A stretch of DNA of 64,000 bases from Phycisphaerales bacterium (GTDB lineage Bacteria; Planctomycetota; Phycisphaerae; SM23-33). Under the pieces are notes generated by a model. It did no database searches. It saw only the letters and a list, made by a program, of their open reading frames with translations, and was not told the DNA's origin. Where the stretch lies: positions 19,055-83,054 of the forward strand of contig JABGPZ010000069.1 in NCBI GenBank assembly GCA_018644725.1. The letters are read 5' to 3'. The translations under genes were made by a program, and so were the position numbers. Shown in pieces: positions 1 to 64,000 of this stretch (positions within the stretch are counted from its first letter, which is position 1; every line of letters starts with the position of its first letter).

Positions 1-1333
1 CGGAGCGCTCGGCGACGATGCCGCGATCCTGATTCCTCGATTGCCGTTCGAGCTGGCGGTGTTCCCACATCGCGTTCTGCGGTGGTTGCGATTGCCGGTG
101 GTGAGTTATGCGCTGCCCGCGTTGATCGCGATGGGCCAGTGGATTCAGAACGCACGCGGGGGGCGGTTTTGGCGGCGGTGGCTTGTCGGGCCGACGCGGC
201 GGACCCTTCGCACGATTCAGCCGGATAGCGGCGGATTTCTCGAAGCAGCGCCACTGACGAGTTTTGTCACGATGGCGATGGCGGACATGGGCGCGGTGGG
301 CGATCCGGCCGTCGTGCGCGGTGTGGCGTTTTTGCGTTCGAGTCAGCGCGACGACGGCGCGTGGCCGATTGACGAAAATCTCTCGACATGGGTGACATCT
401 CTCTCGGCCTCGGCCGTGACGGAGGAGTTGCCCGATGACGAACGCGCAGCACTTGTGGATTCGATTTTGGACCGTCAGCAATGCGTCGTGCATCCGTTCA
501 CGCAGGCGACTGGCGGGGGATGGTCGTGGACAAATCTTTCCGGCGGTGTGCCCGATGCGGATGATACCTCGGCGGCATTGTTGGCGTTGGATGCGCTTTT
601 GGGTAAGCGGGATGGGCGCGGAACGCAAACCGCATCACAGAGAAACCGCGTGTTCGATGCCTCTCGAAAAGGTGCGGCGTGGCTGATGGGTGTGCAAAAT
701 TCTGACGGCGGGTTTCCGACGTTCTGCAAGGGGTGGGGACTGCTGCCGTTCGACCAAAGTTGTTGCGACATTACAGCCCATGCGATTTCGGCACTGAACG
801 AGTGGCATGTACGTTTCGCCGACGCGGCCAAATTCCAAGGACGGTTTGAAGCGCGGATGATCAAAGCCATTCGGCGGGGCGTGAAATTTTTGCGCGCTCA
901 GCAGGAATCCGATGGCCGATGGGTGCCGTTGTGGTTCGGCAACGAGCAGGCCGACGGCCAAGCCAACGGCGTGTATGGCACGGCGCGGGTGTTGATCGGT
1001 TTGGCGAGGGTGCGCGGGTTTGACGTGACGGACTTGGTGGAGCGGGGCAGGGGATATCTGTTGGCGCAACAAAATTCCGACGGCGGGTTTGGCGGCGAGC
1101 TTGGTTGTGATTCGAGCATCGAGGAAACCGCGCTGGCATGCTGGGCACTCGGTGTCAGCGGCGAATCGACGGATGAAATAGAACGCGGTTTGGCCTGGCT
1201 ACAAACGAAAACCGAGAACGGAGCACACTGGCCTCCGTCCCCGATTGGATTGTATTTCGCCTCGCTTTGGTATTCCGAAGACCTTTATCCGCTTGTGTTT
1301 ACAGCGGGAAGCCTTGGCGCGCTAGGCCTTTGA
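1..1333 (+). CDS. shc: Squalene-hopene cyclase, C-terminal ~440 aa (5' end lies outside the window)
   Basis: Frame 2 is open from base 2 with no upstream stop, so the gene continues beyond the window start. A DXDDTA-like motif (DADDTSAAL) is followed by about 5 QW-type repeats (QRDDGAWP, QNSDGGFP, QQESDGRW, QQNSDGGF). About 260 aa lie after DXDD, as in SHC. Confidence 0.7.
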   Translation, partial: GALGDDAAILIPRLPFELAVFPHRVLRWLRLPVVSYALPALIAMGQWIQNARGGRFWRRWLVGPTRRTLRTIQPDSGGFLEAAPLTSFVTMAMADMGAVGDPAVVRGVAFLRSSQRDDGAWPIDENLSTWVTSLSASAVTEELPDDERAALVDSILDRQQCVVHPFTQATGGGWSWTNLSGGVPDADDTSAALLALDALLGKRDGRGTQTASQRNRVFDASRKGAAWLMGVQNSDGGFPTFCKGWGLLPFDQSCCDITAHAISALNEWHVRFADAAKFQGRFEARMIKAIRRGVKFLRAQQESDGRWVPLWFGNEQADGQANGVYGTARVLIGLARVRGFDVTDLVERGRGYLLAQQNSDGGFGGELGCDSSIEETALACWALGVSGESTDEIERGLAWLQTKTENGAHWPPSPIGLYFASLWYSEDLYPLVFTAGSLGALGL

Positions 1334-2590
1334 CTCGCTGTCAGGATGGCTGTTTTCGCCACTGTCAGGATGACTGTTGTCGCCGCCGTGATGTTTGCGG
1401 GAACTTTTATACTGCGGGAGTTTCGCGAAGACCAGCTTGCCGGCCGAGGTTTGCAGTGCGCTGGTGATGGTGACGGTAACGTCTTCGCCGATGTGGTCGC
1501 GGCCTCGTTCGACGACGACCATCGTGCCATCGGTGAGATAGCCCACGCCCTGGTTCGGGTCTTCGCCGGGTCGGACGATTTTGAGCGAGAGAGTTTCGCC
1601 GGGAAGTACGACGGGCTTGAGCGCGTTGGTCAGATCGTTGATGTTCAGCACTTCCACGCCGCGAACCTGCGCGATTTTGTTGAGGTTGAAATCGGTGGTC
1701 AGCAGCTGGGCGTTGAGGTGTTCGGCGAGCGCGACAAGTTTGTCGTCGACGGTTTTGGCCTTCTGGACGTTATAGACTTGCGAGTCGTAGAGCTTGGTTT
1801 CGGTTTGGGTGTTCTGCTGGAGCCGATGGAGGATTTCCAGGCCCTGGCGCCCTCGGTTGCGTTTGAGGCGGTCGGCCGAGTCGGCGATGGTCTGGAGTTC
1901 CTGAAGGACAAAGCGTGGCACGAGAAGCGGCGTTTGCAGAATGGGCGTCTCGGCCAATTCGGCGATGCGCCCGTCGATGATCGCGGAGGTGTCCAGCAGG
2001 ATCGGGCGATAGCCCTTGGTGTTTCGCGCGAATTCGACGTAGGGGATGATGAAACGGAAATCGTCTTTGGTCTGCATCACAATCGTCACGCAGACAAACA
2101 CCGACGTGACACCCAGAAGCAATTTGATAAGCTGAATCGTCTTGACGTAGTTGTCGTAGCGGTAGAATTCTTTGAGATCGGCTTGGTAGGCATCTCGCGC
2201 GTCACGATATTCGGTTTGCTGTTCGGTGAGCTTGACCTTGTTTTCCTCGGTGGGAAGTTCGGCCATTGTCGGCGGAATTTTTGGCTCGACGGGTTGCGCG
2301 ATGACAGGCGGCGATGGGTACAGTCGTATGCCGAGGTCGACCACCAGCGACAGGGCATATGCCAGTGCCAGCCCGGCGAGAATTCCGAAAAATAAACCAC
2401 TGACCAAATGTAGCCGTTTTTGCTTCCAGAACATGTCCAGAAAAATCAGCGCACCCATAACCAGCACCGGAATTAAAATATAGAGCGTGACATATTCCGC
2501 CCCTTGGCTCATGATGCTCTTCTGGTAGGCGAAGGATGTTGTAACTCCAAGAATTACAAGTAGAAACAAGACTCGGATCAGATTCAGCAT
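1322..2590 (-). CDS. PIN/TRAM domain membrane protein (YacL-like)
   Basis: N-terminal TM helices, then a PIN-like segment (ILLDTSAIIDGRI...) and a C-terminal TRAM-like beta segment (GETLSLKIVRPGED...GYLTDGTMVVVE). The 3' end overlaps the shc stop region by 12 nt in convergent orientation. Confidence 0.6.
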   Translation of the reverse strand: MLNLIRVLFLLVILGVTTSFAYQKSIMSQGAEYVTLYILIPVLVMGALIFLDMFWKQKRLHLVSGLFFGILAGLALAYALSLVVDLGIRLYPSPPVIAQPVEPKIPPTMAELPTEENKVKLTEQQTEYRDARDAYQADLKEFYRYDNYVKTIQLIKLLLGVTSVFVCVTIVMQTKDDFRFIIPYVEFARNTKGYRPILLDTSAIIDGRIAELAETPILQTPLLVPRFVLQELQTIADSADRLKRNRGRQGLEILHRLQQNTQTETKLYDSQVYNVQKAKTVDDKLVALAEHLNAQLLTTDFNLNKIAQVRGVEVLNINDLTNALKPVVLPGETLSLKIVRPGEDPNQGVGYLTDGTMVVVERGRDHIGEDVTVTITSALQTSAGKLVFAKLPQYKSSRKHHGGDNSHPDSGENSHPDSESKA

Positions 2591-2740
2591 AAGATGTCTC
2601 CCTGGGATGATGGATTATGGATGAATAGGGATGGGGTTCGTGTATATTTCAAAGGATACCATTGGGCTGGGAAAAATGCCAGAAAAAAGAAAAAACCTTC
2701 TTTCCCAGGCACGCAAAATAAAAAACATTGGTGAAACAAC

Positions 2741-2768
2741 TTGACAAACGTAAAATGCACTGTATATT
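2741..2768 (+). promoter_or_regulatory. sigma70-like promoter upstream of rpoD (TTGACA, 16-nt spacer, TATATT) in an AT-rich divergent intergenic region
   Basis: -35 TTGACA at 2741-2746 and -10 TATATT at 2763-2768. The region 2600-2800 is markedly AT-rich compared with the surrounding sequence. Confidence 0.35.
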
Positions 2769-2855
2769 TTTGACCTCTTGACCCCGAAGGGGGAACCTAT
2801 GCGCAAAGCAAACGGGGCCGATGCCCCACTCAACCCAGATCCCAGGAGTTCCTGC

Positions 2856-4511
<1,656 letters not shown>

Positions 4512-4542
4512 ACCAACCTTCTCGACAATTAAAATCTCCAAA

Positions 4543-4569
4543 AGTGACCTGCAAGGGTCACTTTTTTTG
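4543..4569 (+). terminator. Rho-independent terminator after rpoD
   Basis: Hairpin GTGACC-tgcaag-GGTCAC followed by TTTTTTT. Confidence 0.6.
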
Positions 4570-4633
4570 TAATGACTTCGGACTCCGTTCGTTTATAGTG
4601 GTAGAGAATGATATCACTTTTCAGGAGAATCGA

Positions 4634-6172
4634 ATGCAAACGAAATTATCGCGTCGACGAATGATGACTCTCGCGGGGTTTGGTGCGGCATCGGCTGCGA
4701 CGGGGCTTCTGTGGGCGGTGCCCAAGAAAAAGAAACCCGCTAAGAAACCTGCCAAGTCCAAGCCCGCCACCGGCAAGACACCGACCCGGCCGAATATTGT
4801 CTACATCATCGGCGACGACATCAGCATGGATGACTGGGGCTGCTACGGGCATCCGAGTATTCGCACCCCCAACGTCGACGCGCTCGCCAAAGGCGGCCTG
4901 CGCTGTACCAACGCATACCTCTCAATCTCCTCGTGTAGCCCGAGTCGCTGTAGCATCATCACAGGGCGCTGGCCTCACAACACCGGTGCGTGCGAGCTTC
5001 ACATCGATCTGCCCAAGGGGCAAGTCATGTTCCCCCGCGAACTCAAGAAAGCGGGCTACTATACCGTCCAGGCCGGCAAGTGGCATCTCGGCAAGAATGC
5101 CAAGGTTGCGTTTGACAACGTCTATGAAAAGGAAGAGAGGGGCGTTGGCGGCGAAGGCCGATGGATCAAGTGTCTCAGGGAACGCCCCAAGGACAAACCC
5201 TTCTTCGCGTGGTTCGCTTCGAACGATGCCCACCGAAAATGGCAGCCGGATGAGGGCTCCGAACCCCACACCCGCAAGGATGTCATCGTGCCGCCGTATC
5301 TGGTCGATGATGCTGCGACGCGCGAGGACCTGCGGCAATATTACGATGAAGTCCAGCGGCTGGACCGCTATGTCGGCCTCGTCGTCAAGGAACTCAAGCG
5401 CCAGGGCGTGCTCGACAATACCATCATCGTCGTGATGGCCGACAACGCCCGACCGTTCCAACGTTGCAAGACGCGATTGCTCGACAGCGGCATCAAGACG
5501 CCGCTGGTGATTTCCTGGCCGAAGGGAATTACGACCCCGGCTGTGACCAATTCGCTGGTGAGTTCGATTGATATCGCGCCGACGCTGCTCGAGGCGGCGG
5601 GCGTGAAGGTTGGCCCGACGTTTCAGGGCGTGAGCATGGTCCCGCTTTTCGCTGACCCGACCGCTACGGTGCGCGAGTATACGTTTGGCGAACACAACTG
5701 GCATGACCGCGAAGACCACGAGCGGATGGTCCACTATAAGAATTTTACCTACATTCGCAACCGTCGCCCCAAGGGCATGATGACTGGCCCGGCCGACGCA
5801 CAGGCCTCCCATGCGTTATCGTATCCTTCGCTATTGAAGGGCTACAAAGCGGGAACGCTGACCAAAGAGCAGATGCAGATCTTCGCCGAAGTTCAGCCTG
5901 CCGAGCAATTGTTCGATTCCATAAGCGATCCGGATCAGTTCAAGAATCTCGCGGCCGATCCCAAACACGCCGAAATGCTGGCGCACCTGCGCGAGGTGCT
6001 GGCGGCGTGGGAAGAGCAAACCGGCGACAGTTGTCCGAAGAATCTTACGAAGGACACCTCCGAGCGGCTTAGCGGCAAGAAATTTCCCAAGGGTCGCACC
6101 GGCAATTGGCGCGGGACGATGCCCGGCAGCGACAAGAACGCGACGAAAATCAACAATCCCGGCCCGCGATAG
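4634..6172 (+). CDS. Sulfatase (arylsulfatase family) with Tat signal peptide
   Basis: N-terminal SRRRMMTLAGFGAASAA twin-arginine signal. Sulfatase signature C-S-P-S-R (CSPSRCSIITGR), the formylglycine target motif. AGGAGA SD before the ATG at 4634. The track start at 4544 lies inside the rpoD terminator and is rejected. Confidence 0.8.
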   Translation: MQTKLSRRRMMTLAGFGAASAATGLLWAVPKKKKPAKKPAKSKPATGKTPTRPNIVYIIGDDISMDDWGCYGHPSIRTPNVDALAKGGLRCTNAYLSISSCSPSRCSIITGRWPHNTGACELHIDLPKGQVMFPRELKKAGYYTVQAGKWHLGKNAKVAFDNVYEKEERGVGGEGRWIKCLRERPKDKPFFAWFASNDAHRKWQPDEGSEPHTRKDVIVPPYLVDDAATREDLRQYYDEVQRLDRYVGLVVKELKRQGVLDNTIIVVMADNARPFQRCKTRLLDSGIKTPLVISWPKGITTPAVTNSLVSSIDIAPTLLEAAGVKVGPTFQGVSMVPLFADPTATVREYTFGEHNWHDREDHERMVHYKNFTYIRNRRPKGMMTGPADAQASHALSYPSLLKGYKAGTLTKEQMQIFAEVQPAEQLFDSISDPDQFKNLAADPKHAEMLAHLREVLAAWEEQTGDSCPKNLTKDTSERLSGKKFPKGRTGNWRGTMPGSDKNATKINNPGPR

Positions 6173-6193
6173 GGTCGCTTCGAACATAAAAAC

Positions 6194-6228
6194 GCCCGAG
6201 TCGGTTTGATACTGGCTCGGGCTTTTTT
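6194..6228 (+). terminator. Rho-independent terminator after the sulfatase gene
   Basis: GCCCGAG ... CTCGGGC hairpin followed by TTTTTT. Confidence 0.6.
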
Positions 6229-6317
6229 ATGGAGTTCATTCTTGCCGTTCCTCAAGGGCACTGGATAACCGGTCCTCCTTTTTGTATGATGGTAGGTCGC
6301 ACCCAAAGGAGACCCAC

Positions 6318-7802
6318 ATGGGATATCTAGTCCTCGCACGGAAATATCGAAGCACGACGTTTGACGAGGTGGTCGGCCAGGAGCCGATTGCCCAGACGTT
6401 GACCAATGCCATCGCCACAGGCCGCATCCACCACGCGTATTTGTTCACCGGTACGCGCGGGGTCGGCAAGACGACCATGGCCCGCATTCTCGCCAAGGCG
6501 CTGAACTGCCTCAACTCTGACGGCCCGACGGCAGAGCCTTGCAACGAGTGTGACGCGTGTCTTGCCATTGCCCGCGGCGACGACATGGACGTGGTCGAAA
6601 TTGACGGCGCGTCCAACCGCGGGATCGACCAGATGCGCGAGCTTCGCGCGAACGCGATCTATCGCCCCTCGCGCAGCCGCTTCAAGATTTACTATATTGA
6701 CGAAGTTCACCAGATCACCCGCGACGCGTTCAACGCGCTGCTGAAGACGCTCGAAGAACCGCCGTCGCATGTGAAATTCATCTTCGCGACGACCGAGCCG
6801 GAAAAAATTCCCGCGACGATCCTCAGCCGCTGCCAACGGTTCGACTTCCGCAACATTCCCACCCACCGTATCACCGAGCACCTCGCCGACCTGTGTGGCC
6901 GCGAAGGTGTCGAGGCCGAGCACGACGCGCTCTATCGCGTGGCGCGTGCGGCGGCGGGGTCGATGCGCGATGCGCTGAGTTTGCTCGACCAGTTGCTGGC
7001 CTCCAGTGCGGCCGTGACCGATGCGGAAGTGATCCGCGTCCTCGGCACACCGCCCGACGAGCAGACCCTCGCGATTGTGCGAAACATTGCCGCCGGCGAC
7101 GCGGCGAGTGCGCTGACCCAGCTCGACAAAATTCTGTCGTCCGGCGTGGCACTGTCCAGTGTCGTCGAAGCGCTGGGTGAGACCTATCGCAATCTGATGC
7201 TCGCGTCGACGTGTGGCGCCGAGAGCGAGTTGATCGAGTTGCCCGAATCGCAGAAGGCCGACCTTGTGGAGCTGGCGAAAGGGTTTTCGCTGCCGACGAT
7301 TGTCCAGGGCGTGGGCGTGACCCAGCGCGTGGGCCAGTCGGCGCGCGGGTCGTCGATTGCGCGTGCGATGGTCGAGGCGGCGCTGGTGCGTCTGGCCGCG
7401 GCTGAACAGTTTGTCGATCCCCACAGTCTTCTTCGTCACCTTTCGTCTGTCGCGGCCTCGGCCGGTGGCGGGGGAGGGAGTGGAGGAGGCGGCGGAAATT
7501 TTCCCGCTAGCCCCTCGCCAGCCCAGGCGAGCGGGCGGATGTCGGGCACGACTCCGGGCACCCCAGCAGCATCTGTTGCCACCTCGCCGGCCGCATCGCG
7601 GCCCAAGCCCGTGGAAGACCCCACGGTGCTCGGTGAGGCCTATCGGCCGCTGAAGCTCAACCAGGAACAGACCGCCGCGATCCACAACGACCCGATCGTC
7701 AAGGCCGTGTGCGATCTCTTCGGCGGCAGCGTCGAGGGGCTCTTCGAACCCACTCCCACTGACGAGCCAGATGCGGACACCACCGAAGAACAAGTTTTCT
7801 GA
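6318..7802 (+). CDS. dnaX: DNA polymerase III subunit gamma/tau
   Basis: N-terminal clamp-loader AAA+ (ARKYRSTTFDEVVGQE...HHAYLFTGTRGVGKTT), zinc module CNECDAC, SRC motif (TILSRCQRFDF). AAGGAGA SD before the ATG at 6318. Gly/Ser/Pro-rich linker (GGGGGSGGGGG...) before a short C-terminal domain. Confidence 0.9.
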   Translation: MGYLVLARKYRSTTFDEVVGQEPIAQTLTNAIATGRIHHAYLFTGTRGVGKTTMARILAKALNCLNSDGPTAEPCNECDACLAIARGDDMDVVEIDGASNRGIDQMRELRANAIYRPSRSRFKIYYIDEVHQITRDAFNALLKTLEEPPSHVKFIFATTEPEKIPATILSRCQRFDFRNIPTHRITEHLADLCGREGVEAEHDALYRVARAAAGSMRDALSLLDQLLASSAAVTDAEVIRVLGTPPDEQTLAIVRNIAAGDAASALTQLDKILSSGVALSSVVEALGETYRNLMLASTCGAESELIELPESQKADLVELAKGFSLPTIVQGVGVTQRVGQSARGSSIARAMVEAALVRLAAAEQFVDPHSLLRHLSSVAASAGGGGGSGGGGGNFPASPSPAQASGRMSGTTPGTPAASVATSPAASRPKPVEDPTVLGEAYRPLKLNQEQTAAIHNDPIVKAVCDLFGGSVEGLFEPTPTDEPDADTTEEQVF

Positions 7803-7822
7803 TTCCCCGTGCTTCAAAGGCG

Positions 7823-7850
7823 TTGACAAGAACTTTGAATTCGGTACAAT
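7823..7850 (+). promoter_or_regulatory. Putative promoter of tRNA-Ala (TTGACA, 16-nt spacer, TACAAT)
   Basis: Consensus -35 and near-consensus -10, 15 nt upstream of the mature tRNA 5' end. Confidence 0.4.
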
Positions 7851-7865
7851 GATCGCTCAACCCCC

Positions 7866-7938
7866 GGGGCCGTAGCTCAGTTGGGAGAGCGCTGCGTTCG
7901 CAATGCAGAGGTCGAGAGTTCGAATCTCTTCGGCTCCA
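7866..7938 (+). tRNA. tRNA-Ala (anticodon CGC)
   Basis: Manual cloverleaf: acceptor GGGGCCG/CGGCTCC with the G3:U70 Ala identity pair, D-stem GCTC/GAGC, anticodon stem CTGCG/TGCAG with loop TTCGCAA (anticodon CGC), T-loop TTCGAAT, discriminator A. CCA is not encoded. Confidence 0.85.
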
Positions 7939-7946
7939 CGAAAATC

Positions 7947-7969
7947 ACCCGCATCAGCGGGTTTTTTTT
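7947..7969 (+). terminator. Rho-independent terminator after tRNA-Ala
   Basis: ACCCGC-atca-GCGGGT hairpin followed by TTTTTTTT. Confidence 0.6.
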
Positions 7970-8049
7970 GTGCGAAGAAGGTTCGCGGTGGTCGGGATGA
8001 TAGAGAACAAGGTTGCCTTTGGAAGGCGGGGTCTGTAAAATAGCGGCTT

Positions 8050-9504
8050 ATGCGATTGTTATGCGGACAATGTGGCCGACAGCACAAAGTCACCCCGGGC
8101 CCCCAGATTACCTCGGCGCGGTGTGGTGATTGTGGGCACGAGATTTTTGTGGGGCAGTTTACCCAGGAGATCACTCCGCCGACGTATGATGAGTCCAACC
8201 CGTTATTCGAGTTCTCCCCCGGGGGTACGTTCGCCGAGCGGGCCAAGAAAATGCTCTCCGAGCGGTTGTTGATGGCGTGTAACCATTGTGGCTCGCGCCT
8301 GTTGATCGCCAAGCGCCTCAGCGGGCAGGTGATCAATTGCCAGCAGTGCAAGGGCGAAGTCCATGTTCCGTTTGTTGACGATGGCGAGTTTGACGAGACC
8401 TATCTCCAGATGGCGATGCCGCGGAGTTTGATGGATGCCACGGAAATGGTCAGCATTTCCTCCCAGAGGCGCAGACGTGAACTCCGTCGTCGCCAACAGA
8501 ACACGTCGGTGATGCTGGTTGCTGCCGGTGTGCTGTTGGTGGTGGTGCTGGCATCGATCCTTCTGTTCTCGCGCGGCAATGGGGACTCGGACGACAATTA
8601 CCAAATCTCTGGGAACATGGGTAAATCCGTGACGAAAAATCCCGAAGCCGGGACCAATCAGCCGAAGCGACCTGTCCGTCCCAAGAGCAAACCTCTTGCG
8701 TGCCAGTGTTCTTGGTATGCGCAGGGAGAGCAGCGGTTGCTGCCGGCGGAGCTTGGGCAGGTGTACCTCCGTGTCAAGGTTGCACTGACGGCGGGCGATA
8801 CGAAAATGCGCGTGCCGACCTATGGCGATACGGTTAAGATTCGTTTTTCGGGCAAGTCCTATTCTTCGCTGGGCCGTCCGGCCAAGGGCACCTTGTTGCC
8901 TGTGGTTGCGGTCAAAAAATTTGTGGACCTCGCTCCGCGCCAATCCAAGGACATGACGTTCCTGTTCAAAATCCCGCGTAGCTCTCGCCAAGGCCAGCTT
9001 CGCATAGGAAGCTTCCCCGCGATTGGTATCAACGTAAAACTTCCCAAGCCGAGCATGGAATTTGCCGGGGAGTTTGAGGAACATGCGTCCCGGGCATTGC
9101 CGCTGGCCAAGACCCATCCCGTCATCGCGGCGATTCGCAAGGTCCCCGCTCACGCGCTGAAGATTCAGCCGCGCGGGGGGGGCTATGTGGTGGAATTCAC
9201 CAAGATGCGCCTCCGCGGCCAGGGCCAGATCAAAGATGGGACGTGTGCGTTGACATTGCGTGGTGATGCCGGTGGGGAGCTGGCGTGTTCCCTTGAGTTG
9301 CTCCCGGGCGGGAATGAGCTGATCTTGCATCTCGGAAAGAGTGCCCGCCATCAGATCGCATTCCAGCGGGTCATTCGCATCGCGCCCCCCGCCCCCGTCA
9401 AGCCCGCGCCCTCCGCAGAGTCTGCCAGGCAGGAGGATCGCATTGTGCTGCCGCGCACGTCGCGCGAAAAAAAGAGGGGCTTCTTCGGCATTCCGATCGA
9501 TTGA
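8050..9504 (+). CDS. Hypothetical membrane-anchored protein with two N-terminal zinc-ribbon motifs
   Basis: CGQCGRQH...CGDCGHE and CNHCGSRL...CQQCKGE Cys pairs, then one TM helix (VMLVAAGVLLVVVLASILLF) and a ~300 aa extracytoplasmic domain. Preceded by TTGCCT-17-TAAAAT. A long antisense ORF (8203..9351) is considered spurious. Confidence 0.55.
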   Translation: MRLLCGQCGRQHKVTPGPQITSARCGDCGHEIFVGQFTQEITPPTYDESNPLFEFSPGGTFAERAKKMLSERLLMACNHCGSRLLIAKRLSGQVINCQQCKGEVHVPFVDDGEFDETYLQMAMPRSLMDATEMVSISSQRRRRELRRRQQNTSVMLVAAGVLLVVVLASILLFSRGNGDSDDNYQISGNMGKSVTKNPEAGTNQPKRPVRPKSKPLACQCSWYAQGEQRLLPAELGQVYLRVKVALTAGDTKMRVPTYGDTVKIRFSGKSYSSLGRPAKGTLLPVVAVKKFVDLAPRQSKDMTFLFKIPRSSRQGQLRIGSFPAIGINVKLPKPSMEFAGEFEEHASRALPLAKTHPVIAAIRKVPAHALKIQPRGGGYVVEFTKMRLRGQGQIKDGTCALTLRGDAGGELACSLELLPGGNELILHLGKSARHQIAFQRVIRIAPPAPVKPAPSAESARQEDRIVLPRTSREKKRGFFGIPID

Positions 9505-9550
9505 GCGGGGCAGGGCGAGGCGTCGATTCTCGAAATTTTACATTCTCCTC

Positions 9551-9578
9551 TTGATTTTCAACCCCAAAACGATATAAT
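9551..9578 (+). promoter_or_regulatory. Putative promoter of tRNA-Cys (TTGATT, 16-nt spacer, TATAAT)
   Basis: Seen directly in the sequence, 13 nt upstream of the tRNA 5' end. Confidence 0.4.
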
Positions 9579-9590
9579 TCCTCTCCCTAC

Positions 9591-9664
9591 GGCGGCGTGG
9601 CCAAGTGGACTAAGGCGACGGATTGCAAATCCGTTATTCGTGGGTTCGAATCCCACCGCCGCCT
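9591..9664 (+). tRNA. tRNA-Cys (anticodon GCA)
   Basis: Acceptor GGCGGCG/CGCCGCC, anticodon stem ACGGA/TCCGT with loop TTGCAAA (anticodon GCA), T-arm GTGGG-TTCGAAT-CCCAC, discriminator U as expected for Cys. CCA is not encoded. Confidence 0.85.
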
Positions 9665-9671
9665 CTGATGA

Positions 9672-9703
9672 ATCGTGAGACCTTTTGGCCTCGCGATTTT
9701 TTT
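9672..9703 (+). terminator. Rho-independent terminator after tRNA-Cys
   Basis: Imperfect 11-bp hairpin (ATCGTGAGACC/GGCCTCGCGAT) followed by TTTTTTT. Confidence 0.55.
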
Positions 9704-9806
9704 ATGTCCGGAGTGAAAAAAACGTGACGTTGGCGCGTTACACTTGATATACTGAGGACATACGCTGAACGTACGCTGACTTCAACTACAGACAGAGAGG
9801 TGACTC

Positions 9807-10952
9807 ATGCGCAATGTATTTTATGGGATCGTATTTTTGCTGGTGGCGGGGATTTTGGTTTCGGCCGCACCTGCCGCGACGACGCCTGCGGACGAGTACA
9901 ATGCTCGCCTGGCCAAGACCAACCAGAAAGACCCCGCGAGCATCTATGATCTGGCCAAGTGGATGTCGACGCGATTTGCGACCAATCGGGACATGTTGAA
10001 ACGTGCGAAGCTCCATCTGGACAAGGCGCTGAAACTCGATCCGAACTATCGTCGGGCGCAATATCTGATTAAGGGCATTGACGCGAAACTCAAAAAACTC
10101 GGCACGGCAACTCCCGCGAACGGTTCCAAAACGCCCACCACGACCGCAGAGGGCAGTGGCGATCCGCTGGTGACCGAAAAGCAGATCAATGCGATTCGTC
10201 TGGCGGAATTTCCCCAGGGCGAGTCAATCTCCAAACGGGACAAGACCGTCCGCATGAAATATCTCAGAGAGAATGGGGACCGGCGCGGGAAGACGGCACT
10301 GGATCGGTATGTCGCCAAAATGATCGAAAAGGGCCTTGACGGTTGGGATAATCCAAAAAAGAAGGCGGCGTTCCTGCGTCAGCCGAAGTACAAACAACTT
10401 CAGGACATGATCTATAACCTCGCACAGGACCAGGATCTTCTTCAGGATGTGCAGATCATTTCCGACCCGGATTTCATGGTTCAGTTCCGCACAAAAGTCT
10501 GGCCGGTGGTCAGGAAATCGTGTGCCAGCAAGTCCTGCCACGGCGGCACGAAGGTGACCAAGGGGCCGCTCTTTACCGACTCCACGCGCACGCGCGAAAT
10601 GTACACCAATTTCTTGATGGTTTCGGCCTATCTCACGACCAACAATAAGCGCCTCGTGGACCGTCAGTCTCCCCACAAATCGCTCCTGCTGCAATTTGGG
10701 CTGCCGACCAAGGACGTGGATTTTCATCACCCTGCCGTAAAAACGCCCTCCAAGGCGATCAAGCCCTTGTTCACCAGCAAGGTCGATCCGCGGTACCGCG
10801 CCATCGCGTCGTGGATTGAGTCTCTCAATGGCCCGTTGCCGCCGAGTTATCACATCGAGTATGTTGCGCCGCGCGGGATCAAACTGGACCTCACGGGCGA
10901 AGGAGTGTTCGCAACTCCCAGCAAAAAGCCCGCGGAACCCGTGAAGAAATAA
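9807..10952 (+). CDS. Secreted hypothetical protein, possibly planctomycete cytochrome-C-like (PSCyt) family
   Basis: Signal peptide MRNVFYGIVFLLVAGILVSAAPA. Cys-rich segment WPVVRKSCASKSCHGG. GAGAGG SD. No catalytic motif recognised. Confidence 0.55.
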   Translation: MRNVFYGIVFLLVAGILVSAAPAATTPADEYNARLAKTNQKDPASIYDLAKWMSTRFATNRDMLKRAKLHLDKALKLDPNYRRAQYLIKGIDAKLKKLGTATPANGSKTPTTTAEGSGDPLVTEKQINAIRLAEFPQGESISKRDKTVRMKYLRENGDRRGKTALDRYVAKMIEKGLDGWDNPKKKAAFLRQPKYKQLQDMIYNLAQDQDLLQDVQIISDPDFMVQFRTKVWPVVRKSCASKSCHGGTKVTKGPLFTDSTRTREMYTNFLMVSAYLTTNNKRLVDRQSPHKSLLLQFGLPTKDVDFHHPAVKTPSKAIKPLFTSKVDPRYRAIASWIESLNGPLPPSYHIEYVAPRGIKLDLTGEGVFATPSKKPAEPVKK

Positions 10953-11004
10953 CTCGCCGCGTTCTTTGGGACGCAGGGCGGGAACAACTCGATTCGAGGG
11001 AGCA

Positions 11005-11679
11005 ATGGTGTCGAGCGGAACGGTCATTTTGGGCATCGCCGTGGCGGTGGTTGGGACTTGGATGTGGCGTGCTCGAGCGCGCTATCGCCAGCTGTCTCGC
11101 CATGTCGCTACCTTGGCGCATCGTCTGGACGCTACATTGGACCCTCCTGACCGCCGCGGGGTGGAGTTTCGGTTTGGCCAGTCGGTTTTGTTGACGATGG
11201 GGCATGATTGGCGCCTTTCGGAGATGCTCCACGCCCGGCGAGGGGAACATCCGTTTTGGTTTTTCAGGGTGAATCTGGATATGGCGCGGGGGTTGGTGCG
11301 TCAACATCGAGCGTATTGGGCGGTATGGATTGAGTGGTCCGAACGGGATTCCCATTTTTTATTGTGGCATGATTCGGATGTAGCCCAGGCGCCGCTGGTC
11401 GTTCGCGAAAGTCGAACTCGGTGTGGTTCGTGGTGGCTTCGGGGGGATTCCGTTCTCGCCGAGAGCATTGTGACGTGGCTTGAGACGATGGACAATCCGC
11501 CGCATTGCGAGTTCCTTGCGGGGGCGATCTGGCTGTATTGGCCTGCGGACGGGGTGCCTTCGGAGCAGCTCGAAAAGACGTTTGGAGCCTTGGGTGAGCA
11601 GGTCGATTCTCTGGTTTCTCACCTTTCGGAGGAGCCCGCGTGGGGCAGTGAGAAAAAGGAAATGGGATCCGTGCTATAA
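11005..11679 (+). CDS. Hypothetical protein with one N-terminal TM helix
   Basis: ORF with GAGGGAG SD before the ATG at 11005. The track gives an in-frame upstream start at 10966. Trp-rich, no recognisable domain. Confidence 0.45.
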   Translation: MVSSGTVILGIAVAVVGTWMWRARARYRQLSRHVATLAHRLDATLDPPDRRGVEFRFGQSVLLTMGHDWRLSEMLHARRGEHPFWFFRVNLDMARGLVRQHRAYWAVWIEWSERDSHFLLWHDSDVAQAPLVVRESRTRCGSWWLRGDSVLAESIVTWLETMDNPPHCEFLAGAIWLYWPADGVPSEQLEKTFGALGEQVDSLVSHLSEEPAWGSEKKEMGSVL

Positions 11680-11875
11680 ATCCTGTTGTAATGCGGGGTG
11701 GAAACTGGTAGAAATGATGAAATAGAATACCCTGAAATCGCTACAATCGATTGATTCTTCAAGACCTGTGCGTCGTTCGTGCTGGTGGGGAAGATTCTTG
11801 GCGAGTTGGGGTCGATACGACGAACCGTTTTGGACGAGTACGCGCTGGATGGGATCCGGCGGCTTGTTTGAGGCG

Positions 11876-13468
11876 ATGCCTCTAACCAGACTCAGGAGAC
11901 GTGTGGTGAAAACGAAACTCTGGATGACGTTGATGGTCTTTTCGGTGATGGCAGGGGTGTTGGCTGGCTGCAGCGACGCGCCCGGCAAGGCCGCTGGTAA
12001 GACAATGTACAAGGCCGTGAATCAGGCTTCGGTTCAGCTCCGCTCCGTGCAGGGGTTGATCGACAATCCTCCGCCCACGACCAAGGAAACCAAGGTCGAG
12101 TTCGGCAAGAACCTCGCGGCGCTGGCGGCGTTGGACAAGATTGAGAGCGATCTCAAGGCGGTCCTCAAGGCCGAGTATACCGACAAAAAGTCCAATGAAG
12201 ACCCCGACGCGACCTCCGAAGTGGATGCGGCGTTGGTGCGTCGGGCACTGGGCGGGGTCTATTCCAAGCGTGGACAGTTTTACCTCCGTCAAATGGAAAA
12301 CGAACGAGCCGAATTGTACAGCTCGCAGAGCGGCGTGCAGGATCTCATTTCTTCTTTGCTCAGCCATGGTACGGCCTTGACTCTTGCCTCAACGAGCGTG
12401 TCGCAGATCAAAGACGAGTCCGCCTCGCTGCGGCGTGATGCAACGGCCCAACGGGCCCGCGCCGAAAAGGCCATTGCCGATGCTCAGGATGCCATCGTGG
12501 TCATTCGCGCCGAAATCAAATCCCTCAACGACAAAGCCGCCGTGGTCATGGCCGCAGCCGCGCAGGCGCGTATGAAAAGCCGGGAGGCCAACAATCGCGA
12601 TGCCCAGCTTACGCTACGCCAAGCGCAGGCCCTTGACGCCAAGGCCGCAGGGTTTGCGTTTGATGCCGAGAAAAAACAGGCCACTCTTCTCGTCCAGCGT
12701 TCCTTGATTCAATCCGAACAGTTGAAGGTGACAGCTTCCAAAAAAATCATCGCGACCGCGGCGAAAATGAAGGCCAACCGTGCTTCGAGCATCAAGTCCC
12801 TCGAGGACAATGCAACCTCCGCCAAGGCCGACATTGCGACCTACAACGCGATCTGTTCCAAAGCGCTGGCCAAGAGCGACACTCACTTGGCCAACGTGCA
12901 GACCCTCGCCGAAAAAGCCATTGCCGCCTATACCCAAAGCGCGGATTGGTTCGAAAAGGCCGTAGACAAAACATGGAAAAAAGACCAGGCTCAAGTTCTT
13001 CACGAACAAGCAGATTCGCTGGCCTATGTCGCCGCGGTCCAGGCCGAGCTGTTCAGTGTCCGCAAGTGCATCGAGATGGTCAACCAGCAGCTCGACACCA
13101 CATGGACAACCATGGGCTCCAGTGCGCCGGTTCGCCCCCAAGCCCCCAAGGCAACGGCCTTCCTTGCCGCGACCGCGAAGCAGGACCAGACCGTGGACAC
13201 CGCCTATGCTGCGGCCATTGTGCAGTATAAGGAAGCGGCCGAACCCGCTCGCTGTGGCGAAAGTCGCGAGTGGGCCTTTAAGGCGACCCTTGCAGGGGCC
13301 TATCTGGACTACGCAGCCACACTCAAGACGATGGACAATGCTCCCAAAGCCACCGAACAGACTCAGGCCGCGAAGGCCCTTTGGGGAACGATCCAAAGTG
13401 GTGCGGAAGTCGCGGGGCGTCTGGCTTCGATTCAGAGCCTTCAAAAACGCCTTGGGATGACGGAATAG
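11876..13468 (+). CDS. Ala-rich coiled-coil lipoprotein, hypothetical
   Basis: Lipobox VLAGC after a hydrophobic signal, then long Ala/Lys/Gln-rich predicted coiled coil. Start is uncertain (11768, 11876 or 11924 in frame). Confidence 0.5.
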   Translation: MPLTRLRRRVVKTKLWMTLMVFSVMAGVLAGCSDAPGKAAGKTMYKAVNQASVQLRSVQGLIDNPPPTTKETKVEFGKNLAALAALDKIESDLKAVLKAEYTDKKSNEDPDATSEVDAALVRRALGGVYSKRGQFYLRQMENERAELYSSQSGVQDLISSLLSHGTALTLASTSVSQIKDESASLRRDATAQRARAEKAIADAQDAIVVIRAEIKSLNDKAAVVMAAAAQARMKSREANNRDAQLTLRQAQALDAKAAGFAFDAEKKQATLLVQRSLIQSEQLKVTASKKIIATAAKMKANRASSIKSLEDNATSAKADIATYNAICSKALAKSDTHLANVQTLAEKAIAAYTQSADWFEKAVDKTWKKDQAQVLHEQADSLAYVAAVQAELFSVRKCIEMVNQQLDTTWTTMGSSAPVRPQAPKATAFLAATAKQDQTVDTAYAAAIVQYKEAAEPARCGESREWAFKATLAGAYLDYAATLKTMDNAPKATEQTQAAKALWGTIQSGAEVAGRLASIQSLQKRLGMTE

Positions 13469-13545
13469 CCCTCGTTCGCGAGATGAGAACTTGGATGGGT
13501 TCTTGGAGTCTCCGAATGATTTACCGTTGAAATACGAGGACACAT

Positions 13546-14439
13546 ATGAAGATCTTGATTGTTGAAGACAATGTAGCGGCTCGGAAGCTGTTTGTGTCAG
13601 CGACGCGCAAACTGGGTCACGAAGTGGAATCCGCAGAAGATGGGATTCGGGCCTGGGAGATGGTTCAGGCGTATCAGCCTGACCTGGTGATCAGTGACAT
13701 TGAGATGCCCGGCATGGACGGTCTGCAGCTGTTGCGGCTGATTCAGGAGTCCAATCGCGAAACCATTGTCATGATCGTGACGGGCTATGGCAGTGAGCAA
13801 TATGTCAAGCAGGCCCTGCGCGACGGGGCGAGCAACTTCCTCTCCAAGCCCGTTCGCTTTGCAGAGCTGGAGTTCTGGCTTTCGGAATATCAACGCATTG
13901 TCGAACAGCGCGCCCAGCACGGTCAGGTCACCATCGATACGGGGGATCGGACCTATCTGCGTACCTTTGAGAATTACTACAAGCTCGTGCCGCAATATGC
14001 GGACGTGTTGCTGAGTGAGGTCGGCGAGCGCCTGGACAATACGCAAAAGCTGTCTGTGCGTCTGGGACTGGTCGAGCTGATTATGAATTCCATTGAGCAC
14101 GGCAATCTCGGAATCACCCAACAGGAAAAATCGGATGCGCTGAACGCCAATCGCCTCGCCGAATTGTACGAGCAGCGATTGCTGGACCCCAATCGGTTCC
14201 GTCGGGTTGTGACGGTTCATTGCAGCTATCTTCGGGATCACTGCGAATGGCTGATCTGTGACGAGGGCGAAGGGTTTGACTTCACGGCCGTGCCCGACCC
14301 CCTCAAGGCCATGGAGACGGGCGAATTCGCGTTCAATGGACGTGGGATTTTCCTCAGCCGGTTCCAGTTCGACGAAATGGAATATCTCGGCAGTGGCAAT
14401 CGTGTCCGCGTTCGCAAAAACATACTCTCTTCGGAATAA
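13546..14439 (+). CDS. Response regulator receiver domain fused to GHKL (RsbW/SpoIIAB-like, HATPase_c_2) ATPase domain
   Basis: Receiver: MKILIVEDN...DLVISDIEMPGMDG...SKP. C-terminal: LVELIMNSIEHGN...ICDEGEGFDF...GRGIFLSRF, matching the anti-sigma-factor-type kinase fold. GAGGA SD. Confidence 0.75.
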   Translation: MKILIVEDNVAARKLFVSATRKLGHEVESAEDGIRAWEMVQAYQPDLVISDIEMPGMDGLQLLRLIQESNRETIVMIVTGYGSEQYVKQALRDGASNFLSKPVRFAELEFWLSEYQRIVEQRAQHGQVTIDTGDRTYLRTFENYYKLVPQYADVLLSEVGERLDNTQKLSVRLGLVELIMNSIEHGNLGITQQEKSDALNANRLAELYEQRLLDPNRFRRVVTVHCSYLRDHCEWLICDEGEGFDFTAVPDPLKAMETGEFAFNGRGIFLSRFQFDEMEYLGSGNRVRVRKNILSSE

Positions 14440-14450
14440 CAGGCTCTACG

Positions 14451-15509
14451 ATGCACCCAACTTCACGCTCCCAACTTGGCGATTCCGCTTCGCCGCCACT
14501 TCGTATGTTGTTTTGGGAGACGACGGCACGATGCAATCTTGCGTGTAGCCATTGCCGCCGCCTCGATTTGGAGGCGACCCGTGACGAGTTGACCACCGAC
14601 GAAGCCAAGGCCCTGTTCCGCTCGGCCAAGAATCTCGGCGATCCGGTGGTGGTGTTCTCGGGCGGCGAACCGCTCCAGAGGCCGGACTGGGAACCGTTGG
14701 CCCACTATGCCCATCACGATTTGGGATTGACCATTGCGATGGCGACCAACGGGACACTCGTCGACGCGCAGATCGCCCGGAAGATCGCCGATGCCGGATT
14801 CCGCCGCGTCTCGATCAGTATCGACGGTGCCGATGCCGCGACCCACGATGCCTTTCGCAACCAGGTCGGCGCATTTGATGCCGCGCTCGCGGGTGCCAAA
14901 CACCTTCAGGACGTCGATATCCCTGTGCAGTTCAACGCGACGGTAACGACTCACAACGTCGATCAGCTCGACTCGCTCTATCGCTTTGTGATCGACAAGG
15001 GCGCGGTGGCGTTGCATCTGTTCTTGCTCGTGCCGGTGGGGTGCGGTGTGGAAATTGCCGAGACACAGCAAATCTCCTCCGAGCGCTACGAGCAGGTCCT
15101 TCAGTGGGTCTGCGACCGCCAGCTCGAAAACGAGATTGAATTGCGTGTGACGTGCGGCCCGCACTACTATCGCGTCGCCGCCCAGCGCGGGATCCCCGCC
15201 CAGCGAGGCCGTGGGTGTCTGTGTGGGATCAGCGTGGTCTTCGTCTCGCATCGTGGCGAGGTGTTCCCGTGCGGCTATTTTCCGCTGGACTGTGGGAATG
15301 TGCGAACGACGCCGCTGGACGAAATTTGGCGGACCAACGAGCATTTTTCTTCGCTGCGGGACTATGATCTTCTCGAAGGCCAGTGCGGCCGGTGTGGCTG
15401 GAAAAAAACGTGCGGCGGGTGTCGCGCGCGCGCCTATGCCGCCACGGGCAACTATCTCTCCGAAGAGCCATTCTGCGTGCTCACGGACAACAAGGGCAAC
15501 GCAAAATGA
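14451..15509 (+). CDS. Radical SAM / SPASM-domain protein, AhbD/NirJ/PqqE-like
   Basis: CX3CX2C motif TTARCNLACSHCRR about 25 aa from the N-terminus, so there is no RRE-type leader-binding domain. C-terminal Cys cluster CGRCGWKKTCGGCRARAY (SPASM/twitch). The CNLxCxHC form with a His favours AhbC/AhbD/NirJ over the anaerobic sulfatase maturase. Confidence 0.7.
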   Translation: MHPTSRSQLGDSASPPLRMLFWETTARCNLACSHCRRLDLEATRDELTTDEAKALFRSAKNLGDPVVVFSGGEPLQRPDWEPLAHYAHHDLGLTIAMATNGTLVDAQIARKIADAGFRRVSISIDGADAATHDAFRNQVGAFDAALAGAKHLQDVDIPVQFNATVTTHNVDQLDSLYRFVIDKGAVALHLFLLVPVGCGVEIAETQQISSERYEQVLQWVCDRQLENEIELRVTCGPHYYRVAAQRGIPAQRGRGCLCGISVVFVSHRGEVFPCGYFPLDCGNVRTTPLDEIWRTNEHFSSLRDYDLLEGQCGRCGWKKTCGGCRARAYAATGNYLSEEPFCVLTDNKGNAK

Positions 15510-15826
15510 CCGAGCATCTTCCGAAATATTTCGAGGCCGTCATGCTGGTCTGCTTTGGGCTCGGTTGGCCGATCTCCATCCTCAAAAGCTGGCGAACCAA
15601 ATATGTCCGCGGCAAAAGTGTGGGCTTTATGCTCATCATTTCCATGGGCTATCTCGCCGGAATCGCGTCTAAACTCTGTGATACCCACTTGCTCGACAAC
15701 GAATTTAACCATGTGACGTGGTTGTATGTGTTGAATTTGCTCTTTGTGCTGACTGACCTGGGGCTGTATTATTGCTATCGTAACAATCACGAGCCGCCCG
15801 AGGTGGGGAAAACGCCATCAGCGTAA
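15506..15826 (+). CDS. Small 3-TM membrane protein, PQ-loop/SemiSWEET-like
   Basis: ATGA overlap with the rSAM stop indicates translational coupling. The motif WPISILKSWRTKYVRGKSVGF resembles the PQ-loop pattern (PQIxKNYRTKSTEGLS). 106 aa with three hydrophobic helices. Confidence 0.5.
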   Translation: MTEHLPKYFEAVMLVCFGLGWPISILKSWRTKYVRGKSVGFMLIISMGYLAGIASKLCDTHLLDNEFNHVTWLYVLNLLFVLTDLGLYYCYRNNHEPPEVGKTPSA

Positions 15827-15938
15827 CTCCTTTTCGGAAAGGCGCGTACAGAAAGTAGAACAAAACCATCGGTTTCCTGTTGCAGGACACAGTGGTTTCG
15901 ATACAATGAAGGGCCACTTTTACAAAGGAGAACGGATC

Positions 15939-17765
15939 ATGAAACAACGTATCACATTAGGGATTATGACAATGGTACTGGTCGCCGGAGCATTTCTGGT
16001 GGCACAACCCGCTATACCGACCCCCAAGGCCTATCCCGAGGCCCCGGACATTCTGAAGCACATCCCCTCGGATGTGGCTGGGTTTGTCGTCGCGCCGAAC
16101 CTCAAAGGGACGGGCACGCAATTCCAGCAGTTCATCGTCTCGTCGGGCTTGAATATGATTGTGGCCCAACAGATGCCTGGCACTCTCGACGCGATGGCTG
16201 CGATGACACTGCAAATGGGCGAAGGCTTTAACGTCAACGGCGGCATTGCGATGTTGATTCCCAATCCCAAAGCCAAGGGCTGTGAACTGACCCTCAAGAG
16301 CGAGCCGCCGATGGTCGCACTGGTCGCTGCCGCCCAGGGCGCAAGCATGGCCGACACCTTCAACACCGTCACCAAAGAAGGCGCCGAATCGATGGTCACC
16401 TGGGGCCCCGAGCAAAAGGCGACCTACTGCCGCAAAGTCGGGAACTATTTCGCGCTGGCAGACAAAATCGAATACCTCGACGCGGTTCTCAAAAGCACCG
16501 CCAAGCCCATCACCCTGACCGACGGCCACAAGCGTTGCTATGAAGGCTGCGGCGCGTTCGTGTATGTGGGTGAGTCGATGGTGCCGATCCTGCGCAAAGC
16601 GACGACCCCCGAGCCCGGCCAGGCTGGCCGGATGATGGCAGCCAATCCCGCTACCGTGTTCAGCGGCCTGTGGGGCGAAGAAGTCAAAGCGTTTTCTGTG
16701 GGTGTCCGCATGGGCACCGAAGGCGTGATCTTTGATCTGGCCCAGGAATTCAAGCCCGGCACCGCCCAGGCGAAGATGGCGAAGATGACCAAACCCGTGT
16801 CCACCTCGTTGGTGGCTGGCCTGCCGAGCATGCCGTACGGGATTGTTGTTGGCGGCGTGATGCCTACGGGCCTCGATACGATTGCCGCGAAGGTGGCCGA
16901 CTCGGCCCTCGCCGAAATCACCACGACGCTTACCATGTTGGATATGAAACTCCCCGTGCAAATGCAGGACGACGTCAAGAACCTGTTTGTCAAATCCATC
17001 AGCGAAATCAAGGGAGTCCGCATGGTCATGGGTTCGGGCGGCGAAAGCAGTGAACTGGCGATGGGCTTTGTGATCGACTGCAAAGATTCCGCCAAGCTTC
17101 GCGCGCTGTTGCCCCAGCAGACCCAACTGATAAACGACTTCTTCAATAAGGTCGTTACCGCCAAGTTCCTAGCCGAAGGAGATACCGACAGCGTCGAGGA
17201 ACTTAAAAAGTTCAGCGTAGTGTGCTTGCCCAAGGCACTCCCGACCACCACGGGTACCGCCGACGTGTTGCGATTCAGCCACCCCGACCTCGCGAAGGCT
17301 CTCAAGGACGAATCCGAGATGTTCGACTTGCTCCTCGGGCAGGACCAGATTGAAGTGTATATCACCGAGCGCGGCCAGGACCAGCTCGTCATCAGCTTTG
17401 GTGGCGGCGAAGGGTTCCTCGAAACGCTTCTCGCGAAACCCGTGCTCGACTGCGGCGCGGATGCCGATATCGCCGTGGCCCGCAAGATTCTCGGTAAAAA
17501 TCTCACCGCGGAAGGCTATATCAGCGCCAAGAACATCATGACGATCGTCGACTCGATCACGACCAAGACCGGTAACCCGATTCCCATTACGGCCGCGCAG
17601 TTCACCTGCACCACGCCCGTCGCGTTCGGCAGCACCGTCATTGGGAGCTCCGCCGTTCACCGTTTCTACATTCCTGCTGGCCTTGTCAAAGATGGCATGA
17701 ACATCTTCATGGGCATGATGATGGGCCCCATGGGTCCGGACTCTGGTCCTGACGAAGAATTCTAG
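15939..17765 (+). CDS. Secreted hypothetical protein (~609 aa)
   Basis: AAGGAGAA SD before the ATG at 15939. Signal peptide MKQRITLGIMTMVLVAGAFLVAQPA. Putative promoter TTGCAG-16-TACAAT at 15879-15906. Met/Gly-rich C-terminus. No recognised domain. Confidence 0.55.
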   Translation: MKQRITLGIMTMVLVAGAFLVAQPAIPTPKAYPEAPDILKHIPSDVAGFVVAPNLKGTGTQFQQFIVSSGLNMIVAQQMPGTLDAMAAMTLQMGEGFNVNGGIAMLIPNPKAKGCELTLKSEPPMVALVAAAQGASMADTFNTVTKEGAESMVTWGPEQKATYCRKVGNYFALADKIEYLDAVLKSTAKPITLTDGHKRCYEGCGAFVYVGESMVPILRKATTPEPGQAGRMMAANPATVFSGLWGEEVKAFSVGVRMGTEGVIFDLAQEFKPGTAQAKMAKMTKPVSTSLVAGLPSMPYGIVVGGVMPTGLDTIAAKVADSALAEITTTLTMLDMKLPVQMQDDVKNLFVKSISEIKGVRMVMGSGGESSELAMGFVIDCKDSAKLRALLPQQTQLINDFFNKVVTAKFLAEGDTDSVEELKKFSVVCLPKALPTTTGTADVLRFSHPDLAKALKDESEMFDLLLGQDQIEVYITERGQDQLVISFGGGEGFLETLLAKPVLDCGADADIAVARKILGKNLTAEGYISAKNIMTIVDSITTKTGNPIPITAAQFTCTTPVAFGSTVIGSSAVHRFYIPAGLVKDGMNIFMGMMMGPMGPDSGPDEEF

Positions 17766-17786
17766 AGCACGGAAAGACAGACAAAT

Positions 17787-17824
17787 TAAAAAAGACGAGT
17801 CGCATTTGCGGCTCGTCTTTTTTA
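17787..17824. terminator. Bidirectional rho-independent terminator between convergent genes
   Basis: AAAAGACGAGTCGC-attt-GCGGCTCGTCTTTTTT, A-run and T-run flanked. Confidence 0.65.
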
Positions 17825-17838
17825 TGGGGTGGGTACGA

Positions 17839-19134
17839 TCAGGAGAACGACGCGGGATAGCGGCGCGGGAAGGGCTTGTGGCCCTGATAGGTTCGCGCGA
17901 GTTCCATGAAGATTTCCAGGTCGCGTTCGAGGGTGGAGCTGGAGGCGTCGAAGTAAAAATTCCGGATGGGCATGTTGGCGTGGTCGGCCGAGAGGTCCGG
18001 GTAGATCGCCTCGGTGATGATGCCGTTCATGCAGCCAAACGGGCTGATGTCAATGATGCCGTCGGCCCCTTTGGTGTGCAGGTAGGCTGCCTTGCCGGCC
18101 GAGAGGACCATCTCGCCAATGCATCCGCGGGCGGGGAGATAGGTCTCGGCGGGCTCAAGAATTTCGCGGGCGATGTCGTGGGGTTCTTCATAGCCAGCAA
18201 AGTCGTCCGCGAACGGAGCGAGCAGTGCATGTTCGTCGCGACGTTGGAGGGCGTGTTTGAGTTTCGTGCCAAACATCCGAAGGGAGAATCGTTTGCCGCG
18301 TCGGCGAAGGTTGCGTTCGGCGCCCCAGTTGGTGTACCAGACCCATTCGGTGATGTCGCTCAGCCAGCATTCGCCGCCGGCCGCTTCGATGGTCCGGCAG
18401 GCGTCGTGGTTGGAGAAGGCGTTGAGTCGGCAGAAAATTTCTCCCACGACGCCGATCAGCGGCTTTCCTTTTTGATAGTTGGCTGGGACCGCGCGAAACA
18501 GATCGCGGCATCCTTCGAGGGTGTCCACCATCGCACGGAGTTGCTGTTTGGGCGAGCGAGATTCGGCCTCGAGCGCCGCTTCCATACGGTGGAGCGATTC
18601 TTCGAAGGCTTTGTCGGCGCGGCCTGGTTCGGTTTCGTAGGGGCGCGTCTTGAGGAGCATCTTGCGGAGAATGTCGCCAGAGACAATCCCGCGCCAGAGC
18701 ATTCGCACCATCGTCAGCGGACTGGTGGTCGAGGCCTCGCCGAAGGCATCGTACCCGTCCTTGCTGGAGGGCGAAAGGATGGGGATATCGTGGTGGCCCA
18801 GTTCTTCCAGGCGGGTGCGCAGGTAGTGGGAATATTGCCCGAAGCGGCAAGGGCCTTCGGCGGTGGGCATCATGAATGCGGTGGTCTCGGGGGAGTGGGT
18901 TTCGAGGACCGAGAGAAAATCGCCGAGGGTGATTTGTGTGGGGTAGCACTCTTCGCCGCCGGTGTGGAGCAGGCCGAGTTCCATCGCGCGGGGCGTGGTG
19001 ATTTCGCAGGCGCGCGAGTCGATGCCGCAGCCGCGGAACACAGCAGCGAACAGTCGCGCGGCCGAGTGGCTCATGCGCGGAATCCAGAGGGTGCGGCCGG
19101 TCAGGGTGGATGGGGTCGAGGGCATGGCCGACAT
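17839..19134 (-). CDS. 2-hydroxyacyl-CoA dehydratase D-component-like (HGD-D / YjiM-like) Cys-rich protein
   Basis: Conserved Cys contexts (EGPCRFGQY, GEIFCRLNAF, SPFGCMNG) and overall composition are reminiscent of the HGD-D family. The start is taken at MSAMPST (19134), forming an ATG..TAG junction with the upstream MoxR. The track's 19308 start would overlap MoxR. Confidence 0.4.
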   Translation of the reverse strand: MSAMPSTPSTLTGRTLWIPRMSHSAARLFAAVFRGCGIDSRACEITTPRAMELGLLHTGGEECYPTQITLGDFLSVLETHSPETTAFMMPTAEGPCRFGQYSHYLRTRLEELGHHDIPILSPSSKDGYDAFGEASTTSPLTMVRMLWRGIVSGDILRKMLLKTRPYETEPGRADKAFEESLHRMEAALEAESRSPKQQLRAMVDTLEGCRDLFRAVPANYQKGKPLIGVVGEIFCRLNAFSNHDACRTIEAAGGECWLSDITEWVWYTNWGAERNLRRRGKRFSLRMFGTKLKHALQRRDEHALLAPFADDFAGYEEPHDIAREILEPAETYLPARGCIGEMVLSAGKAAYLHTKGADGIIDISPFGCMNGIITEAIYPDLSADHANMPIRNFYFDASSSTLERDLEIFMELARTYQGHKPFPRRYPASFS

Positions 19135-19166
19135 GATACTCAAAACGGGCCCGAAGGGCAAGCGGA

Positions 19167-20144
19167 CTAGAGGGCGCCCAGCGCGGCGAGGGCTTCGGTG
19201 ATCAGGGCATCGGGGGCGAAGCGTTTGGCGTGGGCTTCGAAATTCAGCACCAGTCGGTGGCGCAGTGCGGCCGGGGCGGCGGCATGGACATCGCGCATCG
19301 CCACGCACGGGCGAGCGTCGCAGGCGGCGCGATATTTCGCGGCGAGCAAGATCGCCTGAGCGCCGCGCGGGCTGGGGCCGAATCGCACAAACCGTTTGGT
19401 GTTGTCGGAGGCGTTGGCCGAGGCGGGATGAAGGGAGTCGACGAGTTGGGCGACGGTGTCGAGGATGTTCGAGGCGGCCTGGATTTCGCGCACGAATTGC
19501 TGGAGTTCGAGAATTCTCTGGGGCGTGAGAATGGCCTGGGGCGTGGGGGTCTCGCTGGAGGTGGTGCGGCGAAGAATTTCGGCGATCGCATCGGGTGTGG
19601 GCGAGGGGACCAGGATTTTCAGCCCGAAGCGGTCAAGCTGGGCCTCGGGCAGGGGGTAGGTGCCTTCGAGTTCGATAGGGTTTTGCGTCGCGAACACGCA
19701 GAATGGTTCGGGCAGGGGGTGAGACGTATTGGCGATGGAGACCGTGCGCTCGGACATGGCTTCGAGGATGGCCGACTGGGTTTTGGGCGTGGCGCGATTG
19801 ATTTCGTCCGCCAGCACGAGATGGGAAAACAGCGGGCCTTGTTGGAAGCGGAATGCGCCGGAGTTGGCGTCGTAGAGATTCGTCCCCGTGATGTCGGCGG
19901 GCATCAGGTCGGGGGTGAACTGGATGCGTTTGGAATCCAGGCCGCCCGCCGTCGCCAGCGTGCGCACCAGAAGCGTTTTGCCGAGGCCCGGGTTGCCCTC
20001 GATCAGCGCGTGTGAGCCCGTCAGCAGGCAGGACAGGATGTCGTCGATCACGGAATCGAGACCGACGAGGACCGTTGCGAGTTCATCGCCGAGGCGTTTG
20101 CGGTCGGCAGCGAAGGCGTCGAGTTGGGCTTGGGCATCGCTCAC
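19167..20144 (-). CDS. MoxR-family AAA+ ATPase
   Basis: Walker A GNPGLGKT, Walker B LVLADEINRA, sensor region TQNPIELEGTYPLPEAQLDRF. The track's TTG start at 20234 overlaps the thioesterase gene, so the GTG at 20144 is preferred. Start is uncertain. Confidence 0.75.
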   Translation of the reverse strand: MSDAQAQLDAFAADRKRLGDELATVLVGLDSVIDDILSCLLTGSHALIEGNPGLGKTLLVRTLATAGGLDSKRIQFTPDLMPADITGTNLYDANSGAFRFQQGPLFSHLVLADEINRATPKTQSAILEAMSERTVSIANTSHPLPEPFCVFATQNPIELEGTYPLPEAQLDRFGLKILVPSPTPDAIAEILRRTTSSETPTPQAILTPQRILELQQFVREIQAASNILDTVAQLVDSLHPASANASDNTKRFVRFGPSPRGAQAILLAAKYRAACDARPCVAMRDVHAAAPAALRHRLVLNFEAHAKRFAPDALITEALAALGAL

Positions 20145-20178
20145 TTGGATGGGGTTCTTTCGGTAGTGACGAGGTCGG

Positions 20179-20598
20179 TTATGGTTTGGATTCGGGGTCG
20201 AGTTGGAGCTGCATCGATTCGGGGATCGGTGCAAGCGCGCCCGCAGAATCGATGCACGCGAGGGTGGTCTTGGCGGTTGCGATCGTTACGCCCGTTTCTT
20301 TGTGGCGCAGATGATAGTCGTGTTCGATCCGGCAGGTTTTCTGCCGAGTGATGGTCGTCTCAAGCTCCAGCACATCGTCATAGCGCGCCGGCGAGCGATA
20401 GTCCGCACTGCAGCGCACCACCACAAACAGGACCCCTTTGGCCTCAAGGTCCGCATAGCGGATTCCCTGCTTGCGGAGCAACTCCGTGCGCCCCATTTCA
20501 AAGTAAACCCAATAGCGGCTGTGATGTAGCGCACCCATTTGGTCCACCTCCGCATAGCGGACGCGAATTTCGATCGTGTCAGAGACAATTGTGTTCAT
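20179..20598 (-). CDS. Acyl-CoA thioesterase, 4HBT/YbgC family (hotdog fold)
   Basis: IEIRVRYAEVDQMGALHHSRYWVYFEMGRTELL is typical of YbgC-like thioesterases. 139 aa. Confidence 0.7.
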   Translation of the reverse strand: MNTIVSDTIEIRVRYAEVDQMGALHHSRYWVYFEMGRTELLRKQGIRYADLEAKGVLFVVVRCSADYRSPARYDDVLELETTITRQKTCRIEHDYHLRHKETGVTIATAKTTLACIDSAGALAPIPESMQLQLDPESKP

Positions 20599-20685
20599 GA
20601 AGTTCTCGTGGTCAAATGTTTGCTCACTGCAACGCGAGCGATGGAATCATTTTATCAGAAAACAGGGGAGGGAAAAGGTTTTTTC

Positions 20686-20730
20686 TTGACTTTTTGAAAC
20701 TAATGATTCAAATAGATATTTGAAACGGAT
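20686..20730. promoter_or_regulatory. Candidate TetR operator in the divergent promoter region
   Basis: Inverted repeat TTTGAA-n8-TTCAAA plus a second TTTGAAAC copy, 30-70 nt upstream of the tetR-family gene. Confidence 0.3.
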
Positions 20731-20759
20731 TTCATCAGACCTTTATCGGGAGGAACCTC

Positions 20760-21383
20760 ATGAGCGAACCTAAATCGAAACAACCCACCAAGCAACGTCT
20801 CCTTCAGGCGGCGTGTGAAGTGTTTGCCGAGAACGGCTATCGCGGCGCGACGGTGGCGGAAATTTGCAAACGGGCCGAAGCGAACATTGCGGCGGTGAAC
20901 TATCATTTCGGGGACAAAGAGCGGTTGTATATTGCGGCCTGGCGCAGAGCGCTGGATGTGGCGATTGAGAAATATCCTCTTGATGGTGGTGTGCCACACG
21001 ACGCGCCGCCCGAAGAGCGCTTGCATGGCCGAATTGAATCGTTGATTCGCAAGACGATGGACGAGGGCGAAGTTGGGCATATGATGCGCTTTTTGGTCGC
21101 GGAAATTTCCATGCCTTCGGGGAAGGTTCTCGAAGCATTGACCGAGACGGTTCAGCCGCTTCGTCGGACCATGCTGGAGTTGGTTCGCGAGTTGGCGGGC
21201 GAGGAGATGAGCGATCAGGATGTGGTTATTATCAGCACCAGTATCTACAACATTTGCAGCGGGCTGGTTCTTCGCCCGGAGATGCGGAAAAACTTTTTCG
21301 GGAAAGTGGGCATCGACCAAGACATGATTATCGACACGGCCACGCGGCTGGTGCTGGGCGGGATCAAGGAGATGTGCAAGTGA
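20760..21383 (+). CDS. TetR/AcrR family transcriptional regulator
   Basis: N-terminal HTH (RLLQAACEVFAENGYRGATVAEICKRAEANIAAVNYHFGDKERLY). GGGAGGAAC SD. Sits directly upstream of an RND efflux operon. Confidence 0.85.
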   Translation: MSEPKSKQPTKQRLLQAACEVFAENGYRGATVAEICKRAEANIAAVNYHFGDKERLYIAAWRRALDVAIEKYPLDGGVPHDAPPEERLHGRIESLIRKTMDEGEVGHMMRFLVAEISMPSGKVLEALTETVQPLRRTMLELVRELAGEEMSDQDVVIISTSIYNICSGLVLRPEMRKNFFGKVGIDQDMIIDTATRLVLGGIKEMCK

Positions 21384-22795
21384 GATTGAGTTCTCTCATT
21401 TTGTGTGGATTGCTTTTGATGGGGGGCTGCTGGAGTCCGTCATCGGACGTGGTGTCGCAGAACCCGTCTCCTACAGCGGGAGCTGCAAAGGCCCAGTGCA
21501 ATTGGGTCCGCAGTTTCAACGACCCGGAGCTGGAGAAGTTGGTTGCTCTGGCGATCGGAAAAAATTTCACCCTGCGCAGTGCGTGGTCGCGACTGGCTCA
21601 GGCGCGGGCGCTGGCTCGCAAGGCCGGTAGCGAGCAGGGGGTGATTCTCAATGGGACCGTTGGCGCGTCGCGAGGCATTTCCCGGATGGACACGCCCGCT
21701 GGCCGGAATACGGTCAGTGCGTCGAAGGTTTCGTTGGGGCTGGCGGCGAGTTATGAAGTGGATGTGTGGGGCCGTGTTGCGGCAACCGTCGAGGCCGCCG
21801 AGCGGGATGTCGAGGCCAGCGAACAGGATTTGCGTGCGGCTGCGATTACGCTTTCGGCTGACGTGGCGTTGACGTGGTATCGCCTGATCGAGCAGACTCA
21901 GCAGCTTGGGTTGCTCGACGCTCAAGTCAAAACAAACCAGGATTCACTCGATTTGATCACCCTGCGGTTTCGCAGTGGTCAGATCGGCGGGACCGATGTT
22001 CTCCAGCAGAAACAGACCCTCGAGCGCACTCGCGGTGATCGCGAGGCGGTGCGCGCGGCGATTAAGACCTATCGCCATCAGCTCGCTGTGCTGACCGGCC
22101 AACCTCCCACGGCCAAGCTGGGTGTGGCCGCGAAGGCGCTCCCGACGATCGCACCGCTACCGCCGGGGGGGATGCCATCGGGCTCTCTCACGCGGCGTCC
22201 AGATTTGCGCGCGGCCGAGCGGAGTGTCGCCGCAGCCGACCGACGTGTTGCGGCGGCGATGGCCGACCGTTTCCCGAAGATCAGCCTGACGATGAACGCT
22301 TCGACCGATGCCGAGCGCATCCGCGATTTGTTCGATAACTGGGCAGCGAATCTTGCGGCGAATCTGATCGCACCGATTCTTGATGGTGGCCGTCGCGAGG
22401 CCGAGGTCGACCGCACCATGGCCGTACTCGAAGAACGCGTGAATCTGTATGGCGCCAAAACGCTCGGCGCCTTGCGCGAAGTCGAAGATGCCCTCGTCCG
22501 TGAACAGCATCAGGACGATTACCTCAAAAGTTTATCCGAGCAGTTGCGCCTCTCGAAGCGGGCCACCGCCGACATTCGCGAAAACTACCTCAAGGGCGCC
22601 GAGACGTTCCTGCGCTATCTCACGACCCTGTTGCAGCATCAGGAACTCCAGCGGCGCGTATTGCGCTCGGAATTGCAGAAGATTGAATTTCGCATCGCGC
22701 TTCACCGTGCGATCAGCGGCGGCTGGGAGCTGACTTCTCCCGCGGCCGACCCGACACCTCCCACCAACCCTACAACGGAATCGAAATTGAAATGA
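21380..22795 (+). CDS. RND efflux outer-membrane factor lipoprotein (NodT/TolC family)
   Basis: GTG start overlapping the tetR stop (GTGA). Lipoprotein signal VRLSSLILCGLLLMGGC. Two-repeat OMF architecture. AAGGAGA lies 7 nt upstream. Confidence 0.75.
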   Translation: MRLSSLILCGLLLMGGCWSPSSDVVSQNPSPTAGAAKAQCNWVRSFNDPELEKLVALAIGKNFTLRSAWSRLAQARALARKAGSEQGVILNGTVGASRGISRMDTPAGRNTVSASKVSLGLAASYEVDVWGRVAATVEAAERDVEASEQDLRAAAITLSADVALTWYRLIEQTQQLGLLDAQVKTNQDSLDLITLRFRSGQIGGTDVLQQKQTLERTRGDREAVRAAIKTYRHQLAVLTGQPPTAKLGVAAKALPTIAPLPPGGMPSGSLTRRPDLRAAERSVAAADRRVAAAMADRFPKISLTMNASTDAERIRDLFDNWAANLAANLIAPILDGGRREAEVDRTMAVLEERVNLYGAKTLGALREVEDALVREQHQDDYLKSLSEQLRLSKRATADIRENYLKGAETFLRYLTTLLQHQELQRRVLRSELQKIEFRIALHRAISGGWELTSPAADPTPPTNPTTESKLK

Positions 22796-24117
22796 AAGAG
22801 ACATCGTCCCATCCTCCCAGTTTTGCTACGGTTCTGATTCGCCTGCTCCTCGTCGCCATCATTGTCCTCGGCGGAGTTCTGGTGGCCAAGCGGTTTATCG
22901 ACTCCAAGCAAGCGCCCAAGCGCAAGCAGCGCGAAGCCGACGTGCGCCTCGTCGAGGTGATGACCATCGCCACCCAACAAGCGACCGTGACCCTGCCGGC
23001 GATGGGGCTGGTGGCGGAAGCGGAAGAAATCGACCTCACCTCGCAAGTCGAGGGTAAGCTGCTGAGCGTGTCCCCGTCGTTGGTGGCGGGGGGGCTTCTT
23101 CGCACGGGTGAGGAAGTGGCGCGAGTGGACCCGGCCGACTATACATTGATCATTGCACAGCGCGAAAGCGACGTCGCGCGTGCCGAACGGGCGCTCAAGG
23201 CCGAGCAGGGCCACCAGCGCATCGCTCAACGCGAATATGAAATGCTCAAGGAACACCTCAAAGACGAAGATCGCGAACTGGTGTTGCGAATGCCTCAACT
23301 CAAAGAAGCCCGCGAAGCGCTCAAGGCCGCGCAGTCTCGCCTGGCCGACGCCAAGCTGGATGTGGCGCGCACGACGATCACCAGCCCCTGCAACGCGGTC
23401 GTCCGGAGCGAATCGGTCGGCGTGGGGACACTGGTGCGGAATGGCACGGTGCTCGCCAAGCTGGGGGATTCGGATGTCTATTGGGTGCTGGTGAGCATGC
23501 CGGTGGACGAGTTGCGCTTTATTTCCGTGCCGGGATTCAACGCGCCCAAGGGTGCGACGGGTTCGGAGGTCCGCGTGGAATATGATGCGGGCTGGGGCAA
23601 AGGAAAGTATCGCCTCGGCCGCGTGAGTCACCTTCTGGGAGAGCTGGAACCCAAGGGGCGCATGGCGCGTCTGGTGGTGACGGTCAACGATCCGCGCTGT
23701 CTGCAACCCGAAAACAAGGACAAGCCGCAACTGCTGCTCCGTGCCTATGTGCGAGTAAAAATCACCGGAAACACACTGCCAAATGTTGTGCGTTTGCCGC
23801 GACGAGTGCTGCGCGAGAACAATACGGTCTGGCTGGTGTCTGACAACAAATTGCGAATCGTTCGCATTCAACCGATTTTCAAAACTCGGGATGAGGTGTG
23901 GATTGTTGCGCGCGAGGGAGGCGAGCCGATTTCGGCCGATCCAATGAAGGGGGTCTGGGTTCCTGATTCATCGCAGCCGCCTGCGCGCGTGGTTGTGACG
24001 AACCTTTCGGCCCCGGTTGACGGGATGCCGCTGCGTGTGGAGGGAGAGGAGCCCAAGGCCAAGACCCCCTCCGCCAAACCTGCTCCCGCGGCCAAGCCTG
24101 CACGGAGTGAGCAATGA
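22792..24117 (+). CDS. RND efflux periplasmic adaptor (membrane fusion protein, HlyD family)
   Basis: ATGA overlap with the OMF gene. N-terminal TM anchor, coiled-coil hairpin (EAREALKAAQSRLADAKLDVARTTITSP), beta-barrel/MP domains. Confidence 0.8.
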   Translation: MKETSSHPPSFATVLIRLLLVAIIVLGGVLVAKRFIDSKQAPKRKQREADVRLVEVMTIATQQATVTLPAMGLVAEAEEIDLTSQVEGKLLSVSPSLVAGGLLRTGEEVARVDPADYTLIIAQRESDVARAERALKAEQGHQRIAQREYEMLKEHLKDEDRELVLRMPQLKEAREALKAAQSRLADAKLDVARTTITSPCNAVVRSESVGVGTLVRNGTVLAKLGDSDVYWVLVSMPVDELRFISVPGFNAPKGATGSEVRVEYDAGWGKGKYRLGRVSHLLGELEPKGRMARLVVTVNDPRCLQPENKDKPQLLLRAYVRVKITGNTLPNVVRLPRRVLRENNTVWLVSDNKLRIVRIQPIFKTRDEVWIVAREGGEPISADPMKGVWVPDSSQPPARVVVTNLSAPVDGMPLRVEGEEPKAKTPSAKPAPAAKPARSEQ

Positions 24118-27100
24118 GCGACGAGCTGCACAAGTTGTCGCGAAGTGACCGGCGCGGGGCGGTGTCCTGGATGGCGGGGCACTCTGTCGCTGCCAACCTG
24201 GTCATGCTGATCTGTCTGATCGGTGGGCTTTTCATGGCCAATAAGGTCAAGCAGGAAGTGTTCCCGGATGTGACGATGGATGTGGTTCGCGTGACCGTTC
24301 CGTTTCCCGCCTCGGTCCCCGCAGACGTGGAAAAGGGGATTCTCGAACCGATTGAAAATGCCGTCAAGGGTCTCGATGGTGTCAAGAAAATCACGTCCAC
24401 TGCCCGCGAGGGCTCGGGCGAAGTGATGATTGAGATGGAGGTTGGCGAGGATCTGCAAAAGTTGCTCCAGGATGTCAAGAACGAGGTAGACCGGATTCGG
24501 ACGTTCCCACCTGCGGCCGAGCGCCCGCGAGTGTCGGTGATGTCCCGGCGGCGACCTGCGATGTCGATTGCACTGTATGGGGACGCGTCGGAAAAAGTAT
24601 TGCGCGAGCTTGCCGAGTCGTTCCGGGACGAGCTTCAGCTTCACAAAGATATTACCCAGGTCGAACTCGAAGGGGTGCGCGGGGTTGAAATTTCCATCGA
24701 AGTGCCGCAGGAAAATCAGCGGACCTATAAAATGACCCTCGAGGACATCGCCCGTCAGCTTCGCGGCGCGTCGGTCGACTTGACGGGCGGGAGCATCAAA
24801 ACGCGCGGTGGCGAGTTCTTGGTGCGGATGAAAGAACGCCGCGATTATGGGCTGGAATTTGAGCAGCTTCCGGTGATTACCACCACCGACGGGTCGCAGG
24901 TGTTGCTGGAGAAAATCGCAACCGTGGAGGATACGTTTGAGGACGTAGACAGTCATGCGACCTATAACGGCAAGCGCGCGGTGATGCTGCGTGTCCAGCG
25001 CGTTGGTGAGCAGACGCCGATCGAGGTGACCGATGCCGCGCGTGAGGTGATCGAAAAGTTGCGGCTGCCACCTGGGGTGAATGTGGCGGTGGTGAACGAT
25101 TGGAGCAAGATTTATCGCCAGCGGTTGGAGATGCTGATGCGCAACGGCGCGTTGGGTCTGGTGCTGGTTCTGTGTGTGCTGGGATTGTTTCTCGAAGTGC
25201 GCCTCGCGTTTTGGGTGATGCTGGGGATTCCGATTTCCTTTGCCGGATCGCTTTTGATTTTGCCGATGCTCGGCGTATCGATCAACATGGTGTCGATGTT
25301 CGCGTACATCATTGCGCTGGGGATTGTGGTGGACGACGCGATTGTGGTCGGCGAAAATATCTATCATCACCATCAGAGCGGCAAGCCATTTCTCAAGGCG
25401 GCCATTTTGGGTACGCGCGAAGTGGCCATGCCGGTGACGTTCAGCATTCTCACGAATATCGTGACGTTTGTGCCGCTGGCGATGGTGCCCGGGCCGATGG
25501 GAAAAATTTTCTACTGCATCCCGGCCGTGGTCGTGACGGTGTTCCTGATCTCGCTTGCCGAATCCCTGTTCGTACTCCCCGCGCACCTCGGTCACCAACA
25601 AGACCGCCGCCGCTGGGGGCTCATGGCATGGATTCACGCCCGCCAACAAGCCTTCAGCCACGGTGTGCGCAATTTTATCCGCAAGGTCTATTCCCCGTTT
25701 TTGCATTGGACGCTCACGCACCGCTATATCACCATTTCCGTAAGCCTCGCCGTGTTGATCTCGGTCATCGGCTTTATTATGAGCGGACGAATGGGCATGG
25801 AGTTGTTCCCCAAGGTCGAGGCCGACTTCGCTCAGTGCACGGTGACGCTGCCCTATGGCGTGAGCATCGAATCCACCGACGCGGTCGCCAAGCGCCTTCT
25901 CGATGGCGCGCAGGAGGTCATTGGCGAAACCAAACGCCCCGAGCTGCTTAAGGGAGTCTATGCCAATGTCGGCAAGGGCGGCAATCACAATTTGAAGGTC
26001 CAGGTGTACTTGGCCGATCCGGAAATTCGAAACGGCATTATGAGTACGGACGAATTTACCAATCGCTGGCGCAAGGTGGTGGGTGAAATCCCCGGCCTGG
26101 AGTCGATGCGATATGAATCGGACGCGGGCGGGCCTGGCAGCGGCGCGGCGATCACTGTGGAGCTGAGCCACCGCCGGATGGAAGTTCTCGACACTGCCAG
26201 CCGGGATCTGGCGGATACGCTGGCGGGATATCCGCTGTGCCGTGACGTCAACGATGGTTATCAGCCTGGCAAGCGCCAGTACGAATACAGTGTCAACGCC
26301 GAGGGCGAGAGTCTCGGGCTTAACGCCGATGAGATTTCCCGCCAGCAGCGCCACGCGTTTTATGGCTGTGAGGTCAAGCGCCAGCAACGCGGCCGGGACG
26401 AGGTCAAGATTATGGTCCGCCGTCCCAAGGCCGAGCGCGTCAGCGAGTATGATCTGGAGCAGATGATGCTGTGGCCCCCCGGGGGCGGCGAGGGTGTGAT
26501 GCTGCGCGAAGTGGCGACGCCTCGGCCGGGGAGGGCGCATACGACGATTGAGCGACGCCAGGGCCGACGGCGCGTGAATGTGACGGCCGACGTCGTTCCG
26601 CGGAGCGAGGCGGGGAAAATTCTCGACGATATGAAAGAAAAAATCCTCCCCAAGCTCGTCGCCGACTATCCCGGCCTGCAGTACAGCTTCGAGGGCAAGC
26701 AGGCCGACATGCGCGAGTCGATGGAGTCGCTGATGGTTACATTCCCCATCGCAATGCTGGTGATTTATGCGCTGTTGGCGATCCCGTTCCGCAGCTATAC
26801 CCAGCCGCTGGTGGTGATGGTGTCGATTCCGTTCGGTATCGTCGGCGCGGTGCTTGGCCACGTTGTGATGGGCTATTCGCTGTCCATGATTTCGATGTTC
26901 GGCATCGTCGCGCTTTCGGGTGTGGTCGTCAACGATTCGCTGGTGTTGATCGAATTTGCCAACCGGCGCGTGCTTGGCGGGCAGACCCGGTTCGATGCCG
27001 TCCGCGAGGCGGGCGTTCAGCGTTTCCGTGCGATTATCCTCACGACGCTGACAACATTCTTCGGGCTGATGCCGATGATCTTCGAAACGTCTCGCCAGGC

Positions 27101-27248
27101 AAAGTTCCTGATCCCCATGGCGATCAGTCTGGGCTTCGGGATTTTGTTTGCGACGATCATCACGCTGGTGATCGTGCCGAGCCTGTACCTCGCCGTGGAA
27201 GACATGAAACGGTGCATGGGGGCGTTGCGCCGCGGAATTTGGCGGTAA
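24114..27248 (+). CDS. RND efflux permease (AcrB/HAE1 family, 1044 aa)
   Basis: ATGA overlap with the adaptor gene. 12-TM RND topology with two large periplasmic loops and conserved TM4 (IALGIVVDDAIVVGENI) and TM10 regions. Confidence 0.9.
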   Translation: MSDELHKLSRSDRRGAVSWMAGHSVAANLVMLICLIGGLFMANKVKQEVFPDVTMDVVRVTVPFPASVPADVEKGILEPIENAVKGLDGVKKITSTAREGSGEVMIEMEVGEDLQKLLQDVKNEVDRIRTFPPAAERPRVSVMSRRRPAMSIALYGDASEKVLRELAESFRDELQLHKDITQVELEGVRGVEISIEVPQENQRTYKMTLEDIARQLRGASVDLTGGSIKTRGGEFLVRMKERRDYGLEFEQLPVITTTDGSQVLLEKIATVEDTFEDVDSHATYNGKRAVMLRVQRVGEQTPIEVTDAAREVIEKLRLPPGVNVAVVNDWSKIYRQRLEMLMRNGALGLVLVLCVLGLFLEVRLAFWVMLGIPISFAGSLLILPMLGVSINMVSMFAYIIALGIVVDDAIVVGENIYHHHQSGKPFLKAAILGTREVAMPVTFSILTNIVTFVPLAMVPGPMGKIFYCIPAVVVTVFLISLAESLFVLPAHLGHQQDRRRWGLMAWIHARQQAFSHGVRNFIRKVYSPFLHWTLTHRYITISVSLAVLISVIGFIMSGRMGMELFPKVEADFAQCTVTLPYGVSIESTDAVAKRLLDGAQEVIGETKRPELLKGVYANVGKGGNHNLKVQVYLADPEIRNGIMSTDEFTNRWRKVVGEIPGLESMRYESDAGGPGSGAAITVELSHRRMEVLDTASRDLADTLAGYPLCRDVNDGYQPGKRQYEYSVNAEGESLGLNADEISRQQRHAFYGCEVKRQQRGRDEVKIMVRRPKAERVSEYDLEQMMLWPPGGGEGVMLREVATPRPGRAHTTIERRQGRRRVNVTADVVPRSEAGKILDDMKEKILPKLVADYPGLQYSFEGKQADMRESMESLMVTFPIAMLVIYALLAIPFRSYTQPLVVMVSIPFGIVGAVLGHVVMGYSLSMISMFGIVALSGVVVNDSLVLIEFANRRVLGGQTRFDAVREAGVQRFRAIILTTLTTFFGLMPMIFETSRQAKFLIPMAISLGFGILFATIITLVIVPSLYLAVEDMKRCMGALRRGIWR

Positions 27249-27290
27249 CACCGCTTGCGTCCAGAGCGGCGGGCGGGTAAGATAACGACC

Positions 27291-28016
27291 ATGGCTGACA
27301 CACTGAAATACAAACGTATTGTGCTCAAACTCTCGGGCGAATCACTCTCGCCAGCAGGGGAATTGGGCGTGGATCCAGCGACCGCCAAAGCTACGGCTGA
27401 ACGCCTGGCGCCGATTGCGGCCGCCGGTGTGCAAATGGGCATTGTGGTCGGTGCGGGGAATCTGGTCCGAGGCCGTCACATGGCCGACGATGCCGAAATC
27501 ATTCACCCGACCACGGCCGATTACATGGGCATGCTCGGGACGGTGATGAACGGGATTGCTCTGCGCGACAGCCTTGCTTCGTGCGGCGTGGAGGCGGTAG
27601 TCTTCAGCGCGTTTTCGGTCCCGCTGGTGTGCGATCTGTATCACCGCTCGCGCGTGATCGAAGCACTCGAAGCAGGCCAGGTCGCGATCTTTGTCGGCGG
27701 CACGAGCCACCCAGGCGTGACGACGGATATGTGCGCGGCGATTCGCGCCAACGACATCGATGCCGATGCGCTGCTCAAAGCCACCAAGGTCGACGGCGTG
27801 TACAGCGCCGACCCGCAGATTGATCCTGACGCGGAGCACTTCGAATCGATTTCCTATGACGACGTACTCGCGAAAAAGCTGGGGATCATGGACCTGCCGG
27901 CGATGGCGTTTTGCCGCGACCGGGCCATCACGACTCTGGTATTCAACATGAACGATCCAGCGGCGGTGCTGTCTGCGTGTCGCGGCGAGACCGTCGGCAC
28001 GGTCATTCGCACCTAG
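27291..28016 (+). CDS. pyrH: UMP kinase
   Basis: KRIVLKLSGESL...VVGAGNLVRG...FVGGTSHPGVTTD are classic PyrH motifs. Confidence 0.9.
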   Translation: MADTLKYKRIVLKLSGESLSPAGELGVDPATAKATAERLAPIAAAGVQMGIVVGAGNLVRGRHMADDAEIIHPTTADYMGMLGTVMNGIALRDSLASCGVEAVVFSAFSVPLVCDLYHRSRVIEALEAGQVAIFVGGTSHPGVTTDMCAAIRANDIDADALLKATKVDGVYSADPQIDPDAEHFESISYDDVLAKKLGIMDLPAMAFCRDRAITTLVFNMNDPAAVLSACRGETVGTVIRT

Positions 28017-28063
28017 CGGCCACAACATACAACTCTATCAACCCCAAGATGGTGAGGAATTCA

Positions 28064-28618
28064 ATGGACACTATTATGATGAGCGTAGAAGAAAAAATGG
28101 AAACCGGGCTGGAGTTTCTCAAGAAGGAATTCCGTTCGATTCGTACCGGCCGCGCGACGACCGCACTGGTCGACCACATCAAAGTGGAATACTATGGCAC
28201 TCCGACGGAACTGCGCCAGCTGGCAACCGTCAGTGTGCAGGAAGCGACGACCCTGCTGATCAAGCCCTTCGACCCGTCCTGCATCAAGGAAATCGAAAAG
28301 GCAATCCTCGCGTCCGAGCTCGGCATTACGCCCCAGGGCGATGGCAAGGTCGTGCGTTTGCAGGTGCCGCCACTGTCGATTGAGCGTCGCGACCAGCTCG
28401 CAATTCAGGTCAAAAAGATGTCCGAGGCCGCCCGCGTGACGGTGCGCAATGCCCGCCGCGATGGCAACAAGGAAATCGATGCCAAGCAAAAAGAAGGCGA
28501 TCTGACCGAAGACGACTCCCGCCGCGGCAAGGACGACATTCAGAAGCTCACCGACCGCTATGAAAAGAGCGTCACCGCAGTTGTCGATGCCAAAATTTCG
28601 GAAATCCAAGACAGCTAG
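28064..28618 (+). CDS. frr: Ribosome recycling factor
   Basis: About 184 aa; LEFLKKEFRSIRTGRATTALVDHIKVEYYG...IRNARRDGNKE. GAGGAA SD. The pyrH-frr linkage is conserved. Confidence 0.9.
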   Translation: MDTIMMSVEEKMETGLEFLKKEFRSIRTGRATTALVDHIKVEYYGTPTELRQLATVSVQEATTLLIKPFDPSCIKEIEKAILASELGITPQGDGKVVRLQVPPLSIERRDQLAIQVKKMSEAARVTVRNARRDGNKEIDAKQKEGDLTEDDSRRGKDDIQKLTDRYEKSVTAVVDAKISEIQDS

Positions 28619-28630
28619 GCGGGAGATTCT

Positions 28631-30514
28631 ATGACCCTTCGCAGATCATGCTGCATTGTGCTTGCCCTTACGTGCGTGTGTGTCGCCGAGACACCGCGTG
28701 AGCAGTTTTCCGAGCGCTACGGCGAGAAAATCAAGGCGGTCGCAAAAACCAGTATGACGACCGATGATCTGGCATTGGGGAAGGAACTGTACCACGCCGT
28801 CGCGGTTGAAGAAAATCTGGAATTGATGGAGATTATGGCCAAGGCCTCCTATGGCCTGTGTATAAAGCATCCCGACGGGTTTGAGTTGGCCGTCAATTCC
28901 ATGCTGGTGCTGGCGGAGCTTGTCGAAGCCAAGCGGATCGATTCGCTGGAAAAGGCCCTGGCGGTTCAGCAGCAGAAATATGTCCGCGCGAAGGGGGCGG
29001 AACGGATGAAAAGCGCACCGCGATATTTGCTGATCCTCGGAAAGCTCGTGGACGCGACGGTCGAGGCCGAGAAGATGAGAGATGCGCTGAAATATTCCAA
29101 TCAGGCGATTACGTTTGCCCACACCATCCGAAGCAGTGAATTGGAAGCGTGGCAAAAACGCGCCGAGGAAATTAAGCAGACGGAATTGTCTGTACACAAA
29201 GTCGCCGCATTGGCCACCCGTCTTGAAAGAGAACCGACCAATGTCGAGTTGCGCCGGGAACTGATTTTGATGACCGTCGGCGTGATTGGCAATCCGCAAC
29301 GCGCACATGGACTGTTGACGGCGAGTGTGGACGAGGAGCTTCGGAGTATGGTGACACTGGCGACGATTCCCATTAACCAGATGGAGTCGGCCAGTGCGCT
29401 GGAGCTGGCCCAGTGGTACGAGCGGTTGTTGCCGACCGTGCCCAAGTCGAGTGTGAAGCGAATTGAGCATGACTTGTTTTCCCTCTACAGCCGCGCGATG
29501 GTTGATCTGCCCAAACACGATGTGGATGCGAGCAAAATCAAAAGCACACTGGATCGCCTTCGGTCTGTCCAGAAAACCGCAGATTATGTCGCATGGGTTG
29601 CGCGCCCTCGTATCATTGCCAAGGCGGATCCCCGCCGTCGCGGAATCAAGGCCAAGGCCACCAAGTTCCTTTGGGCCCAGCAGGGCGCAGACGGGACGTG
29701 GAACCCCGGGAGAAACCCCCGTCGGGTCGGGGTGTACACCTCAACGTCGTTGGTGGTTCTGACGCTCCTGGATTCGGGAGTTCAGCCGACCGACAAGCGA
29801 ATTGCGCCCGTCATCGAAAAAATCATCGCGACGCCTCATTCCGACACCCTGTACAACGCGAGCAGCATTTTGATGCTTCTGCGCGCCGGGAAGATGAGCG
29901 ACCCGAAAGGGGCAGCGGTCATTCGTCAGCGCGTGCGTCGGTTGTTGCTGAGTACGGCAGATTCGACGTTCGCCAAAGAGTCCACCGGGCAGTATCGCAC
30001 GTACCGAGGGGATCTCTATACCAGTTTCTGGGCATGCTGGGCAATTTCGGCCGCACACGATGCCGGGATCGAGGTCAGCGATACGTTCTACACTAAATTG
30101 TGGGGGCGATGCCATGCGATGCAGCACGAGGATGGCGGCTGGGGCTATGCCAAGTTCAGCTCGCCCTCGCATGTGCCGACGGTGATGCAGACGTTGCTGG
30201 CGATGATCGCGGTGGAGAAGCAGGGCAAAAGCCTGAAAAAAACGCAAGCGTACAGCACCATTCGTAACGGGCTTGATTGGATTGACGAAAACTTTGACGA
30301 CGGCAATAACGACGATCCAATGATGTACTTGTTTCTGCTGTCACGTTTTGGATTGTCGCAGAATTCGACGACGATCAATGGCAAGGATTGGATTGAGTAC
30401 ATGACTGACCCGCTGGTGAAATTTCAAGAGGCGGACGGCAGTTGGGCTCCTGCGGAGAAGTCGCCTGTGCTGTCGACCGCGTTGGGGCTGATGGCGATTC
30501 AGGCCGCGCGATAG
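28631..30514 (+). CDS. Secreted protein with C-terminal prenyltransferase/squalene-oxidase-like (alpha-alpha toroid) repeats
   Basis: Signal peptide MTLRRSCCIVLALTCVCVAE. Repeats of the form QQGADGTWNPG..., EDGGWGYAKF..., QEADGSWAPAE... GGGAG SD. Confidence 0.6.
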   Translation: MTLRRSCCIVLALTCVCVAETPREQFSERYGEKIKAVAKTSMTTDDLALGKELYHAVAVEENLELMEIMAKASYGLCIKHPDGFELAVNSMLVLAELVEAKRIDSLEKALAVQQQKYVRAKGAERMKSAPRYLLILGKLVDATVEAEKMRDALKYSNQAITFAHTIRSSELEAWQKRAEEIKQTELSVHKVAALATRLEREPTNVELRRELILMTVGVIGNPQRAHGLLTASVDEELRSMVTLATIPINQMESASALELAQWYERLLPTVPKSSVKRIEHDLFSLYSRAMVDLPKHDVDASKIKSTLDRLRSVQKTADYVAWVARPRIIAKADPRRRGIKAKATKFLWAQQGADGTWNPGRNPRRVGVYTSTSLVVLTLLDSGVQPTDKRIAPVIEKIIATPHSDTLYNASSILMLLRAGKMSDPKGAAVIRQRVRRLLLSTADSTFAKESTGQYRTYRGDLYTSFWACWAISAAHDAGIEVSDTFYTKLWGRCHAMQHEDGGWGYAKFSSPSHVPTVMQTLLAMIAVEKQGKSLKKTQAYSTIRNGLDWIDENFDDGNNDDPMMYLFLLSRFGLSQNSTTINGKDWIEYMTDPLVKFQEADGSWAPAEKSPVLSTALGLMAIQAAR

Positions 30515-30521
30515 ACCGCGA

Positions 30522-31526
30522 TTACGAGTTCTGAGATTCCCAGAGTGCTTCGTCAGTCGAACAATAGCGCACCCGTGATTTTTTATATTCCGTCGCCGAT
30601 TCCAAAAAGCATTCGTCGAGGGGGCAGATGCGTTCGCGCAATTCCGCGAGTACGGTTTGTGCCTGTTGCTCGTCGCGGGCGTGGACCATGGTATAGAGGT
30701 CGTACGGCCAGTCGGGATAGCTCACGCGCCGATAGCAATGGCTCACGGCGGGGTGTTCGGCGGCGCGCGCAGCGACCTGCGGCGAGGGGGTTTGCCAAAC
30801 GGCCATGACGTTGTGTCCCGCGCCTGTGCGGCGATGGTGGAACACGGCGGCATAGCGGCGCATCACTCCGCGATCGCGCAGGTCGTTGGCGATCGTCAGA
30901 AGGCGGTCTGTCGTGAGCGTCGGGTGGGTTGCGCAAAGCGCGTCAAACGGCGCAGCCGTCGCGGGCAGGTCGCGCTGGAGAAGTCCGACGGCCTGGATCA
31001 GTTCGTCGTTGAGTTCGATGGGTGGCGCGTCGTTCGGCGGTGGGGCGTCCGAGGCGTGTTGGGGCGTGTCGGCGGAAAAGTCGAATCGCACGGCCAGCTT
31101 GAGCGTTTCGATGGTCGGCAGGAGGTGATAGCATTCCACGCCAGCGAGTTCGGCTAGACGCGCGACGGTGGGCTCGAGCCCGAGGGCAGAATTGCCCGAG
31201 ACCGCGACGGTGAACCAGAGGCTGTAGCGCTCGTGGGTCCGCGCATAGCAATGGCTCACGCCAGGGTGAGCGGCGACGATCTGTCCGGCGGCGTCGGGAT
31301 TGGCCCCCGCCCCGAAGGCAACAAGCGCTTGGCGATATCCCAGAGCGGGTGGGTGAAAAATTGCGCTGATGTCGCGGATCACACCGCTTTGGCGCAGGGA
31401 GCTCACGCGCTGAATCACGTCTTGTTCTGTCGCGTCAAGCCGCTCGGCAAGGATCGCAAATGGACGCTCGCAAAGTGGAATGTCGCGTTGAAGCTGAGCC
31501 AAGATGGTCTTGTCGAGATCGTCCAC
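30522..31526 (-). CDS. Tandem Lrp/AsnC-like domain protein, siroheme decarboxylase-like (fused AhbA/AhbB or NirD/L-type)
   Basis: Two consecutive about 160-aa modules, each starting with an HTH (LDKTILAQLQRDIPLCERPFAILAERLDATEQDVIQRV and LNDELIQAVGLLQRDLPATAAPFDALCATH). GTG start at 31526 with an AAGGA SD right after the pyrD stop. The track's start at 31625 overlaps pyrD. Confidence 0.5.
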   Translation of the reverse strand: MDDLDKTILAQLQRDIPLCERPFAILAERLDATEQDVIQRVSSLRQSGVIRDISAIFHPPALGYRQALVAFGAGANPDAAGQIVAAHPGVSHCYARTHERYSLWFTVAVSGNSALGLEPTVARLAELAGVECYHLLPTIETLKLAVRFDFSADTPQHASDAPPPNDAPPIELNDELIQAVGLLQRDLPATAAPFDALCATHPTLTTDRLLTIANDLRDRGVMRRYAAVFHHRRTGAGHNVMAVWQTPSPQVAARAAEHPAVSHCYRRVSYPDWPYDLYTMVHARDEQQAQTVLAELRERICPLDECFLESATEYKKSRVRYCSTDEALWESQNS

Positions 31527-31534
31527 GGGAGTCC

Positions 31535-32458
31535 TTATTCGAGTGCGCCGATGATTTCGTTGATCGACGTGCAGCCGTGGCGCGTGAGGTATTCGTTGAT
31601 GGTGTCGCGGATTTCGACGATGCACGCAGGGTCGACAAACAGGGCCGTGCCGATCGCGAGGCCCGTCGCGCCCGCGAGGAGAAATTCCAGCGCGTCGCGC
31701 CCGGTTTGGATGCCGCCCATGCCGATGATCGGGATGCCCGCGGGCTTGGCGACCTGGGTGTAGACGCGGTGGACCATGTGGACGGCGACGGGTTTGATTG
31801 CCGGTCCCGAAAGCCCGCCCGTGCGGTTGGCGAGAACGGGTTTGCGGGTTTCGACGTCGACGACCATGGCCGTGAGCGTGTTGATGAGGCTCAGCGCGTC
31901 GGCCCCGCCCTCGACAGCGGCGGCCGCAATGGCGGTGATGTCGGTGACGTTGGGGCTGAGCTTGACGATGAGCTTGTTCTTGCCGCAGGCGGCCTTGACC
32001 GCGCGGGTGATTTCGGTTGCACTGGCGGGGTCGGTGCCGAACTGAATCCCGCCGGCCTTGACGTTCGGACAGCTGATGTTTAGCTCCAACGCCTTCACGA
32101 CATCCACGTTCGCGAGTGCTTCGGTCACTTGGACATAGTCGTCGATGTTCGTGCCAGCGATGTTGACGAACACCGGAAGGTTCAGTTCTTCCAGAAGCGG
32201 AATTTTCTCGTCGAGGAAGCGTTCGAGCCCGACATTCGCCAGGCCGATCGCGTTGAGCATCCCGCTGCGCGTTTCAACCACGCGCGGGTAGGGGTTGCCT
32301 TCGCGCGGTGCGACGGAGATGGACTTGGTGACGAACGCGCCGAGGGTGCGCAAGTCGACGAAGTCGGCATATTCGTTGGCATAGCCGCAGGTGCCGCTGG
32401 CGGTCATCAGGGGGTTGGCGAGTTCAATTCCGGCGATGTTGACGCTGAGATCAGGCAT
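31535..32458 (-). CDS. pyrD: Dihydroorotate dehydrogenase, class 1B catalytic subunit-like
   Basis: LANPLMTASGTCGYANEY...ISCPNVKAGG...LSGPAIKP...GGIQTGRDALEFLLAGA is the DHOD TIM-barrel signature. Confidence 0.85.
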   Translation of the reverse strand: MPDLSVNIAGIELANPLMTASGTCGYANEYADFVDLRTLGAFVTKSISVAPREGNPYPRVVETRSGMLNAIGLANVGLERFLDEKIPLLEELNLPVFVNIAGTNIDDYVQVTEALANVDVVKALELNISCPNVKAGGIQFGTDPASATEITRAVKAACGKNKLIVKLSPNVTDITAIAAAAVEGGADALSLINTLTAMVVDVETRKPVLANRTGGLSGPAIKPVAVHMVHRVYTQVAKPAGIPIIGMGGIQTGRDALEFLLAGATGLAIGTALFVDPACIVEIRDTINEYLTRHGCTSINEIIGALE

Positions 32459-32487
32459 GATGATGTTCCGTGGGTGGAGGTGGCGGG

Positions 32488-33459
32488 TTACCAGGTGGTG
32501 GGGTCGCGGAAGAAGTCGCGCAGGTTCATAGAAGCCGTCGCGCCGTCGGCGCAGGCGGTGACGAGTTGCATGGCCGCGCCTTGGCGGCAGTCGCCCGCGA
32601 TGAACACGCCCGGAGTCGTGGTTTTCATCGTATAGGGGTCGGCAGGGATATAGCCATGCTCGTCGATTTCGACGAGGCCTTGCGCGAAGCCGGTGTTGGG
32701 GACCATGCCGACGAAGACGAACACGCCGTCGACCTTGATCTCTTCGATGGCGTCGGTTTCGACATTGCGAATTTTGACGTGGTCAATTTCACTACCGTCT
32801 TCGGTGGCGACGATTTCGACCGGGACGTAGGGCAGCTTGACGTCGATGCCGTGCTCGTCGGCCTTTTCGTACAGTTCGTTGACGAGAATCTGTTGGGCGC
32901 GGAATTCGCGTCGGCGGTGGATGAGCGTCGTCTTTTTGGCGAAGCGAGTGGCGAGGTAGATCGCGTCTTCGACGGCCGTGTTGCCTCCGCCGATGGTGAG
33001 GACGGTTTTGTCGCGATAGAACGCGCCGTCGCACGTCGCGCAGTAGCTGACCTTGCCGACTTGGCGGAGTTCATTTTCGCCGGGCAGGCCCAGCTGGCGG
33101 TACTCGCTGCCGGGGGTGAGGATGACCGAGCGGCCTTTGTAGGTGGCTTCGCCTGCGTTGGCGACGAGGGTGAACGTGCCATCGTCTTCGCGCGTGATGG
33201 AGTCCACCGCGCGGTTGGTGACGATTTCAGCACCGAAGTGAGTGGCTTGGGTTTTCATCGATTCGACGAGTTCAAACCCGCCGATTTTGAGATAGCCGGG
33301 GTAGTTTTCAATGTGCTCGGTGAGCATGATCTGTCCGCCGGGCAGGCCGTTTTTTTCGATGAGTAGGGTTTTGTTGCCGTCGCGCGCTGCATAGAGGCCC
33401 GCGGCAAGGCCCGCAGGCCCCGCACCGACAATGATGACGTCGTAGAGTGAATCAGACAT
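32488..33459 (-). CDS. trxB: Thioredoxin-disulfide reductase
   Basis: FAD site YDVIIVGAGPAG, redox-active CATCDG, NADPH site GGGNTAVEDA. GGAG SD. Confidence 0.9.
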   Translation of the reverse strand: MSDSLYDVIIVGAGPAGLAAGLYAARDGNKTLLIEKNGLPGGQIMLTEHIENYPGYLKIGGFELVESMKTQATHFGAEIVTNRAVDSITREDDGTFTLVANAGEATYKGRSVILTPGSEYRQLGLPGENELRQVGKVSYCATCDGAFYRDKTVLTIGGGNTAVEDAIYLATRFAKKTTLIHRRREFRAQQILVNELYEKADEHGIDVKLPYVPVEIVATEDGSEIDHVKIRNVETDAIEEIKVDGVFVFVGMVPNTGFAQGLVEIDEHGYIPADPYTMKTTTPGVFIAGDCRQGAAMQLVTACADGATASMNLRDFFRDPTTW

Positions 33460-33492
33460 GGAGAACTCCGTAGAAATGTGTTCGAGAAGGGG

Positions 33493-34962
33493 TTAGGGTT
33501 TCTTGGTGCCGGCGGTTTCGGCGTCGTTGAGTGTTTTGATTACAGCCAGCGCATCGGGGAACTTGGCGAGAATGGCCCGTTGGTCGCAGGCAAGAATTTC
33601 CATCGTTCCGCTCGTGGCGCGGAGCAGGGTTCCGGTCGCGGGGTCGACCCACAGGGTGTTGCGCGGCGCGCCCATGTCGGGCTGGTCGGTAATTTTAATC
33701 GCGTGGGTGCGCCCTGTGGAGAGGGAGATCATTTCGGGGCCGACGATGGTGAGCGTTCTCATGGCGAAGGCTTCGTTGTTGACGTTGTAGCAGGCGAACG
33801 TGTAGCTTCGGCCTTTGGTGCGGTCGAGGAGCTTGGGAAGGATCGGGTCAAGCGTTCGCGGGAGGTAGAATGCCCGGATCGCGATATCCACGGGGTGCTC
33901 GTAGGTTTTGGGACGCCCCCCCTGGGAAAGGATGCTGACAATCATGTTGTTTTGACGCAGGCCTTCGAGGGAATTGACGATGGAGGCCGTGGGCACATCG
34001 GTCTTTTTTTTCTCCAGGCCGTTCTGTGTGATCGACTGCCAATGTTCCACGTCGCTGGAGTCCGCGAGAAATGACAGACTCCGGGAGACGGATGCCTGGG
34101 TCTGTTCCTTGTCGGGCGGGCACATATAGCTCCATGTACGGAAGCGAGTGCCCTTCGTGCCCTTCCTGCCGGAGTCGAGAGCGTACATTTGTTTGTTGTA
34201 CCCGCGAATGCAGGTCTTGGCGTGCAGGCATCGCCAGCCGATGGGTTTTCCGTTTTTGCTCAGCAGGATCCACTGGGGTCCCTCGGGCAGCGCGGCGTGG
34301 ATGGTCTTGGTCTGGAGCGATTCGAGGAACGTGCTCGCATTTTTGGTCTGGACCTTGAGCTGGGCGTGAAACGCGGAAGGGTCTTTTTTCAAGATGGACT
34401 TCCACACGGTGTCCCAGAGCGTTTGGATGGATTGGCCTTCGACCGCGTCGAGCTTGATCGTGAGGAACATGCCCGATTTGGGTTTCAGCTCGATCCAAGC
34501 CTGGCGGAAGTGCATCGTCTTGACGTTGGAGGCGCTGGTTTGGCTAATGACATTGCCCGATTCGTCGAGGAGGGTGTGTTGGCCGGGCTTGGTGACGCCC
34601 TCGAGGAGGAGGACTTTGTGCTCGCCGAGTGTGGCGATCGATTTGTCGGTGACCTTGCCGCCTGGAAGGCGGCGGACGCGTTCGGCGAGCTGGAGCCCGA
34701 GCTGGGTGAGGCTGACGTTTTCCTTCTCGTTGAAATTCTGGTGGAGCGAGAGTGACCAGGTGAGCTTTGACCCGTCGGCGCCTTCCTCGAGTTTGACCCA
34801 GTTCGCCAGTTGGCCCTTGCCGATGTGGGCGGACCGTGTGGCGCCTTTGGGGATGCTGAATTGAATCCCGTGGAAGTCATTGGTATAGCTGTCATCTCCC
34901 GCCAGGGCGGCGGAACATGCCAAAAGAATCACCAGCAGGGTTCGTCGAATGGAAGTCATCAT
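33493..34962 (-). CDS. Secreted hypothetical protein (489 aa)
   Basis: Signal peptide MMTSIRRTLLVILLACSAALA. No recognised domain. Confidence 0.5.
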   Translation of the reverse strand: MMTSIRRTLLVILLACSAALAGDDSYTNDFHGIQFSIPKGATRSAHIGKGQLANWVKLEEGADGSKLTWSLSLHQNFNEKENVSLTQLGLQLAERVRRLPGGKVTDKSIATLGEHKVLLLEGVTKPGQHTLLDESGNVISQTSASNVKTMHFRQAWIELKPKSGMFLTIKLDAVEGQSIQTLWDTVWKSILKKDPSAFHAQLKVQTKNASTFLESLQTKTIHAALPEGPQWILLSKNGKPIGWRCLHAKTCIRGYNKQMYALDSGRKGTKGTRFRTWSYMCPPDKEQTQASVSRSLSFLADSSDVEHWQSITQNGLEKKKTDVPTASIVNSLEGLRQNNMIVSILSQGGRPKTYEHPVDIAIRAFYLPRTLDPILPKLLDRTKGRSYTFACYNVNNEAFAMRTLTIVGPEMISLSTGRTHAIKITDQPDMGAPRNTLWVDPATGTLLRATSGTMEILACDQRAILAKFPDALAVIKTLNDAETAGTKKP

Positions 34963-35055
34963 GGTTCTGCTCCAGTGCGAAAAGTTGTTCCCCTACAGTA
35001 TAGCAGAACCCGTGGGCGGAAAAAAGGGAATGGGGGCCTCGGGGGAGGGTGTCCC

Positions 35056-36180
35056 TCAGGAAAAATGAGTTTCGATCACGTTGATAAATGTCGTGGCCGT
35101 AGCCTGCCAGTGATAGAGTGCTTCGCGCTGGAGTCCCTTCTGGACATAATTTGCGCGCAGACGCGGGTCGGTGATGAGCTTGTGGAGGGCATCGGCGATA
35201 GCATCTCCGCAGGTGGGATCGACCAGAATTGCTGCGTCTCCCGCGACTTCTGGCAGGGAACTGCAATTGGAGGTGATCACGGCGGTGCGGGTGACGAATG
35301 CGTCGAGAATCGGTAGCCCGAACCCTTCGGAGAGGCTTGGAAAGCAAAGAATGTCTGCAAGGCTCATCAGGAGCGGGATGTCTTCGCGCGGGACATAGCC
35401 CAACGCCCGGACGCTGGAGGAATCCAGATTTAATTCACGCAGGGTCGAGTCGACTCGGGTGCGAGCGCGGTCGTTGAGGCCCACCAGAACCAGTCGCCAG
35501 TGGAGTCGAATGCTTTCGGGCAAGGCACCCCATGCGCGCAGGACGCGTTGTGTGTTTTTTCGGGGGTCTTCGGCGGCAAACATCAGGACCAGTTTTTGAT
35601 CGCCGAGGAAATGCCGAGTGCGACAGGCGGCAAGGGACTCGGGGTCCTCGGTCAGTTTCATGTCGTCATTGGCCGCCCAGGGCAGTACAGAAATCCGCTT
35701 GGGATCGATCCCGTAGCAGGTCTCGATTCGCCCCGCCGAGAAGGCTGAAGGCGTGAGAATGTGCCGGGCTTGTTTGGCGGCGCGGCGGACGTGGGTTTCG
35801 AAGAGCTTGCTCTGGGCCGAGAGGTCCGGCAGGTCCATCGGAATCAGGTCGTGAATCGTCAGCAAGAGCGGTGCCGGACACAGCCGCGGTGCGGTGTTCG
35901 CCGGGCAATGTAGCAGCGACGGCCGACGGCGGAGCGTTGTCAGCGGCAGGCGAATTTTTTCCCACAGGCCCATGCGGTCGCCGGGCATTTCGATGTGGCA
36001 GGGGCGAATGTTGTCCAGGCCCTCGAACGGATTGTGCGTGCGGTCTGGATTGCGGTGGAGCAGAGTAAAGCGCCAGTCGTCCCGGATCGCGGCGACATGC
36101 CGATAGAGCTGGATCAGCGTTTTTCCGATCCCGCGGGGTTTGGGGTCGAAAGCGGTTCTGGCATCGACGAGGAGATTCAT
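35056..36180 (-). CDS. Glycosyltransferase family 4 (GT-B, GT1-type)
   Basis: C-terminal FPSLSEGFGLPILDAFVTRTAVITSNCSSLPEVAGDAAILVDP is the GT4 EX7E region. Confidence 0.8.
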   Translation of the reverse strand: MNLLVDARTAFDPKPRGIGKTLIQLYRHVAAIRDDWRFTLLHRNPDRTHNPFEGLDNIRPCHIEMPGDRMGLWEKIRLPLTTLRRRPSLLHCPANTAPRLCPAPLLLTIHDLIPMDLPDLSAQSKLFETHVRRAAKQARHILTPSAFSAGRIETCYGIDPKRISVLPWAANDDMKLTEDPESLAACRTRHFLGDQKLVLMFAAEDPRKNTQRVLRAWGALPESIRLHWRLVLVGLNDRARTRVDSTLRELNLDSSSVRALGYVPREDIPLLMSLADILCFPSLSEGFGLPILDAFVTRTAVITSNCSSLPEVAGDAAILVDPTCGDAIADALHKLITDPRLRANYVQKGLQREALYHWQATATTFINVIETHFS

Positions 36181-37325
36181 GATAGAAGCTCCGTTTCGAT
36201 ATCTTGGGCGTAGCGGTCCAGACTGTAGCGGGTTTCGGCGAGGGTGGATGCCATCGCCGACATCCCCGACCGCAAGGCCGGCTGGTTGGCGAGATATTGC
36301 AGGACTTTTGTCAGGGCGCTGGGGTCGTCGAGGTCGTAGTGGTAGCCCACATTGACGGGATAGATTTCCTCGGCGCTGGAGGTCACGTGGGGCGGGGCAT
36401 GTTTGGGCGCGACGGGGATCAGTCCCGCCTGCAGCGCTTCGAGCAGGACCTGAGGATAGGCGTCATAATAGGCGGCGTGGACAAAGACATCGGCGGCGTG
36501 GCGCAGGTCATTCATGTCATTGCGATAACCCAGCAAGCGGACGCGTGCGCCGAGGCCGTGTTCGTCGCATAGGGCTTGGAGAGCGTGTGCTTGCGGCCCG
36601 GTGCCCGCAACCCAGAACACGATGTCACCTTTGAGTATTCGGGCGCTCTGAAGAATGTGTTCGATGTTTTTATTATCATCCAGCCGCGAGGCCACCAGGC
36701 AAACCATTGACGAGTCTCCGGTGTTTAATTCCTGACGCACGACGGCGCGGGTGCGGGCGGGGGGAGCCGATTCGATCCCCGGTGGAATGATACAGACGCG
36801 TTTTGACGAAATGGGACAGAACGCGTCGACTTCCTGTTGCAGGATGGAGGATTGAAGAATCAACGCGTCGGCAGATTGGATCGTGCGACGTTCAATGCGC
36901 TCGAGTAAGAGCGCGTCGATTCGTTCGCGGAGGGTGTTGCGGGGGGTGTGGTTCGACAGGAGGCACGGGAAGAGGTAGGCAATTTTTGCCGAGGGATATA
37001 GCTTCCGCAGTGGCCGGTCGAGAAAGGGCGAAAAACTCAACGCCCAGGTCGGCTGCGGAATCCCGCGGTGGCGCAGCGAGCGATAGAGAGCCCGTTCGCG
37101 TACGAGTGATGGGATGCGCCAAAGCCGTCCCAGCGGCGCGACGTACCAATGGACGTGACAGCCGTTGATGTGTTGCGAGGTGTAGTCGTTTTCGGGCTGA
37201 GCGGTCTTGGACAGAATGTGCACGTCATGGCCTCGCGCAGCCAGCGCCGAGCCAATCCGCATTGCGCGCCGCGGGGCACCGCCACCGCGGTGGAGATCGT
37301 CATAACAGGCCAGGAGGAGGGTCAT
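36177..37325 (-). CDS. Glycosyltransferase family 4
   Basis: ATGA overlap with the downstream GT. HAAYYDAYPQVLLEALQAGLIPVAPK is a GT4 C-terminal motif. Confidence 0.75.
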   Translation of the reverse strand: MTLLLACYDDLHRGGGAPRRAMRIGSALAARGHDVHILSKTAQPENDYTSQHINGCHVHWYVAPLGRLWRIPSLVRERALYRSLRHRGIPQPTWALSFSPFLDRPLRKLYPSAKIAYLFPCLLSNHTPRNTLRERIDALLLERIERRTIQSADALILQSSILQQEVDAFCPISSKRVCIIPPGIESAPPARTRAVVRQELNTGDSSMVCLVASRLDDNKNIEHILQSARILKGDIVFWVAGTGPQAHALQALCDEHGLGARVRLLGYRNDMNDLRHAADVFVHAAYYDAYPQVLLEALQAGLIPVAPKHAPPHVTSSAEEIYPVNVGYHYDLDDPSALTKVLQYLANQPALRSGMSAMASTLAETRYSLDRYAQDIETELLS

Positions 37326-38965
37326 AGTTTGCGCGCTCCCGATTCTTCATACTCTGCTTCTTTGATTTTATTGCGCAGGAAGATATAGTCTTTGGCGACG
37401 ACCCGTTCGGAGGGCAGGAAGACGAAGAACCAACTTGCCGGCAATGCGACGAGCATGAACGCGGCCCCGTCCAGCAGAAGTGCCACCACAGGCATCCACT
37501 TGGGGTCCTGGGTGATTGCATCGGCATATTGCCCGATGTTCAGGGAACTTGAAAGTGCCATCAGGATCAGCATGACGCCCGCTGCGGAAAGGAAGGGCAG
37601 GGCGTTTTCGCGAATGTAGCGAAGTGTCCGATACTGGATTTTATCGAGAAGGAACAGGCAGATGAAGACATTGCAGATGACCATCGGTACGAGCGTTCCC
37701 CATGCGATGCCCTCGAGTTTCATGCCGAATGTGCCCACGAGAGCAATGGAGAGCGCGAGATTGATCACGCCCTGGCCGAGGGTCATGAGTGCGCCGAATC
37801 GCACGTGGCCCAGGCCGTTGATGATCGACGCGCCGGGGCGAATCGCCATGAGGGTGACTTGGGGGATAATCAGCAAATAGAGTACGCGTCGGGAGGTGTC
37901 GATCATTTCGGGGTGATCGCCCTGATAGACCGAGTCGTAGAACAGTTGGAGGAATCGTGGCCCAAAGAGTGCCAGCGCGGCGTAGTAGGGCAGGGCGATG
38001 AGCATGGTAAATTTTCCGCCCCAGCGGAGGACTTCGCGCAGGGCGAGTTTGTTGTCTGCGCCGCAGAGTTGGACGGCGTGGGGCATGAGAACGTTGGCGA
38101 CGTGGCTGAGCAGCTCGCGCGAATAGGTCACCAGGAGGACCGGGAACGCGTAGTAGGGAATCCACCACGACGCGCTGTGTTCGGAGTCTATATTGGCAAA
38201 CATGATGCCGATGACGAGGATGTCGGTGTGGTGCAGCAGCTTCGAGCCGGTCGAGGAGAGGAACGACCAAATGCTGAATCCAAACATTTCTCGCAGGCGG
38301 ATTCGGGAAATGTGTTTCGGGCGGATTTCCAGTGTGGGGTGCAATTCGCGGGAGATCAGGAATGACAAAATCAGCGCCATGGCCGAGCTGGCGACCTGGA
38401 CCGCCGCCAGAGACACAAGCCCCCCGCCGCGCGAAAGTGCAATCATTGTGCCAAATGCTCGGACGCCGACCGCCAGCAGATTGATGGCGTTGTAAATGTC
38501 AAACCGGTGACGGGCGGTGATGAGTTGCGTGAAGGGGGAACACAAAAAGCCCAGCCAGAGGTTCAGCGTCCCCAGCAACATCGCATTGACGATGGTGGCC
38601 TGGCTGACGCGCTCGGGAATTCCAAACGTGCTCGAGAACGTGAACCCGAGGATCAGGGCCGCAGGAAACAGCACCACGGCCGAGCTGACAAAGATCCCCA
38701 GCGCACTGGAAATCACTCCCGAAAGCATTCCCTCGCGATTCTTGCCTATGTAGTAGTTGACGAATCGGCCGATGCCGCCGCGCGTGCCCAATTCTGCGAG
38801 GCTCAAATATCCCGTCGTCGAGACGATCAGGCCCCACACCCCATAGAGTTCCCCGCCGAGCTTTTGGACGACATACCGACTGAGCAACAGGGCGACAATG
38901 GCGTTGGCCAGGTACCCAACCCAGTTGCACATAAGGCTTTTGATGAAGATTCGGGGTGTGCTCAT
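37322..38965 (-). CDS. Polysaccharide biosynthesis flippase (Wzx-like, MOP superfamily)
   Basis: About 12-14 TM helices. 4-nt overlap with the downstream GT. Confidence 0.7.
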   Translation of the reverse strand: MSTPRIFIKSLMCNWVGYLANAIVALLLSRYVVQKLGGELYGVWGLIVSTTGYLSLAELGTRGGIGRFVNYYIGKNREGMLSGVISSALGIFVSSAVVLFPAALILGFTFSSTFGIPERVSQATIVNAMLLGTLNLWLGFLCSPFTQLITARHRFDIYNAINLLAVGVRAFGTMIALSRGGGLVSLAAVQVASSAMALILSFLISRELHPTLEIRPKHISRIRLREMFGFSIWSFLSSTGSKLLHHTDILVIGIMFANIDSEHSASWWIPYYAFPVLLVTYSRELLSHVANVLMPHAVQLCGADNKLALREVLRWGGKFTMLIALPYYAALALFGPRFLQLFYDSVYQGDHPEMIDTSRRVLYLLIIPQVTLMAIRPGASIINGLGHVRFGALMTLGQGVINLALSIALVGTFGMKLEGIAWGTLVPMVICNVFICLFLLDKIQYRTLRYIRENALPFLSAAGVMLILMALSSSLNIGQYADAITQDPKWMPVVALLLDGAAFMLVALPASWFFVFLPSERVVAKDYIFLRNKIKEAEYEESGARKL

Positions 38966-39033
38966 TGATTCCTTTCGGGCAGACTTGCTAGAGATAGAGT
39001 ATAAACCAATATCGGCAATTTAGACCCGAAAAT

Positions 39034-39891
39034 TCAAGTTTTCTGGTAGATCGCGAGGATGTCCGCGTCATCACACCGCCAGCGCCCCGCGAGGAACAAA
39101 CCCCACGTCTTGGGACTCAGCCAGAACCGTGTAGATTTCGGGCGATCAAACAGCACATCAATGGTCGAATCGAAGTGGTCCATCAGGTGATGAATGAACG
39201 GAAGTGACAGCAGGAACATGTTTGTGTAAGGTGTTTTGTAGTAAGCAGTTTGAGTCCATCCAAGGTCGCTGGTCGCGGCGTCGAGTCCCTCGCGTGAAAG
39301 GATATGGCGGTGGTAGGGCTGATGGAGCGGATGGACGTGATGGCCGACGGGGTCGAGGGAGATGCCCGAGGCATTGGGTGTGCCGATGACGATATAGCCG
39401 CCGGGGCGCACGTGGGAGTCGAATTGCTTCAGCATCGCCAGAGGGTCCGGCGCGTGCTCGATGACGTCTTGGGCGACGAGGATGTCGAACGGTTCGTCAA
39501 GGACGGCTGGGTCGTTGTGTGTCTTGCTGTAGGGGTCATATCCGACGGCATCGAATCCGCGCGCGCGGAAAAAATCGGTCAGCAATCCGCTCCCGCACCC
39601 GAAGTCCAGAAGTCGCATCGGCGGACGAATCCCACAGTGCTTGAGGCGTCGGGTGAGATTGCGATAGGCCATTCGCAGTGCGAAGTCCATTGTTTGACGG
39701 AAGAAGGGGTATTGCGCGTAGTAGTGTGGCAGGTCGACGTCTTCGAGCGCGTGGATCGACCCGCACCCGCCGCAGCGCCAGACCGTGAACGTTTCGCTCG
39801 CGAAGGCGCGGACATTGGGGTGGACGTTCGCGGTTTCGGCCGGGGCGGCTTCATGGCCACAGACACAGCATGTCATCAAATCAGGGTTCAT
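39034..39891 (-). CDS. Class I SAM-dependent methyltransferase with N-terminal Cys4 zinc ribbon
   Basis: CCVCGHE...CGGCGS, then SAM motif I LLDFGCGSG and motif post-I DAVGYDP. Confidence 0.75.
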   Translation of the reverse strand: MNPDLMTCCVCGHEAAPAETANVHPNVRAFASETFTVWRCGGCGSIHALEDVDLPHYYAQYPFFRQTMDFALRMAYRNLTRRLKHCGIRPPMRLLDFGCGSGLLTDFFRARGFDAVGYDPYSKTHNDPAVLDEPFDILVAQDVIEHAPDPLAMLKQFDSHVRPGGYIVIGTPNASGISLDPVGHHVHPLHQPYHRHILSREGLDAATSDLGWTQTAYYKTPYTNMFLLSLPFIHHLMDHFDSTIDVLFDRPKSTRFWLSPKTWGLFLAGRWRCDDADILAIYQKT

Positions 39892-39952
39892 GCCGCTAGC
39901 CTAGCCGATGACCCAGCCGGAAGCAAGGTAAACCCAACGTGCGGGGGAGGCT

Positions 39953-40855
39953 CTAGTTGCCGTTGAGCATGAGGATCCCCACGCCCGCGACCGCCAGAAG
40001 TGTTCCGGCGAGGGCCTTGGGGCAGATGGGCGTTTTGTACAGAATCCGTTCGAGGAGGATCACCACCAGCGGCGCGGTGGCAATCAGCGTTCCGGCCACG
40101 CCGACACTGGCCCCTTCGCTGAGCGCGACCATCGAGAGCCCCACGCCCAGTGCAGGTCCGGTGACGGCACCCAGCATCAAAGGTCGCACGACCTCACCCG
40201 TGGTGAACGCGTCGCGGACGCTTGCCCAGCGTTTGGCGAATGTGATGATGATGAGAAAGCCCGGCAGGGCGGCGATCAGGCGAATTTGCGTTGCGCTGAA
40301 GGCGTCATAGTCCCCCAGCCCTTTTTGGGCGAGGATATAGCCGATGGCCTGGCCAATTCCGCCGAGCAGCGCCAGAAGAATTCCCAGCTTGAGGTGGCGG
40401 TTGGGTTGGGCCTGGTTGGCTTTTCTGTGGACGAGCAACACCGAGATCACACCCGCGAGGGTCACGACGATTCCCGCCCACTGTCTCGCGTTGAGATATT
40501 GGTTGCAAAAGGGGACCGCCAGCACGGCCGCGAAAATCGGCCAGGTCGTAATCACCAGCACACTCAGGCGCGGGCCGATGAGGACGTATGCCTCGAAGAG
40601 GACCATGTCGCCGAGGAAAAATCCGACGAACCCACTCGCGGAAATATAGGCCCATTGCGTCGCGGTAGCGTCAAGCGGCAGAGGCATTCCGCGCCAGAAG
40701 GTTGTGATGGCGACCAGGATCACCATGCCCATGATCAGGCGCGTGAGGTTCACGCTCAGCGAACCGACGCGTTTTCCCGCCGTCGCAAAACAGAGGCTGC
40801 AAATCGCCCAGCATCCCGCCGCGCCGAGGGCGGCCAGTTCACCCGCACCGATCAT
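39953..40855 (-). CDS. DMT superfamily (EamA-like) transporter
   Basis: 10-TM protein with two repeat halves. Confidence 0.7.
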   Translation of the reverse strand: MIGAGELAALGAAGCWAICSLCFATAGKRVGSLSVNLTRLIMGMVILVAITTFWRGMPLPLDATATQWAYISASGFVGFFLGDMVLFEAYVLIGPRLSVLVITTWPIFAAVLAVPFCNQYLNARQWAGIVVTLAGVISVLLVHRKANQAQPNRHLKLGILLALLGGIGQAIGYILAQKGLGDYDAFSATQIRLIAALPGFLIIITFAKRWASVRDAFTTGEVVRPLMLGAVTGPALGVGLSMVALSEGASVGVAGTLIATAPLVVILLERILYKTPICPKALAGTLLAVAGVGILMLNGN

Positions 40856-42369
40856 CCCTGTTCTCCCGCGGGGGTAATCAGGCCTGCTTCGGGAGGCAGT
40901 TGCGTATCGACCACGACCGTGCGCGCGGACATGTCACCCAGGCGCATGTGCAGCGGTGTGAAGATCGGCGGGGCAATCAGAATGATGCGAATGAACCAAT
41001 TCGAGTGGAGCATTGCGAGGATTTCCAGCAGCTTCATGACGTTCCGCAGCATCACTTCCCGCGCGTTGAGCTGGAGGCTGCCGTCGGCGGCGACGCGGAT
41101 TTTCATCAGGCGCTTGCCGAGGGTCTGGCCCCATTTCCATTCGCAGTAGACGCAGATCAGGAAAAACACGCTCAGTGCGGCGATCATGGCGTAGAGTGCT
41201 TCGGGGAAGATGATCGCGATGAGGCGGTCGGCCTCGACGCCGGCTTGTTGCTGCTGGAGAAATTCCATTGCCTTTTCTTTGGGGATGAAGAGGTTCGACG
41301 CAATCATCACCAGCGGGAAAAAGTCGATGAAGAATGCGATCAGCCGTTTCCAGATGGGGGCGATGCGGAACGGCCCGGGCGAGACGCCCATGCGCGTGAT
41401 CGGGCGCGGCTTGAGGCCGAACATGACCACGATCATCAGGCCCATGATCCCCAGGAAGAAGTTGTTGTACAGGCTACCGACGGCCTCGAACGAGTCGGCG
41501 AAGTTGATGGTCTGCACGGTTGTCGTGCCGAGGACCGCGCCGGTGATTGCATCGGCAAGGATCAGCTTCCATTCGTCCTTCTCGCGATAGGCCAGCGCGA
41601 GTTCTTTCCCGAATTTCGCAGCGACGGGCTCGCTCTCGAACACCACGGGCGTATCATTGTGGTGAATGGTGATTTCTTTGGGGAACAGTGCGGCGGTGAC
41701 CCCATCTTTGATCCGGGTGCACTTCAGCAGGGCGGGCGTGGCGAGGACGGTGTCCTTCTTGGGTGTCCATTGGCCCTTGGCGAATTCGTAGACGGTGCCA
41801 CCGGCCTGGAGGAATTGTCCCTTTGCGGCCTGGAACGTGCCGGGATAGTTTTTCTGCGGCAGAATATCGCCGCTGGGCAACAGGAGTTGATGGTTGTTGA
41901 TACTGCCCGCAAGGAACAGGTGCAGGGAGTCGCCGGGGGTGTTGTCTTTGTTGGGGAAGACGCTCGCGCCGAGGATGGGCCCTTCGAGATTGCTGGCGAC
42001 GCGCTGGAAATCTTCATTGCGTTGCTTGCGATAAACGGCCGCGAGGGGTTCTTTTTTGTTTTCGCCCAGGGGAAGCACTAGCCAAAGCGTATCTTCCGTT
42101 GCGACGAGAATGGGATGCTGGACTTTGGGCGCATCGTCCGCTTTTGGCGCGGCTTTGGGCGCGTCTGCTTTGGCGTCCGCCTTGGGTTGAGATTGGGTCA
42201 AAGTGGGCGATTTGACCTCGGCGGGGGTGGTGTCGATCGCTTTGGCAGGGGTGGCCTTGACGGCTACGGCGGGTTTGGCCTTGACCGCCACGGCGGGTTT
42301 GGTCTCGTCGGCAGTCAATGGCGAAAGGGCGACGCCCAGCAGCAGGATCAGAAAAAGAAAGCGTTTCAT
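40852..42369 (-). CDS. Secreted domain fused to C-terminal RDD-family membrane domain
   Basis: Signal peptide. Lys/Pro/Ala-rich KPAVAVKA repeats encoded by tandem nucleotide repeats near 42190-42310. C-terminal RDD-like segment (CEWKWGQTLGKRLMKIRV). Confidence 0.55.
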   Translation of the reverse strand: MKRFLFLILLLGVALSPLTADETKPAVAVKAKPAVAVKATPAKAIDTTPAEVKSPTLTQSQPKADAKADAPKAAPKADDAPKVQHPILVATEDTLWLVLPLGENKKEPLAAVYRKQRNEDFQRVASNLEGPILGASVFPNKDNTPGDSLHLFLAGSINNHQLLLPSGDILPQKNYPGTFQAAKGQFLQAGGTVYEFAKGQWTPKKDTVLATPALLKCTRIKDGVTAALFPKEITIHHNDTPVVFESEPVAAKFGKELALAYREKDEWKLILADAITGAVLGTTTVQTINFADSFEAVGSLYNNFFLGIMGLMIVVMFGLKPRPITRMGVSPGPFRIAPIWKRLIAFFIDFFPLVMIASNLFIPKEKAMEFLQQQQAGVEADRLIAIIFPEALYAMIAALSVFFLICVYCEWKWGQTLGKRLMKIRVAADGSLQLNAREVMLRNVMKLLEILAMLHSNWFIRIILIAPPIFTPLHMRLGDMSARTVVVDTQLPPEAGLITPAGEQG

Positions 42370-42377
42370 AGAGGGTC

Positions 42378-43310
42378 TCAGCGAAGAAGGGTGGGTTTCA
42401 CACTGGACGGGAGGCGCTTGTGAAATTCGAAGGCCTCATCATCGACGCGGTCTTCGTCGGTCATGTCCTCGAGGCGAATTTCAAGCGTTGTGCCGGAATT
42501 GTGAAACTGGATGGTGAAGTGGCAGGGCAGCTCGACTTCGTCGCCGGATTCGTCGAGTTCCATCTTCGAGTATTCGTCGATGAGGGTCGTCGCGACGCAG
42601 CGGCCGAGCAGGTCGTAATGTTGAATCTTCGAGACGCGGATCGGAAGGCGCGTGGTTTCGCCCGTGATGCGGTGTTTTTGCAGCAGGCGATCGAAGTGAT
42701 AGTCGCGCCGCAGGACAGGGTAGCCCGCGAAGCGGTCATAGTCGATGGCCGAGATGATCGTCGTGCGTTTGTCCTCGCTGCGGCGTTGGGTGGCGACGGG
42801 TAAGCGGCTCGACGGCGAGCCCATCGGAAGAAGCCCCGTTGCGGCGAGCAGTTCGATCGGGTTGATTTCGAGGCGGTGGATCTGGCCGAGTTCGGTGTAG
42901 TAGCACCAGCGGCGCGAGCCCGCGTTGAGCCACGAGTAGGCGACGTTGTCTTTGACGCTCAGGCCCACACGGCCAATTTCCTGCGATGCTTCTTTGATTT
43001 GCAGCAACACGTCGGCCGGCGCGGTGTTCGACTTGGGACGCTTGACCACCATCAACCGTGCGTTGGGTTCGGCGTCTTTGGAGGCGCTCCCCCACGGGAA
43101 GCCAATGTCAGACGGGCTTTCGCGGAAGACAATCCGCATCTTGGCATAGGCCCACAACCGCTCGATTTTGTGCGCGGTGACGTTGTATTTCGTCGTGTAG
43201 ACCGGCGTGGGCGAGGCGATATTGTCGGCCATGGGTACGGTCGTATACGGCGAGCAACCGCCGCCGATGACGGCCAAAAGTACGATCAGCAGGAGGGGGG
43301 TGCGGGTCAT
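42378..43310 (-). CDS. Hypothetical lipoprotein
   Basis: MTRTPLLLIVLLAVIGGGCSP lipobox. The start at 43310 forms an ATGA overlap with the upstream gene. The track's longer N-terminal extension is rejected. Confidence 0.55.
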   Translation of the reverse strand: MTRTPLLLIVLLAVIGGGCSPYTTVPMADNIASPTPVYTTKYNVTAHKIERLWAYAKMRIVFRESPSDIGFPWGSASKDAEPNARLMVVKRPKSNTAPADVLLQIKEASQEIGRVGLSVKDNVAYSWLNAGSRRWCYYTELGQIHRLEINPIELLAATGLLPMGSPSSRLPVATQRRSEDKRTTIISAIDYDRFAGYPVLRRDYHFDRLLQKHRITGETTRLPIRVSKIQHYDLLGRCVATTLIDEYSKMELDESGDEVELPCHFTIQFHNSGTTLEIRLEDMTDEDRVDDEAFEFHKRLPSSVKPTLLR

Positions 43311-43846
43311 TCGTCGAAGTCTCCTTCCATGATCTCGCCGAGTTGCTCGGAGACCTCGGCGATGCGGTCTTCGTCGAGGCCGGGGTCGATCACATCGTGG
43401 GTGGTGTCGAACTTGCGTAGGCGCATCTGCCAGATCTCCGTGCCCTCGTCGTCGCGGTGCGAGCCGAGATAGACCAGGATTTTCTTTCGCATCAGGATCA
43501 GCGCCAGCACATAGCGGAACGCGATGCGCGTGGGTTCGTCGGTGTCGTCGAGACGCTGGAAAAAGTTGATCAAGAGCGCGTCGTCGATGAGGAGTTTTTT
43601 CTTCTCTTCTTTTTTCGGCACGATGGAATGCCACAGGCCCAACACGTCCTCGGCCTCACCGGGGGCAGGTTGATCGGCGGGTGCCTCGGCGACAATAGCG
43701 TCCCAGCATGGAGGGTGATAGTCCTCGCGCACAATCCCGTCCTCGCCCAGTCGGGCCAGGCAGACAATGGGAGATTCTTCGTTCAGAGCCTGCTCGCAAC
43801 GGGTGCAGAGGCCTTGCGTCTTGGCAATTTTAAAATCCTTGGCCAT
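43307..43846 (-). CDS. Hypothetical acidic protein with CxxC...HPPC motif
   Basis: GGAGA SD. CTRCEQ and HPPCW are possible metal ligands. Acidic C-terminus. Confidence 0.45.
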   Translation of the reverse strand: MAKDFKIAKTQGLCTRCEQALNEESPIVCLARLGEDGIVREDYHPPCWDAIVAEAPADQPAPGEAEDVLGLWHSIVPKKEEKKKLLIDDALLINFFQRLDDTDEPTRIAFRYVLALILMRKKILVYLGSHRDDEGTEIWQMRLRKFDTTHDVIDPGLDEDRIAEVSEQLGEIMEGDFDE

Positions 43847-43953
43847 TCGGTCATCGTCTCCAGAGAGGTCAGTGGTCGTGGATGTCTACACATACATCGC
43901 AGATCCGTATTATCCCTATTTTCGGGCTCTGACGCAATGGGGAGCGGCGGAAT

Positions 43954-44997
43954 TTACAGCCCTAATATTCCCTGCGCCGCGTTGAATCCCCAGCCCACCA
44001 GCGTGAACAGGACCATCAGCACCAGGAAGAACGTCAGCAACAGACGCGGCTTCATGACCTGGCGGAGCAGGACGAATTCGGGGAAGCTCGCGGCGACGAC
44101 GCTCATCATGAACGCCAGCGTGGTCCCTACGGGCAGGCCCTTGTCGAGAAGCGTTTTGGCCACGGGGATGATGCCCGATGCGTTGGAATAGAGCGGAATG
44201 CCGAGTAGCGTCGCGGCCGGAACGGACCACCATTGGCCGTCGCCGAGATGCTCGACGATCCATTCGCGCGGGACATAGCCATGCAGCGCAGCGCCAGCCG
44301 CGATGCCGAGGATGACCCATTTCCAGATGCGCTTGATGATCGTGGCGGTTTCGGTGCGGGCGAAGTCTCGCCGCGCTGGCCAAGAGAGTTTCTGTGTTTG
44401 GCTCGGGGCCGAATCGCAGCTGCAATTGCATTCGCAGGGGGTTTTGTCAGTTTCGGCGGCGGCGTGTTCGGCCGCGTCCAATGCGCCGCCCGCGAGGTCG
44501 GTCAAGTATCGCTCGGCCTTGATGAAGTCGAAAAACCATCCCCCCAGCATCCCCGCCGCGATGCCCACGATGACATAGGCGATGGTGAACGGTGCGCCGA
44601 GTTCGGTGCCGAGGAGGACGACGGCGACTTCGTTGATGATTGGCGAGGTGATCAGGAACGCCATCGTGAATCCGATGGGAATCCGCGCGGCCGTGAACCC
44701 GAGGAACAGTGGAATCGAGCTGCAACTGCAAAACGGTGTCACCGCGCCGAACATCGCCGCGAGGCCATAGCCGATCAGGCGGTGTTTGCCTTGGAGGAAA
44801 TCGCGAACGCGCTCGACGTTCAGCGATGCGCGCGCGATGCCAATGGCGTAGATCAGTACTAAAAGCAGCGCGAAAATTTTCGTCGTGTCTTCGATGAAAA
44901 AGTGGAGCGCTTTGGGAAAGTCTTCACCGTGGGCGAGGCCGAAGACCGTGTACACCAGCCAGCTCGCCAGATCGGTAAAACATTGGAAGACGTTCAT
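43954..44997 (-). CDS. arsP: Organoarsenical efflux permease ArsP-like (DUF318 permease)
   Basis: Contains the ArsP signature TPFcSCSS (VTPFCSCSSIPLF) and a second Cys cluster (CECNCSCD). 4-nt overlap with upstream arsR. Confidence 0.65.
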   Translation of the reverse strand: MNVFQCFTDLASWLVYTVFGLAHGEDFPKALHFFIEDTTKIFALLLVLIYAIGIARASLNVERVRDFLQGKHRLIGYGLAAMFGAVTPFCSCSSIPLFLGFTAARIPIGFTMAFLITSPIINEVAVVLLGTELGAPFTIAYVIVGIAAGMLGGWFFDFIKAERYLTDLAGGALDAAEHAAAETDKTPCECNCSCDSAPSQTQKLSWPARRDFARTETATIIKRIWKWVILGIAAGAALHGYVPREWIVEHLGDGQWWSVPAATLLGIPLYSNASGIIPVAKTLLDKGLPVGTTLAFMMSVVAASFPEFVLLRQVMKPRLLLTFFLVLMVLFTLVGWGFNAAQGILGL

Positions 44998-45323
44998 TCT
45001 GCTGCTCCCTCAGCTGCGCACGCGCAGATCGGCAGACCCGCGAGGGCGGCTTCGATGCAGCTGAAGAATTGCAGCAGGCAGGGCGTCATCAGCGTGTAGA
45101 ACACGTTCATGCCCGCGCGGCGCGGTTCGATCAGGCCGGCGGTTTTGAGTACCGAGAGGTGTTTGGAGACGGTGGACATGTCCGAGCCGATGAGGGTCTG
45201 TAGATCGCAGACGCACCGTTCGCCGTCGGCGAGTTCTTCGAGAACGAGCAGCCGTGTGGGGTGCGCCATGGCCTTGAGGATCCCGGCGCGGGTGTCGAGT
45301 TGGTTCTTGCGTTTTGCGTTCAT
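44994..45323 (-). CDS. arsR: ArsR/SmtB family metalloregulator
   Basis: HTH (LKAMAHPTRLLVLEELADGERCVCDL). The arsenite-binding Cys is in ELADGERCVCDL, plus a C-terminal Cys pair. Confidence 0.8.
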   Translation of the reverse strand: MNAKRKNQLDTRAGILKAMAHPTRLLVLEELADGERCVCDLQTLIGSDMSTVSKHLSVLKTAGLIEPRRAGMNVFYTLMTPCLLQFFSCIEAALAGLPICACAAEGAAE

Positions 45324-45466
45324 GATGTTTGTTTCGTCCTGTTTGTAGGGGCGAAAAATCTTTCGCCCATCTGTTCGATGTGTAGCGATTTCATTTCATC
45401 ATGGCTGTCCGCGACGAGTACGCCGCGTGCAGGCCATGGACCCGTGGAGGAGGTTGGGTGATATCC

Positions 45467-45500
45467 TTTTGGCAATCTAGCCAATTGGTAAACTAGCCAA
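45467..45500. promoter_or_regulatory. Palindromic candidate ArsR operator
   Basis: TTTTGGCaatctaGCCAATTGGtaaacTAGCCAAAA is a near-perfect dyad centred on CCAATTGG, about 145 nt upstream of the arsR ATG. Confidence 0.3.
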
Positions 45501-45530
45501 AAGGTAGGGTTTTGTCAAGACCGAAACAAA

Positions 45531-45565
45531 TAAAAAAGGACGTCACGAATTGCGACATCCTTTGG
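45531..45565 (-). terminator. Rho-independent terminator (minus strand) downstream of the esterase gene
   Basis: On the minus strand, AAAGGATGTC...GACGTCCTTT hairpin followed by TTTTTTATTT. A second tetraloop hairpin CCTCTCG-cttg-CGAGAGG lies at 45607-45624. Confidence 0.5.
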
Positions 45566-45657
45566 GTGGTGTGGAGTTTTGTATTGGTTTGTTTTTCAAA
45601 GCCTGTCCTCTCGCTTGCGAGAGGTCGGGATAAAGGATAAATGATTTGATTGTCTTT

Positions 45658-46641
45658 CTATTTTTGGATCGCGCGGGCGGGTTCGGCGCTGAAGCACTGC
45701 TCGCGGACCTGTTTGGGCGTCAGCGCAGGGCCGTCCATCAGCTTCAGGCCGATGAGGAACGCTTCGGACGCGGCGATGTGCTCGCAGAAGTAGACTCCGC
45801 CTTGTTTGTGATAGTTGAAAAAACCATGGGCCTGGCCTTCGGCGGCGACGAGCGTGCAGGGGCGGTCGAGTTTTTTCATGTTCGCGGTGAAGCGCTCGGC
45901 GTTGGCGAACCGAACGGTGGTGTCCTTCGTGCCGTGGAAGAGGATCGTCGGGGGCGTTTTTTTCGTGATGTTATCGGCGGGCGAGAAGAGCTTCCAATTG
46001 AGGCCCGAGAAGCGCCTGTTGCCAAAGCCTTTGCGCGAGGTGTCGATGACGGGGTTGAATAGGATCATCGCGCAGGGCCGGGCGGAAATGGTGTTGTCTT
46101 CGTCGGCGGGAACGGGGACGGTTCCGGTGCAGGCGGCGACGTGTCCGCCGGCCGAGCCGCCCGAGGAGACGATTTTTTCTGGGTCAATGCCGAGGGTCGC
46201 GGCGTTTTTGCGGAGATAGCGCACGGCGTCGCGGCCATCTTCCACGCAGGCGGAAGGCTTGGTTTTGTGGCGGGAAAAGACGCGATACTCGGCCGACGCG
46301 CAGACGAATCCGCGGCTGGCGAAGTGGCGCGCATGGGGATAAAACTGGCTCGGCGAGCCGCTGTTCCAGCCGCCGCCGAAGAAGAACACGATCACCGGGC
46401 GGGTGTCGGTTTTCTTGTAGCCCGCCGGATAGAACATGTGCAGCGAAAGTTTGACTTCCTTGCCGGCGGCATCTTTGGTGGTCTTGAAGACGATCTTGCC
46501 ATCGGGCGTGAAGGTCTTGGCGTGGACGAATTTCGAATCGATCTTCGGCGCGACGGGGTCGGCCTTGGCCTTGCCTCGACCTCTGGGCGCGGCGATCAGA
46601 ATCGTGGACATCAACAAAAGGGCGAGGGCAGTGCGTAGCAT
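45658..46641 (-). CDS. Secreted alpha/beta-hydrolase (esterase/lipase, HGGG-type)
   Basis: Signal peptide. Oxyanion HGGG-like FFFGGGW. Nucleophile elbow GGSAGGH. Later HG motif. Confidence 0.75.
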   Translation of the reverse strand: MLRTALALLLMSTILIAAPRGRGKAKADPVAPKIDSKFVHAKTFTPDGKIVFKTTKDAAGKEVKLSLHMFYPAGYKKTDTRPVIVFFFGGGWNSGSPSQFYPHARHFASRGFVCASAEYRVFSRHKTKPSACVEDGRDAVRYLRKNAATLGIDPEKIVSSGGSAGGHVAACTGTVPVPADEDNTISARPCAMILFNPVIDTSRKGFGNRRFSGLNWKLFSPADNITKKTPPTILFHGTKDTTVRFANAERFTANMKKLDRPCTLVAAEGQAHGFFNYHKQGGVYFCEHIAASEAFLIGLKLMDGPALTPKQVREQCFSAEPARAIQK

Positions 46642-46701
46642 CGTTTTCTCCTTCGAAGCAGGTCGGGTTACTCTCGTACTAACGCAGCCTGGTGTGATTT
46701 C

Positions 46702-47991
46702 TTACAGGCAGGATTGCTCGGGCGCAAAAATCTCTTTTGCGGTTTCTCGTGGGCGAATCACTTTGAACGTGTCGCCATCGACGAGGACCTCGGCCGGGCG
46801 GGGGCGCGTGTTGTAGGTGCTCGCCATCACGAAGCCATAGGCACCCGCGCCGAAGATCGCCAGCAAATCCCCGCGCGTCATCGGCGGCAGGGTTCGCGCA
46901 TGGGCGAGCGTATCGGAGGTTTCGCACACGCCGCCGACGATGTCCACGGTCACGCCACCTTCGGGGGCGTAGGTGAGTTTGCGTTCGGGCGTGGCTGCGC
47001 CGTCGGCAAGTTGGACGGGGTAGACGAAGTGCTCGGCCTGGTAGAGCGCGGGGCGCAGCAGGTCGGTCATGGCCGCGTCGGCGATGAGGAATTTCTTCTC
47101 GCCGCCAGTCTTAGTGTAGAGCACTTTGGTCGCGAGGATGCCTGCGTTGCAGGCAATGTGACGGCCGGGCTCAAGGATGAGATTAACGTTGGCCTGCTTG
47201 ATCAGCGGGAGGATTTCTGCGGCATAGTCGGCAGCGAGGGGGCTTTTGCCAGTTTCATAGTCGGCCGCAAAACCGCCGCCAAGGTCGAGGACGTTGATCT
47301 CCATGCCCTTGGCGCGGATGGCGTCGATGAACACGAGCGCTTTTTTCAGCGCGGCGACGTAGGGGTCGGCCGAGTAGATCGGCGAGCCGATGTGCAGGTG
47401 AATCGAATCGAGTTTGACGTGCTCGTCGCGGCCATAGCGGTCGAAAAAGTCTTCCGCGCGGTCGATGTCCACGCCGAATTTGGTTTCCTTCTTGCCGGTG
47501 GTCGTGTAGGCGTGGGTCTTGGGATCGTAGACGTCGGGGTTGATCCGCAACGCGCCGCGAGTGGTCACGCCCATTTCGGCCGCGATGGCGGAGATCGTCT
47601 CGAATTCCATTTCCGACTCGATGTTGAACCAGCCGATGTTGCACTCGAGGGCGTAGCGGATTTCCGCATCGGTCTTGCCAACACCCGCGTAGACAATCTT
47701 CTGCGGGTCGGCGCCGATGGCCATCGCGCGCGCCAGCTCGCCGCCGGAGACGACGTCAAAGCCGCTGCCAGCGCCTTTCAGCACGTTGAGGATGCTGAGA
47801 TTGCTGAGGGTTTTGATCGAGTAGCACACCGTCGTATCCACGTCCGCGAAGCTGCTCGCGAGCTTGGTGTAGTGGTCGAGCAGGGTCGCCTTGGAATAGA
47901 TATAGACCGGCGAGCCCGCCTGAGCGACGATGTCGGCGACGGGGAGATCTTCACAGCAGAGCTGTCCGTTAATGTAGTTGAATGCGTCCAT
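46702..47991 (-). CDS. lysA: Diaminopimelate decarboxylase
   Basis: PLP fold-III decarboxylase motifs (SIKTLSN...GSGFDVVSGGEL...HIGSP...GGGFAADY...CETSD). Confidence 0.85.
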   Translation of the reverse strand: MDAFNYINGQLCCEDLPVADIVAQAGSPVYIYSKATLLDHYTKLASSFADVDTTVCYSIKTLSNLSILNVLKGAGSGFDVVSGGELARAMAIGADPQKIVYAGVGKTDAEIRYALECNIGWFNIESEMEFETISAIAAEMGVTTRGALRINPDVYDPKTHAYTTTGKKETKFGVDIDRAEDFFDRYGRDEHVKLDSIHLHIGSPIYSADPYVAALKKALVFIDAIRAKGMEINVLDLGGGFAADYETGKSPLAADYAAEILPLIKQANVNLILEPGRHIACNAGILATKVLYTKTGGEKKFLIADAAMTDLLRPALYQAEHFVYPVQLADGAATPERKLTYAPEGGVTVDIVGGVCETSDTLAHARTLPPMTRGDLLAIFGAGAYGFVMASTYNTRPRPAEVLVDGDTFKVIRPRETAKEIFAPEQSCL

Positions 47992-48026
47992 GATGGACGC
48001 GATAATACGTCAAATCGCCCGAAAAA

Positions 48027-48914
48027 TCAAGATTCACACCATGGTTCGACGTGGATGAGGACTTCGAGCACGTCGGGCTCGGCTGCGAGGACGTGCTGCT
48101 GAAATTGCTCGGTGAGGGCGTGGGCATCGGCGACGGTGGTGGCGGGATCGACGAGCATGTGCAGGTCGATGACGCCACTGCCGCCGAGGGTGCGGCAGCG
48201 GATTTTGTGGAGTTCGCGGATTTGCGGGAACGCTTCGGCGTGTTTGAGGATGCGCGTTTCAAATTCGCCTTCGCTGCGGGCTTCGAGCAATTCGCGCCAA
48301 GACGGGCCGATGATGTGCCACGTCGCGCGCAGCAGCAGGACGGTGACGACGAGCGCGGCGATGTGGTCGAGGCTGGTGATCTCCGGCCAAATCCACCCAC
48401 CGACGACCGCGATGGCCACGGGGATGGAGCTGATCGCGTCGGAGCGGTGATGCCATGCGTTGGCGACGACGGCCGAGGATCGCAGGGCGCGGCCTTTGCG
48501 AGCGGTCCAGCGGAAGAGAATTTCCTTGGCGACAATCGAACCCAGTGCCGCGAGAAGTGCCCACACGCCGGGCGTGTTGGTGTGCGGCTCGTTGAGGGTG
48601 ACGATGGCGTTGTAGCCGATCCCCAGACCCACCGCGCCGATGAGGACGCCGATGGCGATGTTGATCATCGTCTCGATCCGTCCGTGGCCGTAGGGATGTT
48701 TCGCGTCGGCTGGGGCGGTCCAGAACCGCGCGCCCACCACGACGGCGAAGTCGGTCGCGAGGTCCGACAGCGAATGCACGCCGTCGGCCACCAGCGCCTG
48801 GGAGCCCGAGAGAATCCCGATGGTCGTCTTGGCGATGGCGAGGACGATGTTCACTACCGCGCCAACGAGCGTGACGTGGGTGATGCTCCGGATTGTGTTC
48901 GTGCGGTCGGTCAT
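48027..48914 (-). CDS. Cation diffusion facilitator (CDF) family metal efflux transporter
   Basis: 6-TM domain with ALVADGVHSLSDL and HPYGHGRIE signatures, plus a C-terminal cytoplasmic domain. Confidence 0.8.
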   Translation of the reverse strand: MTDRTNTIRSITHVTLVGAVVNIVLAIAKTTIGILSGSQALVADGVHSLSDLATDFAVVVGARFWTAPADAKHPYGHGRIETMINIAIGVLIGAVGLGIGYNAIVTLNEPHTNTPGVWALLAALGSIVAKEILFRWTARKGRALRSSAVVANAWHHRSDAISSIPVAIAVVGGWIWPEITSLDHIAALVVTVLLLRATWHIIGPSWRELLEARSEGEFETRILKHAEAFPQIRELHKIRCRTLGGSGVIDLHMLVDPATTVADAHALTEQFQQHVLAAEPDVLEVLIHVEPWCES

Positions 48915-48983
48915 GGACTACATTATAGCTTTACATTGCTCTGCATAGAACATCCGTTTATTTTGTTTTTTTGTGTTTGCTCA

Positions 48984-49190
48984 AGCGCCGGAGGCGCGAA
49001 AGGGTTTAGCCGGGGGCGTAAGCCCCCGGACCGGTAGTAAAAAGGAGAGAGCCCTGAAAGGGCGAAAGAAAAGGGAAATACGAATTCACCGGGGCTTGCC
49101 TTCGTCTTTTCAAAAACGGGGACAGTTGCAATGCCAACAAAGACAGGATGAGAAAACAATACTAACAAAGAGCAACTGTCCCCATTTTTT
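48984..49190. other. Hairpin-dense AT-rich intergenic element (possible structured RNA or compound terminator)
   Basis: Four hairpins in about 200 nt: GCGCC-gga-GGCGC, CCGGGGGC-gtaa-GCCCCCGG, GCCC-tgaaa-GGGC, and a 12-bp inverted repeat GGGGACAGTTGC...GCAACTGTCCCC with a 42-nt A-rich spacer, flanked by A5 and T6 runs. Confidence 0.3.
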
Positions 49191-49217
49191 AATTCGGGCA
49201 GGCTCTCTATGTAGTTT

Positions 49218-49670
<453 letters not shown>

Positions 49671-49782
49671 GTGGAGTCCTTTCTGGGGAAACGTTGCGTA
49701 CTGGATTGTATGCGGGCGAATTACAGGATGCAAACCAGTCCTCACTGTCCAGTCCCGATTCCTTTCGTATTCTGTGTTGTTC

Positions 49783-50166
49783 CTATAGTGCGTGGCTACG
49801 GAAGAACTCTGCGATTTCAGGTTTCTTTGCCGCTCCCGTTGCGACGGCGATTGTTAAATTATAAACACTACCTTTTGGTGCATTGATTTCAATTCCGTTG
49901 ATGTCTAGAAAGATCAAGGCCGCGGCGGTCCCTACTCGCTTGTTCCCATCGAGGAAGGGGTGATTCTGTACGAGATGATAGAGATAGGCGGCCGCCATTT
50001 CAAAGAGGTTGCCATGCAAATACGTCTTGCCAAACCCACCTTGTGGTTGGGCAATAGCGGATTCGAGTAGACCATTGTCACGGATTCCTGCACTACCGCC
50101 ATAGAGGTCAAGTTGGTTGGTGTGGATTTCAAGAACATCGCCCAGATCAAGAAAGTCAATTTTCAT
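49783..50166 (-). CDS. doc: Doc (death-on-curing, Fic-fold) toxin
   Basis: Fic motif HPFLDGNKR. 127 aa. 3-nt gap to the upstream antitoxin gene. Confidence 0.8.
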   Translation of the reverse strand: MKIDFLDLGDVLEIHTNQLDLYGGSAGIRDNGLLESAIAQPQGGFGKTYLHGNLFEMAAAYLYHLVQNHPFLDGNKRVGTAAALIFLDINGIEINAPKGSVYNLTIAVATGAAKKPEIAEFFRSHAL

Positions 50167-50169
50167 AAT

Positions 50170-50397
50170 TTATTCTCCAAGGCGTTTCAAATCATCACTG
50201 AATTTGCGATTGATTTTGTCCAGCGAGGCGGAGATCTTCTTTTGCCGGGCGGGTTTTCTCGCTGGCGAAACCATCAGAGCGTTACCATCCGTGGAGATCT
50301 CCAGCGGGGTATCCGGGGAGATATGAAGCATCTCCAAAATGGGTTTGTCGATGATGAGGGCGTAGCTGTTTCCGTGTTTTGTCAGTGTTTTAACCAT
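50170..50397 (-). CDS. AbrB/MazE/SpoVT-type antitoxin
   Basis: 75 aa. N-terminal swapped-hairpin motif (TKHGNSYALIIDKPILEMLHI). Immediately upstream of doc. Confidence 0.7.
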   Translation of the reverse strand: MVKTLTKHGNSYALIIDKPILEMLHISPDTPLEISTDGNALMVSPARKPARQKKISASLDKINRKFSDDLKRLGE

Positions 50398-50470
50398 GAG
50401 TGTGCCTCAGTATGGGTTGCGGCCTGGGTCGGTTTGTGTTGCGGCCTTGATCGTGGCAGGGGTGTGCTTT

Positions 50471-50489
50471 GTATATACACAGTATATAC
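50471..50489. promoter_or_regulatory. Candidate antitoxin operator: two palindromic GTATATAC boxes
   Basis: GTATATACacaGTATATAC about 75-90 nt upstream of the antitoxin ATG. Typical of autoregulated TA promoters. Confidence 0.3.
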
Positions 50490-50753
50490 GATGTAATGAC
50501 GTTGTCAAGGTGGATTTCCACAAAACAACCGCCACAATGCCCATTTTCCTGAATAAAAGGGGAAACGATGGTGGAAATTTCGGAAAATGCCGATATAATG
50601 GATCACTGGATTCCCCATCTCATCAGGAAACCGTTTGCAGGGCCGATTCACCGTAATCGATCCCGGCGGCGGGATGATGTGAGGGATAATGCTGACATTC
50701 CGCGGCGCACACCACGTACGCGGGGACACCTTTTGAAACGAAAGGAGTGCAGT

Positions 50754-52466
50754 ATGACCGACGTCACTTCTGCGCCGCCCACGTCAAGCCATGCTGGCAA
50801 GACCGGGGCACAAATTCTCAACGACATCCTGATCGAACAGGGTGTCACACACCTCTTTGGCTACCCCGGCGGGGCAGTCCTTCCTTTTTTCGACGTGCTC
50901 TACAGCTCGGAGATCAACTTCATTCTCTCCCGCCACGAACAGGGTGCGATCCACATGGCCGACGGCTATGCGCGATCCACCGGCGAAGTTGGCTGCGTGC
51001 TGGCAACGTCTGGCCCGGGCGCGACGAATATCGTTACCGGCCTCGCGACGGCGATGATGGACTCGATCCCGATGGTCGCCATCACCGGCCAGGTCAAGAG
51101 CCACCTCATCGGCAACGACGCCTTCCAGGAAGCTGACGTCACGGGCATCACCCGCCCGGTCTGCAAGCACAATTACCTGTGCAAAGACGTCAACGACCTC
51201 GGCCGCATGGTCCGCGAAGCATTCTACATCGCTTCCTCGGGTCGGCCGGGCCCGGTGCTGATCGACATCCCTTCGGATGTCACCACCGCCATCCCCGACG
51301 GCGAGCCGAATCTCGAATTCAACCTCCCCGGCTACAAGCCGCGTGGCGGGCAGGGCAACGACCGTCAGGTCAAGCTCGCCTGTGAAGCCATCAACGCCGC
51401 AGAGCGTCCCGTGCTGTACGTTGGCGGGGGCGTGATCCTCTCTGGCGCATCCGAAGAGCTGCAGGCCGTCGCGCACAAGGGCAAGCTGCCCGTGACGACG
51501 ACGCTGATGGCCCTCGGTGCGTTTGATGAAACCGATGACCTGAGCCTGCGCATGCTCGGCATGCACGGCACGGCCTTTGCCAACTTCGCCGTCCAAGAGG
51601 CGGATGTTCTGGTGAGTGTCGGCGCGCGGTTTGACGACCGCGTCACCGGCGATCTCAGCCGCTTCGCGCCCAAGGCGAAAATCATCCATATCGACATCGA
51701 TCCCGCGAGCATCTCCAAGACCGTCAAGGTCGACATCCCGCTCGTCGGCGATGCCAAGGCGATCCTCACGCAGATGATCGAACATATCGAGTCGCCCGAC
51801 CGGGCACCGTGGCTGAAGCAGATTGCCGACTGGAAAACCGAATACCCCATGGCCTATGCCACTGAGGGCAATATCCGGCCGCAGGAAGTGATCGCGATGC
51901 TCGGCGAGAAGACCGACCACGACGCGATTATCGCCACCGGCGTTGGCCAGCACCAGATGTGGGCTGCACAGTTCTACGGCTGGAAACGGCCGCGACAGAT
52001 GCTGACCTCTGGCGGACTGGGAACGATGGGCTATGGCGTGCCGGCGGCAATTGGTGCGCAATTTGCCAATCCCGACAAGCTCGTGGTCGACATCGACGGC
52101 GACGGCAGTTTCTCCATGACGATGGTCGAAGTGATCACCGCCGTGGGCTATAAAATGCCGACGAAATTCATCGTCCTCGACAACGATTACCTCGGCATGG
52201 TTCGCCAGTGGCAGGAGATGTTCTACGGCCATCGCTACAGCGGCGTGACCCACCCGTGTCCGGACTTCTCGTCGATTGCCAAGGCCTTTGGTGCCGAAAG
52301 CATTCAGGTCACCGAACGCGAAGACCTCTCGGCCGCGATGGACAAAATGATCGCCTCCGAAGGCACCTTCGTCCTGCACGTCTGCGTCGAGAAGGAAGAA
52401 AACGTTTATCCCATGGTCGCCGCGGGCAAGGCACTCCATGAAATCATTATGCCCGAGCTGATCTAA
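50754..52466 (+). CDS. ilvB: Acetolactate synthase large subunit
   Basis: ThDP enzyme motifs (GYPGGAVLPFFD, ATSGPGATN, GDGSFSM...). AAGGAG SD before the ATG at 50754. The track's in-frame start at 50568 lacks an SD and lies in the leader. Confidence 0.9.
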   Translation: MTDVTSAPPTSSHAGKTGAQILNDILIEQGVTHLFGYPGGAVLPFFDVLYSSEINFILSRHEQGAIHMADGYARSTGEVGCVLATSGPGATNIVTGLATAMMDSIPMVAITGQVKSHLIGNDAFQEADVTGITRPVCKHNYLCKDVNDLGRMVREAFYIASSGRPGPVLIDIPSDVTTAIPDGEPNLEFNLPGYKPRGGQGNDRQVKLACEAINAAERPVLYVGGGVILSGASEELQAVAHKGKLPVTTTLMALGAFDETDDLSLRMLGMHGTAFANFAVQEADVLVSVGARFDDRVTGDLSRFAPKAKIIHIDIDPASISKTVKVDIPLVGDAKAILTQMIEHIESPDRAPWLKQIADWKTEYPMAYATEGNIRPQEVIAMLGEKTDHDAIIATGVGQHQMWAAQFYGWKRPRQMLTSGGLGTMGYGVPAAIGAQFANPDKLVVDIDGDGSFSMTMVEVITAVGYKMPTKFIVLDNDYLGMVRQWQEMFYGHRYSGVTHPCPDFSSIAKAFGAESIQVTEREDLSAAMDKMIASEGTFVLHVCVEKEENVYPMVAAGKALHEIIMPELI

Positions 52467-52477
52467 GGAGACTCACT

Positions 52478-52972
52478 ATGAAACACGTCATTACCGCCGT
52501 TGTGCAGAATGAACCGGGCGTGCTCGCGCATGTCGCGGGCATGTTCGCCGCACGTGGCTATAACATCGATTCGCTCGTCGTCGGGCGGACCGAACATCCT
52601 GACATGTCCCGCATGACCATCGTTGTCAAGGGCGACACGGAAATCCTCGAGCAGGTGCGCAAGCAGCTGCAGAAGGTGATCAACGTCGTCCGCGTCCGCG
52701 ATTACAGCGAACTGGAAAACGTCCAGCGCGACTTGATGCTGGTCCGCATTCACGTTTCGCCCGAAAAGCGTCACGAGGTGCTCGCGCTGGTGGACATGTT
52801 CCGCGGCCATACCGTCGATGTCAGCCGCAACAGCATCATGGTCGAACTCGTCGGCCCGGAAGATCGCCTCGAGGCGTTCACCGAGCTGGTCCGGCCGTAC
52901 GGCATTCAGGAACTCGCGCGCACTGGCATCATCGCCATGAAGCGCGGCAACCAGTCCGCCGGAAAAGAATAG
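52478..52972 (+). CDS. ilvN: Acetolactate synthase small (regulatory) subunit
   Basis: ACT domain (HVITAVVQNEPGVLAHVAGMFAARGYNIDSLVVG). Confidence 0.85.
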   Translation: MKHVITAVVQNEPGVLAHVAGMFAARGYNIDSLVVGRTEHPDMSRMTIVVKGDTEILEQVRKQLQKVINVVRVRDYSELENVQRDLMLVRIHVSPEKRHEVLALVDMFRGHTVDVSRNSIMVELVGPEDRLEAFTELVRPYGIQELARTGIIAMKRGNQSAGKE

Positions 52973-53030
52973 AAAAGAGAGGCTTGAGGCGATAGGCCTT
53001 AGGCTGTAGGAAAAAAGAAAACAGATTGCT

Positions 53031-53059
53031 GGGGCATCCCTTGGGGGTGCCCCATTTTT
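53031..53059 (+). terminator. Rho-independent terminator after ilvN
   Basis: GGGGCA...TGCCCC hairpin followed by TTTTT. Confidence 0.5.
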
Positions 53060-53083
53060 ATGCCAACTGGATGCGGCCACACA

Positions 53084-53121
53084 AAAACGCCCGGCGGGAT
53101 TCGATTCCCATCGGGCGTTTT
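53084..53121. terminator. Bidirectional rho-independent terminator
   Basis: AAAACGCCCG...CGGGCGTTTT 10-bp stem with a structured loop. Serves convergent ilvN and the pseudopilin gene. Confidence 0.6.
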
Positions 53122-53147
53122 TGTCTTCGATTCGGGTTCGACGCGAA

Positions 53148-53591
53148 TCAGGACTCGTCGTCTTCGATATTGGAAATGTCGTCGTCGTCACCTTCGGTCT
53201 TGTTCGGGCCCGAGGAGGTGAGCTTGTAGGTGTTGTTGCCGTCATCATCTTCGAGGCGCTCATAGATCAGTTCCTTGCCCCAGGGGTCCTTGGGGGGGAA
53301 CTTGTTTTTCTTGACGTATGGCCCGCCCCATTCTTTGGCTTTCTCTTCGTCGTCGGGCGCGTTGAGGAGGTCTTCGAGAGTTTCGGGCGCTTCGCCCATG
53401 TGTCGAATATAGATATCGATGGACTGGGTGCAGAGGCTTTCGATTTGCGCGGTGGCGGCGGAGATTTTGGCCTTCTTTTCGGTCCCGCCAAAGACGGAGA
53501 TCGACACGGCTGCAAGGGTCACGAGGATGCCCAGCACGAGGAGCACTTCGACAAGGGTGAAGCCTTGATTGCGTCGGATACGGCGATTCAT
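53148..53591 (-). CDS. Type II secretion / type IV pilin-like pseudopilin (prepilin N-terminal methylation motif)
   Basis: MNRRIRRNQGFTLVEVLLVLGILVTLAAV: the G-F-T-L-V-E class-III signal-peptide cleavage and methylation motif. Highly acidic C-terminal tail (DDDDISNIEDDES). The long N-terminal extension in the track is rejected. Confidence 0.75.
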   Translation of the reverse strand: MNRRIRRNQGFTLVEVLLVLGILVTLAAVSISVFGGTEKKAKISAATAQIESLCTQSIDIYIRHMGEAPETLEDLLNAPDDEEKAKEWGGPYVKKNKFPPKDPWGKELIYERLEDDDGNNTYKLTSSGPNKTEGDDDDISNIEDDES

Positions 53592-53706
53592 AATGGAGAT
53601 CCTTTCATTGAGGTCGTCACAGCGATTACTTGTTATAAGATGTAACGCAGTATAGTGGACTTTGTTCCCCGTGAAAAGAAAAAAAGGCCCGCGTGGGGCC
53701 TTTGGT

Positions 53707-54093
53707 TTATTCGCCGGGGAGGGGGGTTTCGGTGACACTCCACTGGGCATCGACCCAGAGAGTGATGATTTCGAGTTCCGGATAACGCTCACGCAGCATG
53801 GCCTTGGCTTTGACAAGCTGCTGGCGCTGGGTGTCATCCGAGACGCAATTGCCCGCACAGTCGGCGTGGGCGACGACGGCAATGTGCTGGCTTCCGTGAA
53901 CGCCCACCGAGATGTCAAGGCGGTGGAAAATGGCCTTCAGCAATTCTTGGCGTTCGCACCCACTGAGAATGGACACAATCCCGGTTTCGGTAATCGTATC
54001 GATCCACGGCGCGCTGAAGCGCTCGACGAGGTAGTCGTAGGAAGGCTTTTGGATCCGCCCATCCATGCAGGTAAGTACTGTTGCAAACTTCAT
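53707..54093 (-). CDS. Hypothetical small protein with beta-carbonic-anhydrase-like Cys/His motifs
   Basis: AAGGAG SD. CMDGR and HADCAGN resemble the CxDxR / HxxC zinc-ligand motifs of beta-CA, but 128 aa is shorter than a canonical beta-CA. Confidence 0.45.
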   Translation of the reverse strand: MKFATVLTCMDGRIQKPSYDYLVERFSAPWIDTITETGIVSILSGCERQELLKAIFHRLDISVGVHGSQHIAVVAHADCAGNCVSDDTQRQQLVKAKAMLRERYPELEIITLWVDAQWSVTETPLPGE

Positions 54094-54114
54094 GAGACTC
54101 CTTGTGCGTTGGAG

Positions 54115-54516
54115 CTAGTTGATTGCGAGGAGTTCGATTTCGAAGATCAGCGTTTCGTTGGGGCCGATCACGCCGCCCGCGCCAAACTCGCCATAGCCCA
54201 GCGCGGGGGGAATAATGACTTCCCATTTCGCGCCGATGCTCATCATCCCGACCGCTTCGGTCCACCCAGCGATCACGCCGTTGAGGGGGAACTGGATCGA
54301 GGAGTTGCGCGAGTAGGAGCTGTCAAATTCGCTCCCATCAATGTGCGTGCCGCGATAGTGCACGGTGACGACGTCAATGGGTTTGGGCGATTCGGTCGAG
54401 TCGCTGGCGGTCAGAACGCGGTACAGCAGGCCGCTTTCGGTGGCGGTATAGCCGCCTTCGTCGGTCTTGGCTTGCATGAAGGCTTGACCCTGTTCAAGGT
54501 TTTTTTCTGCGGTCAT
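54115..54516 (-). CDS. FKBP-type peptidyl-prolyl cis-trans isomerase
   Basis: VHYRGTHIDGSEFDSSY...FPLNGVIAGWTEAV...GYGEFGAGGVIGPNETLIFEIELL is the classic FKBP domain. Confidence 0.85.
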   Translation of the reverse strand: MTAEKNLEQGQAFMQAKTDEGGYTATESGLLYRVLTASDSTESPKPIDVVTVHYRGTHIDGSEFDSSYSRNSSIQFPLNGVIAGWTEAVGMMSIGAKWEVIIPPALGYGEFGAGGVIGPNETLIFEIELLAIN

Positions 54517-54740
54517 GATGATTTTCCTGGTTGAGGGATGATTCGTTGCTTGATGGAATACAATATATGATATTTAAAAGTATAGGCATAATCCGAGATG
54601 TTTCAAGTAGATTATGAATAATAAAGAGTTTGTCTATTTTTCGCCAGAGTACATACTTCCTGTTGTCTATAGAGATGTGAAAAGTTGCGGAAATGTAAAG
54701 GAATATTGTGACTAATAATAAGTACCAATAGTGTCCGTTG

Positions 54741-54775
54741 GGTTTTCAGGAAGAGAAGTATGCTTCATACTTCTC
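54741..54775 (-). terminator. Perfect 13-bp hairpin downstream of the U32 peptidase gene
   Basis: GAAGAGAAGTATG-cttc-ATACTTCTCTTC, immediately 3' of the minus-strand stop at 54787. Confidence 0.45.
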
Positions 54776-54786
54776 TTCGGGTTCGA

Positions 54787-57288
54787 TTATCGGCTGCGCG
54801 GAATTTCTCTGGGCGCAGGTGGGATGTAGGTGTCATCCTGCGCGGCGGGTTTGGCAGGTTTGGCAGGTTTGACGGGTTTGCTGGCTGCGGGCTCGGGCGC
54901 GAGGGGCGCGGGGGCCTCGCCGCGAAGCAGTGCGGATCCCAGGAGGACTTCGATTTCCTCGGCGGTTTCTGTGAGAAATTCGATGCGGGTGGTGCTGTCG
55001 CCGCGCGGCTTGGAGGGGAAGGTCAGCTCGTCGTCAAGAATTTCGATTCGTCCCACGCCATCGCGCCGAACTTCGAGCGTGTGGGCTTCGTCGTGGATGA
55101 GTGTGACGTGGTGATCTTTGCAGGGCTGGCCGCAATGGGGGTAGTCGGCCCCGGCGGCGAGGTGGTGGGAGATGGGGCAATATTGGGTGTAGAACAGGGC
55201 GGCGTGATAGCCTCGCAAGGCTTCGATGCGCGCGGGGTCCAGCGCCAGGGTCATGGTTTTGCGAGCGACGTCGTTGGCGTCGAGGCCGGGGGCAACGCGG
55301 TCGGCACCAAGCGCGAGGAGCTCGGCGGCGGCCAGCGGATTGATGGCGTTGAGGCTCCAGTCCGCGACGATCAGCCATTCGGGGTGGGCGGCGCGAGTGG
55401 CCTGGAGGGCGGTGATGTTCCGCGCCAACATGCCGGTGATGCCACTGATCGAAAGCAGATCGTCGAGGTAGGCGCGCTGGTCGGGCCCCATTACGCGCGG
55501 AGACACCACGCCCGCGGCGATGCCAAGATCGAGGCATTGCTCAATGGCATCGGGGATTTGCTGGCGCGGCAACTCCAGCCAGAGGCGTCCCAGACCGGAG
55601 CGTTTGGAGAGAGTTTTCGCGGCGGGAAGAACCTGATCGCGATGGCGTACGAGGATTGTTTTTTCGATTTCGGGTGCCGCCGGGAGAGACTCCAGCGATT
55701 CGCGCAGGCGAGACATCGCGCCGGTGTCGAAGGGTTTGGCGGGGTGGGCCGAGGCGACGAGGGCTTCGGTCAGCTCGCGGCGGAGCTGGTTGACCAGGCT
55801 CGCGGGGACAAACACACCGAGTTCGTCGGCCGGGCCGTCGGGGCCAGTGAGCGTGACGGACTCGAGCGAAAAAGGTGTGTTGCTGAGTTTGGCCAGTTGG
55901 GTCTGGAGAAATTCGAGAGTGAGCGGTTTTCGCTCCGAGGCCTCGAGGGGCGTTTCGGATTCGACGGTGATTTCCCCTGCGCGCAGGCGGAGGGGGGTGT
56001 CGACGGAGGCTTCGACCTCGATGCACAGCGGCACGCGGCGGTGGGGTTCGACGCGGGTGAAGGATTGGCGGATTTCGCGTTGGAGGCTTGGCGCGGAGGT
56101 CAGATAGAGCTCGTCGCCAGGCTGGACGTTGTCGAGGCCATTGCTGCGGCCGACGATGATCTCGAATTGGCCTGATGCGGCGCGGCGGGTGTTGAAGAGG
56201 ATTCCCCCCGGGCGGCGATCGTCTTCGTCAAAGGCGCCAAAGGCGAGCCCGTCGCCCGCTTCCAGCTCGCCGGCTTCTTCGCGCATTCGCACGAACAGTG
56301 TTTCGCCGCCAAAGACGCGTGTGACCACGCCGACGGCCAGGCCGACGTTGCCTGCAACGGTGGTGTCGACGAGTTTATTGTGCACATTTCCGTCGACATA
56401 GCCTTCGGAAAATCCGCGGGAAAACGCCAGCGTCAATCGGTCGGATTCGCTTTGGGTCATCGTGCGGGGGGTGCCTTCGAGGACGTCGTCGAGCAGCGAG
56501 CGATAGACGCCGACCACGGCGGCGACATACTCGGGGCTTTTGAGTCGCCCTTCGATTTTGAAGCTGGTCGCGCCAGCGGTGGCGAGGTCGCCAAGGCGGT
56601 TCGCCAGGCACAAGTCGCGCGGGCTGAGCAGGTGATGGCCGGGAGTGGACACGGCCTTGCCGTCCGATTGCATCTCCCAGTCCAGCCGGCAGGGTTGGGC
56701 GCATTCGCCGCGATTTCCGCTGCGATGGCCGAGATGGCGTGAGGCCTGGCATTGGCCGGAATAGCTGATGCACATCGCGCCGTGGACAAACATCTCCAGC
56801 TCGACGGAGGTGTCGCGGCGGATGGTGGCGAGGTCTTCGAGGGAGGTTTCGCGTGGAAGAATCACACGCTTGAGGCCCCAGCGTTCGGCGGCGGCGGTGA
56901 TGGCGAGCGGTTCGGCGAGGGTGAGTTGCGTCGAGGCATGCAACGCCAGCGAGGGGCAGGCCTCAGCCGCCAAAGCTGCCAGCGCAGGGTCCTGGACGAT
57001 CAGGGCGTCGATGCCGAGTTCGCACAATTGCTGGAGGTACGTCGCGGCGTGGTCGACTTCGCCGTCGCGTAGCAACGTGTTCATCGCCACATAGAGTTTC
57101 GCCCCGCAGCGGCGGGTGAGCTCGAGTGCGTCGGGCAGAGTTTCGAGGGAAAAGTTTTCCGCACGGCGGCGGGCAGAGAACCGGTCCAGGCCGAGATATA
57201 CGGCGTCGGCCCCGTTGGCGAGGGCGGCGCGAAGGCTCTCAAGGCTTCCGGCGGGTGCGAGCAATTCGAGTTGGGAGGGAGGATTCAT
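54787..57288 (-). CDS. Peptidase U32 family protein, long form (about 833 aa) with Pro/Lys-rich C-terminal tail
   Basis: N-terminus MNPPSQLELLAPAGSLESLRAALANGADAVYLG is typical of U32 proteins. Conserved E-x-F-x-H-G-A-x-C and Cys cluster (HGAMCISYSGQC...CAQPC). C-terminal KPVKPAKPAKPA repeats. The track's 5' extension to 57948 overlaps the SDR gene and is rejected. Confidence 0.75.
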   Translation of the reverse strand: MNPPSQLELLAPAGSLESLRAALANGADAVYLGLDRFSARRRAENFSLETLPDALELTRRCGAKLYVAMNTLLRDGEVDHAATYLQQLCELGIDALIVQDPALAALAAEACPSLALHASTQLTLAEPLAITAAAERWGLKRVILPRETSLEDLATIRRDTSVELEMFVHGAMCISYSGQCQASRHLGHRSGNRGECAQPCRLDWEMQSDGKAVSTPGHHLLSPRDLCLANRLGDLATAGATSFKIEGRLKSPEYVAAVVGVYRSLLDDVLEGTPRTMTQSESDRLTLAFSRGFSEGYVDGNVHNKLVDTTVAGNVGLAVGVVTRVFGGETLFVRMREEAGELEAGDGLAFGAFDEDDRRPGGILFNTRRAASGQFEIIVGRSNGLDNVQPGDELYLTSAPSLQREIRQSFTRVEPHRRVPLCIEVEASVDTPLRLRAGEITVESETPLEASERKPLTLEFLQTQLAKLSNTPFSLESVTLTGPDGPADELGVFVPASLVNQLRRELTEALVASAHPAKPFDTGAMSRLRESLESLPAAPEIEKTILVRHRDQVLPAAKTLSKRSGLGRLWLELPRQQIPDAIEQCLDLGIAAGVVSPRVMGPDQRAYLDDLLSISGITGMLARNITALQATRAAHPEWLIVADWSLNAINPLAAAELLALGADRVAPGLDANDVARKTMTLALDPARIEALRGYHAALFYTQYCPISHHLAAGADYPHCGQPCKDHHVTLIHDEAHTLEVRRDGVGRIEILDDELTFPSKPRGDSTTRIEFLTETAEEIEVLLGSALLRGEAPAPLAPEPAASKPVKPAKPAKPAAQDDTYIPPAPREIPRSR

Positions 57289-57382
57289 GGCGGCAGTATA
57301 CACGATTGGCGCGCAAAGTGGGGGATGGAAAATAAATGGTTGTGCGGCTATGCTATAGGGTCCTGAAAGGAAGGATGAATTC

Positions 57383-58204
57383 ATGACATCAACAGAACGA
57401 CGGATAGCGGTGGTCACGGGCGCCTCGGCCGGGTTGGGCGCGGAGTTTTCGCGCCAGCTTGCAGCGCGCGGAGAGTGTGTGTGGCTGGTCGCGCGGCGAG
57501 AAGATCGCCTCGAAGCGCTGGCCGAGGAGATCCGTGCGGCGGGTGGCGCGTGTGAGGTGGTCGTGTGCGATTTGACCGACGATGTGCAACTTGCGGCGCT
57601 GTGCGATCGCATTGCCGCCGAGGAAGGACTGTCCGTGCTGGTGAACAACGCCGGGTTCGGCAGCAAGTCGCGCTTTGCGGACTCGACCGTCGGCCCGCAG
57701 GATGCGATGGCCAGGCTGCATGTGCTGGCGACGGTGCGGCTGACGCATGCGGCGCTGGGGCGGATGGGCCAGAATGGCCGGGGACGGATTTTGAATGTAG
57801 CGTCGGTGGCGGGCTTCTTCCAGAGCCCCACGGACGTGATGTATTGCTCGACCAAGGCGTGGATGATCTCGTTCACCGAAGGGCTTTGTCTGGAGCTGGA
57901 CGGAATGGGCGTCTCGGCGACGGTGGTGTGTCCCGGATTTACGATCACCGAGTTTCACGATGTGCTGGGCGTATCGCGTTCGACGGTGCCCAAGCATCAT
58001 TGGCTTAAGGCCGACTATGTCGTCGCCAAGGCGCTCGCGGCGATGGATCGAGGGAAGTGGATTTGTATTCCGCATTGGCGATACAAGCTATATGCGATGA
58101 TCGGCAACGTGTTGCCCAAGTGGATTCTTCATCCGTTGTCGCGCCGTCGTCGTCGACGCAATGACGCGATTCGCGCGAACGAAACACCGACCCCATCGGA
58201 TTGA
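57383..58204 (+). CDS. Short-chain dehydrogenase/reductase (SDR)
   Basis: TGASAGLG cofactor motif, NNAG, catalytic YCSTK (YxxxK). Confidence 0.85.
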   Translation: MTSTERRIAVVTGASAGLGAEFSRQLAARGECVWLVARREDRLEALAEEIRAAGGACEVVVCDLTDDVQLAALCDRIAAEEGLSVLVNNAGFGSKSRFADSTVGPQDAMARLHVLATVRLTHAALGRMGQNGRGRILNVASVAGFFQSPTDVMYCSTKAWMISFTEGLCLELDGMGVSATVVCPGFTITEFHDVLGVSRSTVPKHHWLKADYVVAKALAAMDRGKWICIPHWRYKLYAMIGNVLPKWILHPLSRRRRRRNDAIRANETPTPSD

Positions 58205-58220
58205 GTTGACCTTGTGCATA

Positions 58221-58251
58221 AAAAAAAGCCCCGGAAGACCGGGGCTTTTTT
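58221..58251. terminator. Bidirectional rho-independent terminator
   Basis: AAAAAAAGCCCCGG-aaga-CCGGGGCTTTTTT. Confidence 0.7.
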
Positions 58252-58267
58252 GTGATTGCGTGTCGCG

Positions 58268-60481
58268 TTATTTGCTCTTAAGAATCAGGCTCTTGGCTTG
58301 ATCGCTGGAGAGATTCATCGCGCCGAGGAGTTGGGCGGATGCTTCGTAGAGCTTGCCGCCTTTGGGGCTTGCGATCATGTCGACCAAGGCGTCTGTCTGG
58401 GCGCGCTTGGCCATGTTGGCGAAGCGTTGGATCGAGCTCGTAGCGGCTTTGCAGGCAGCGATGCGAACTTCAGTTTCATCGGCCCGCAGAGCGAGTCGGA
58501 TGATGGCCTGTTGGGCGGATGGGCTATTGATTGTGGCGAGGGCCTTGGCGGCTGCGATTTGCAGGTCAGGCTCGTATTCGTTGTTCGACGCACCCACGAG
58601 CGACCCGAGGGCCCGCTTGGTGTTATAGATCGTCGGACGCTTGCCTGTTTCGGCAATGGCGTTGGTGGCGCGGATGGCCCATGCGATGGCTTTGCCTTCG
58701 GGGAGGGGTTTGCCCACGGCGATTTTGACCACTGCAGCGAGTCCCTTGGCGACGGCGGCGCTGGAGAGGTTCCCCGGGGCAAGAAGGACCATTTTTCCAT
58801 CCTTACGGGCGAAAGCGCGCGCCTGGGGCGTGGCTTTGCAGGCAAGGATGGGGGTGTAGGCGAAGGTGAGGCTCGGGCGCATCAGGCGCGTGACGGCGTC
58901 GTGTTCCACGGCGGGGCCGGTGACGACGACGTCGACGCCGGGGGCCTGGGTCGCGGTGACGATCAGCTTACTGAGGTCGGACGCTTCGACGACTTCGTAG
59001 CCTGCGTCGCGGATCGCGGCCTTGAGGGTGTTGCGGTTGGTTTGGTCATTGGTGACCAGCAGACAGTACTTCTTGCCGCGCTGGCGAATGGCGCTCGCCA
59101 AGATCGGTATCACGGAGTTCGAACCGGGGAAGTGCTTGGTGGGCATGGCCGTCGCGAGCGTTTCGGCCGCGAGGTATTGCACTGTCCGTTCGGGGTAGAG
59201 CAAGGCATCGACGAGGGGCTGGGTGCCGCACGGCAGGGGCTTGGTCAGCGCCGAGGCGCCGGTGGTCTTGCCGAGGGACGTGATGATCGCCTTGACCAGC
59301 GGGACATCGGCATCCTTCATCGCGCGCGTCAGTGCCTGCAGGAGGTACTGCGGGCTGGCGGAGAGGCGGTAGAACGCGGCTTTGGGTTTATTGCTGCCCC
59401 AGAGCGGGTCGGTCTTGCCCGAGGGGAGATACAGTTCGCGGCGGCTGAGCGCGCAGAGCCACACCGGCACGGCCGAGGAAAGCTTGGCGTTGTACTTCAG
59501 TGCCAACCGGGCCATCCGCATTGCGTAGATGTCGCAGAGGATTTCGTTGGGGACGGGGGTCTGGATCAGGCCCGTTCCGGTTTTCCAATCCCACACAAAC
59601 GCGCGGGGGAAGCGTGCGTCGGGCTGGAGGGAGTCGTCTTTGTTGTAGTACTTCACGGCCTGCTGGTAGAACAGCGAGGCAGCGGGGGTACTGGCGAGGC
59701 TAACCCTGGAGGGGCTGCAATTTTTGATTGCGATGCGGACGGCGTTGACGGCCGAGGCGGGGAGGTCCTTGCGGAGCAGAGCTTCACGCAGGCGCGGCAG
59801 AGCGGCGGGGTACTCCAGTTCGCCCAAGGTGCTGGCCATGATCTCGACGATCTTGGTGTCCTTGGAAAGAAGCGCGGCCGAGTAGGCACGCACGGCTTGG
59901 TGGCCCATGCCGGGCAACGACAGAATGATCCGCTGGCGAAGCATCGCCGGGGTGTCGGTTTTGAGGAGGTACTGCACCAGCAGCGGGATGGCGTATTCGC
60001 CGGATTCTTTCAGGCGGCGCTTGCCGACTTCCAGACCGCGAAGGCTACCACCGATCATGCGGATGGAGTTCTCGATTTCCGTGGGGTCGCTGCGCCAGGC
60101 AATGTACCCTTTTTCAATGGACTTGAGGAACTTCGTCGCGAGGGGCTTGAGGGCCTTGATCTTGCTTGCACGTTGGAGGGTTTCCAGAGTGCGCGGACGC
60201 TCGATCGTCAGCAGGTAAAGCTCCTTGGGCTTTGTGCCCGAGTCCAAGATGGCCTGCCCATCACTCTCGGCCTTGGTGACGTTGGCCGTGTTGATGTAGT
60301 GAAGGAAGTCGTCCCAGTTGTTAAGCAGGGTCGGCTTGGCGCTTAGGGCTGCTCGGGCATTTTTTGCCGCAAGTGCTGCGCGTTCGGCCAAAGGATTGTC
60401 AGAATCCTGTGCGAGGACAGGACAGGTCAAGGCGGCCACACAAAGTGCCGCCACGAGGCGAGGCGTCGTCATCAATTTCAT
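58268..60481 (-). CDS. Secreted HEAT/PBS-lyase-like repeat protein (737 aa)
   Basis: Signal peptide MKLMTTPRLVAALCVAALTCPVLAQ. Repeated helical units (AIPLLVQYLLKTD...AVRAYSAALL). GGGAGA SD. Confidence 0.55.
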   Translation of the reverse strand: MKLMTTPRLVAALCVAALTCPVLAQDSDNPLAERAALAAKNARAALSAKPTLLNNWDDFLHYINTANVTKAESDGQAILDSGTKPKELYLLTIERPRTLETLQRASKIKALKPLATKFLKSIEKGYIAWRSDPTEIENSIRMIGGSLRGLEVGKRRLKESGEYAIPLLVQYLLKTDTPAMLRQRIILSLPGMGHQAVRAYSAALLSKDTKIVEIMASTLGELEYPAALPRLREALLRKDLPASAVNAVRIAIKNCSPSRVSLASTPAASLFYQQAVKYYNKDDSLQPDARFPRAFVWDWKTGTGLIQTPVPNEILCDIYAMRMARLALKYNAKLSSAVPVWLCALSRRELYLPSGKTDPLWGSNKPKAAFYRLSASPQYLLQALTRAMKDADVPLVKAIITSLGKTTGASALTKPLPCGTQPLVDALLYPERTVQYLAAETLATAMPTKHFPGSNSVIPILASAIRQRGKKYCLLVTNDQTNRNTLKAAIRDAGYEVVEASDLSKLIVTATQAPGVDVVVTGPAVEHDAVTRLMRPSLTFAYTPILACKATPQARAFARKDGKMVLLAPGNLSSAAVAKGLAAVVKIAVGKPLPEGKAIAWAIRATNAIAETGKRPTIYNTKRALGSLVGASNNEYEPDLQIAAAKALATINSPSAQQAIIRLALRADETEVRIAACKAATSSIQRFANMAKRAQTDALVDMIASPKGGKLYEASAQLLGAMNLSSDQAKSLILKSK

Positions 60482-60672
60482 GGTGTCTCCCGAAATCTAT
60501 GCGGTTGCAGGGATTGGGCTATGTACAGGTCTTGAATGTATCGGATTGACCCTACGGGTGTCAATAGAATATGGCAATTCTGGCGGAATTTTCCCAATTT
60601 GTTACTTTGACCGGAGTTGTCCGAAAGGTACCCACTGGGGAGTTTGGCCCTTCCAATGGGGGCGGCCGGTGC

Positions 60673-62130
60673 TTACCAGTTGGATTTGAACGGTTTGGTC
60701 GAGGTTTCTTTGCGTACGGGGCCCGTCGCCGGGCGATAGACTTCCGTTGCCCGTCGAATGGCTTGGAGGATGAAGTCCTGGGGGGTCTGGATGATCGCGC
60801 GTTTGTAGAGCTTCTGGAAATACTCTCCCTGAAGTTTGGAGTATTGTTCTTCGCGCAACAGGGTTTCGATTTCTCCCTGGGCATCTTCAAAGGACGTGAC
60901 GACACCGCCTTCGGTGGCGACGGTTCGGACCATGTACAGCCCGTTGGGTTCCTCAATCACGTCGCTGATGGCGTTTTTGGGTTGGGTGAAGGCGGCCGCT
61001 TCGACTTTCTCTTCGGCCTTGTTGCCCTTGGCCATCATCGGCCAGATGCCCCCATCGGTTTTGCGCGGGCCGAAGGAATATTCCTTCACGACCTTGGTGA
61101 AGTCTACACCCCCAGCGAGGGTAGCGCTGGCCTTTTTCATGTGGGCGCGGGCTTTGGCTTTGGCGGTGGCGAGGTCCTTGGATTCGTCGGAGTCTATGCG
61201 GGGCAGGAACGATTTGTAATCCACCACCAGCACCTGCATCTGTACTTTTTTGTCGGAGGTGAATTTGGTCTGGTTCGTCGTGTAGTAGCGCCACAGGGTC
61301 CGGCGGTTGACGACGATCCTGGGGGAAAATTTGCCCTGGAGATACATCCGCACGGTCATCGCGCGGTTTTGTACACCCATCAGCGCGTCGAGGGTGGTCC
61401 CTTCGGCGATGCACTTTTGACGGAGTCGCGCGATCGAGCCGGACTTGGCGATCATCTCGCGGCGGACTTTGGTGAGTTCGTTCTGGATGTAGGCCTTGAC
61501 GTGGTCTTCGAGGCGATCTTTCGCTTCGGCATAGACCAGACGTTGCTGGATGTCGTAGGCCATTTTCTTGCGGATGATTTCGGCCGACCGGGCGGTAAAC
61601 GCGTCGCCGACGACGTTGTTGGGCACGGCCGCGAGTTCCATGTGCAACCCTTCGAGGATGTCCTCGACGGTGAGAATCTGGTGGTTGACGCGCATGGTTG
61701 CCCCGCCGATGATGCGCGTGTTGGGCGCGGCGGTGGGGGCTGCAGAGGCGATGCCCGGCTTCGGCTCGGACGCGGCTGCATCCGTGGCGGTCGGTTGGGA
61801 CTCTTTGGTGCGGCGGCGCAGATTGCGCAGGGAGATCGGGTCTTTGGAGGTCTCGGCGATGCGGCGCAGATCATTGCTGGACGTTTCCACAATGCCGTTG
61901 GCGTCGAAGGCGCGATTGAGCTCGTCAGGGCTTTGGCGTCGGGCCATGCGAATCACGGCGGGGGTCTCGCCCGAGTTCTTGTTGCCGCCCGGGACGCGGG
62001 TGGCGTGTATCGGGCGAATAATGCCATCGCCTGTGTTTCCGTCGGGTGTGGCGAGACGGGATTCGGTATCGGGGCAGCCGACGAGAATCGTCAAGCCAAC
62101 CAGGCAGCAATAGAGTGCTGTATGTTTCAT
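60673..62130 (-). CDS. SurA/PpiD-like lipoprotein with parvulin-type PPIase domain
   Basis: Lipobox LVGC. AAGGAG SD before the ATG at 62130. C-terminal parvulin-like segment (FGPRKTDGGIWPMMAKGNKAEEKVEAAAFTQPKNAISDVIEEPNGLYMVRTV). Confidence 0.6.
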   Translation of the reverse strand: MKHTALYCCLVGLTILVGCPDTESRLATPDGNTGDGIIRPIHATRVPGGNKNSGETPAVIRMARRQSPDELNRAFDANGIVETSSNDLRRIAETSKDPISLRNLRRRTKESQPTATDAAASEPKPGIASAAPTAAPNTRIIGGATMRVNHQILTVEDILEGLHMELAAVPNNVVGDAFTARSAEIIRKKMAYDIQQRLVYAEAKDRLEDHVKAYIQNELTKVRREMIAKSGSIARLRQKCIAEGTTLDALMGVQNRAMTVRMYLQGKFSPRIVVNRRTLWRYYTTNQTKFTSDKKVQMQVLVVDYKSFLPRIDSDESKDLATAKAKARAHMKKASATLAGGVDFTKVVKEYSFGPRKTDGGIWPMMAKGNKAEEKVEAAAFTQPKNAISDVIEEPNGLYMVRTVATEGGVVTSFEDAQGEIETLLREEQYSKLQGEYFQKLYKRAIIQTPQDFILQAIRRATEVYRPATGPVRKETSTKPFKSNW

Positions 62131-62317
62131 GTAGATCGCTCCTTGAGGTAGTCCCGCAGTGCGGGCGTGCAATTATACCATCCCCACAGATTTCGGCAAT
62201 GGCGAAATTGTGGTGGAATGGTGCAATTGTCCTGTTTTTTTAACGTTTACACTAGTACAATCGGCGATCCGCATGGAACAGATGAACTGAAATCTGACAC
62301 TTTAAAAGGAAAACACG

Positions 62318-63892
62318 ATGAAACGAACCCTTCTTTATGTAGTAGCAGTGGTCGCGCTGGTTTCACCGATGGCCTCGGCCGAGATCACCATGCCCCCGAT
62401 CTTCGGCGACAACATGGTCCTCCAGCAAAACGGTGCGCGCGTTTTCGGCACGGCTGCGCCTGGGACGAGTGTCACGGTTGAGATGAAGGCATCGACCGAC
62501 GGCAAGGCTGCAGCCTGTTCTGCCGCGACGAGCGTTGGCAAGGACGGCAAGTGGTGCGTCGAGGTCAAGACACCCAAGTCGGCCGGGATGACTTGGACGG
62601 TGACCGTGAAGGAAAACAAGACACTCGCCAAGACGTTCAAGAATGTTCTCCTCGGCGAGGTTTGGATTTGCAGCGGACAGAGCAATATGTTTTGGCCGCT
62701 GTCAAAATCTGCTGGTGGGAAACAAGCGGCAGGCGAGGCGGCCGACGACCAGTTGCGCCTGATTCTGATTCCGCTGACATGTGAAGACGAACCGCAAACC
62801 ACCCACGGCGGATCGTGGGCAGCAGCCAGCCCGAAGACCACACACAATTTTTCGGCCGTGGGCTATCACTATGGCTGTGAACTCCGCAAGCGCTACAAGT
62901 GCCCGATTGGCCTGATTCAATCGGCTTGGGGCGGCAGTCGCTGCGAAGCGTGGATCACCACAGAGGGGCTCATCAAGGGCGGCTTCGAGAAAAAGTATAT
63001 CACCGACTTTGAAACCGCGTTCGCCAAGGCCAGGCCCGAACTGCCCCGCCAGATGGAACTCTACAAGAGCAAGTGCGCCAGTTACAGAGGGCGCAAAAGA
63101 AGGGGCCAGTTGGAGAAGGGCGAGGGCTGGCCTAAAAAGCCGTGGGGATCCACGTTACAGCATCGGCCTCGTCGACTCTACAACGGGATGATCCATCCCA
63201 TCGTTCCGCTGAAAGTCGCTGGTGTGATTTGGTATCAGGGCGAATCGAACACGCGGAGCATGGGAGATGCCAAGGAATACGCCACGCTCTTCCCGGTGAT
63301 GATCAATGACTGGCGCCGCGTGTTCAAGAATGACAAGATGAAATTTCTGTGGGCCCAACTCGCGAACTTCAAGAAATCTCAGACGCTCCCAGCCGAGACG
63401 GACCATTCCTGGGCCGAGTTGCAGTTCAGCCAGACCGCGACGTTGACGCTCTCGTTGACCGGCCAAGCCGTCATCAGCGACATCGGCATGGGCCAGAACG
63501 TTCATCCGAAAAACAAGCTCGATGTCGCCAAACGCCTCGCCGCCATCGAAGAACGCCTCGTGAAAGATCCCAAATGCAAATACCGCTCCACGGGCCCGAT
63601 GCTGGTGGCAGAGGATTGCAAGTTTGCTGACGGGAAGACGACGTTGAAGTTCGCAGTGGTTGGCGAGGGTCTCAAGGTTCGCGGCGATGGCAAACTCAGA
63701 GGGTTCTCGGTTTGCGGAAAAGATGGCAAGTGGACCTGGGCCACTGCAGAAATTACTGGCAAGGACACCGTTGAGGTCACCGCACCCGAGGGCGTGACGA
63801 TTGCGCGTGTCTGCTACAATTGGGCAGACAACCCCGTCGGCAACCTGACTGACTCCCTTGGCCACCCGGCTGGACTGTTCCGAACGAAATAA
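62318..63892 (+). CDS. Sialate O-acetylesterase (SASA/DUF303, SGNH-like carbohydrate esterase)
   Basis: Signal peptide. GEVWICSGQSNM catalytic Ser motif. GESN and WYQGESN motifs typical of the sialic acid-specific 9-O-acetylesterase family. Confidence 0.75.
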   Translation: MKRTLLYVVAVVALVSPMASAEITMPPIFGDNMVLQQNGARVFGTAAPGTSVTVEMKASTDGKAAACSAATSVGKDGKWCVEVKTPKSAGMTWTVTVKENKTLAKTFKNVLLGEVWICSGQSNMFWPLSKSAGGKQAAGEAADDQLRLILIPLTCEDEPQTTHGGSWAAASPKTTHNFSAVGYHYGCELRKRYKCPIGLIQSAWGGSRCEAWITTEGLIKGGFEKKYITDFETAFAKARPELPRQMELYKSKCASYRGRKRRGQLEKGEGWPKKPWGSTLQHRPRRLYNGMIHPIVPLKVAGVIWYQGESNTRSMGDAKEYATLFPVMINDWRRVFKNDKMKFLWAQLANFKKSQTLPAETDHSWAELQFSQTATLTLSLTGQAVISDIGMGQNVHPKNKLDVAKRLAAIEERLVKDPKCKYRSTGPMLVAEDCKFADGKTTLKFAVVGEGLKVRGDGKLRGFSVCGKDGKWTWATAEITGKDTVEVTAPEGVTIARVCYNWADNPVGNLTDSLGHPAGLFRTK

Positions 63893-63932
63893 CAACTCAG
63901 ATCAAATCTTCTATTCCCCAAAGGAAAATACG

Positions 63933-64000
63933 ATGAAACGAACCCTTTTTTATGTAGTAGCGCTGGTCGCGCTGGTTTCGCCGGTGGCCTCGGCCGAGAT
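63933..64000 (+). CDS. Second sialate O-acetylesterase paralog (5' end only, continues beyond the window)
   Basis: The first 68 nt are nearly identical to the start of the upstream gene (MKRTLFYVVALVALVSPVASAEI), with the same AAAGGAAAAyACG RBS context. Confidence 0.6.
   Translation, partial: MKRTLFYVVALVALVSPVASAE

Follow-up and report, generated by a model that had tools for sequence, protein, structure and literature searches.

The cysteine-rich gene that closes a three-gene, minus-strand array in the 64-kb stretch of Phycisphaerales DNA analyzed here (the window) probably specifies the small iron-sulfur subunit of an enzyme family already known to form ether lipids, that of PlsA/PlsR and Ger. 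PlsA/PlsR and Ger constitute a lipid-specific branch of the benzoyl-CoA reductase/2-hydroxyacyl-CoA dehydratase (BCR/HAD) superfamily. For the array as a whole, we favor a PlsR-like subunit of a glycerolipid ester reductase that depends on ATP; the MoxR ATPase and thioesterase genes that precede it would be rearranged neighbors. The gene is a new member of a known family, placed in a clade-specific gene order.

If the analogy with PlsA/PlsR and Ger holds, the small subunit would pair with a partner of about 1050 aa, by way of the latter's DUF2229 ‘Red1’ module. This partner would inject low-potential electrons through its two ASKHA ATPase domains, and the complex would convert the acyl ester at sn-1 of a membrane lipid into an alkenyl or alkyl ether by reduction. 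Which of the two ethers results is unpredictable from sequence (PMC11868695). The Listeria plsA/plsR orthologs appear to be active anaerobically (PMC9702350).

Genes, spacers, and conservation of the array

The three open reading frames are co-directional. The first (20179..20598, minus strand) encodes a 139-aa hotdog (4HBT) acyl-CoA/ACP thioesterase of the YbgC/FadM type, matched by Pfam 4HBT_2 (3.5e-18) and 4HBT (3.7e-13) and lying above the cut-off of the YbgC/FadM model TIGR00051 (90.2 vs 68.7 bits). It fails the Tol-Pal YbgC equivalog TIGR02799 (81.8 bits vs a cut-off of 141.35), and no tol/pal genes adjoin it in a Pfam scan of the flanking ORFs. The second (19167..20144, minus strand) encodes a MoxR-class AAA+ ATPase with AAA_3 (2.4e-60), AAA_lid_2 (6.5e-13), and bpMoxR (5e-9) matches, a Walker A motif reading GNPGLGKT and a Walker B motif reading LADEINRA; read from the GTG at 20144, the protein is 325 aa long and identical to database protein P0121, which has the same length. 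The first-pass annotation had named a YbgC-type thioesterase and a MoxR ATPase on this strand, and the Pfam and NCBIfam models agree. The third gene (17839..19125, minus strand) encodes a putative small subunit, PlsR-like (‘Red2’), of a glycerolipid ester reductase of the PlsA/PlsR-Ger type. Its earlier description as cysteine-rich holds in a modest sense, with 10 cysteines in 428 aa, four of them invariant in the family.

Read from the sequence, the thioesterase-MoxR spacer is 34 nt and the distance from MoxR to an ATG at 19134 is 32 nt, correcting earlier figures of 35 and 33 nt. Relatives do not share the alternative ATG at 19134. They keep the ATG at 19125, from which the protein is 428 aa long and the spacer 41 nt.

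A consensus scan of the region returned two promoter-like sites where 0.6 ± 0.7 would be expected. One lies in the MoxR-small gene spacer (19133..19161, minus strand; TTGCCC, 17 nt, TATCAT) and ends 7 nt upstream of the conserved ATG. The sister lineages L171 (TTGCCT/TATCCT) and L084 (TTGCCT/TATGAT) keep the two hexamers, 17 nt apart, at a dS of about 0.8, with part of the spacer varying. This block may well be a promoter for the small gene, which probably keeps a promoter of its own. Scanning the same spacer revealed no terminator-like site, so co-transcription of MoxR and the small gene is possible; a GCCC-TTC-GGGC hairpin considered as a terminator was rejected, as it is not conserved in L171 or L084 while both hexamers are kept. 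The second site, found by the consensus scan only, is located 5′ of the thioesterase (20588..20615, minus strand; TTGACC, 16 nt, CACAAT).

Upstream of the array and divergent from it is a gene for a TetR/CecR-like regulator (20760..21383, plus strand; TetR_N 2.9e-13, CecR_C 1.9e-10), whose product is 69% identical and whose position beside an OEP gene is syntenic in L171/L172. The spacer between it and the thioesterase carries a perfect, operator-like 8+2+8 palindrome, TTCAAATA-TC-TATTTGAA (20707..20724), partly conserved in L171, to which the TetR protein may bind. The regulator gene heads an operon of outer-membrane-factor, fusion-protein, and RND efflux genes.

The thioesterase-MoxR-small gene order persists in three lineages, those of the window, L171/L172, and L084, of which L084 stops short of the thioesterase. 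Across these lineages the trio proteins are 75–81% identical, with dS of 0.8–1.4 and dN/dS of 0.14–0.22, indicating purifying selection; the L171 thioesterase is 78% identical (dN/dS 0.14) and its gene overlaps MoxR by 4 nt. Such persistence, with short spacers, exceeds what random juxtaposition strictly requires. As far as the compared sequences go, the order appears confined to one narrow Phycisphaerales clade. That clade forms a long branch with only two close relatives and about 60% identity to all other family members, and in a neighbor-joining tree the window protein and that of L084 adjoin the Tes-linked clade in leaf order.

The small protein and its family

The small protein has the two-domain alpha/beta fold common to HadB/C, BzdN/O, and DCCP, the last of these, a homodimeric superfamily member, being among its top fold matches. 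It matched none of the Pfam and NCBIfam models even at E = 10, HGD-D (PF06050) and DUF2229 (PF09989) included, and its family profile retrieved nothing relevant from PDB sequences. With these searches empty, the assignment rests on fold together with tblastn and BLASTP. A likeness to the HGD-D and BadF/BadG proteins persists, as the fold is HAD-like. The view of the first-pass annotation that this is an HGD-D-like protein is accordingly upheld by the fold and not by the Pfam HGD-D model, and of the domains it had anticipated for the array AAA_3 and 4HBT were matched and HGD-D was not. Precomputed PF09989 matches occur in about one-quarter of the close homologs listed, that of P0004 being marked weak.

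In a BLASTP alignment, residues 15–414 of the small protein correspond to residues 1008–1400 of a 1475-aa Listeria protein (E 2e-35, 27% identity), which carries two BcrAD_BadFG domains and DUF2229 on its N-terminal side. C63, C96, and C368 match cysteines of this C-terminal Listeria module. The same three residues and C235 are invariant across 34 sequences, comprising the window protein and 33 close homologs, C235 being missing from the Listeria module; these four are candidate ligands of a [4Fe-4S] cluster. The family motifs GEECYP, GPCRFGQY, GEIFCRLN, and SPFxCMNG are all kept in the window protein. Comparison of the small-subunit family with the large-partner family (Red1 module) by hhalign gave a match (E 0.009, probability 4.5%) too weak to establish paralogy, which pairs GEECYP with AEPCFP and GPCRFGQY with HLCPWGQT.

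Partners of the family and alternative readings

Neighbors were counted by tblastn over 162 related loci more distant than the sister lineages (1.52 Mb fetched). Below 54% identity, a protein of about 1050 aa with two BcrAD_BadFG ASKHA activase domains and DUF2229 is encoded directly upstream of the small gene at 60 of 63 loci; the large protein of L112 exceeds the activase domain model cut-off (267 vs 125). At identities of at least 54%, that is among the closest Phycisphaerae, the gene directly downstream is instead that of the radical SAM enzyme Tes (57 of 62 loci), and the neighbor in L001 exceeds the NCBIfam Tes equivalog cut-off (476.9 vs 450). The position of the small gene directly upstream of Tes in these relatives fits a pathway to branched tetraethers or ether lipids. 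Another radical SAM/SPASM gene is also clustered with the small gene and Tes at most Phycisphaerae loci examined.

Genomes with a Tes-linked small gene can carry the large partner elsewhere: P0346 (L128 contig) lies about 10 kb away and P0349 (L162 contig) about 16 kb away, neither having a small gene of its own. The first-pass annotation was right that the usual ASKHA activase is not adjacent, and tblastn detected neither an ASKHA-type activase protein nor a Tes homolog anywhere in the 64-kb window. Since the partner is often unlinked in related Phycisphaerae, its absence here is expected and is no sign of MoxR replacing it; the gene for the large partner most likely lies outside the window. 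Two candidates in the window were set aside: a 1053-aa ORF at 54787-57948 considered as the large partner is a U32 peptidase, and a radical SAM/SPASM gene at 14451-15509 considered as a lipid-cluster remnant resembles AhbD, the window also having a fused AhbA/B gene (30522-31625). A supposed fused ORF of 1363 aa in L074 has no Pfam match. In the window clade the small gene would have been relocated behind the thioesterase-MoxR pair, next to the TetR/efflux locus.

The MoxR gene is likewise without its customary partner, as had been noted before. The gene downstream is the PlsR-like small gene rather than DUF58/VWA, Pfam showed no VWA or DUF58 domain among those window ORFs that were scanned, tblastn found no DUF58 homolog in the whole window, and the next-closest MoxR homologs (57–59% identical) are also without DUF58. 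Across the fetched flanks of the 162 loci, MoxR occurs near the small gene at two and a thioesterase at one, frequencies that we estimate, without formal calculation, to be at about chance level. Neighbor conservation extends to the two closest sister lineages and largely fails elsewhere. One of the MoxR cases, L110, is an independent juxtaposition in which MoxR has DUF58-TgpA partners of its own.

That MoxR might act as a chaperone or activator in place of an ASKHA protein, maturing or remodeling the HAD-like iron-sulfur protein while the thioesterase works on the product, was the essence of the first-pass annotation, and we judge it distinctly unlikely. Retention of the order under purifying selection on all three genes, spacers that are short and free of predicted terminators, the lack of a DUF58/VWA client-adaptor near MoxR, and the L110 juxtaposition would all suit this idea, but they are set against the rarity of either neighbor at other loci, the canonical partners of the L110 MoxR, the conserved promoter-like block in front of the small gene, and an ASKHA partner that is routinely unlinked in sister Phycisphaerae. 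The MoxR protein has four cysteines and no Fe-S motif; it therefore cannot supply electrons such as the low-potential one delivered by superfamily activases. Nor does a radical-type acyl-CoA enzyme fit the characterized relatives PlsA/PlsR and Ger, which use glycerolipid esters rather than acyl-CoA (PMC13159169; PMC9702350), so that a thioesterase releasing the product, as had been supposed, has no obvious role. The family has a canonical ASKHA partner. Activation of the small protein by MoxR is unsupported, though conceivable. A related and quite improbable scenario is that a PlsR-like subunit was uncoupled from ASKHA and Tes and recruited to a thioesterase-MoxR module, in which the VWA-less MoxR aids cluster insertion or assembly.

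We also consider it unlikely that the small subunit is a neofunctionalized orphan that lost its linkage to both Tes and the large partner and now works alone on another substrate, perhaps as a homodimeric Fe-S reductase resembling DCCP and possibly under TetR regulation. The long branch, the DCCP fold match, the absence of C235 from the Listeria module, and the operator-like palindrome are compatible with such a protein, yet all four family motifs are retained, C235 is invariant in 34 of 34 aligned members and hence beyond this clade, DCCP itself needs an ASKHA reductase, and nothing positive points to another substrate. A last alternative, that the YbgC-type thioesterase and the PlsR-like subunit are co-expressed for membrane-lipid remodeling with MoxR as a bystander, appears highly unlikely. 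YbgC is reported to interact with ACP and phospholipid-synthesis enzymes, tying its family to phospholipid metabolism. The thioesterase and small gene are syntenic in the window and L171/L172, L084 ending before the thioesterase; however, translational coupling ties the thioesterase to MoxR and not to the small gene, and a thioesterase is found near the small gene at only one of the 162 other loci. The PlsR family, too, is tied to phospholipid metabolism (PMC9702350). The PlsR-like glycerolipid reductase subunit remains our preferred reading, in which the MoxR and thioesterase genes probably became neighbors through a lineage-specific rearrangement and would be at most putative functional partners.

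Comparison with known systems

The trio itself carries little weight, as the habit of Phycisphaerae of placing the large ASKHA + DUF2229 partner at another locus accounts for the ‘missing’ activase and the MoxR link is clade-specific. If that link were true, an Fe-S radical enzyme would join the short list of MoxR clients, and BCR/HAD-family proteins matured with the aid of MoxR would form a client class new to these ATPases. Bacterial branched tetraether lipids underpin widely used palaeotemperature proxies, and a compact gene cluster would for that reason offer a testable handle on the organisms that make them. Physical clustering of the family with a genuine Tes tetraether synthase at most Phycisphaerae loci examined agrees with the PlsAR-Tes-GrsA/B route, so far proposed for branched tetraethers solely from the co-occurrence of homologs in genomes (PMC10087280).

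Compared with MoxR-DUF58(-TgpA/VWA) modules, the window MoxR shares the AAA_3 core and lid and is followed by no DUF58, VWA, or TgpA gene, whereas L110 has a canonical MoxR-DUF58-TgpA set. HadBC/HgdAB with HadI/HgdC and the class I benzoyl-CoA reductases BzdNO and MbdNO are only 9–14% identical to the small protein, which the Pfam HGD-D model does not match; they act on CoA thioesters, and a gene of its own, next to theirs, encodes the activase. DCCP, which works with DCCP-R, binds an [8Fe-9S] cluster through six cysteines, in contrast to the four that are invariant in the small-protein family.

A close likeness in layout is to PlsA/PlsR, split in Clostridium perfringens (CPE1194/CPE1195) and fused as PlsA in Listeria and Enterococcus. 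Most relatives of the window gene share the split layout, with a small subunit of about 370–430 aa, and the window protein aligns over its full length with the fused Listeria C-terminal module, three cysteines being kept. It differs in its low identity to that module, in its fourth invariant cysteine, in having MoxR and a thioesterase as neighbors, and in a large partner that is neither adjacent nor within 64 kb. Ger (Thermotoga maritima Tmari_0479; Desulfatibacillum alkenivorans) follows the same logic, with two BcrAD_BadFG activase domains and DUF2229 followed by C-terminal reductase/dehydratase-like modules (PMC13159169), and its homologs, like those of Tes and GrsA, have been reported in Phycisphaerae, in the case of Ger among other Planctomycetota (PMC11868695). 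Whereas Ger is a single polypeptide, the window gene would represent its C-terminal module only, unlinked from the rest.

The minus-strand trio and its putative transcription signals

Three co-directional ORFs lie on the minus strand of the window, bearing out the arrangement described in the first-pass annotation; that annotation gave the gaps as 35 and 33 nt, and the spacers are indeed short but were read from the sequence as 34 nt and then 32 nt. The leading gene (20179-20598) encodes a 139-aa hotdog thioesterase that matches Pfam 4HBT_2 (3.5e-18) and NCBIfam TIGR00051, the YbgC/FadM subfamily (90.2 bits; cut-off 68.7), and fails the NCBIfam equivalog model for Tol-Pal YbgC. It is followed by a 325-aa MoxR AAA+ ATPase (19167-20144; Pfam AAA_3, 2.4e-60, and AAA_lid_2), which, read from the GTG at 20144, is the database protein P0121 and carries four cysteines and no cluster motif. 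The small gene (17839-19125) encodes a cysteine-rich protein of 428 aa when read from ATG 19125, the start conserved among relatives; ATG 19134 is not conserved. Convergent to it is a gene for a 619-aa protein (15906-17765) that has a hydrophobic segment at its N terminus and matches no Pfam family.

A consensus scan of the region returned two promoter-like sites, against 0.6 ± 0.7 expected, both within the two intergenic spacers, and no minus-strand terminator within the trio region. The site between MoxR and the small gene (TTGCCC, 17 nt, TATCAT) retains both hexamers and their spacing in the related loci L171 and L084, with part of the spacer varying. It stops 7 nt short of the conserved ATG. 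This suggests that the small gene may have its own, possibly leaderless, transcript, though transcription may also read through from MoxR. Beyond the thioesterase and downstream of a TetR gene, further plus-strand genes (21254-27248) were assigned to an outer-membrane factor, a fusion protein of the membrane and an RND-type pump of 1044 aa, from ORF sizes, the look of the sequences and an OEP Pfam match in the syntenic L171. Between the thioesterase and the divergent TetR/CecR-like gene lies a perfect palindrome, TTCAAATA-TC-TATTTGAA (20707-20724). It is partly kept in L171 and may serve as an operator for the trio as well as for the efflux operon.

The small-protein family and its genomic partners

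The small protein had no matches in Pfam, NCBIfam or PDB sequences with the threshold relaxed to E=10; the earlier description of it as HGD-D-like is correct by fold, without a match to the Pfam model. More than 4000 relatives were recovered, the best 120 of which are all ~430 aa and 57-62% identical to it, with named sources nearly all Phycisphaerae and PF09989 (DUF2229) carried by about a quarter. Four cysteines are invariant in an alignment of 34 sequences, within the motifs GEEC63YP, GPC96RFGQY, GEIFC235RLN and SPFxC368MNG.

Loci were collected from species-representative genomes (80) and metagenomes (80), and their neighbours were scored by tblastn. The 162 non-redundant related loci counted (1.52 Mb) comprise 73 below 54% identity, from Acidobacteriota, Thermoleophilia, NC10, deltaproteobacteria and others, and 89 at or above 54%, the named ones being Phycisphaerae or other Planctomycetota. 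The family is genomically coupled to a large partner and to Tes. The large partner, a protein of ~1020-1070 aa with two BcrAD_BadFG (ASKHA activase) domains and DUF2229 (Pfam), lies directly upstream in 60 of 63 loci with enough flank below 54% identity and in 5/48 at or above it; this order is the split PlsA/PlsR layout. A Tes-like radical SAM protein (~630 aa, with an HMPTM zinc ribbon) is encoded directly downstream in 57 of the 62 closer loci and in 1/67 of the more distant ones, three more of which have it elsewhere in the flank; that of L001 passes the NCBIfam equivalog 'tetraether lipid synthase Tes' (476.9 vs 450 bits). A neighbour-joining tree places the window protein, together with the relative that is 81% identical to it, immediately beside the Tes-linked clade in its leaf order.

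The PlsR-like gene is followed directly by Tes in most Phycisphaerae loci (L001 7001-10848; L002 7001-11925; L112 341-9318; most of L089-L168), a cluster for which the literature consulted yielded no description. It brings together the steps of the pathway put forward for branched tetraether lipids of bacteria, namely PlsAR, Tes and GrsA/B (PMC10087280). In L001, L002 and L004-L007, Tes is followed by a 170-aa ORF, a radical SAM/SPASM gene of 566 aa, or both. The large partner precedes the small gene in L007, L011, L019, L112 and L138, and Tes-linked genomes still have it, but unlinked: two such proteins, P0346 and P0349, are encoded ~10 and ~16 kb from the small genes of L128 and L162 respectively, both adjoining pheT and neither with a small gene of its own. 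At L175 (4728-13859) and L176 (6001-9147) the large gene likewise adjoins pheT, at the 10-16 kb distance from the small gene; in L175, flotillin (FloA) and NfeD genes lie between the two. A DNA methylase gene directly follows the large gene in L176 and L007, and because in L007 it stands between the large and small genes, insertions are suggested to have broken up an ancestral large-small-Tes cluster.

Neither the large partner (four query proteins) nor Tes nor DUF58 was matched by tblastn in the 64-kb window, in agreement with the earlier statements that the usual activase is absent nearby and that MoxR lacks its canonical partner. A 1053-aa ORF (54787-57948) was rejected as the large partner, being an unusually long member of the U32 peptidase/collagenase family that contains DUF3656. 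A radical SAM/SPASM gene (14451-15509) was likewise set aside as unrelated to the trio: it is AhbD-like (385 bits vs the 500-bit equivalog cut-off) and belongs with alternative haem synthesis. Together with a fused AhbA/AhbB siroheme decarboxylase gene (30522-31625), it points to an alternative siroheme-dependent haem pathway in the organism.

The MoxR and thioesterase neighbours

Conservation of the trio as neighbours, which the first-pass annotation had named as a check, was found in a narrow clade but not family-wide. In L171 and L172 (GCA_030635185.1) all three genes are present, 78% (thioesterase), 79% (MoxR) and 75% (small gene) identical to the window, and in L171 (4456-5852) thioesterase and MoxR share 4 nt (ATGA), an overlap implying that these two are translationally coupled. 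The TetR and outer-membrane factor genes adjoin the thioesterase in the same order there, on the strand opposite the trio. L084 shares MoxR (77% identical), the small gene (81%) and, convergent to the latter, the gene for the 619-aa protein (50%). Purifying selection acts on all three trio genes (dN/dS 0.14-0.22 at dS 0.8-1.4). Across the 162 loci, tblastn placed MoxR in the flanks of two and the thioesterase in one; L110 has the small gene upstream of a canonical MoxR-DUF58-TgpA operon and L049 has MoxR 3 kb away. By rough estimate, such a frequency is about that expected by chance, given how common the gene is. The MoxR homologues next in similarity (57-59% identical; L173 6001-7586, L174 6001-7537) occur in the conserved context rpsP-trmD-rplS-UPF0102-TatD-MoxR, with DUF58 and VWA absent, and look as if they form an 'orphan' subfamily of MoxR within Phycisphaerae. 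Both are followed by a gene for a ~160-aa protein without a Pfam family.

The trio had been tentatively read as a MoxR ATPase maturing or activating a radical-type acyl-CoA enzyme, with the thioesterase releasing the product. That mechanism is unsupported, because the canonical partner of the family is an ASKHA protein, unlinked in this lineage, because characterised relatives act on lipids rather than on acyl-CoA, and because the adjacency of MoxR and thioesterase is confined to one shallow clade. As the trio persists in that clade, a real link of the small gene to MoxR or the thioesterase retains a small probability; MoxR would act on the small protein as an assembly chaperone at most.

Predicted role and relation to plasmalogen synthases

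The small protein is homologous to the C-terminal module of PlsA. In a tblastn search of annotated records, 93% of its length aligned with the C-terminal region of a Listeria monocytogenes protein of 1475 aa (BLASTP: 27% identity, E 2e-35, residues 15-414 with 1008-1400), which shares C63, C96 and C368 and lacks C235. N-terminal to this module the Listeria protein has two BcrAD_BadFG domains and DUF2229, the architecture of a fused PlsA-type plasmalogen synthase, and Listeria has been reported to carry plsA/plsR orthologues, apparently active anaerobically (PMC9702350, PMC12838417).

In other organisms, PlsA/PlsR and Ger have been shown to reduce the acyl ester at sn-1, yielding an ether (PMC13159169, PMC9702350). 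By analogy, the small subunit would take part in this reduction, pairing with the DUF2229 module of the large partner, whose ASKHA domains would pass ATP-driven low-potential electrons to it. More speculatively, C235 could serve as a fourth ligand, giving a fully Cys-ligated, electron-relay cluster. Among the characterised systems, Ger has the same layout as the fused PlsA-type protein of Listeria (PMC13159169).

What the first reader, a model, noticed from the sequence alone, without database searches (positions are those of the whole stretch)
30522..31526. Fused AhbA/AhbB-like siroheme decarboxylase in a trxB-pyrD operon, with an AhbD-like rSAM 15 kb away
Two tandem Lrp/AsnC-like modules in one polypeptide match the NirDL/AhbAB architecture used for siroheme decarboxylation in the alternative heme (or heme d1) pathway. 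The gene is transcriptionally linked to thioredoxin reductase and DHOD (GTG start 5 nt after an AAGGA that abuts the pyrD stop). With the NirJ/AhbD-like rSAM at 14451, this hints at a siroheme-dependent heme route whose genes are dispersed and not clustered.
Basis: partly seen in the sequence, partly recalled or inferred. Interest (0 to 1): 0.5.

Follow-up and report, generated by a model that had tools for sequence, protein, structure and literature searches.

The report
Fused siroheme decarboxylase in a Phycisphaerales genome
The gene is a real single-chain siroheme decarboxylase (AhbA fused to AhbB) in a Phycisphaerales planctomycete, most likely part of the oxygen-independent siroheme route to heme, and it is an ordinary new member of a well-known enzyme family.

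Summary
Window 30522-31526 (-) encodes a 334-aa protein. Its N-terminal half passes NCBI's curated AhbA model and its C-terminal half passes the AhbB model. Lrp/AsnC regulator models score at most 31 bits. Both catalytic HxYxR motifs are intact. An AlphaFold model (pLDDT 92) matches the fused NirDL crystal structure over its full length.

The gene follows trxB and pyrD on the same strand, 8 nt after the pyrD stop. Relatives at 72-75% identity keep this order, but none of 80 more distant genomes does.

The radical SAM gene at 14451 best matches AhbD. It has the full eight-cysteine SPASM pattern and lacks the N-terminal extension of the lipid enzyme Gms. Its Phycisphaerae orthologues sit directly after AhbC.

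No AhbC lies in the window. An AhbC does carry NCBI accession numbers in the same blocks as the identical AhbD in two Phycisphaerales MAGs, so the set is probably complete but scattered.

The fusion is already described for most archaea and occurs in at least 598 genome loci. JGI already names both genes correctly. NCBI calls the decarboxylase a transcriptional regulator.

Siroheme synthase and the absence of the classical routes could not be checked. Verdict: new member of a known kind, low interest.

The parts
30522..31526 (-). ahbAB: single-chain siroheme decarboxylase, 334 aa, GTG start, TAA stop at 30522-30524
   Evidence: NCBIfam AhbA 180.4 bits (cutoff 140) and AhbB 197.5 bits (cutoff 125). 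Pfam NirdL-like_HTH and AsnC_trans_reg2, each twice. Full-length match to the NirDL chain 4ch7, E 2.8e-48. AlphaFold pLDDT 92; Foldseek TM 0.75/0.80 to 4ch7. dN/dS 0.19-0.26 against relatives.
31068..31526 (-). AhbA-like module (residues 1-153): HTH plus RAM-like beta-sheet domain
   Evidence: Aligns to D. desulfuricans AhbA (4czd_A) over residues 2-153. The best AhbA model stretch is residues 5-150.
31239..31253 (-). HxYxR motif 1 (H92-C-Y94-A-R96)
   Evidence: Aligns to AhbA His115/Tyr117/Arg119, which are the iron ligand and a propionate contact in Palmer et al. 2014 (PMC4145669), and to NirDL H93. H92, Y94 and R96 are invariant in 15 homologues.
30525..31016 (-). AhbB-like module (residues 171-334)
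   Evidence: Aligns to AhbB (4czd_B) over residues 171-321. The best AhbB model stretch is residues 182-321. The linker at about residues 151-170 has the lowest pLDDT of the model.
30726..30740 (-). HxYxR motif 2 (H263-C-Y265-R-R267)
   Evidence: Aligns to AhbB His98/Tyr100/Arg102. The PDB chain numbering is 20 higher because of the His tag. The R102A mutant is inactive (PMC4145669). Also aligns to NirDL H261. H263 and R267 are invariant in 15 homologues.
31532..31536 (-). Shine-Dalgarno-like AAGGA, overlapping the pyrD stop codon, 5 nt before the GTG
   Evidence: Read directly from the sequence.
31535..32458 (-). pyrD (class 1 dihydroorotate dehydrogenase), immediately upstream in the same orientation
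   Evidence: Pfam DHO_dh 289.5 bits. NCBIfam NF005574 412 bits, cutoff 269. pyrD-ahbAB adjacency is kept in L081, L082 and L085.
32488..33459 (-). trxB-like thioredoxin reductase, first of the three linked genes
   Evidence: Pyr_redox_2 166 bits. TIGR01292 320 bits, just under its cutoff of 343. The order trxB-pyrD-ahbAB is kept in L085.
14451..15509 (+). ahbD-like radical SAM/SPASM protein (352 aa), probable coproheme decarboxylase (heme b synthase)
   Evidence: Best NCBIfam hit is TIGR04545 AhbD, 385 bits, covering model positions 1-337 of 339, but below the cutoff of 500. NirJ2 scores 311, AhbC 162 and NirJ 183. CX3CX2C at residues 28-35 and the full eight-cysteine SPASM pattern of PMC10452713 are present. 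Orthologues at 58-64% identity sit directly after AhbC in L086, L087 and L091. JGI's name is 'AdoMet-dependent heme synthase'.

Best explanation
The gene encodes a single-chain siroheme decarboxylase, with AhbA fused to AhbB. The two Lrp/AsnC-like modules fold back on each other into a pseudo-heterodimer. Its central cleft, lined by one HxYxR motif from each half, binds siroheme and removes the C12 and C18 acetate carboxyl groups to give 12,18-didecarboxysiroheme.

In this Phycisphaerales bacterium the product is most likely passed to AhbC, encoded elsewhere in the genome, which makes Fe-coproporphyrin III. The AhbD-like radical SAM enzyme encoded 15 kb away then makes heme b. This is an oxygen-independent route whose genes are scattered and not clustered.

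Shown here: family membership, fold, motif conservation, purifying selection, the operon layout, and ahbC-ahbD or ahbC-ahbAB adjacency in relatives.

Inferred: enzyme activity, AhbC being in the same genome, and heme b as the end product.
For: - AhbA and AhbB equivalog models both pass their curated cutoffs, while regulator models score at most 31 bits.
- The protein matches the fused NirDL structure 4ch7 over its full length (E 2.8e-48) and the separate AhbA and AhbB chains.
- The AlphaFold model has pLDDT 92 and pTM 0.88. Its best PDB matches are NirDL 4ch7 and 4czc, TM 0.75-0.81.
- H92/Y94/R96 and H263/Y265/R267 align to the catalytic HxYxR residues of Palmer et al. 2014.
- dN/dS is 0.19-0.26.
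- One homologue (P0041) is fused to siroheme-synthase-like domains.
- The radical SAM protein best matches AhbD, has the AhbD cysteine pattern and has no Gms-type N-terminal extension (PMC11214058).
- Its orthologues follow a bona fide AhbC in three Phycisphaerae loci: 673 and 627 bits (cutoff 650) in two of them, and in the third (L091) an AhbC that NCBI names 12,18-didecarboxysiroheme deacetylase.
- A Phycisphaeraceae MAG has an AhbC-like gene (456-474 bits, below the 650 cutoff) followed directly by fused ahbAB. A Clostridia MAG has ahbC-ahbD-ahbAB.
- AhbC P0367 (614 bits, full length) carries accessions MBT3278369.1 and MBT7171666.1. These fall in the same blocks as the 100% identical AhbD (MBT3279090.1, MBT7170476.1) and AhbAB (MBT3279103.1) of 'Phycisphaerales bacterium' MAGs.
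- A neighbour-joining tree places the protein in a Planctomycetota clade, apart from the NirJ-linked Campylobacterota clade.
Against: - No AhbC, siroheme synthase or other tetrapyrrole gene lies in the 64-kb window or in about 8.7 kb to its left.
- AhbC being in the same genome rests only on accession-number proximity in binned MAGs.
- The AhbD-like protein (385 bits) and P0367 (614 bits) both fall below NCBI's strict equivalog cutoffs (500 and 650).
- AhbD alone is known to occur in organisms that use the coproporphyrin route and lack the other Ahb enzymes (PMC13564367).
- Planctomycetota are reported to carry ChdC in most genomes (PMC10991733, PMC5095920), so a second route may coexist.
Confidence: 0.75

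Rival explanations
1. The decarboxylase serves heme d1 synthesis as a NirDL-type enzyme. It would supply didecarboxysiroheme to NirJ, NirF and NirN for a cytochrome cd1 nitrite reductase, not for heme b.
For: The chemistry is identical, and the closest solved structure is the heme d1 enzyme NirDL. Fused homologues in Campylobacterota lie next to NirJ-type radical SAM genes, with NirJ the best hit at 390-398 bits.
Against: The only radical SAM gene of this type in the window scores 183 bits on NirJ against 385 on AhbD. No nirS-, nirF- or nirN-like domain was found by the Pfam scans of the window. Relatives pair the genes with AhbC and AhbD, not NirJ. The protein falls outside the NirJ-linked clade.
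Confidence: 0.07
2. The organism makes most of its heme by the coproporphyrin-dependent route, as reported for Planctomycetota. AhbD would then be only the anaerobic substitute for ChdC, and AhbAB would be a back-up or a relic.
For: Planctomycetota are reported to carry ChdC in most genomes analysed (PMC10991733, PMC5095920). AhbD occurs in coproporphyrin-route organisms that lack the other Ahb enzymes (PMC13564367). In the window, ahbD is uncoupled from ahbC, unlike in its relatives.
Against: AhbAB is under purifying selection with intact catalytic motifs. An AhbC appears to be in the same MAGs. A decarboxylase plus a deacetylase have no known role other than making coproheme or heme d1. The two routes can coexist, as proposed for Haloferax (PMC5746218), so this is a partial rival and not an exclusive one.
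Confidence: 0.15
3. The protein is a tandem Lrp/AsnC-type transcription factor, as NCBI annotates the identical sequence, and regulates neighbouring genes.
For: NCBI names MBT3279103.1 'Lrp/AsnC family transcriptional regulator'. The HTH_AsnC-type Pfam domain is detected at 30.4 bits. Individual modules superpose on Lrp structures with TM 0.7-0.8 relative to the target.
Against: The best regulator model scores 31 bits against a cutoff of 180, while AhbA and AhbB pass theirs. The classical ligand-binding domain PF01037 is below threshold, at 16.8 bits against 25. The HxYxR catalytic motifs are conserved. The Lrp-like fold is a known property of the enzyme family (PMC4145669).
Confidence: 0.03

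Closest known systems
NirDL of Hydrogenobacter thermophilus (PDB 4ch7, 4czc), a fused siroheme decarboxylase
   Same: Both are single polypeptides with two Lrp/AsnC-like modules in the same order. The alignment is full length (E 2.8e-48; 28% identity in the structural alignment, TM 0.75-0.81). Histidines H93 and H261 correspond to H92 and H263.
   Different: NirDL works in heme d1 synthesis inside a nir cluster. The window gene sits in a trxB-pyrD string, with an AhbD-type enzyme nearby and no NirJ-type enzyme.
AhbA/AhbB heterodimer of Desulfovibrio desulfuricans (PDB 4czd, 4un1) and Methanosarcina barkeri
   Same: The family models match. The catalytic residues are the same: AhbA His115 and Arg119, and AhbB His98, Tyr100 and Arg102. 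The presumed pathway is the same: siroheme to didecarboxysiroheme to coproheme to heme b.
   Different: Those enzymes are made of two separate subunits, and their genes are clustered with ahbC and ahbD. Here the subunits are fused and the gene is separated from the rest of the pathway.
Fused AhbAB of non-methanogenic archaea (Storbeck 2010; Kuehner 2014, PMC3942049; mSystems 2024, PMC11237513)
   Same: The AhbA-AhbB order and the single-gene architecture are the same. The Nitrososphaeraceae proteins are 36-40% identical.
   Different: This one is bacterial (Phycisphaerales) and falls in a Planctomycetota-specific clade.
Gms (GMGT synthase), the AhbD paralogue of the tetraether-lipid clusters (PMC11214058)
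   Same: The radical SAM/SPASM core is homologous to AhbD. In other Planctomycetota a Gms-like gene lies next to the fused ahbAB (L026, L083).
   Different: Gms carries an N-terminal lipid-binding extension of 100 aa or more and clusters with tes. The window protein is 352 aa, starts at the radical SAM core, and has orthologues that cluster with ahbC.

Membership tests
Siroheme decarboxylase (AhbA/AhbB; NirD/L/G/H) | Scores above the curated family cutoffs for both subunit models | tested here: met
   NF040708 AhbA 180.4 bits (cutoff 140) and NF040707 AhbB 197.5 bits (cutoff 125).
Siroheme decarboxylase (AhbA/AhbB; NirD/L/G/H) | Two Lrp/AsnC-like modules (HTH plus beta-sheet domain) forming a pseudo-heterodimer | tested here: met
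   Pfam NirdL-like_HTH and AsnC_trans_reg2, two stretches each. AlphaFold pLDDT 92. Full-length Foldseek match to NirDL, TM 0.75/0.80.
Siroheme decarboxylase (AhbA/AhbB; NirD/L/G/H) | Conserved HxYxR motif in each module facing the active-site cleft (Palmer 2014) | tested here: met
   HCYAR at residues 92-96 and HCYRR at residues 263-267 align to AhbA H115/Y117/R119 and AhbB H98/Y100/R102.
Siroheme decarboxylase (AhbA/AhbB; NirD/L/G/H) | Catalyses siroheme to 12,18-didecarboxysiroheme | not testable with these tools
   This needs the in vivo or in vitro HPLC-MS assay.
Siroheme-dependent (Ahb) heme b pathway | AhbD (coproheme decarboxylase) is present in the same genome | tested here: met
   An AhbD-like gene lies 15 kb away on the same contig. 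Its cysteine pattern is that of AhbD.
Siroheme-dependent (Ahb) heme b pathway | AhbC (didecarboxysiroheme deacetylase) is present in the same genome | tested here: inconclusive
   AhbC is absent from the window. AhbC P0367 (614 bits, cutoff 650) has accessions MBT3278369.1 and MBT7171666.1, in the same blocks as the identical AhbD and AhbAB in two MAGs. This is circumstantial.
Siroheme-dependent (Ahb) heme b pathway | Siroheme synthesis genes are present, and the protoporphyrin and coproporphyrin branches are absent or redundant | not tested
No such genes lie in the window.
AhbD heme synthase (radical SAM/SPASM) | Passes the TIGR04545 equivalog cutoff | tested here: not met
   The score is 385.3 bits against a cutoff of 500. 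AhbD is still the best hit and the match is end to end. Phycisphaerae orthologues next to AhbC score the same, 375-381 bits.
AhbD heme synthase (radical SAM/SPASM) | CX3CX2C plus the full SPASM pattern CX20-33CX17CX36-37CX2CX5CX2CX17-35C (PMC10452713) | tested here: met
   The regular expression matches residues 28-35 and 235-342. Cysteines at 256, 274, 312, 315, 321, 324 and 342 coincide with the M. barkeri numbering. A version of the pattern with wider spacing limits is found in 116 of 119 homologues.
AhbD heme synthase (radical SAM/SPASM) | No COG4001-type N-terminal extension (separates AhbD from Gms) | tested here: met
   The protein is 352 aa, and the AhbD model match starts at residue 19. 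The criterion comes from PMC11214058.
Lrp/AsnC transcription regulators | Scores as a regulator family member with a RAM ligand-binding domain | tested here: not met
   The best regulator model, LysM, scores 30.9 bits against a cutoff of 180. PF01037 scores 16.8 bits against 25.
Heme d1 (nir) system | Co-located with nirS, nirJ, nirF or nirN | tested here: not met
   There is no NirJ-type radical SAM gene: NirJ scores 183 bits against a cutoff of 515. A tblastn search with AhbC found only the AhbD-like gene. The window Pfam scans found no nir domains.

The most novel reading that the evidence does not exclude
This Phycisphaerales lineage may rely on the oxygen-independent siroheme route as its only way to make heme. 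That would place it in a phylum the heme literature files under the coproporphyrin (ChdC) route. The pathway genes would be fully scattered, and the decarboxylase would be locked into a conserved trxB-pyrD-ahbAB transcription unit.

Taken with the at least 598 genome loci in more than ten phyla that carry the fused enzyme, this would mean that 'archaea and sulfate reducers' seriously understates where this pathway operates.
Probability: 0.3. Interest if true: 0.4.

Novelty: new member of a known kind. Interest (0 to 1): 0.22.

Why it matters
There are three modest points of value.

1. **Annotation.** The identical NCBI protein is labelled a transcriptional regulator, although it passes both siroheme decarboxylase models.
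2. **Distribution.** Phycisphaerae are added to the bacteria likely to use the oxygen-independent siroheme route. This bears on how planctomycetes in low-oxygen habitats supply their many cytochromes.
3. **Method.** Ahb genes can be unlinked, so cluster-based pathway calls would miss them.

None of this changes what is known about the enzyme or the pathway.

Tried and rejected
- **Exact look-up of the DNA translation** failed because the GTG start reads as V. The M-start protein P0001 worked.
- **Second radical SAM of the AhbC or NirJ type in the window.** tblastn with a Phycisphaeraceae AhbC and a CX3CX2C scan found only the AhbD-like gene.
- **Other tetrapyrrole genes in the window.** Pfam scans of essentially all window genes found none.
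- **Walking outward with edge genes.** About 8.7 kb to the left holds squalene-hopene cyclase-like, polyprenyl synthase, MscS, prephenate dehydrogenase, GrpE and DnaJ genes, and no heme genes. To the right there is only a short contig.
- **pyrD or trxB linkage in 80 distant fused-ahbAB loci.** There were no pyrD hits and one unrelated trxB hit, so a general functional coupling was rejected.
- **Promoter and terminator scan.** It was uninformative, with counts near shuffle expectation. It shows no terminator-like site on the minus strand within the trxB-pyrD-ahbAB string.
- **Solved structure for AhbD.** The PDB has none; the best matches are other SPASM enzymes.
- **Literature.** The Dailey 2017 review (PMC5312243) is not held. 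No paper linking Phycisphaerae to siroheme-dependent heme synthesis was found.
- **Gms reading of the radical SAM protein.** Considered and rejected on length, absence of the N-terminal extension, and ahbC synteny of its orthologues.

Full report
**Observation.** The pyrD stop codon TAA occupies 31537-31535. AAGGA occupies 31536-31532, so it overlaps the stop codon and does not merely abut it. Five bases (CTCCC) then separate it from the GTG. A longer reading frame from a GTG at 31625 would overlap pyrD by 91 nt. It is not supported, because homologues begin at the same MDxLDK N-terminus and JGI's own gene call is 334 aa. trxB (32488-33459) and pyrD (31535-32458) lie directly upstream on the same strand, with gaps of 29 and 8 nt.

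**What the protein is.** Pfam finds two NirDL-like HTH domains and two AsnC_trans_reg2 domains. NCBI's curated equivalog models give AhbA at 180.4 bits (cutoff 140) on residues 5-150 and AhbB at 197.5 bits (cutoff 125) on residues 182-321. The best Lrp/AsnC regulator model reaches only 30.9 bits against a cutoff of 180.

- Against the PDB, the best match is the naturally fused NirDL of Hydrogenobacter thermophilus (4ch7, E 2.8e-48, full length). The separate AhbB and AhbA chains of Desulfovibrio desulfuricans follow, on the C- and N-terminal halves respectively.
- An AlphaFold2 model built on 15 homologues has mean pLDDT 92 and pTM 0.88. Only the linker at about residues 151-170 has low confidence.
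- Foldseek returns NirDL 4ch7 and 4czc first (E about 1e-27, TM 0.75-0.81). The AhbA and AhbB chains come next, and true Lrp regulators follow only as single-module matches.

**Catalytic residues.** Palmer et al. 2014 (PMC4145669) describe a conserved HxYxR motif in each subunit. In AhbA, His115 ligates the iron and Arg119 contacts a propionate. In AhbB, His98, Tyr100 and Arg102 are the proposed catalytic triad, and the R102A mutant is inactive. In the HMMER alignments, H92/Y94/R96 of the window protein fall on AhbA 115/117/119. H263/Y265/R267 fall on AhbB chain positions 118/120/122, which are residues 98/100/102 after subtracting the 20-residue tag. They also fall on NirDL H93 and H261. H92, Y94, R96, H263 and R267 are invariant in the 15-sequence alignment. 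Against the two closest relatives, dN/dS is 0.19-0.26, so the gene is under purifying selection. It does diverge faster than its neighbours: 72-74% amino-acid identity, against 89-93% for PyrD and TrxB.

**Source organism.** The protein is 100% identical to JGI's P0001, which JGI names 'siroheme decarboxylase'. It is also 100% identical to NCBI MBT3279103.1, on a 241,970-bp contig of a 'Phycisphaerales bacterium' MAG, which NCBI labels 'Lrp/AsnC family transcriptional regulator'. The window's many sulfatase-type and domain-free ORFs fit a planctomycete.

**The radical SAM gene at 14451-15509.**

- Its best family match is AhbD (TIGR04545, 385 bits, covering model positions 1-337 of 339). NirJ2, the Desulfovibrio name for AhbD, follows at 311 bits. 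AhbC and NirJ reach only 162-183 bits. The score is below NCBI's strict cutoff of 500, so formal equivalog membership is not met.
- It has the CX3CX2C motif at residues 28-35 and the full eight-cysteine SPASM pattern that Fix et al. 2023 (PMC10452713) describe for methanogen and sulfate-reducer AhbD. Cysteines at 256, 274, 312, 315, 321, 324 and 342 coincide with the M. barkeri numbering.
- It lacks the N-terminal extension of 100 aa or more that distinguishes the AhbD paralogue Gms, a lipid-bridging enzyme that is common in Planctomycetes (PMC11214058).
- Orthologues at 58-64% identity in three Phycisphaerae contigs (L086, L087, L091) sit immediately after an AhbC. The L086 and L087 copies score 627 and 673 bits against a cutoff of 650, and NCBI names the L091 copy '12,18-didecarboxysiroheme deacetylase'.
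- At least 13 AhbC hits share their contig length with AhbD hits, which suggests that ahbC-ahbD pairing is the norm in the class.
- JGI names the identical protein 'AdoMet-dependent heme synthase'.

**Is the pathway complete?** The window holds no AhbC- or NirJ-type radical SAM gene other than the AhbD-like one. It holds no other tetrapyrrole gene by Pfam. The same is true of about 8.7 kb to its left.

An AhbC is probably present elsewhere in the genome. P0367 is 394 aa, scores 614 bits and matches the AhbC model end to end. It carries the NCBI accessions MBT3278369.1 and MBT7171666.1, and both records are named 'Phycisphaerales bacterium'. The window's AhbD is MBT3279090.1 in one assembly and MBT7170476.1 (partial) in another. 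The AhbC and AhbD accessions therefore fall within about 700 and about 1,200 numbers of each other in two independent assemblies. The simplest reading is that AhbC lies on another contig (21,950 bp) of the same genome. This is circumstantial, because it depends on binning and on accession order.

Siroheme synthase, and the presence or absence of UroD, CpfC, ChdC or HemN/Y/H, could not be examined.

**Context in relatives.** The order trxB-pyrD-ahbAB is kept in relatives whose decarboxylase is 72-75% identical (L085; pyrD-ahbAB in L081 and L082). None of 80 more distant loci has pyrD nearby. In the window, the three genes are the tail of a long run of co-directional genes with unrelated functions: glycosyltransferases, a flippase-like protein, a methyltransferase and EamA. 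The scan found no terminator-like site on the minus strand within the string. Co-transcription is therefore plausible but says little about function.

Elsewhere the linkage varies:

- ahbC-like followed directly by ahbAB in a Phycisphaeraceae MAG (L015; 456-474 bits on the AhbC and NirJ1 models, below the 650 cutoff);
- ahbC-ahbD-ahbAB in a Clostridia MAG (L005);
- a NirJ-type neighbour in Campylobacterota, where the role is presumably heme d1.

A neighbour-joining tree, without support values, places the window protein in a Planctomycetota clade, away from the NirJ-linked clade. One homologue (P0041) is fused to siroheme-synthase-like domains, which is independent support for the siroheme link.

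**Comparison with what is known.**

- Fusion of ahbA and ahbB is described for all heme-making archaea except methanogens (PMC3942049) and again in a 2024 fusion survey (PMC11237513).
They span Firmicutes, Actinomycetota, Chloroflexota, Nitrospirota, Verrucomicrobiota, Planctomycetota, Campylobacterota and Nitrososphaeria.
- Reviews still describe the pathway as one of 'archaea and sulfate-reducing bacteria' or 'a limited number of organisms' (PMC10452713, PMC13564367).
- Planctomycetota are cited as carriers of ChdC, the coproporphyrin route (PMC10991733, PMC5095920).
- AhbD alone is known to accompany the coproporphyrin route in some anaerobes (PMC13564367), so AhbD by itself proves little. 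The decarboxylase, together with AhbC, carries the argument.
- No paper linking Phycisphaerae to this route was found. Pipeline annotations by JGI, and by NCBI for AhbC, already assign the functions.

**Verdict.** The protein is a fused AhbAB siroheme decarboxylase. It is very probably active, and it most likely feeds an AhbC and AhbD route to heme b whose genes are scattered in this Phycisphaerales genome. It is a new member of a known kind, already correctly named by one pipeline, so the interest is low. The modest gains are a correction to the NCBI label and one more bacterial class for the siroheme route.

Noticed in passing
window 15506-15826 (+): A 106-aa predicted membrane ORF overlaps the stop codon of the ahbD-like gene by 4 nt, which suggests translational coupling. 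JGI also calls it. It has no Pfam hit and no homologue in any of the 92 fetched loci, including the ahbD loci of relatives.
   Followed up: partly
L026 10988-15024; L083 and L084 11102-15190: In other Planctomycetota the fused ahbAB is convergent with a 566-572-aa AhbD paralogue that carries an N-terminal extension of about 185 aa. A 158-162-aa ORF and a Tes-type radical SAM gene (495 bits, cutoff 450) follow. This is the Gms-Tes membrane-spanning-lipid cluster of PMC11214058. The adjacency of a heme gene to the lipid paralogue of AhbD may be a trace of where gms arose.
   Followed up: partly
window 31535-33459 (-): pyrD is a class 1 dihydroorotate dehydrogenase (PRK07259 type, 412 bits), but no pyrK electron-transfer subunit gene lies next to it. 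The upstream gene is a trxB-like flavoprotein with a CATC motif, and it scores just under the TIGR01292 cutoff (320 against 343 bits).
   Followed up: no
P0041 (homologue): A 543-aa protein joins a fused AhbAB (43% identical to the window protein) to C-terminal siroheme-synthase-like domains (PF13241 and PF14824). This is a Rosetta-stone link between siroheme formation and its decarboxylation.
   Followed up: partly
window 30522-31526 (-), which equals NCBI MBT3279103.1: NCBI annotates the 100% identical protein as 'Lrp/AsnC family transcriptional regulator', although it passes NCBI's own current AhbA and AhbB models. JGI names it siroheme decarboxylase.
   Followed up: yes
window 13546-14439 (+): A response-regulator receiver domain fused to an HATPase_c_2 (anti-sigma-kinase-like) domain ends 11 nt before the ahbD-like start codon. 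It occupies the position that ahbC holds in related Phycisphaerae.
   Followed up: no
window 30522-33459 compared with L081, L082 and L085: Within the conserved trxB-pyrD-ahbAB string, the decarboxylase diverges much faster (72-74% amino-acid identity, dN/dS 0.19-0.26) than PyrD and TrxB (89-93% identity, dN/dS 0.11-0.14).
   Followed up: yes
left of window position 1 (JGI locus listing): The JGI gene list extends about 8.7 kb beyond the left edge of the window, although the JGI contig is given as 65,375 bp. An identical NCBI contig of 241,970 bp exists. The window's exact source record is therefore ambiguous.
   Followed up: no
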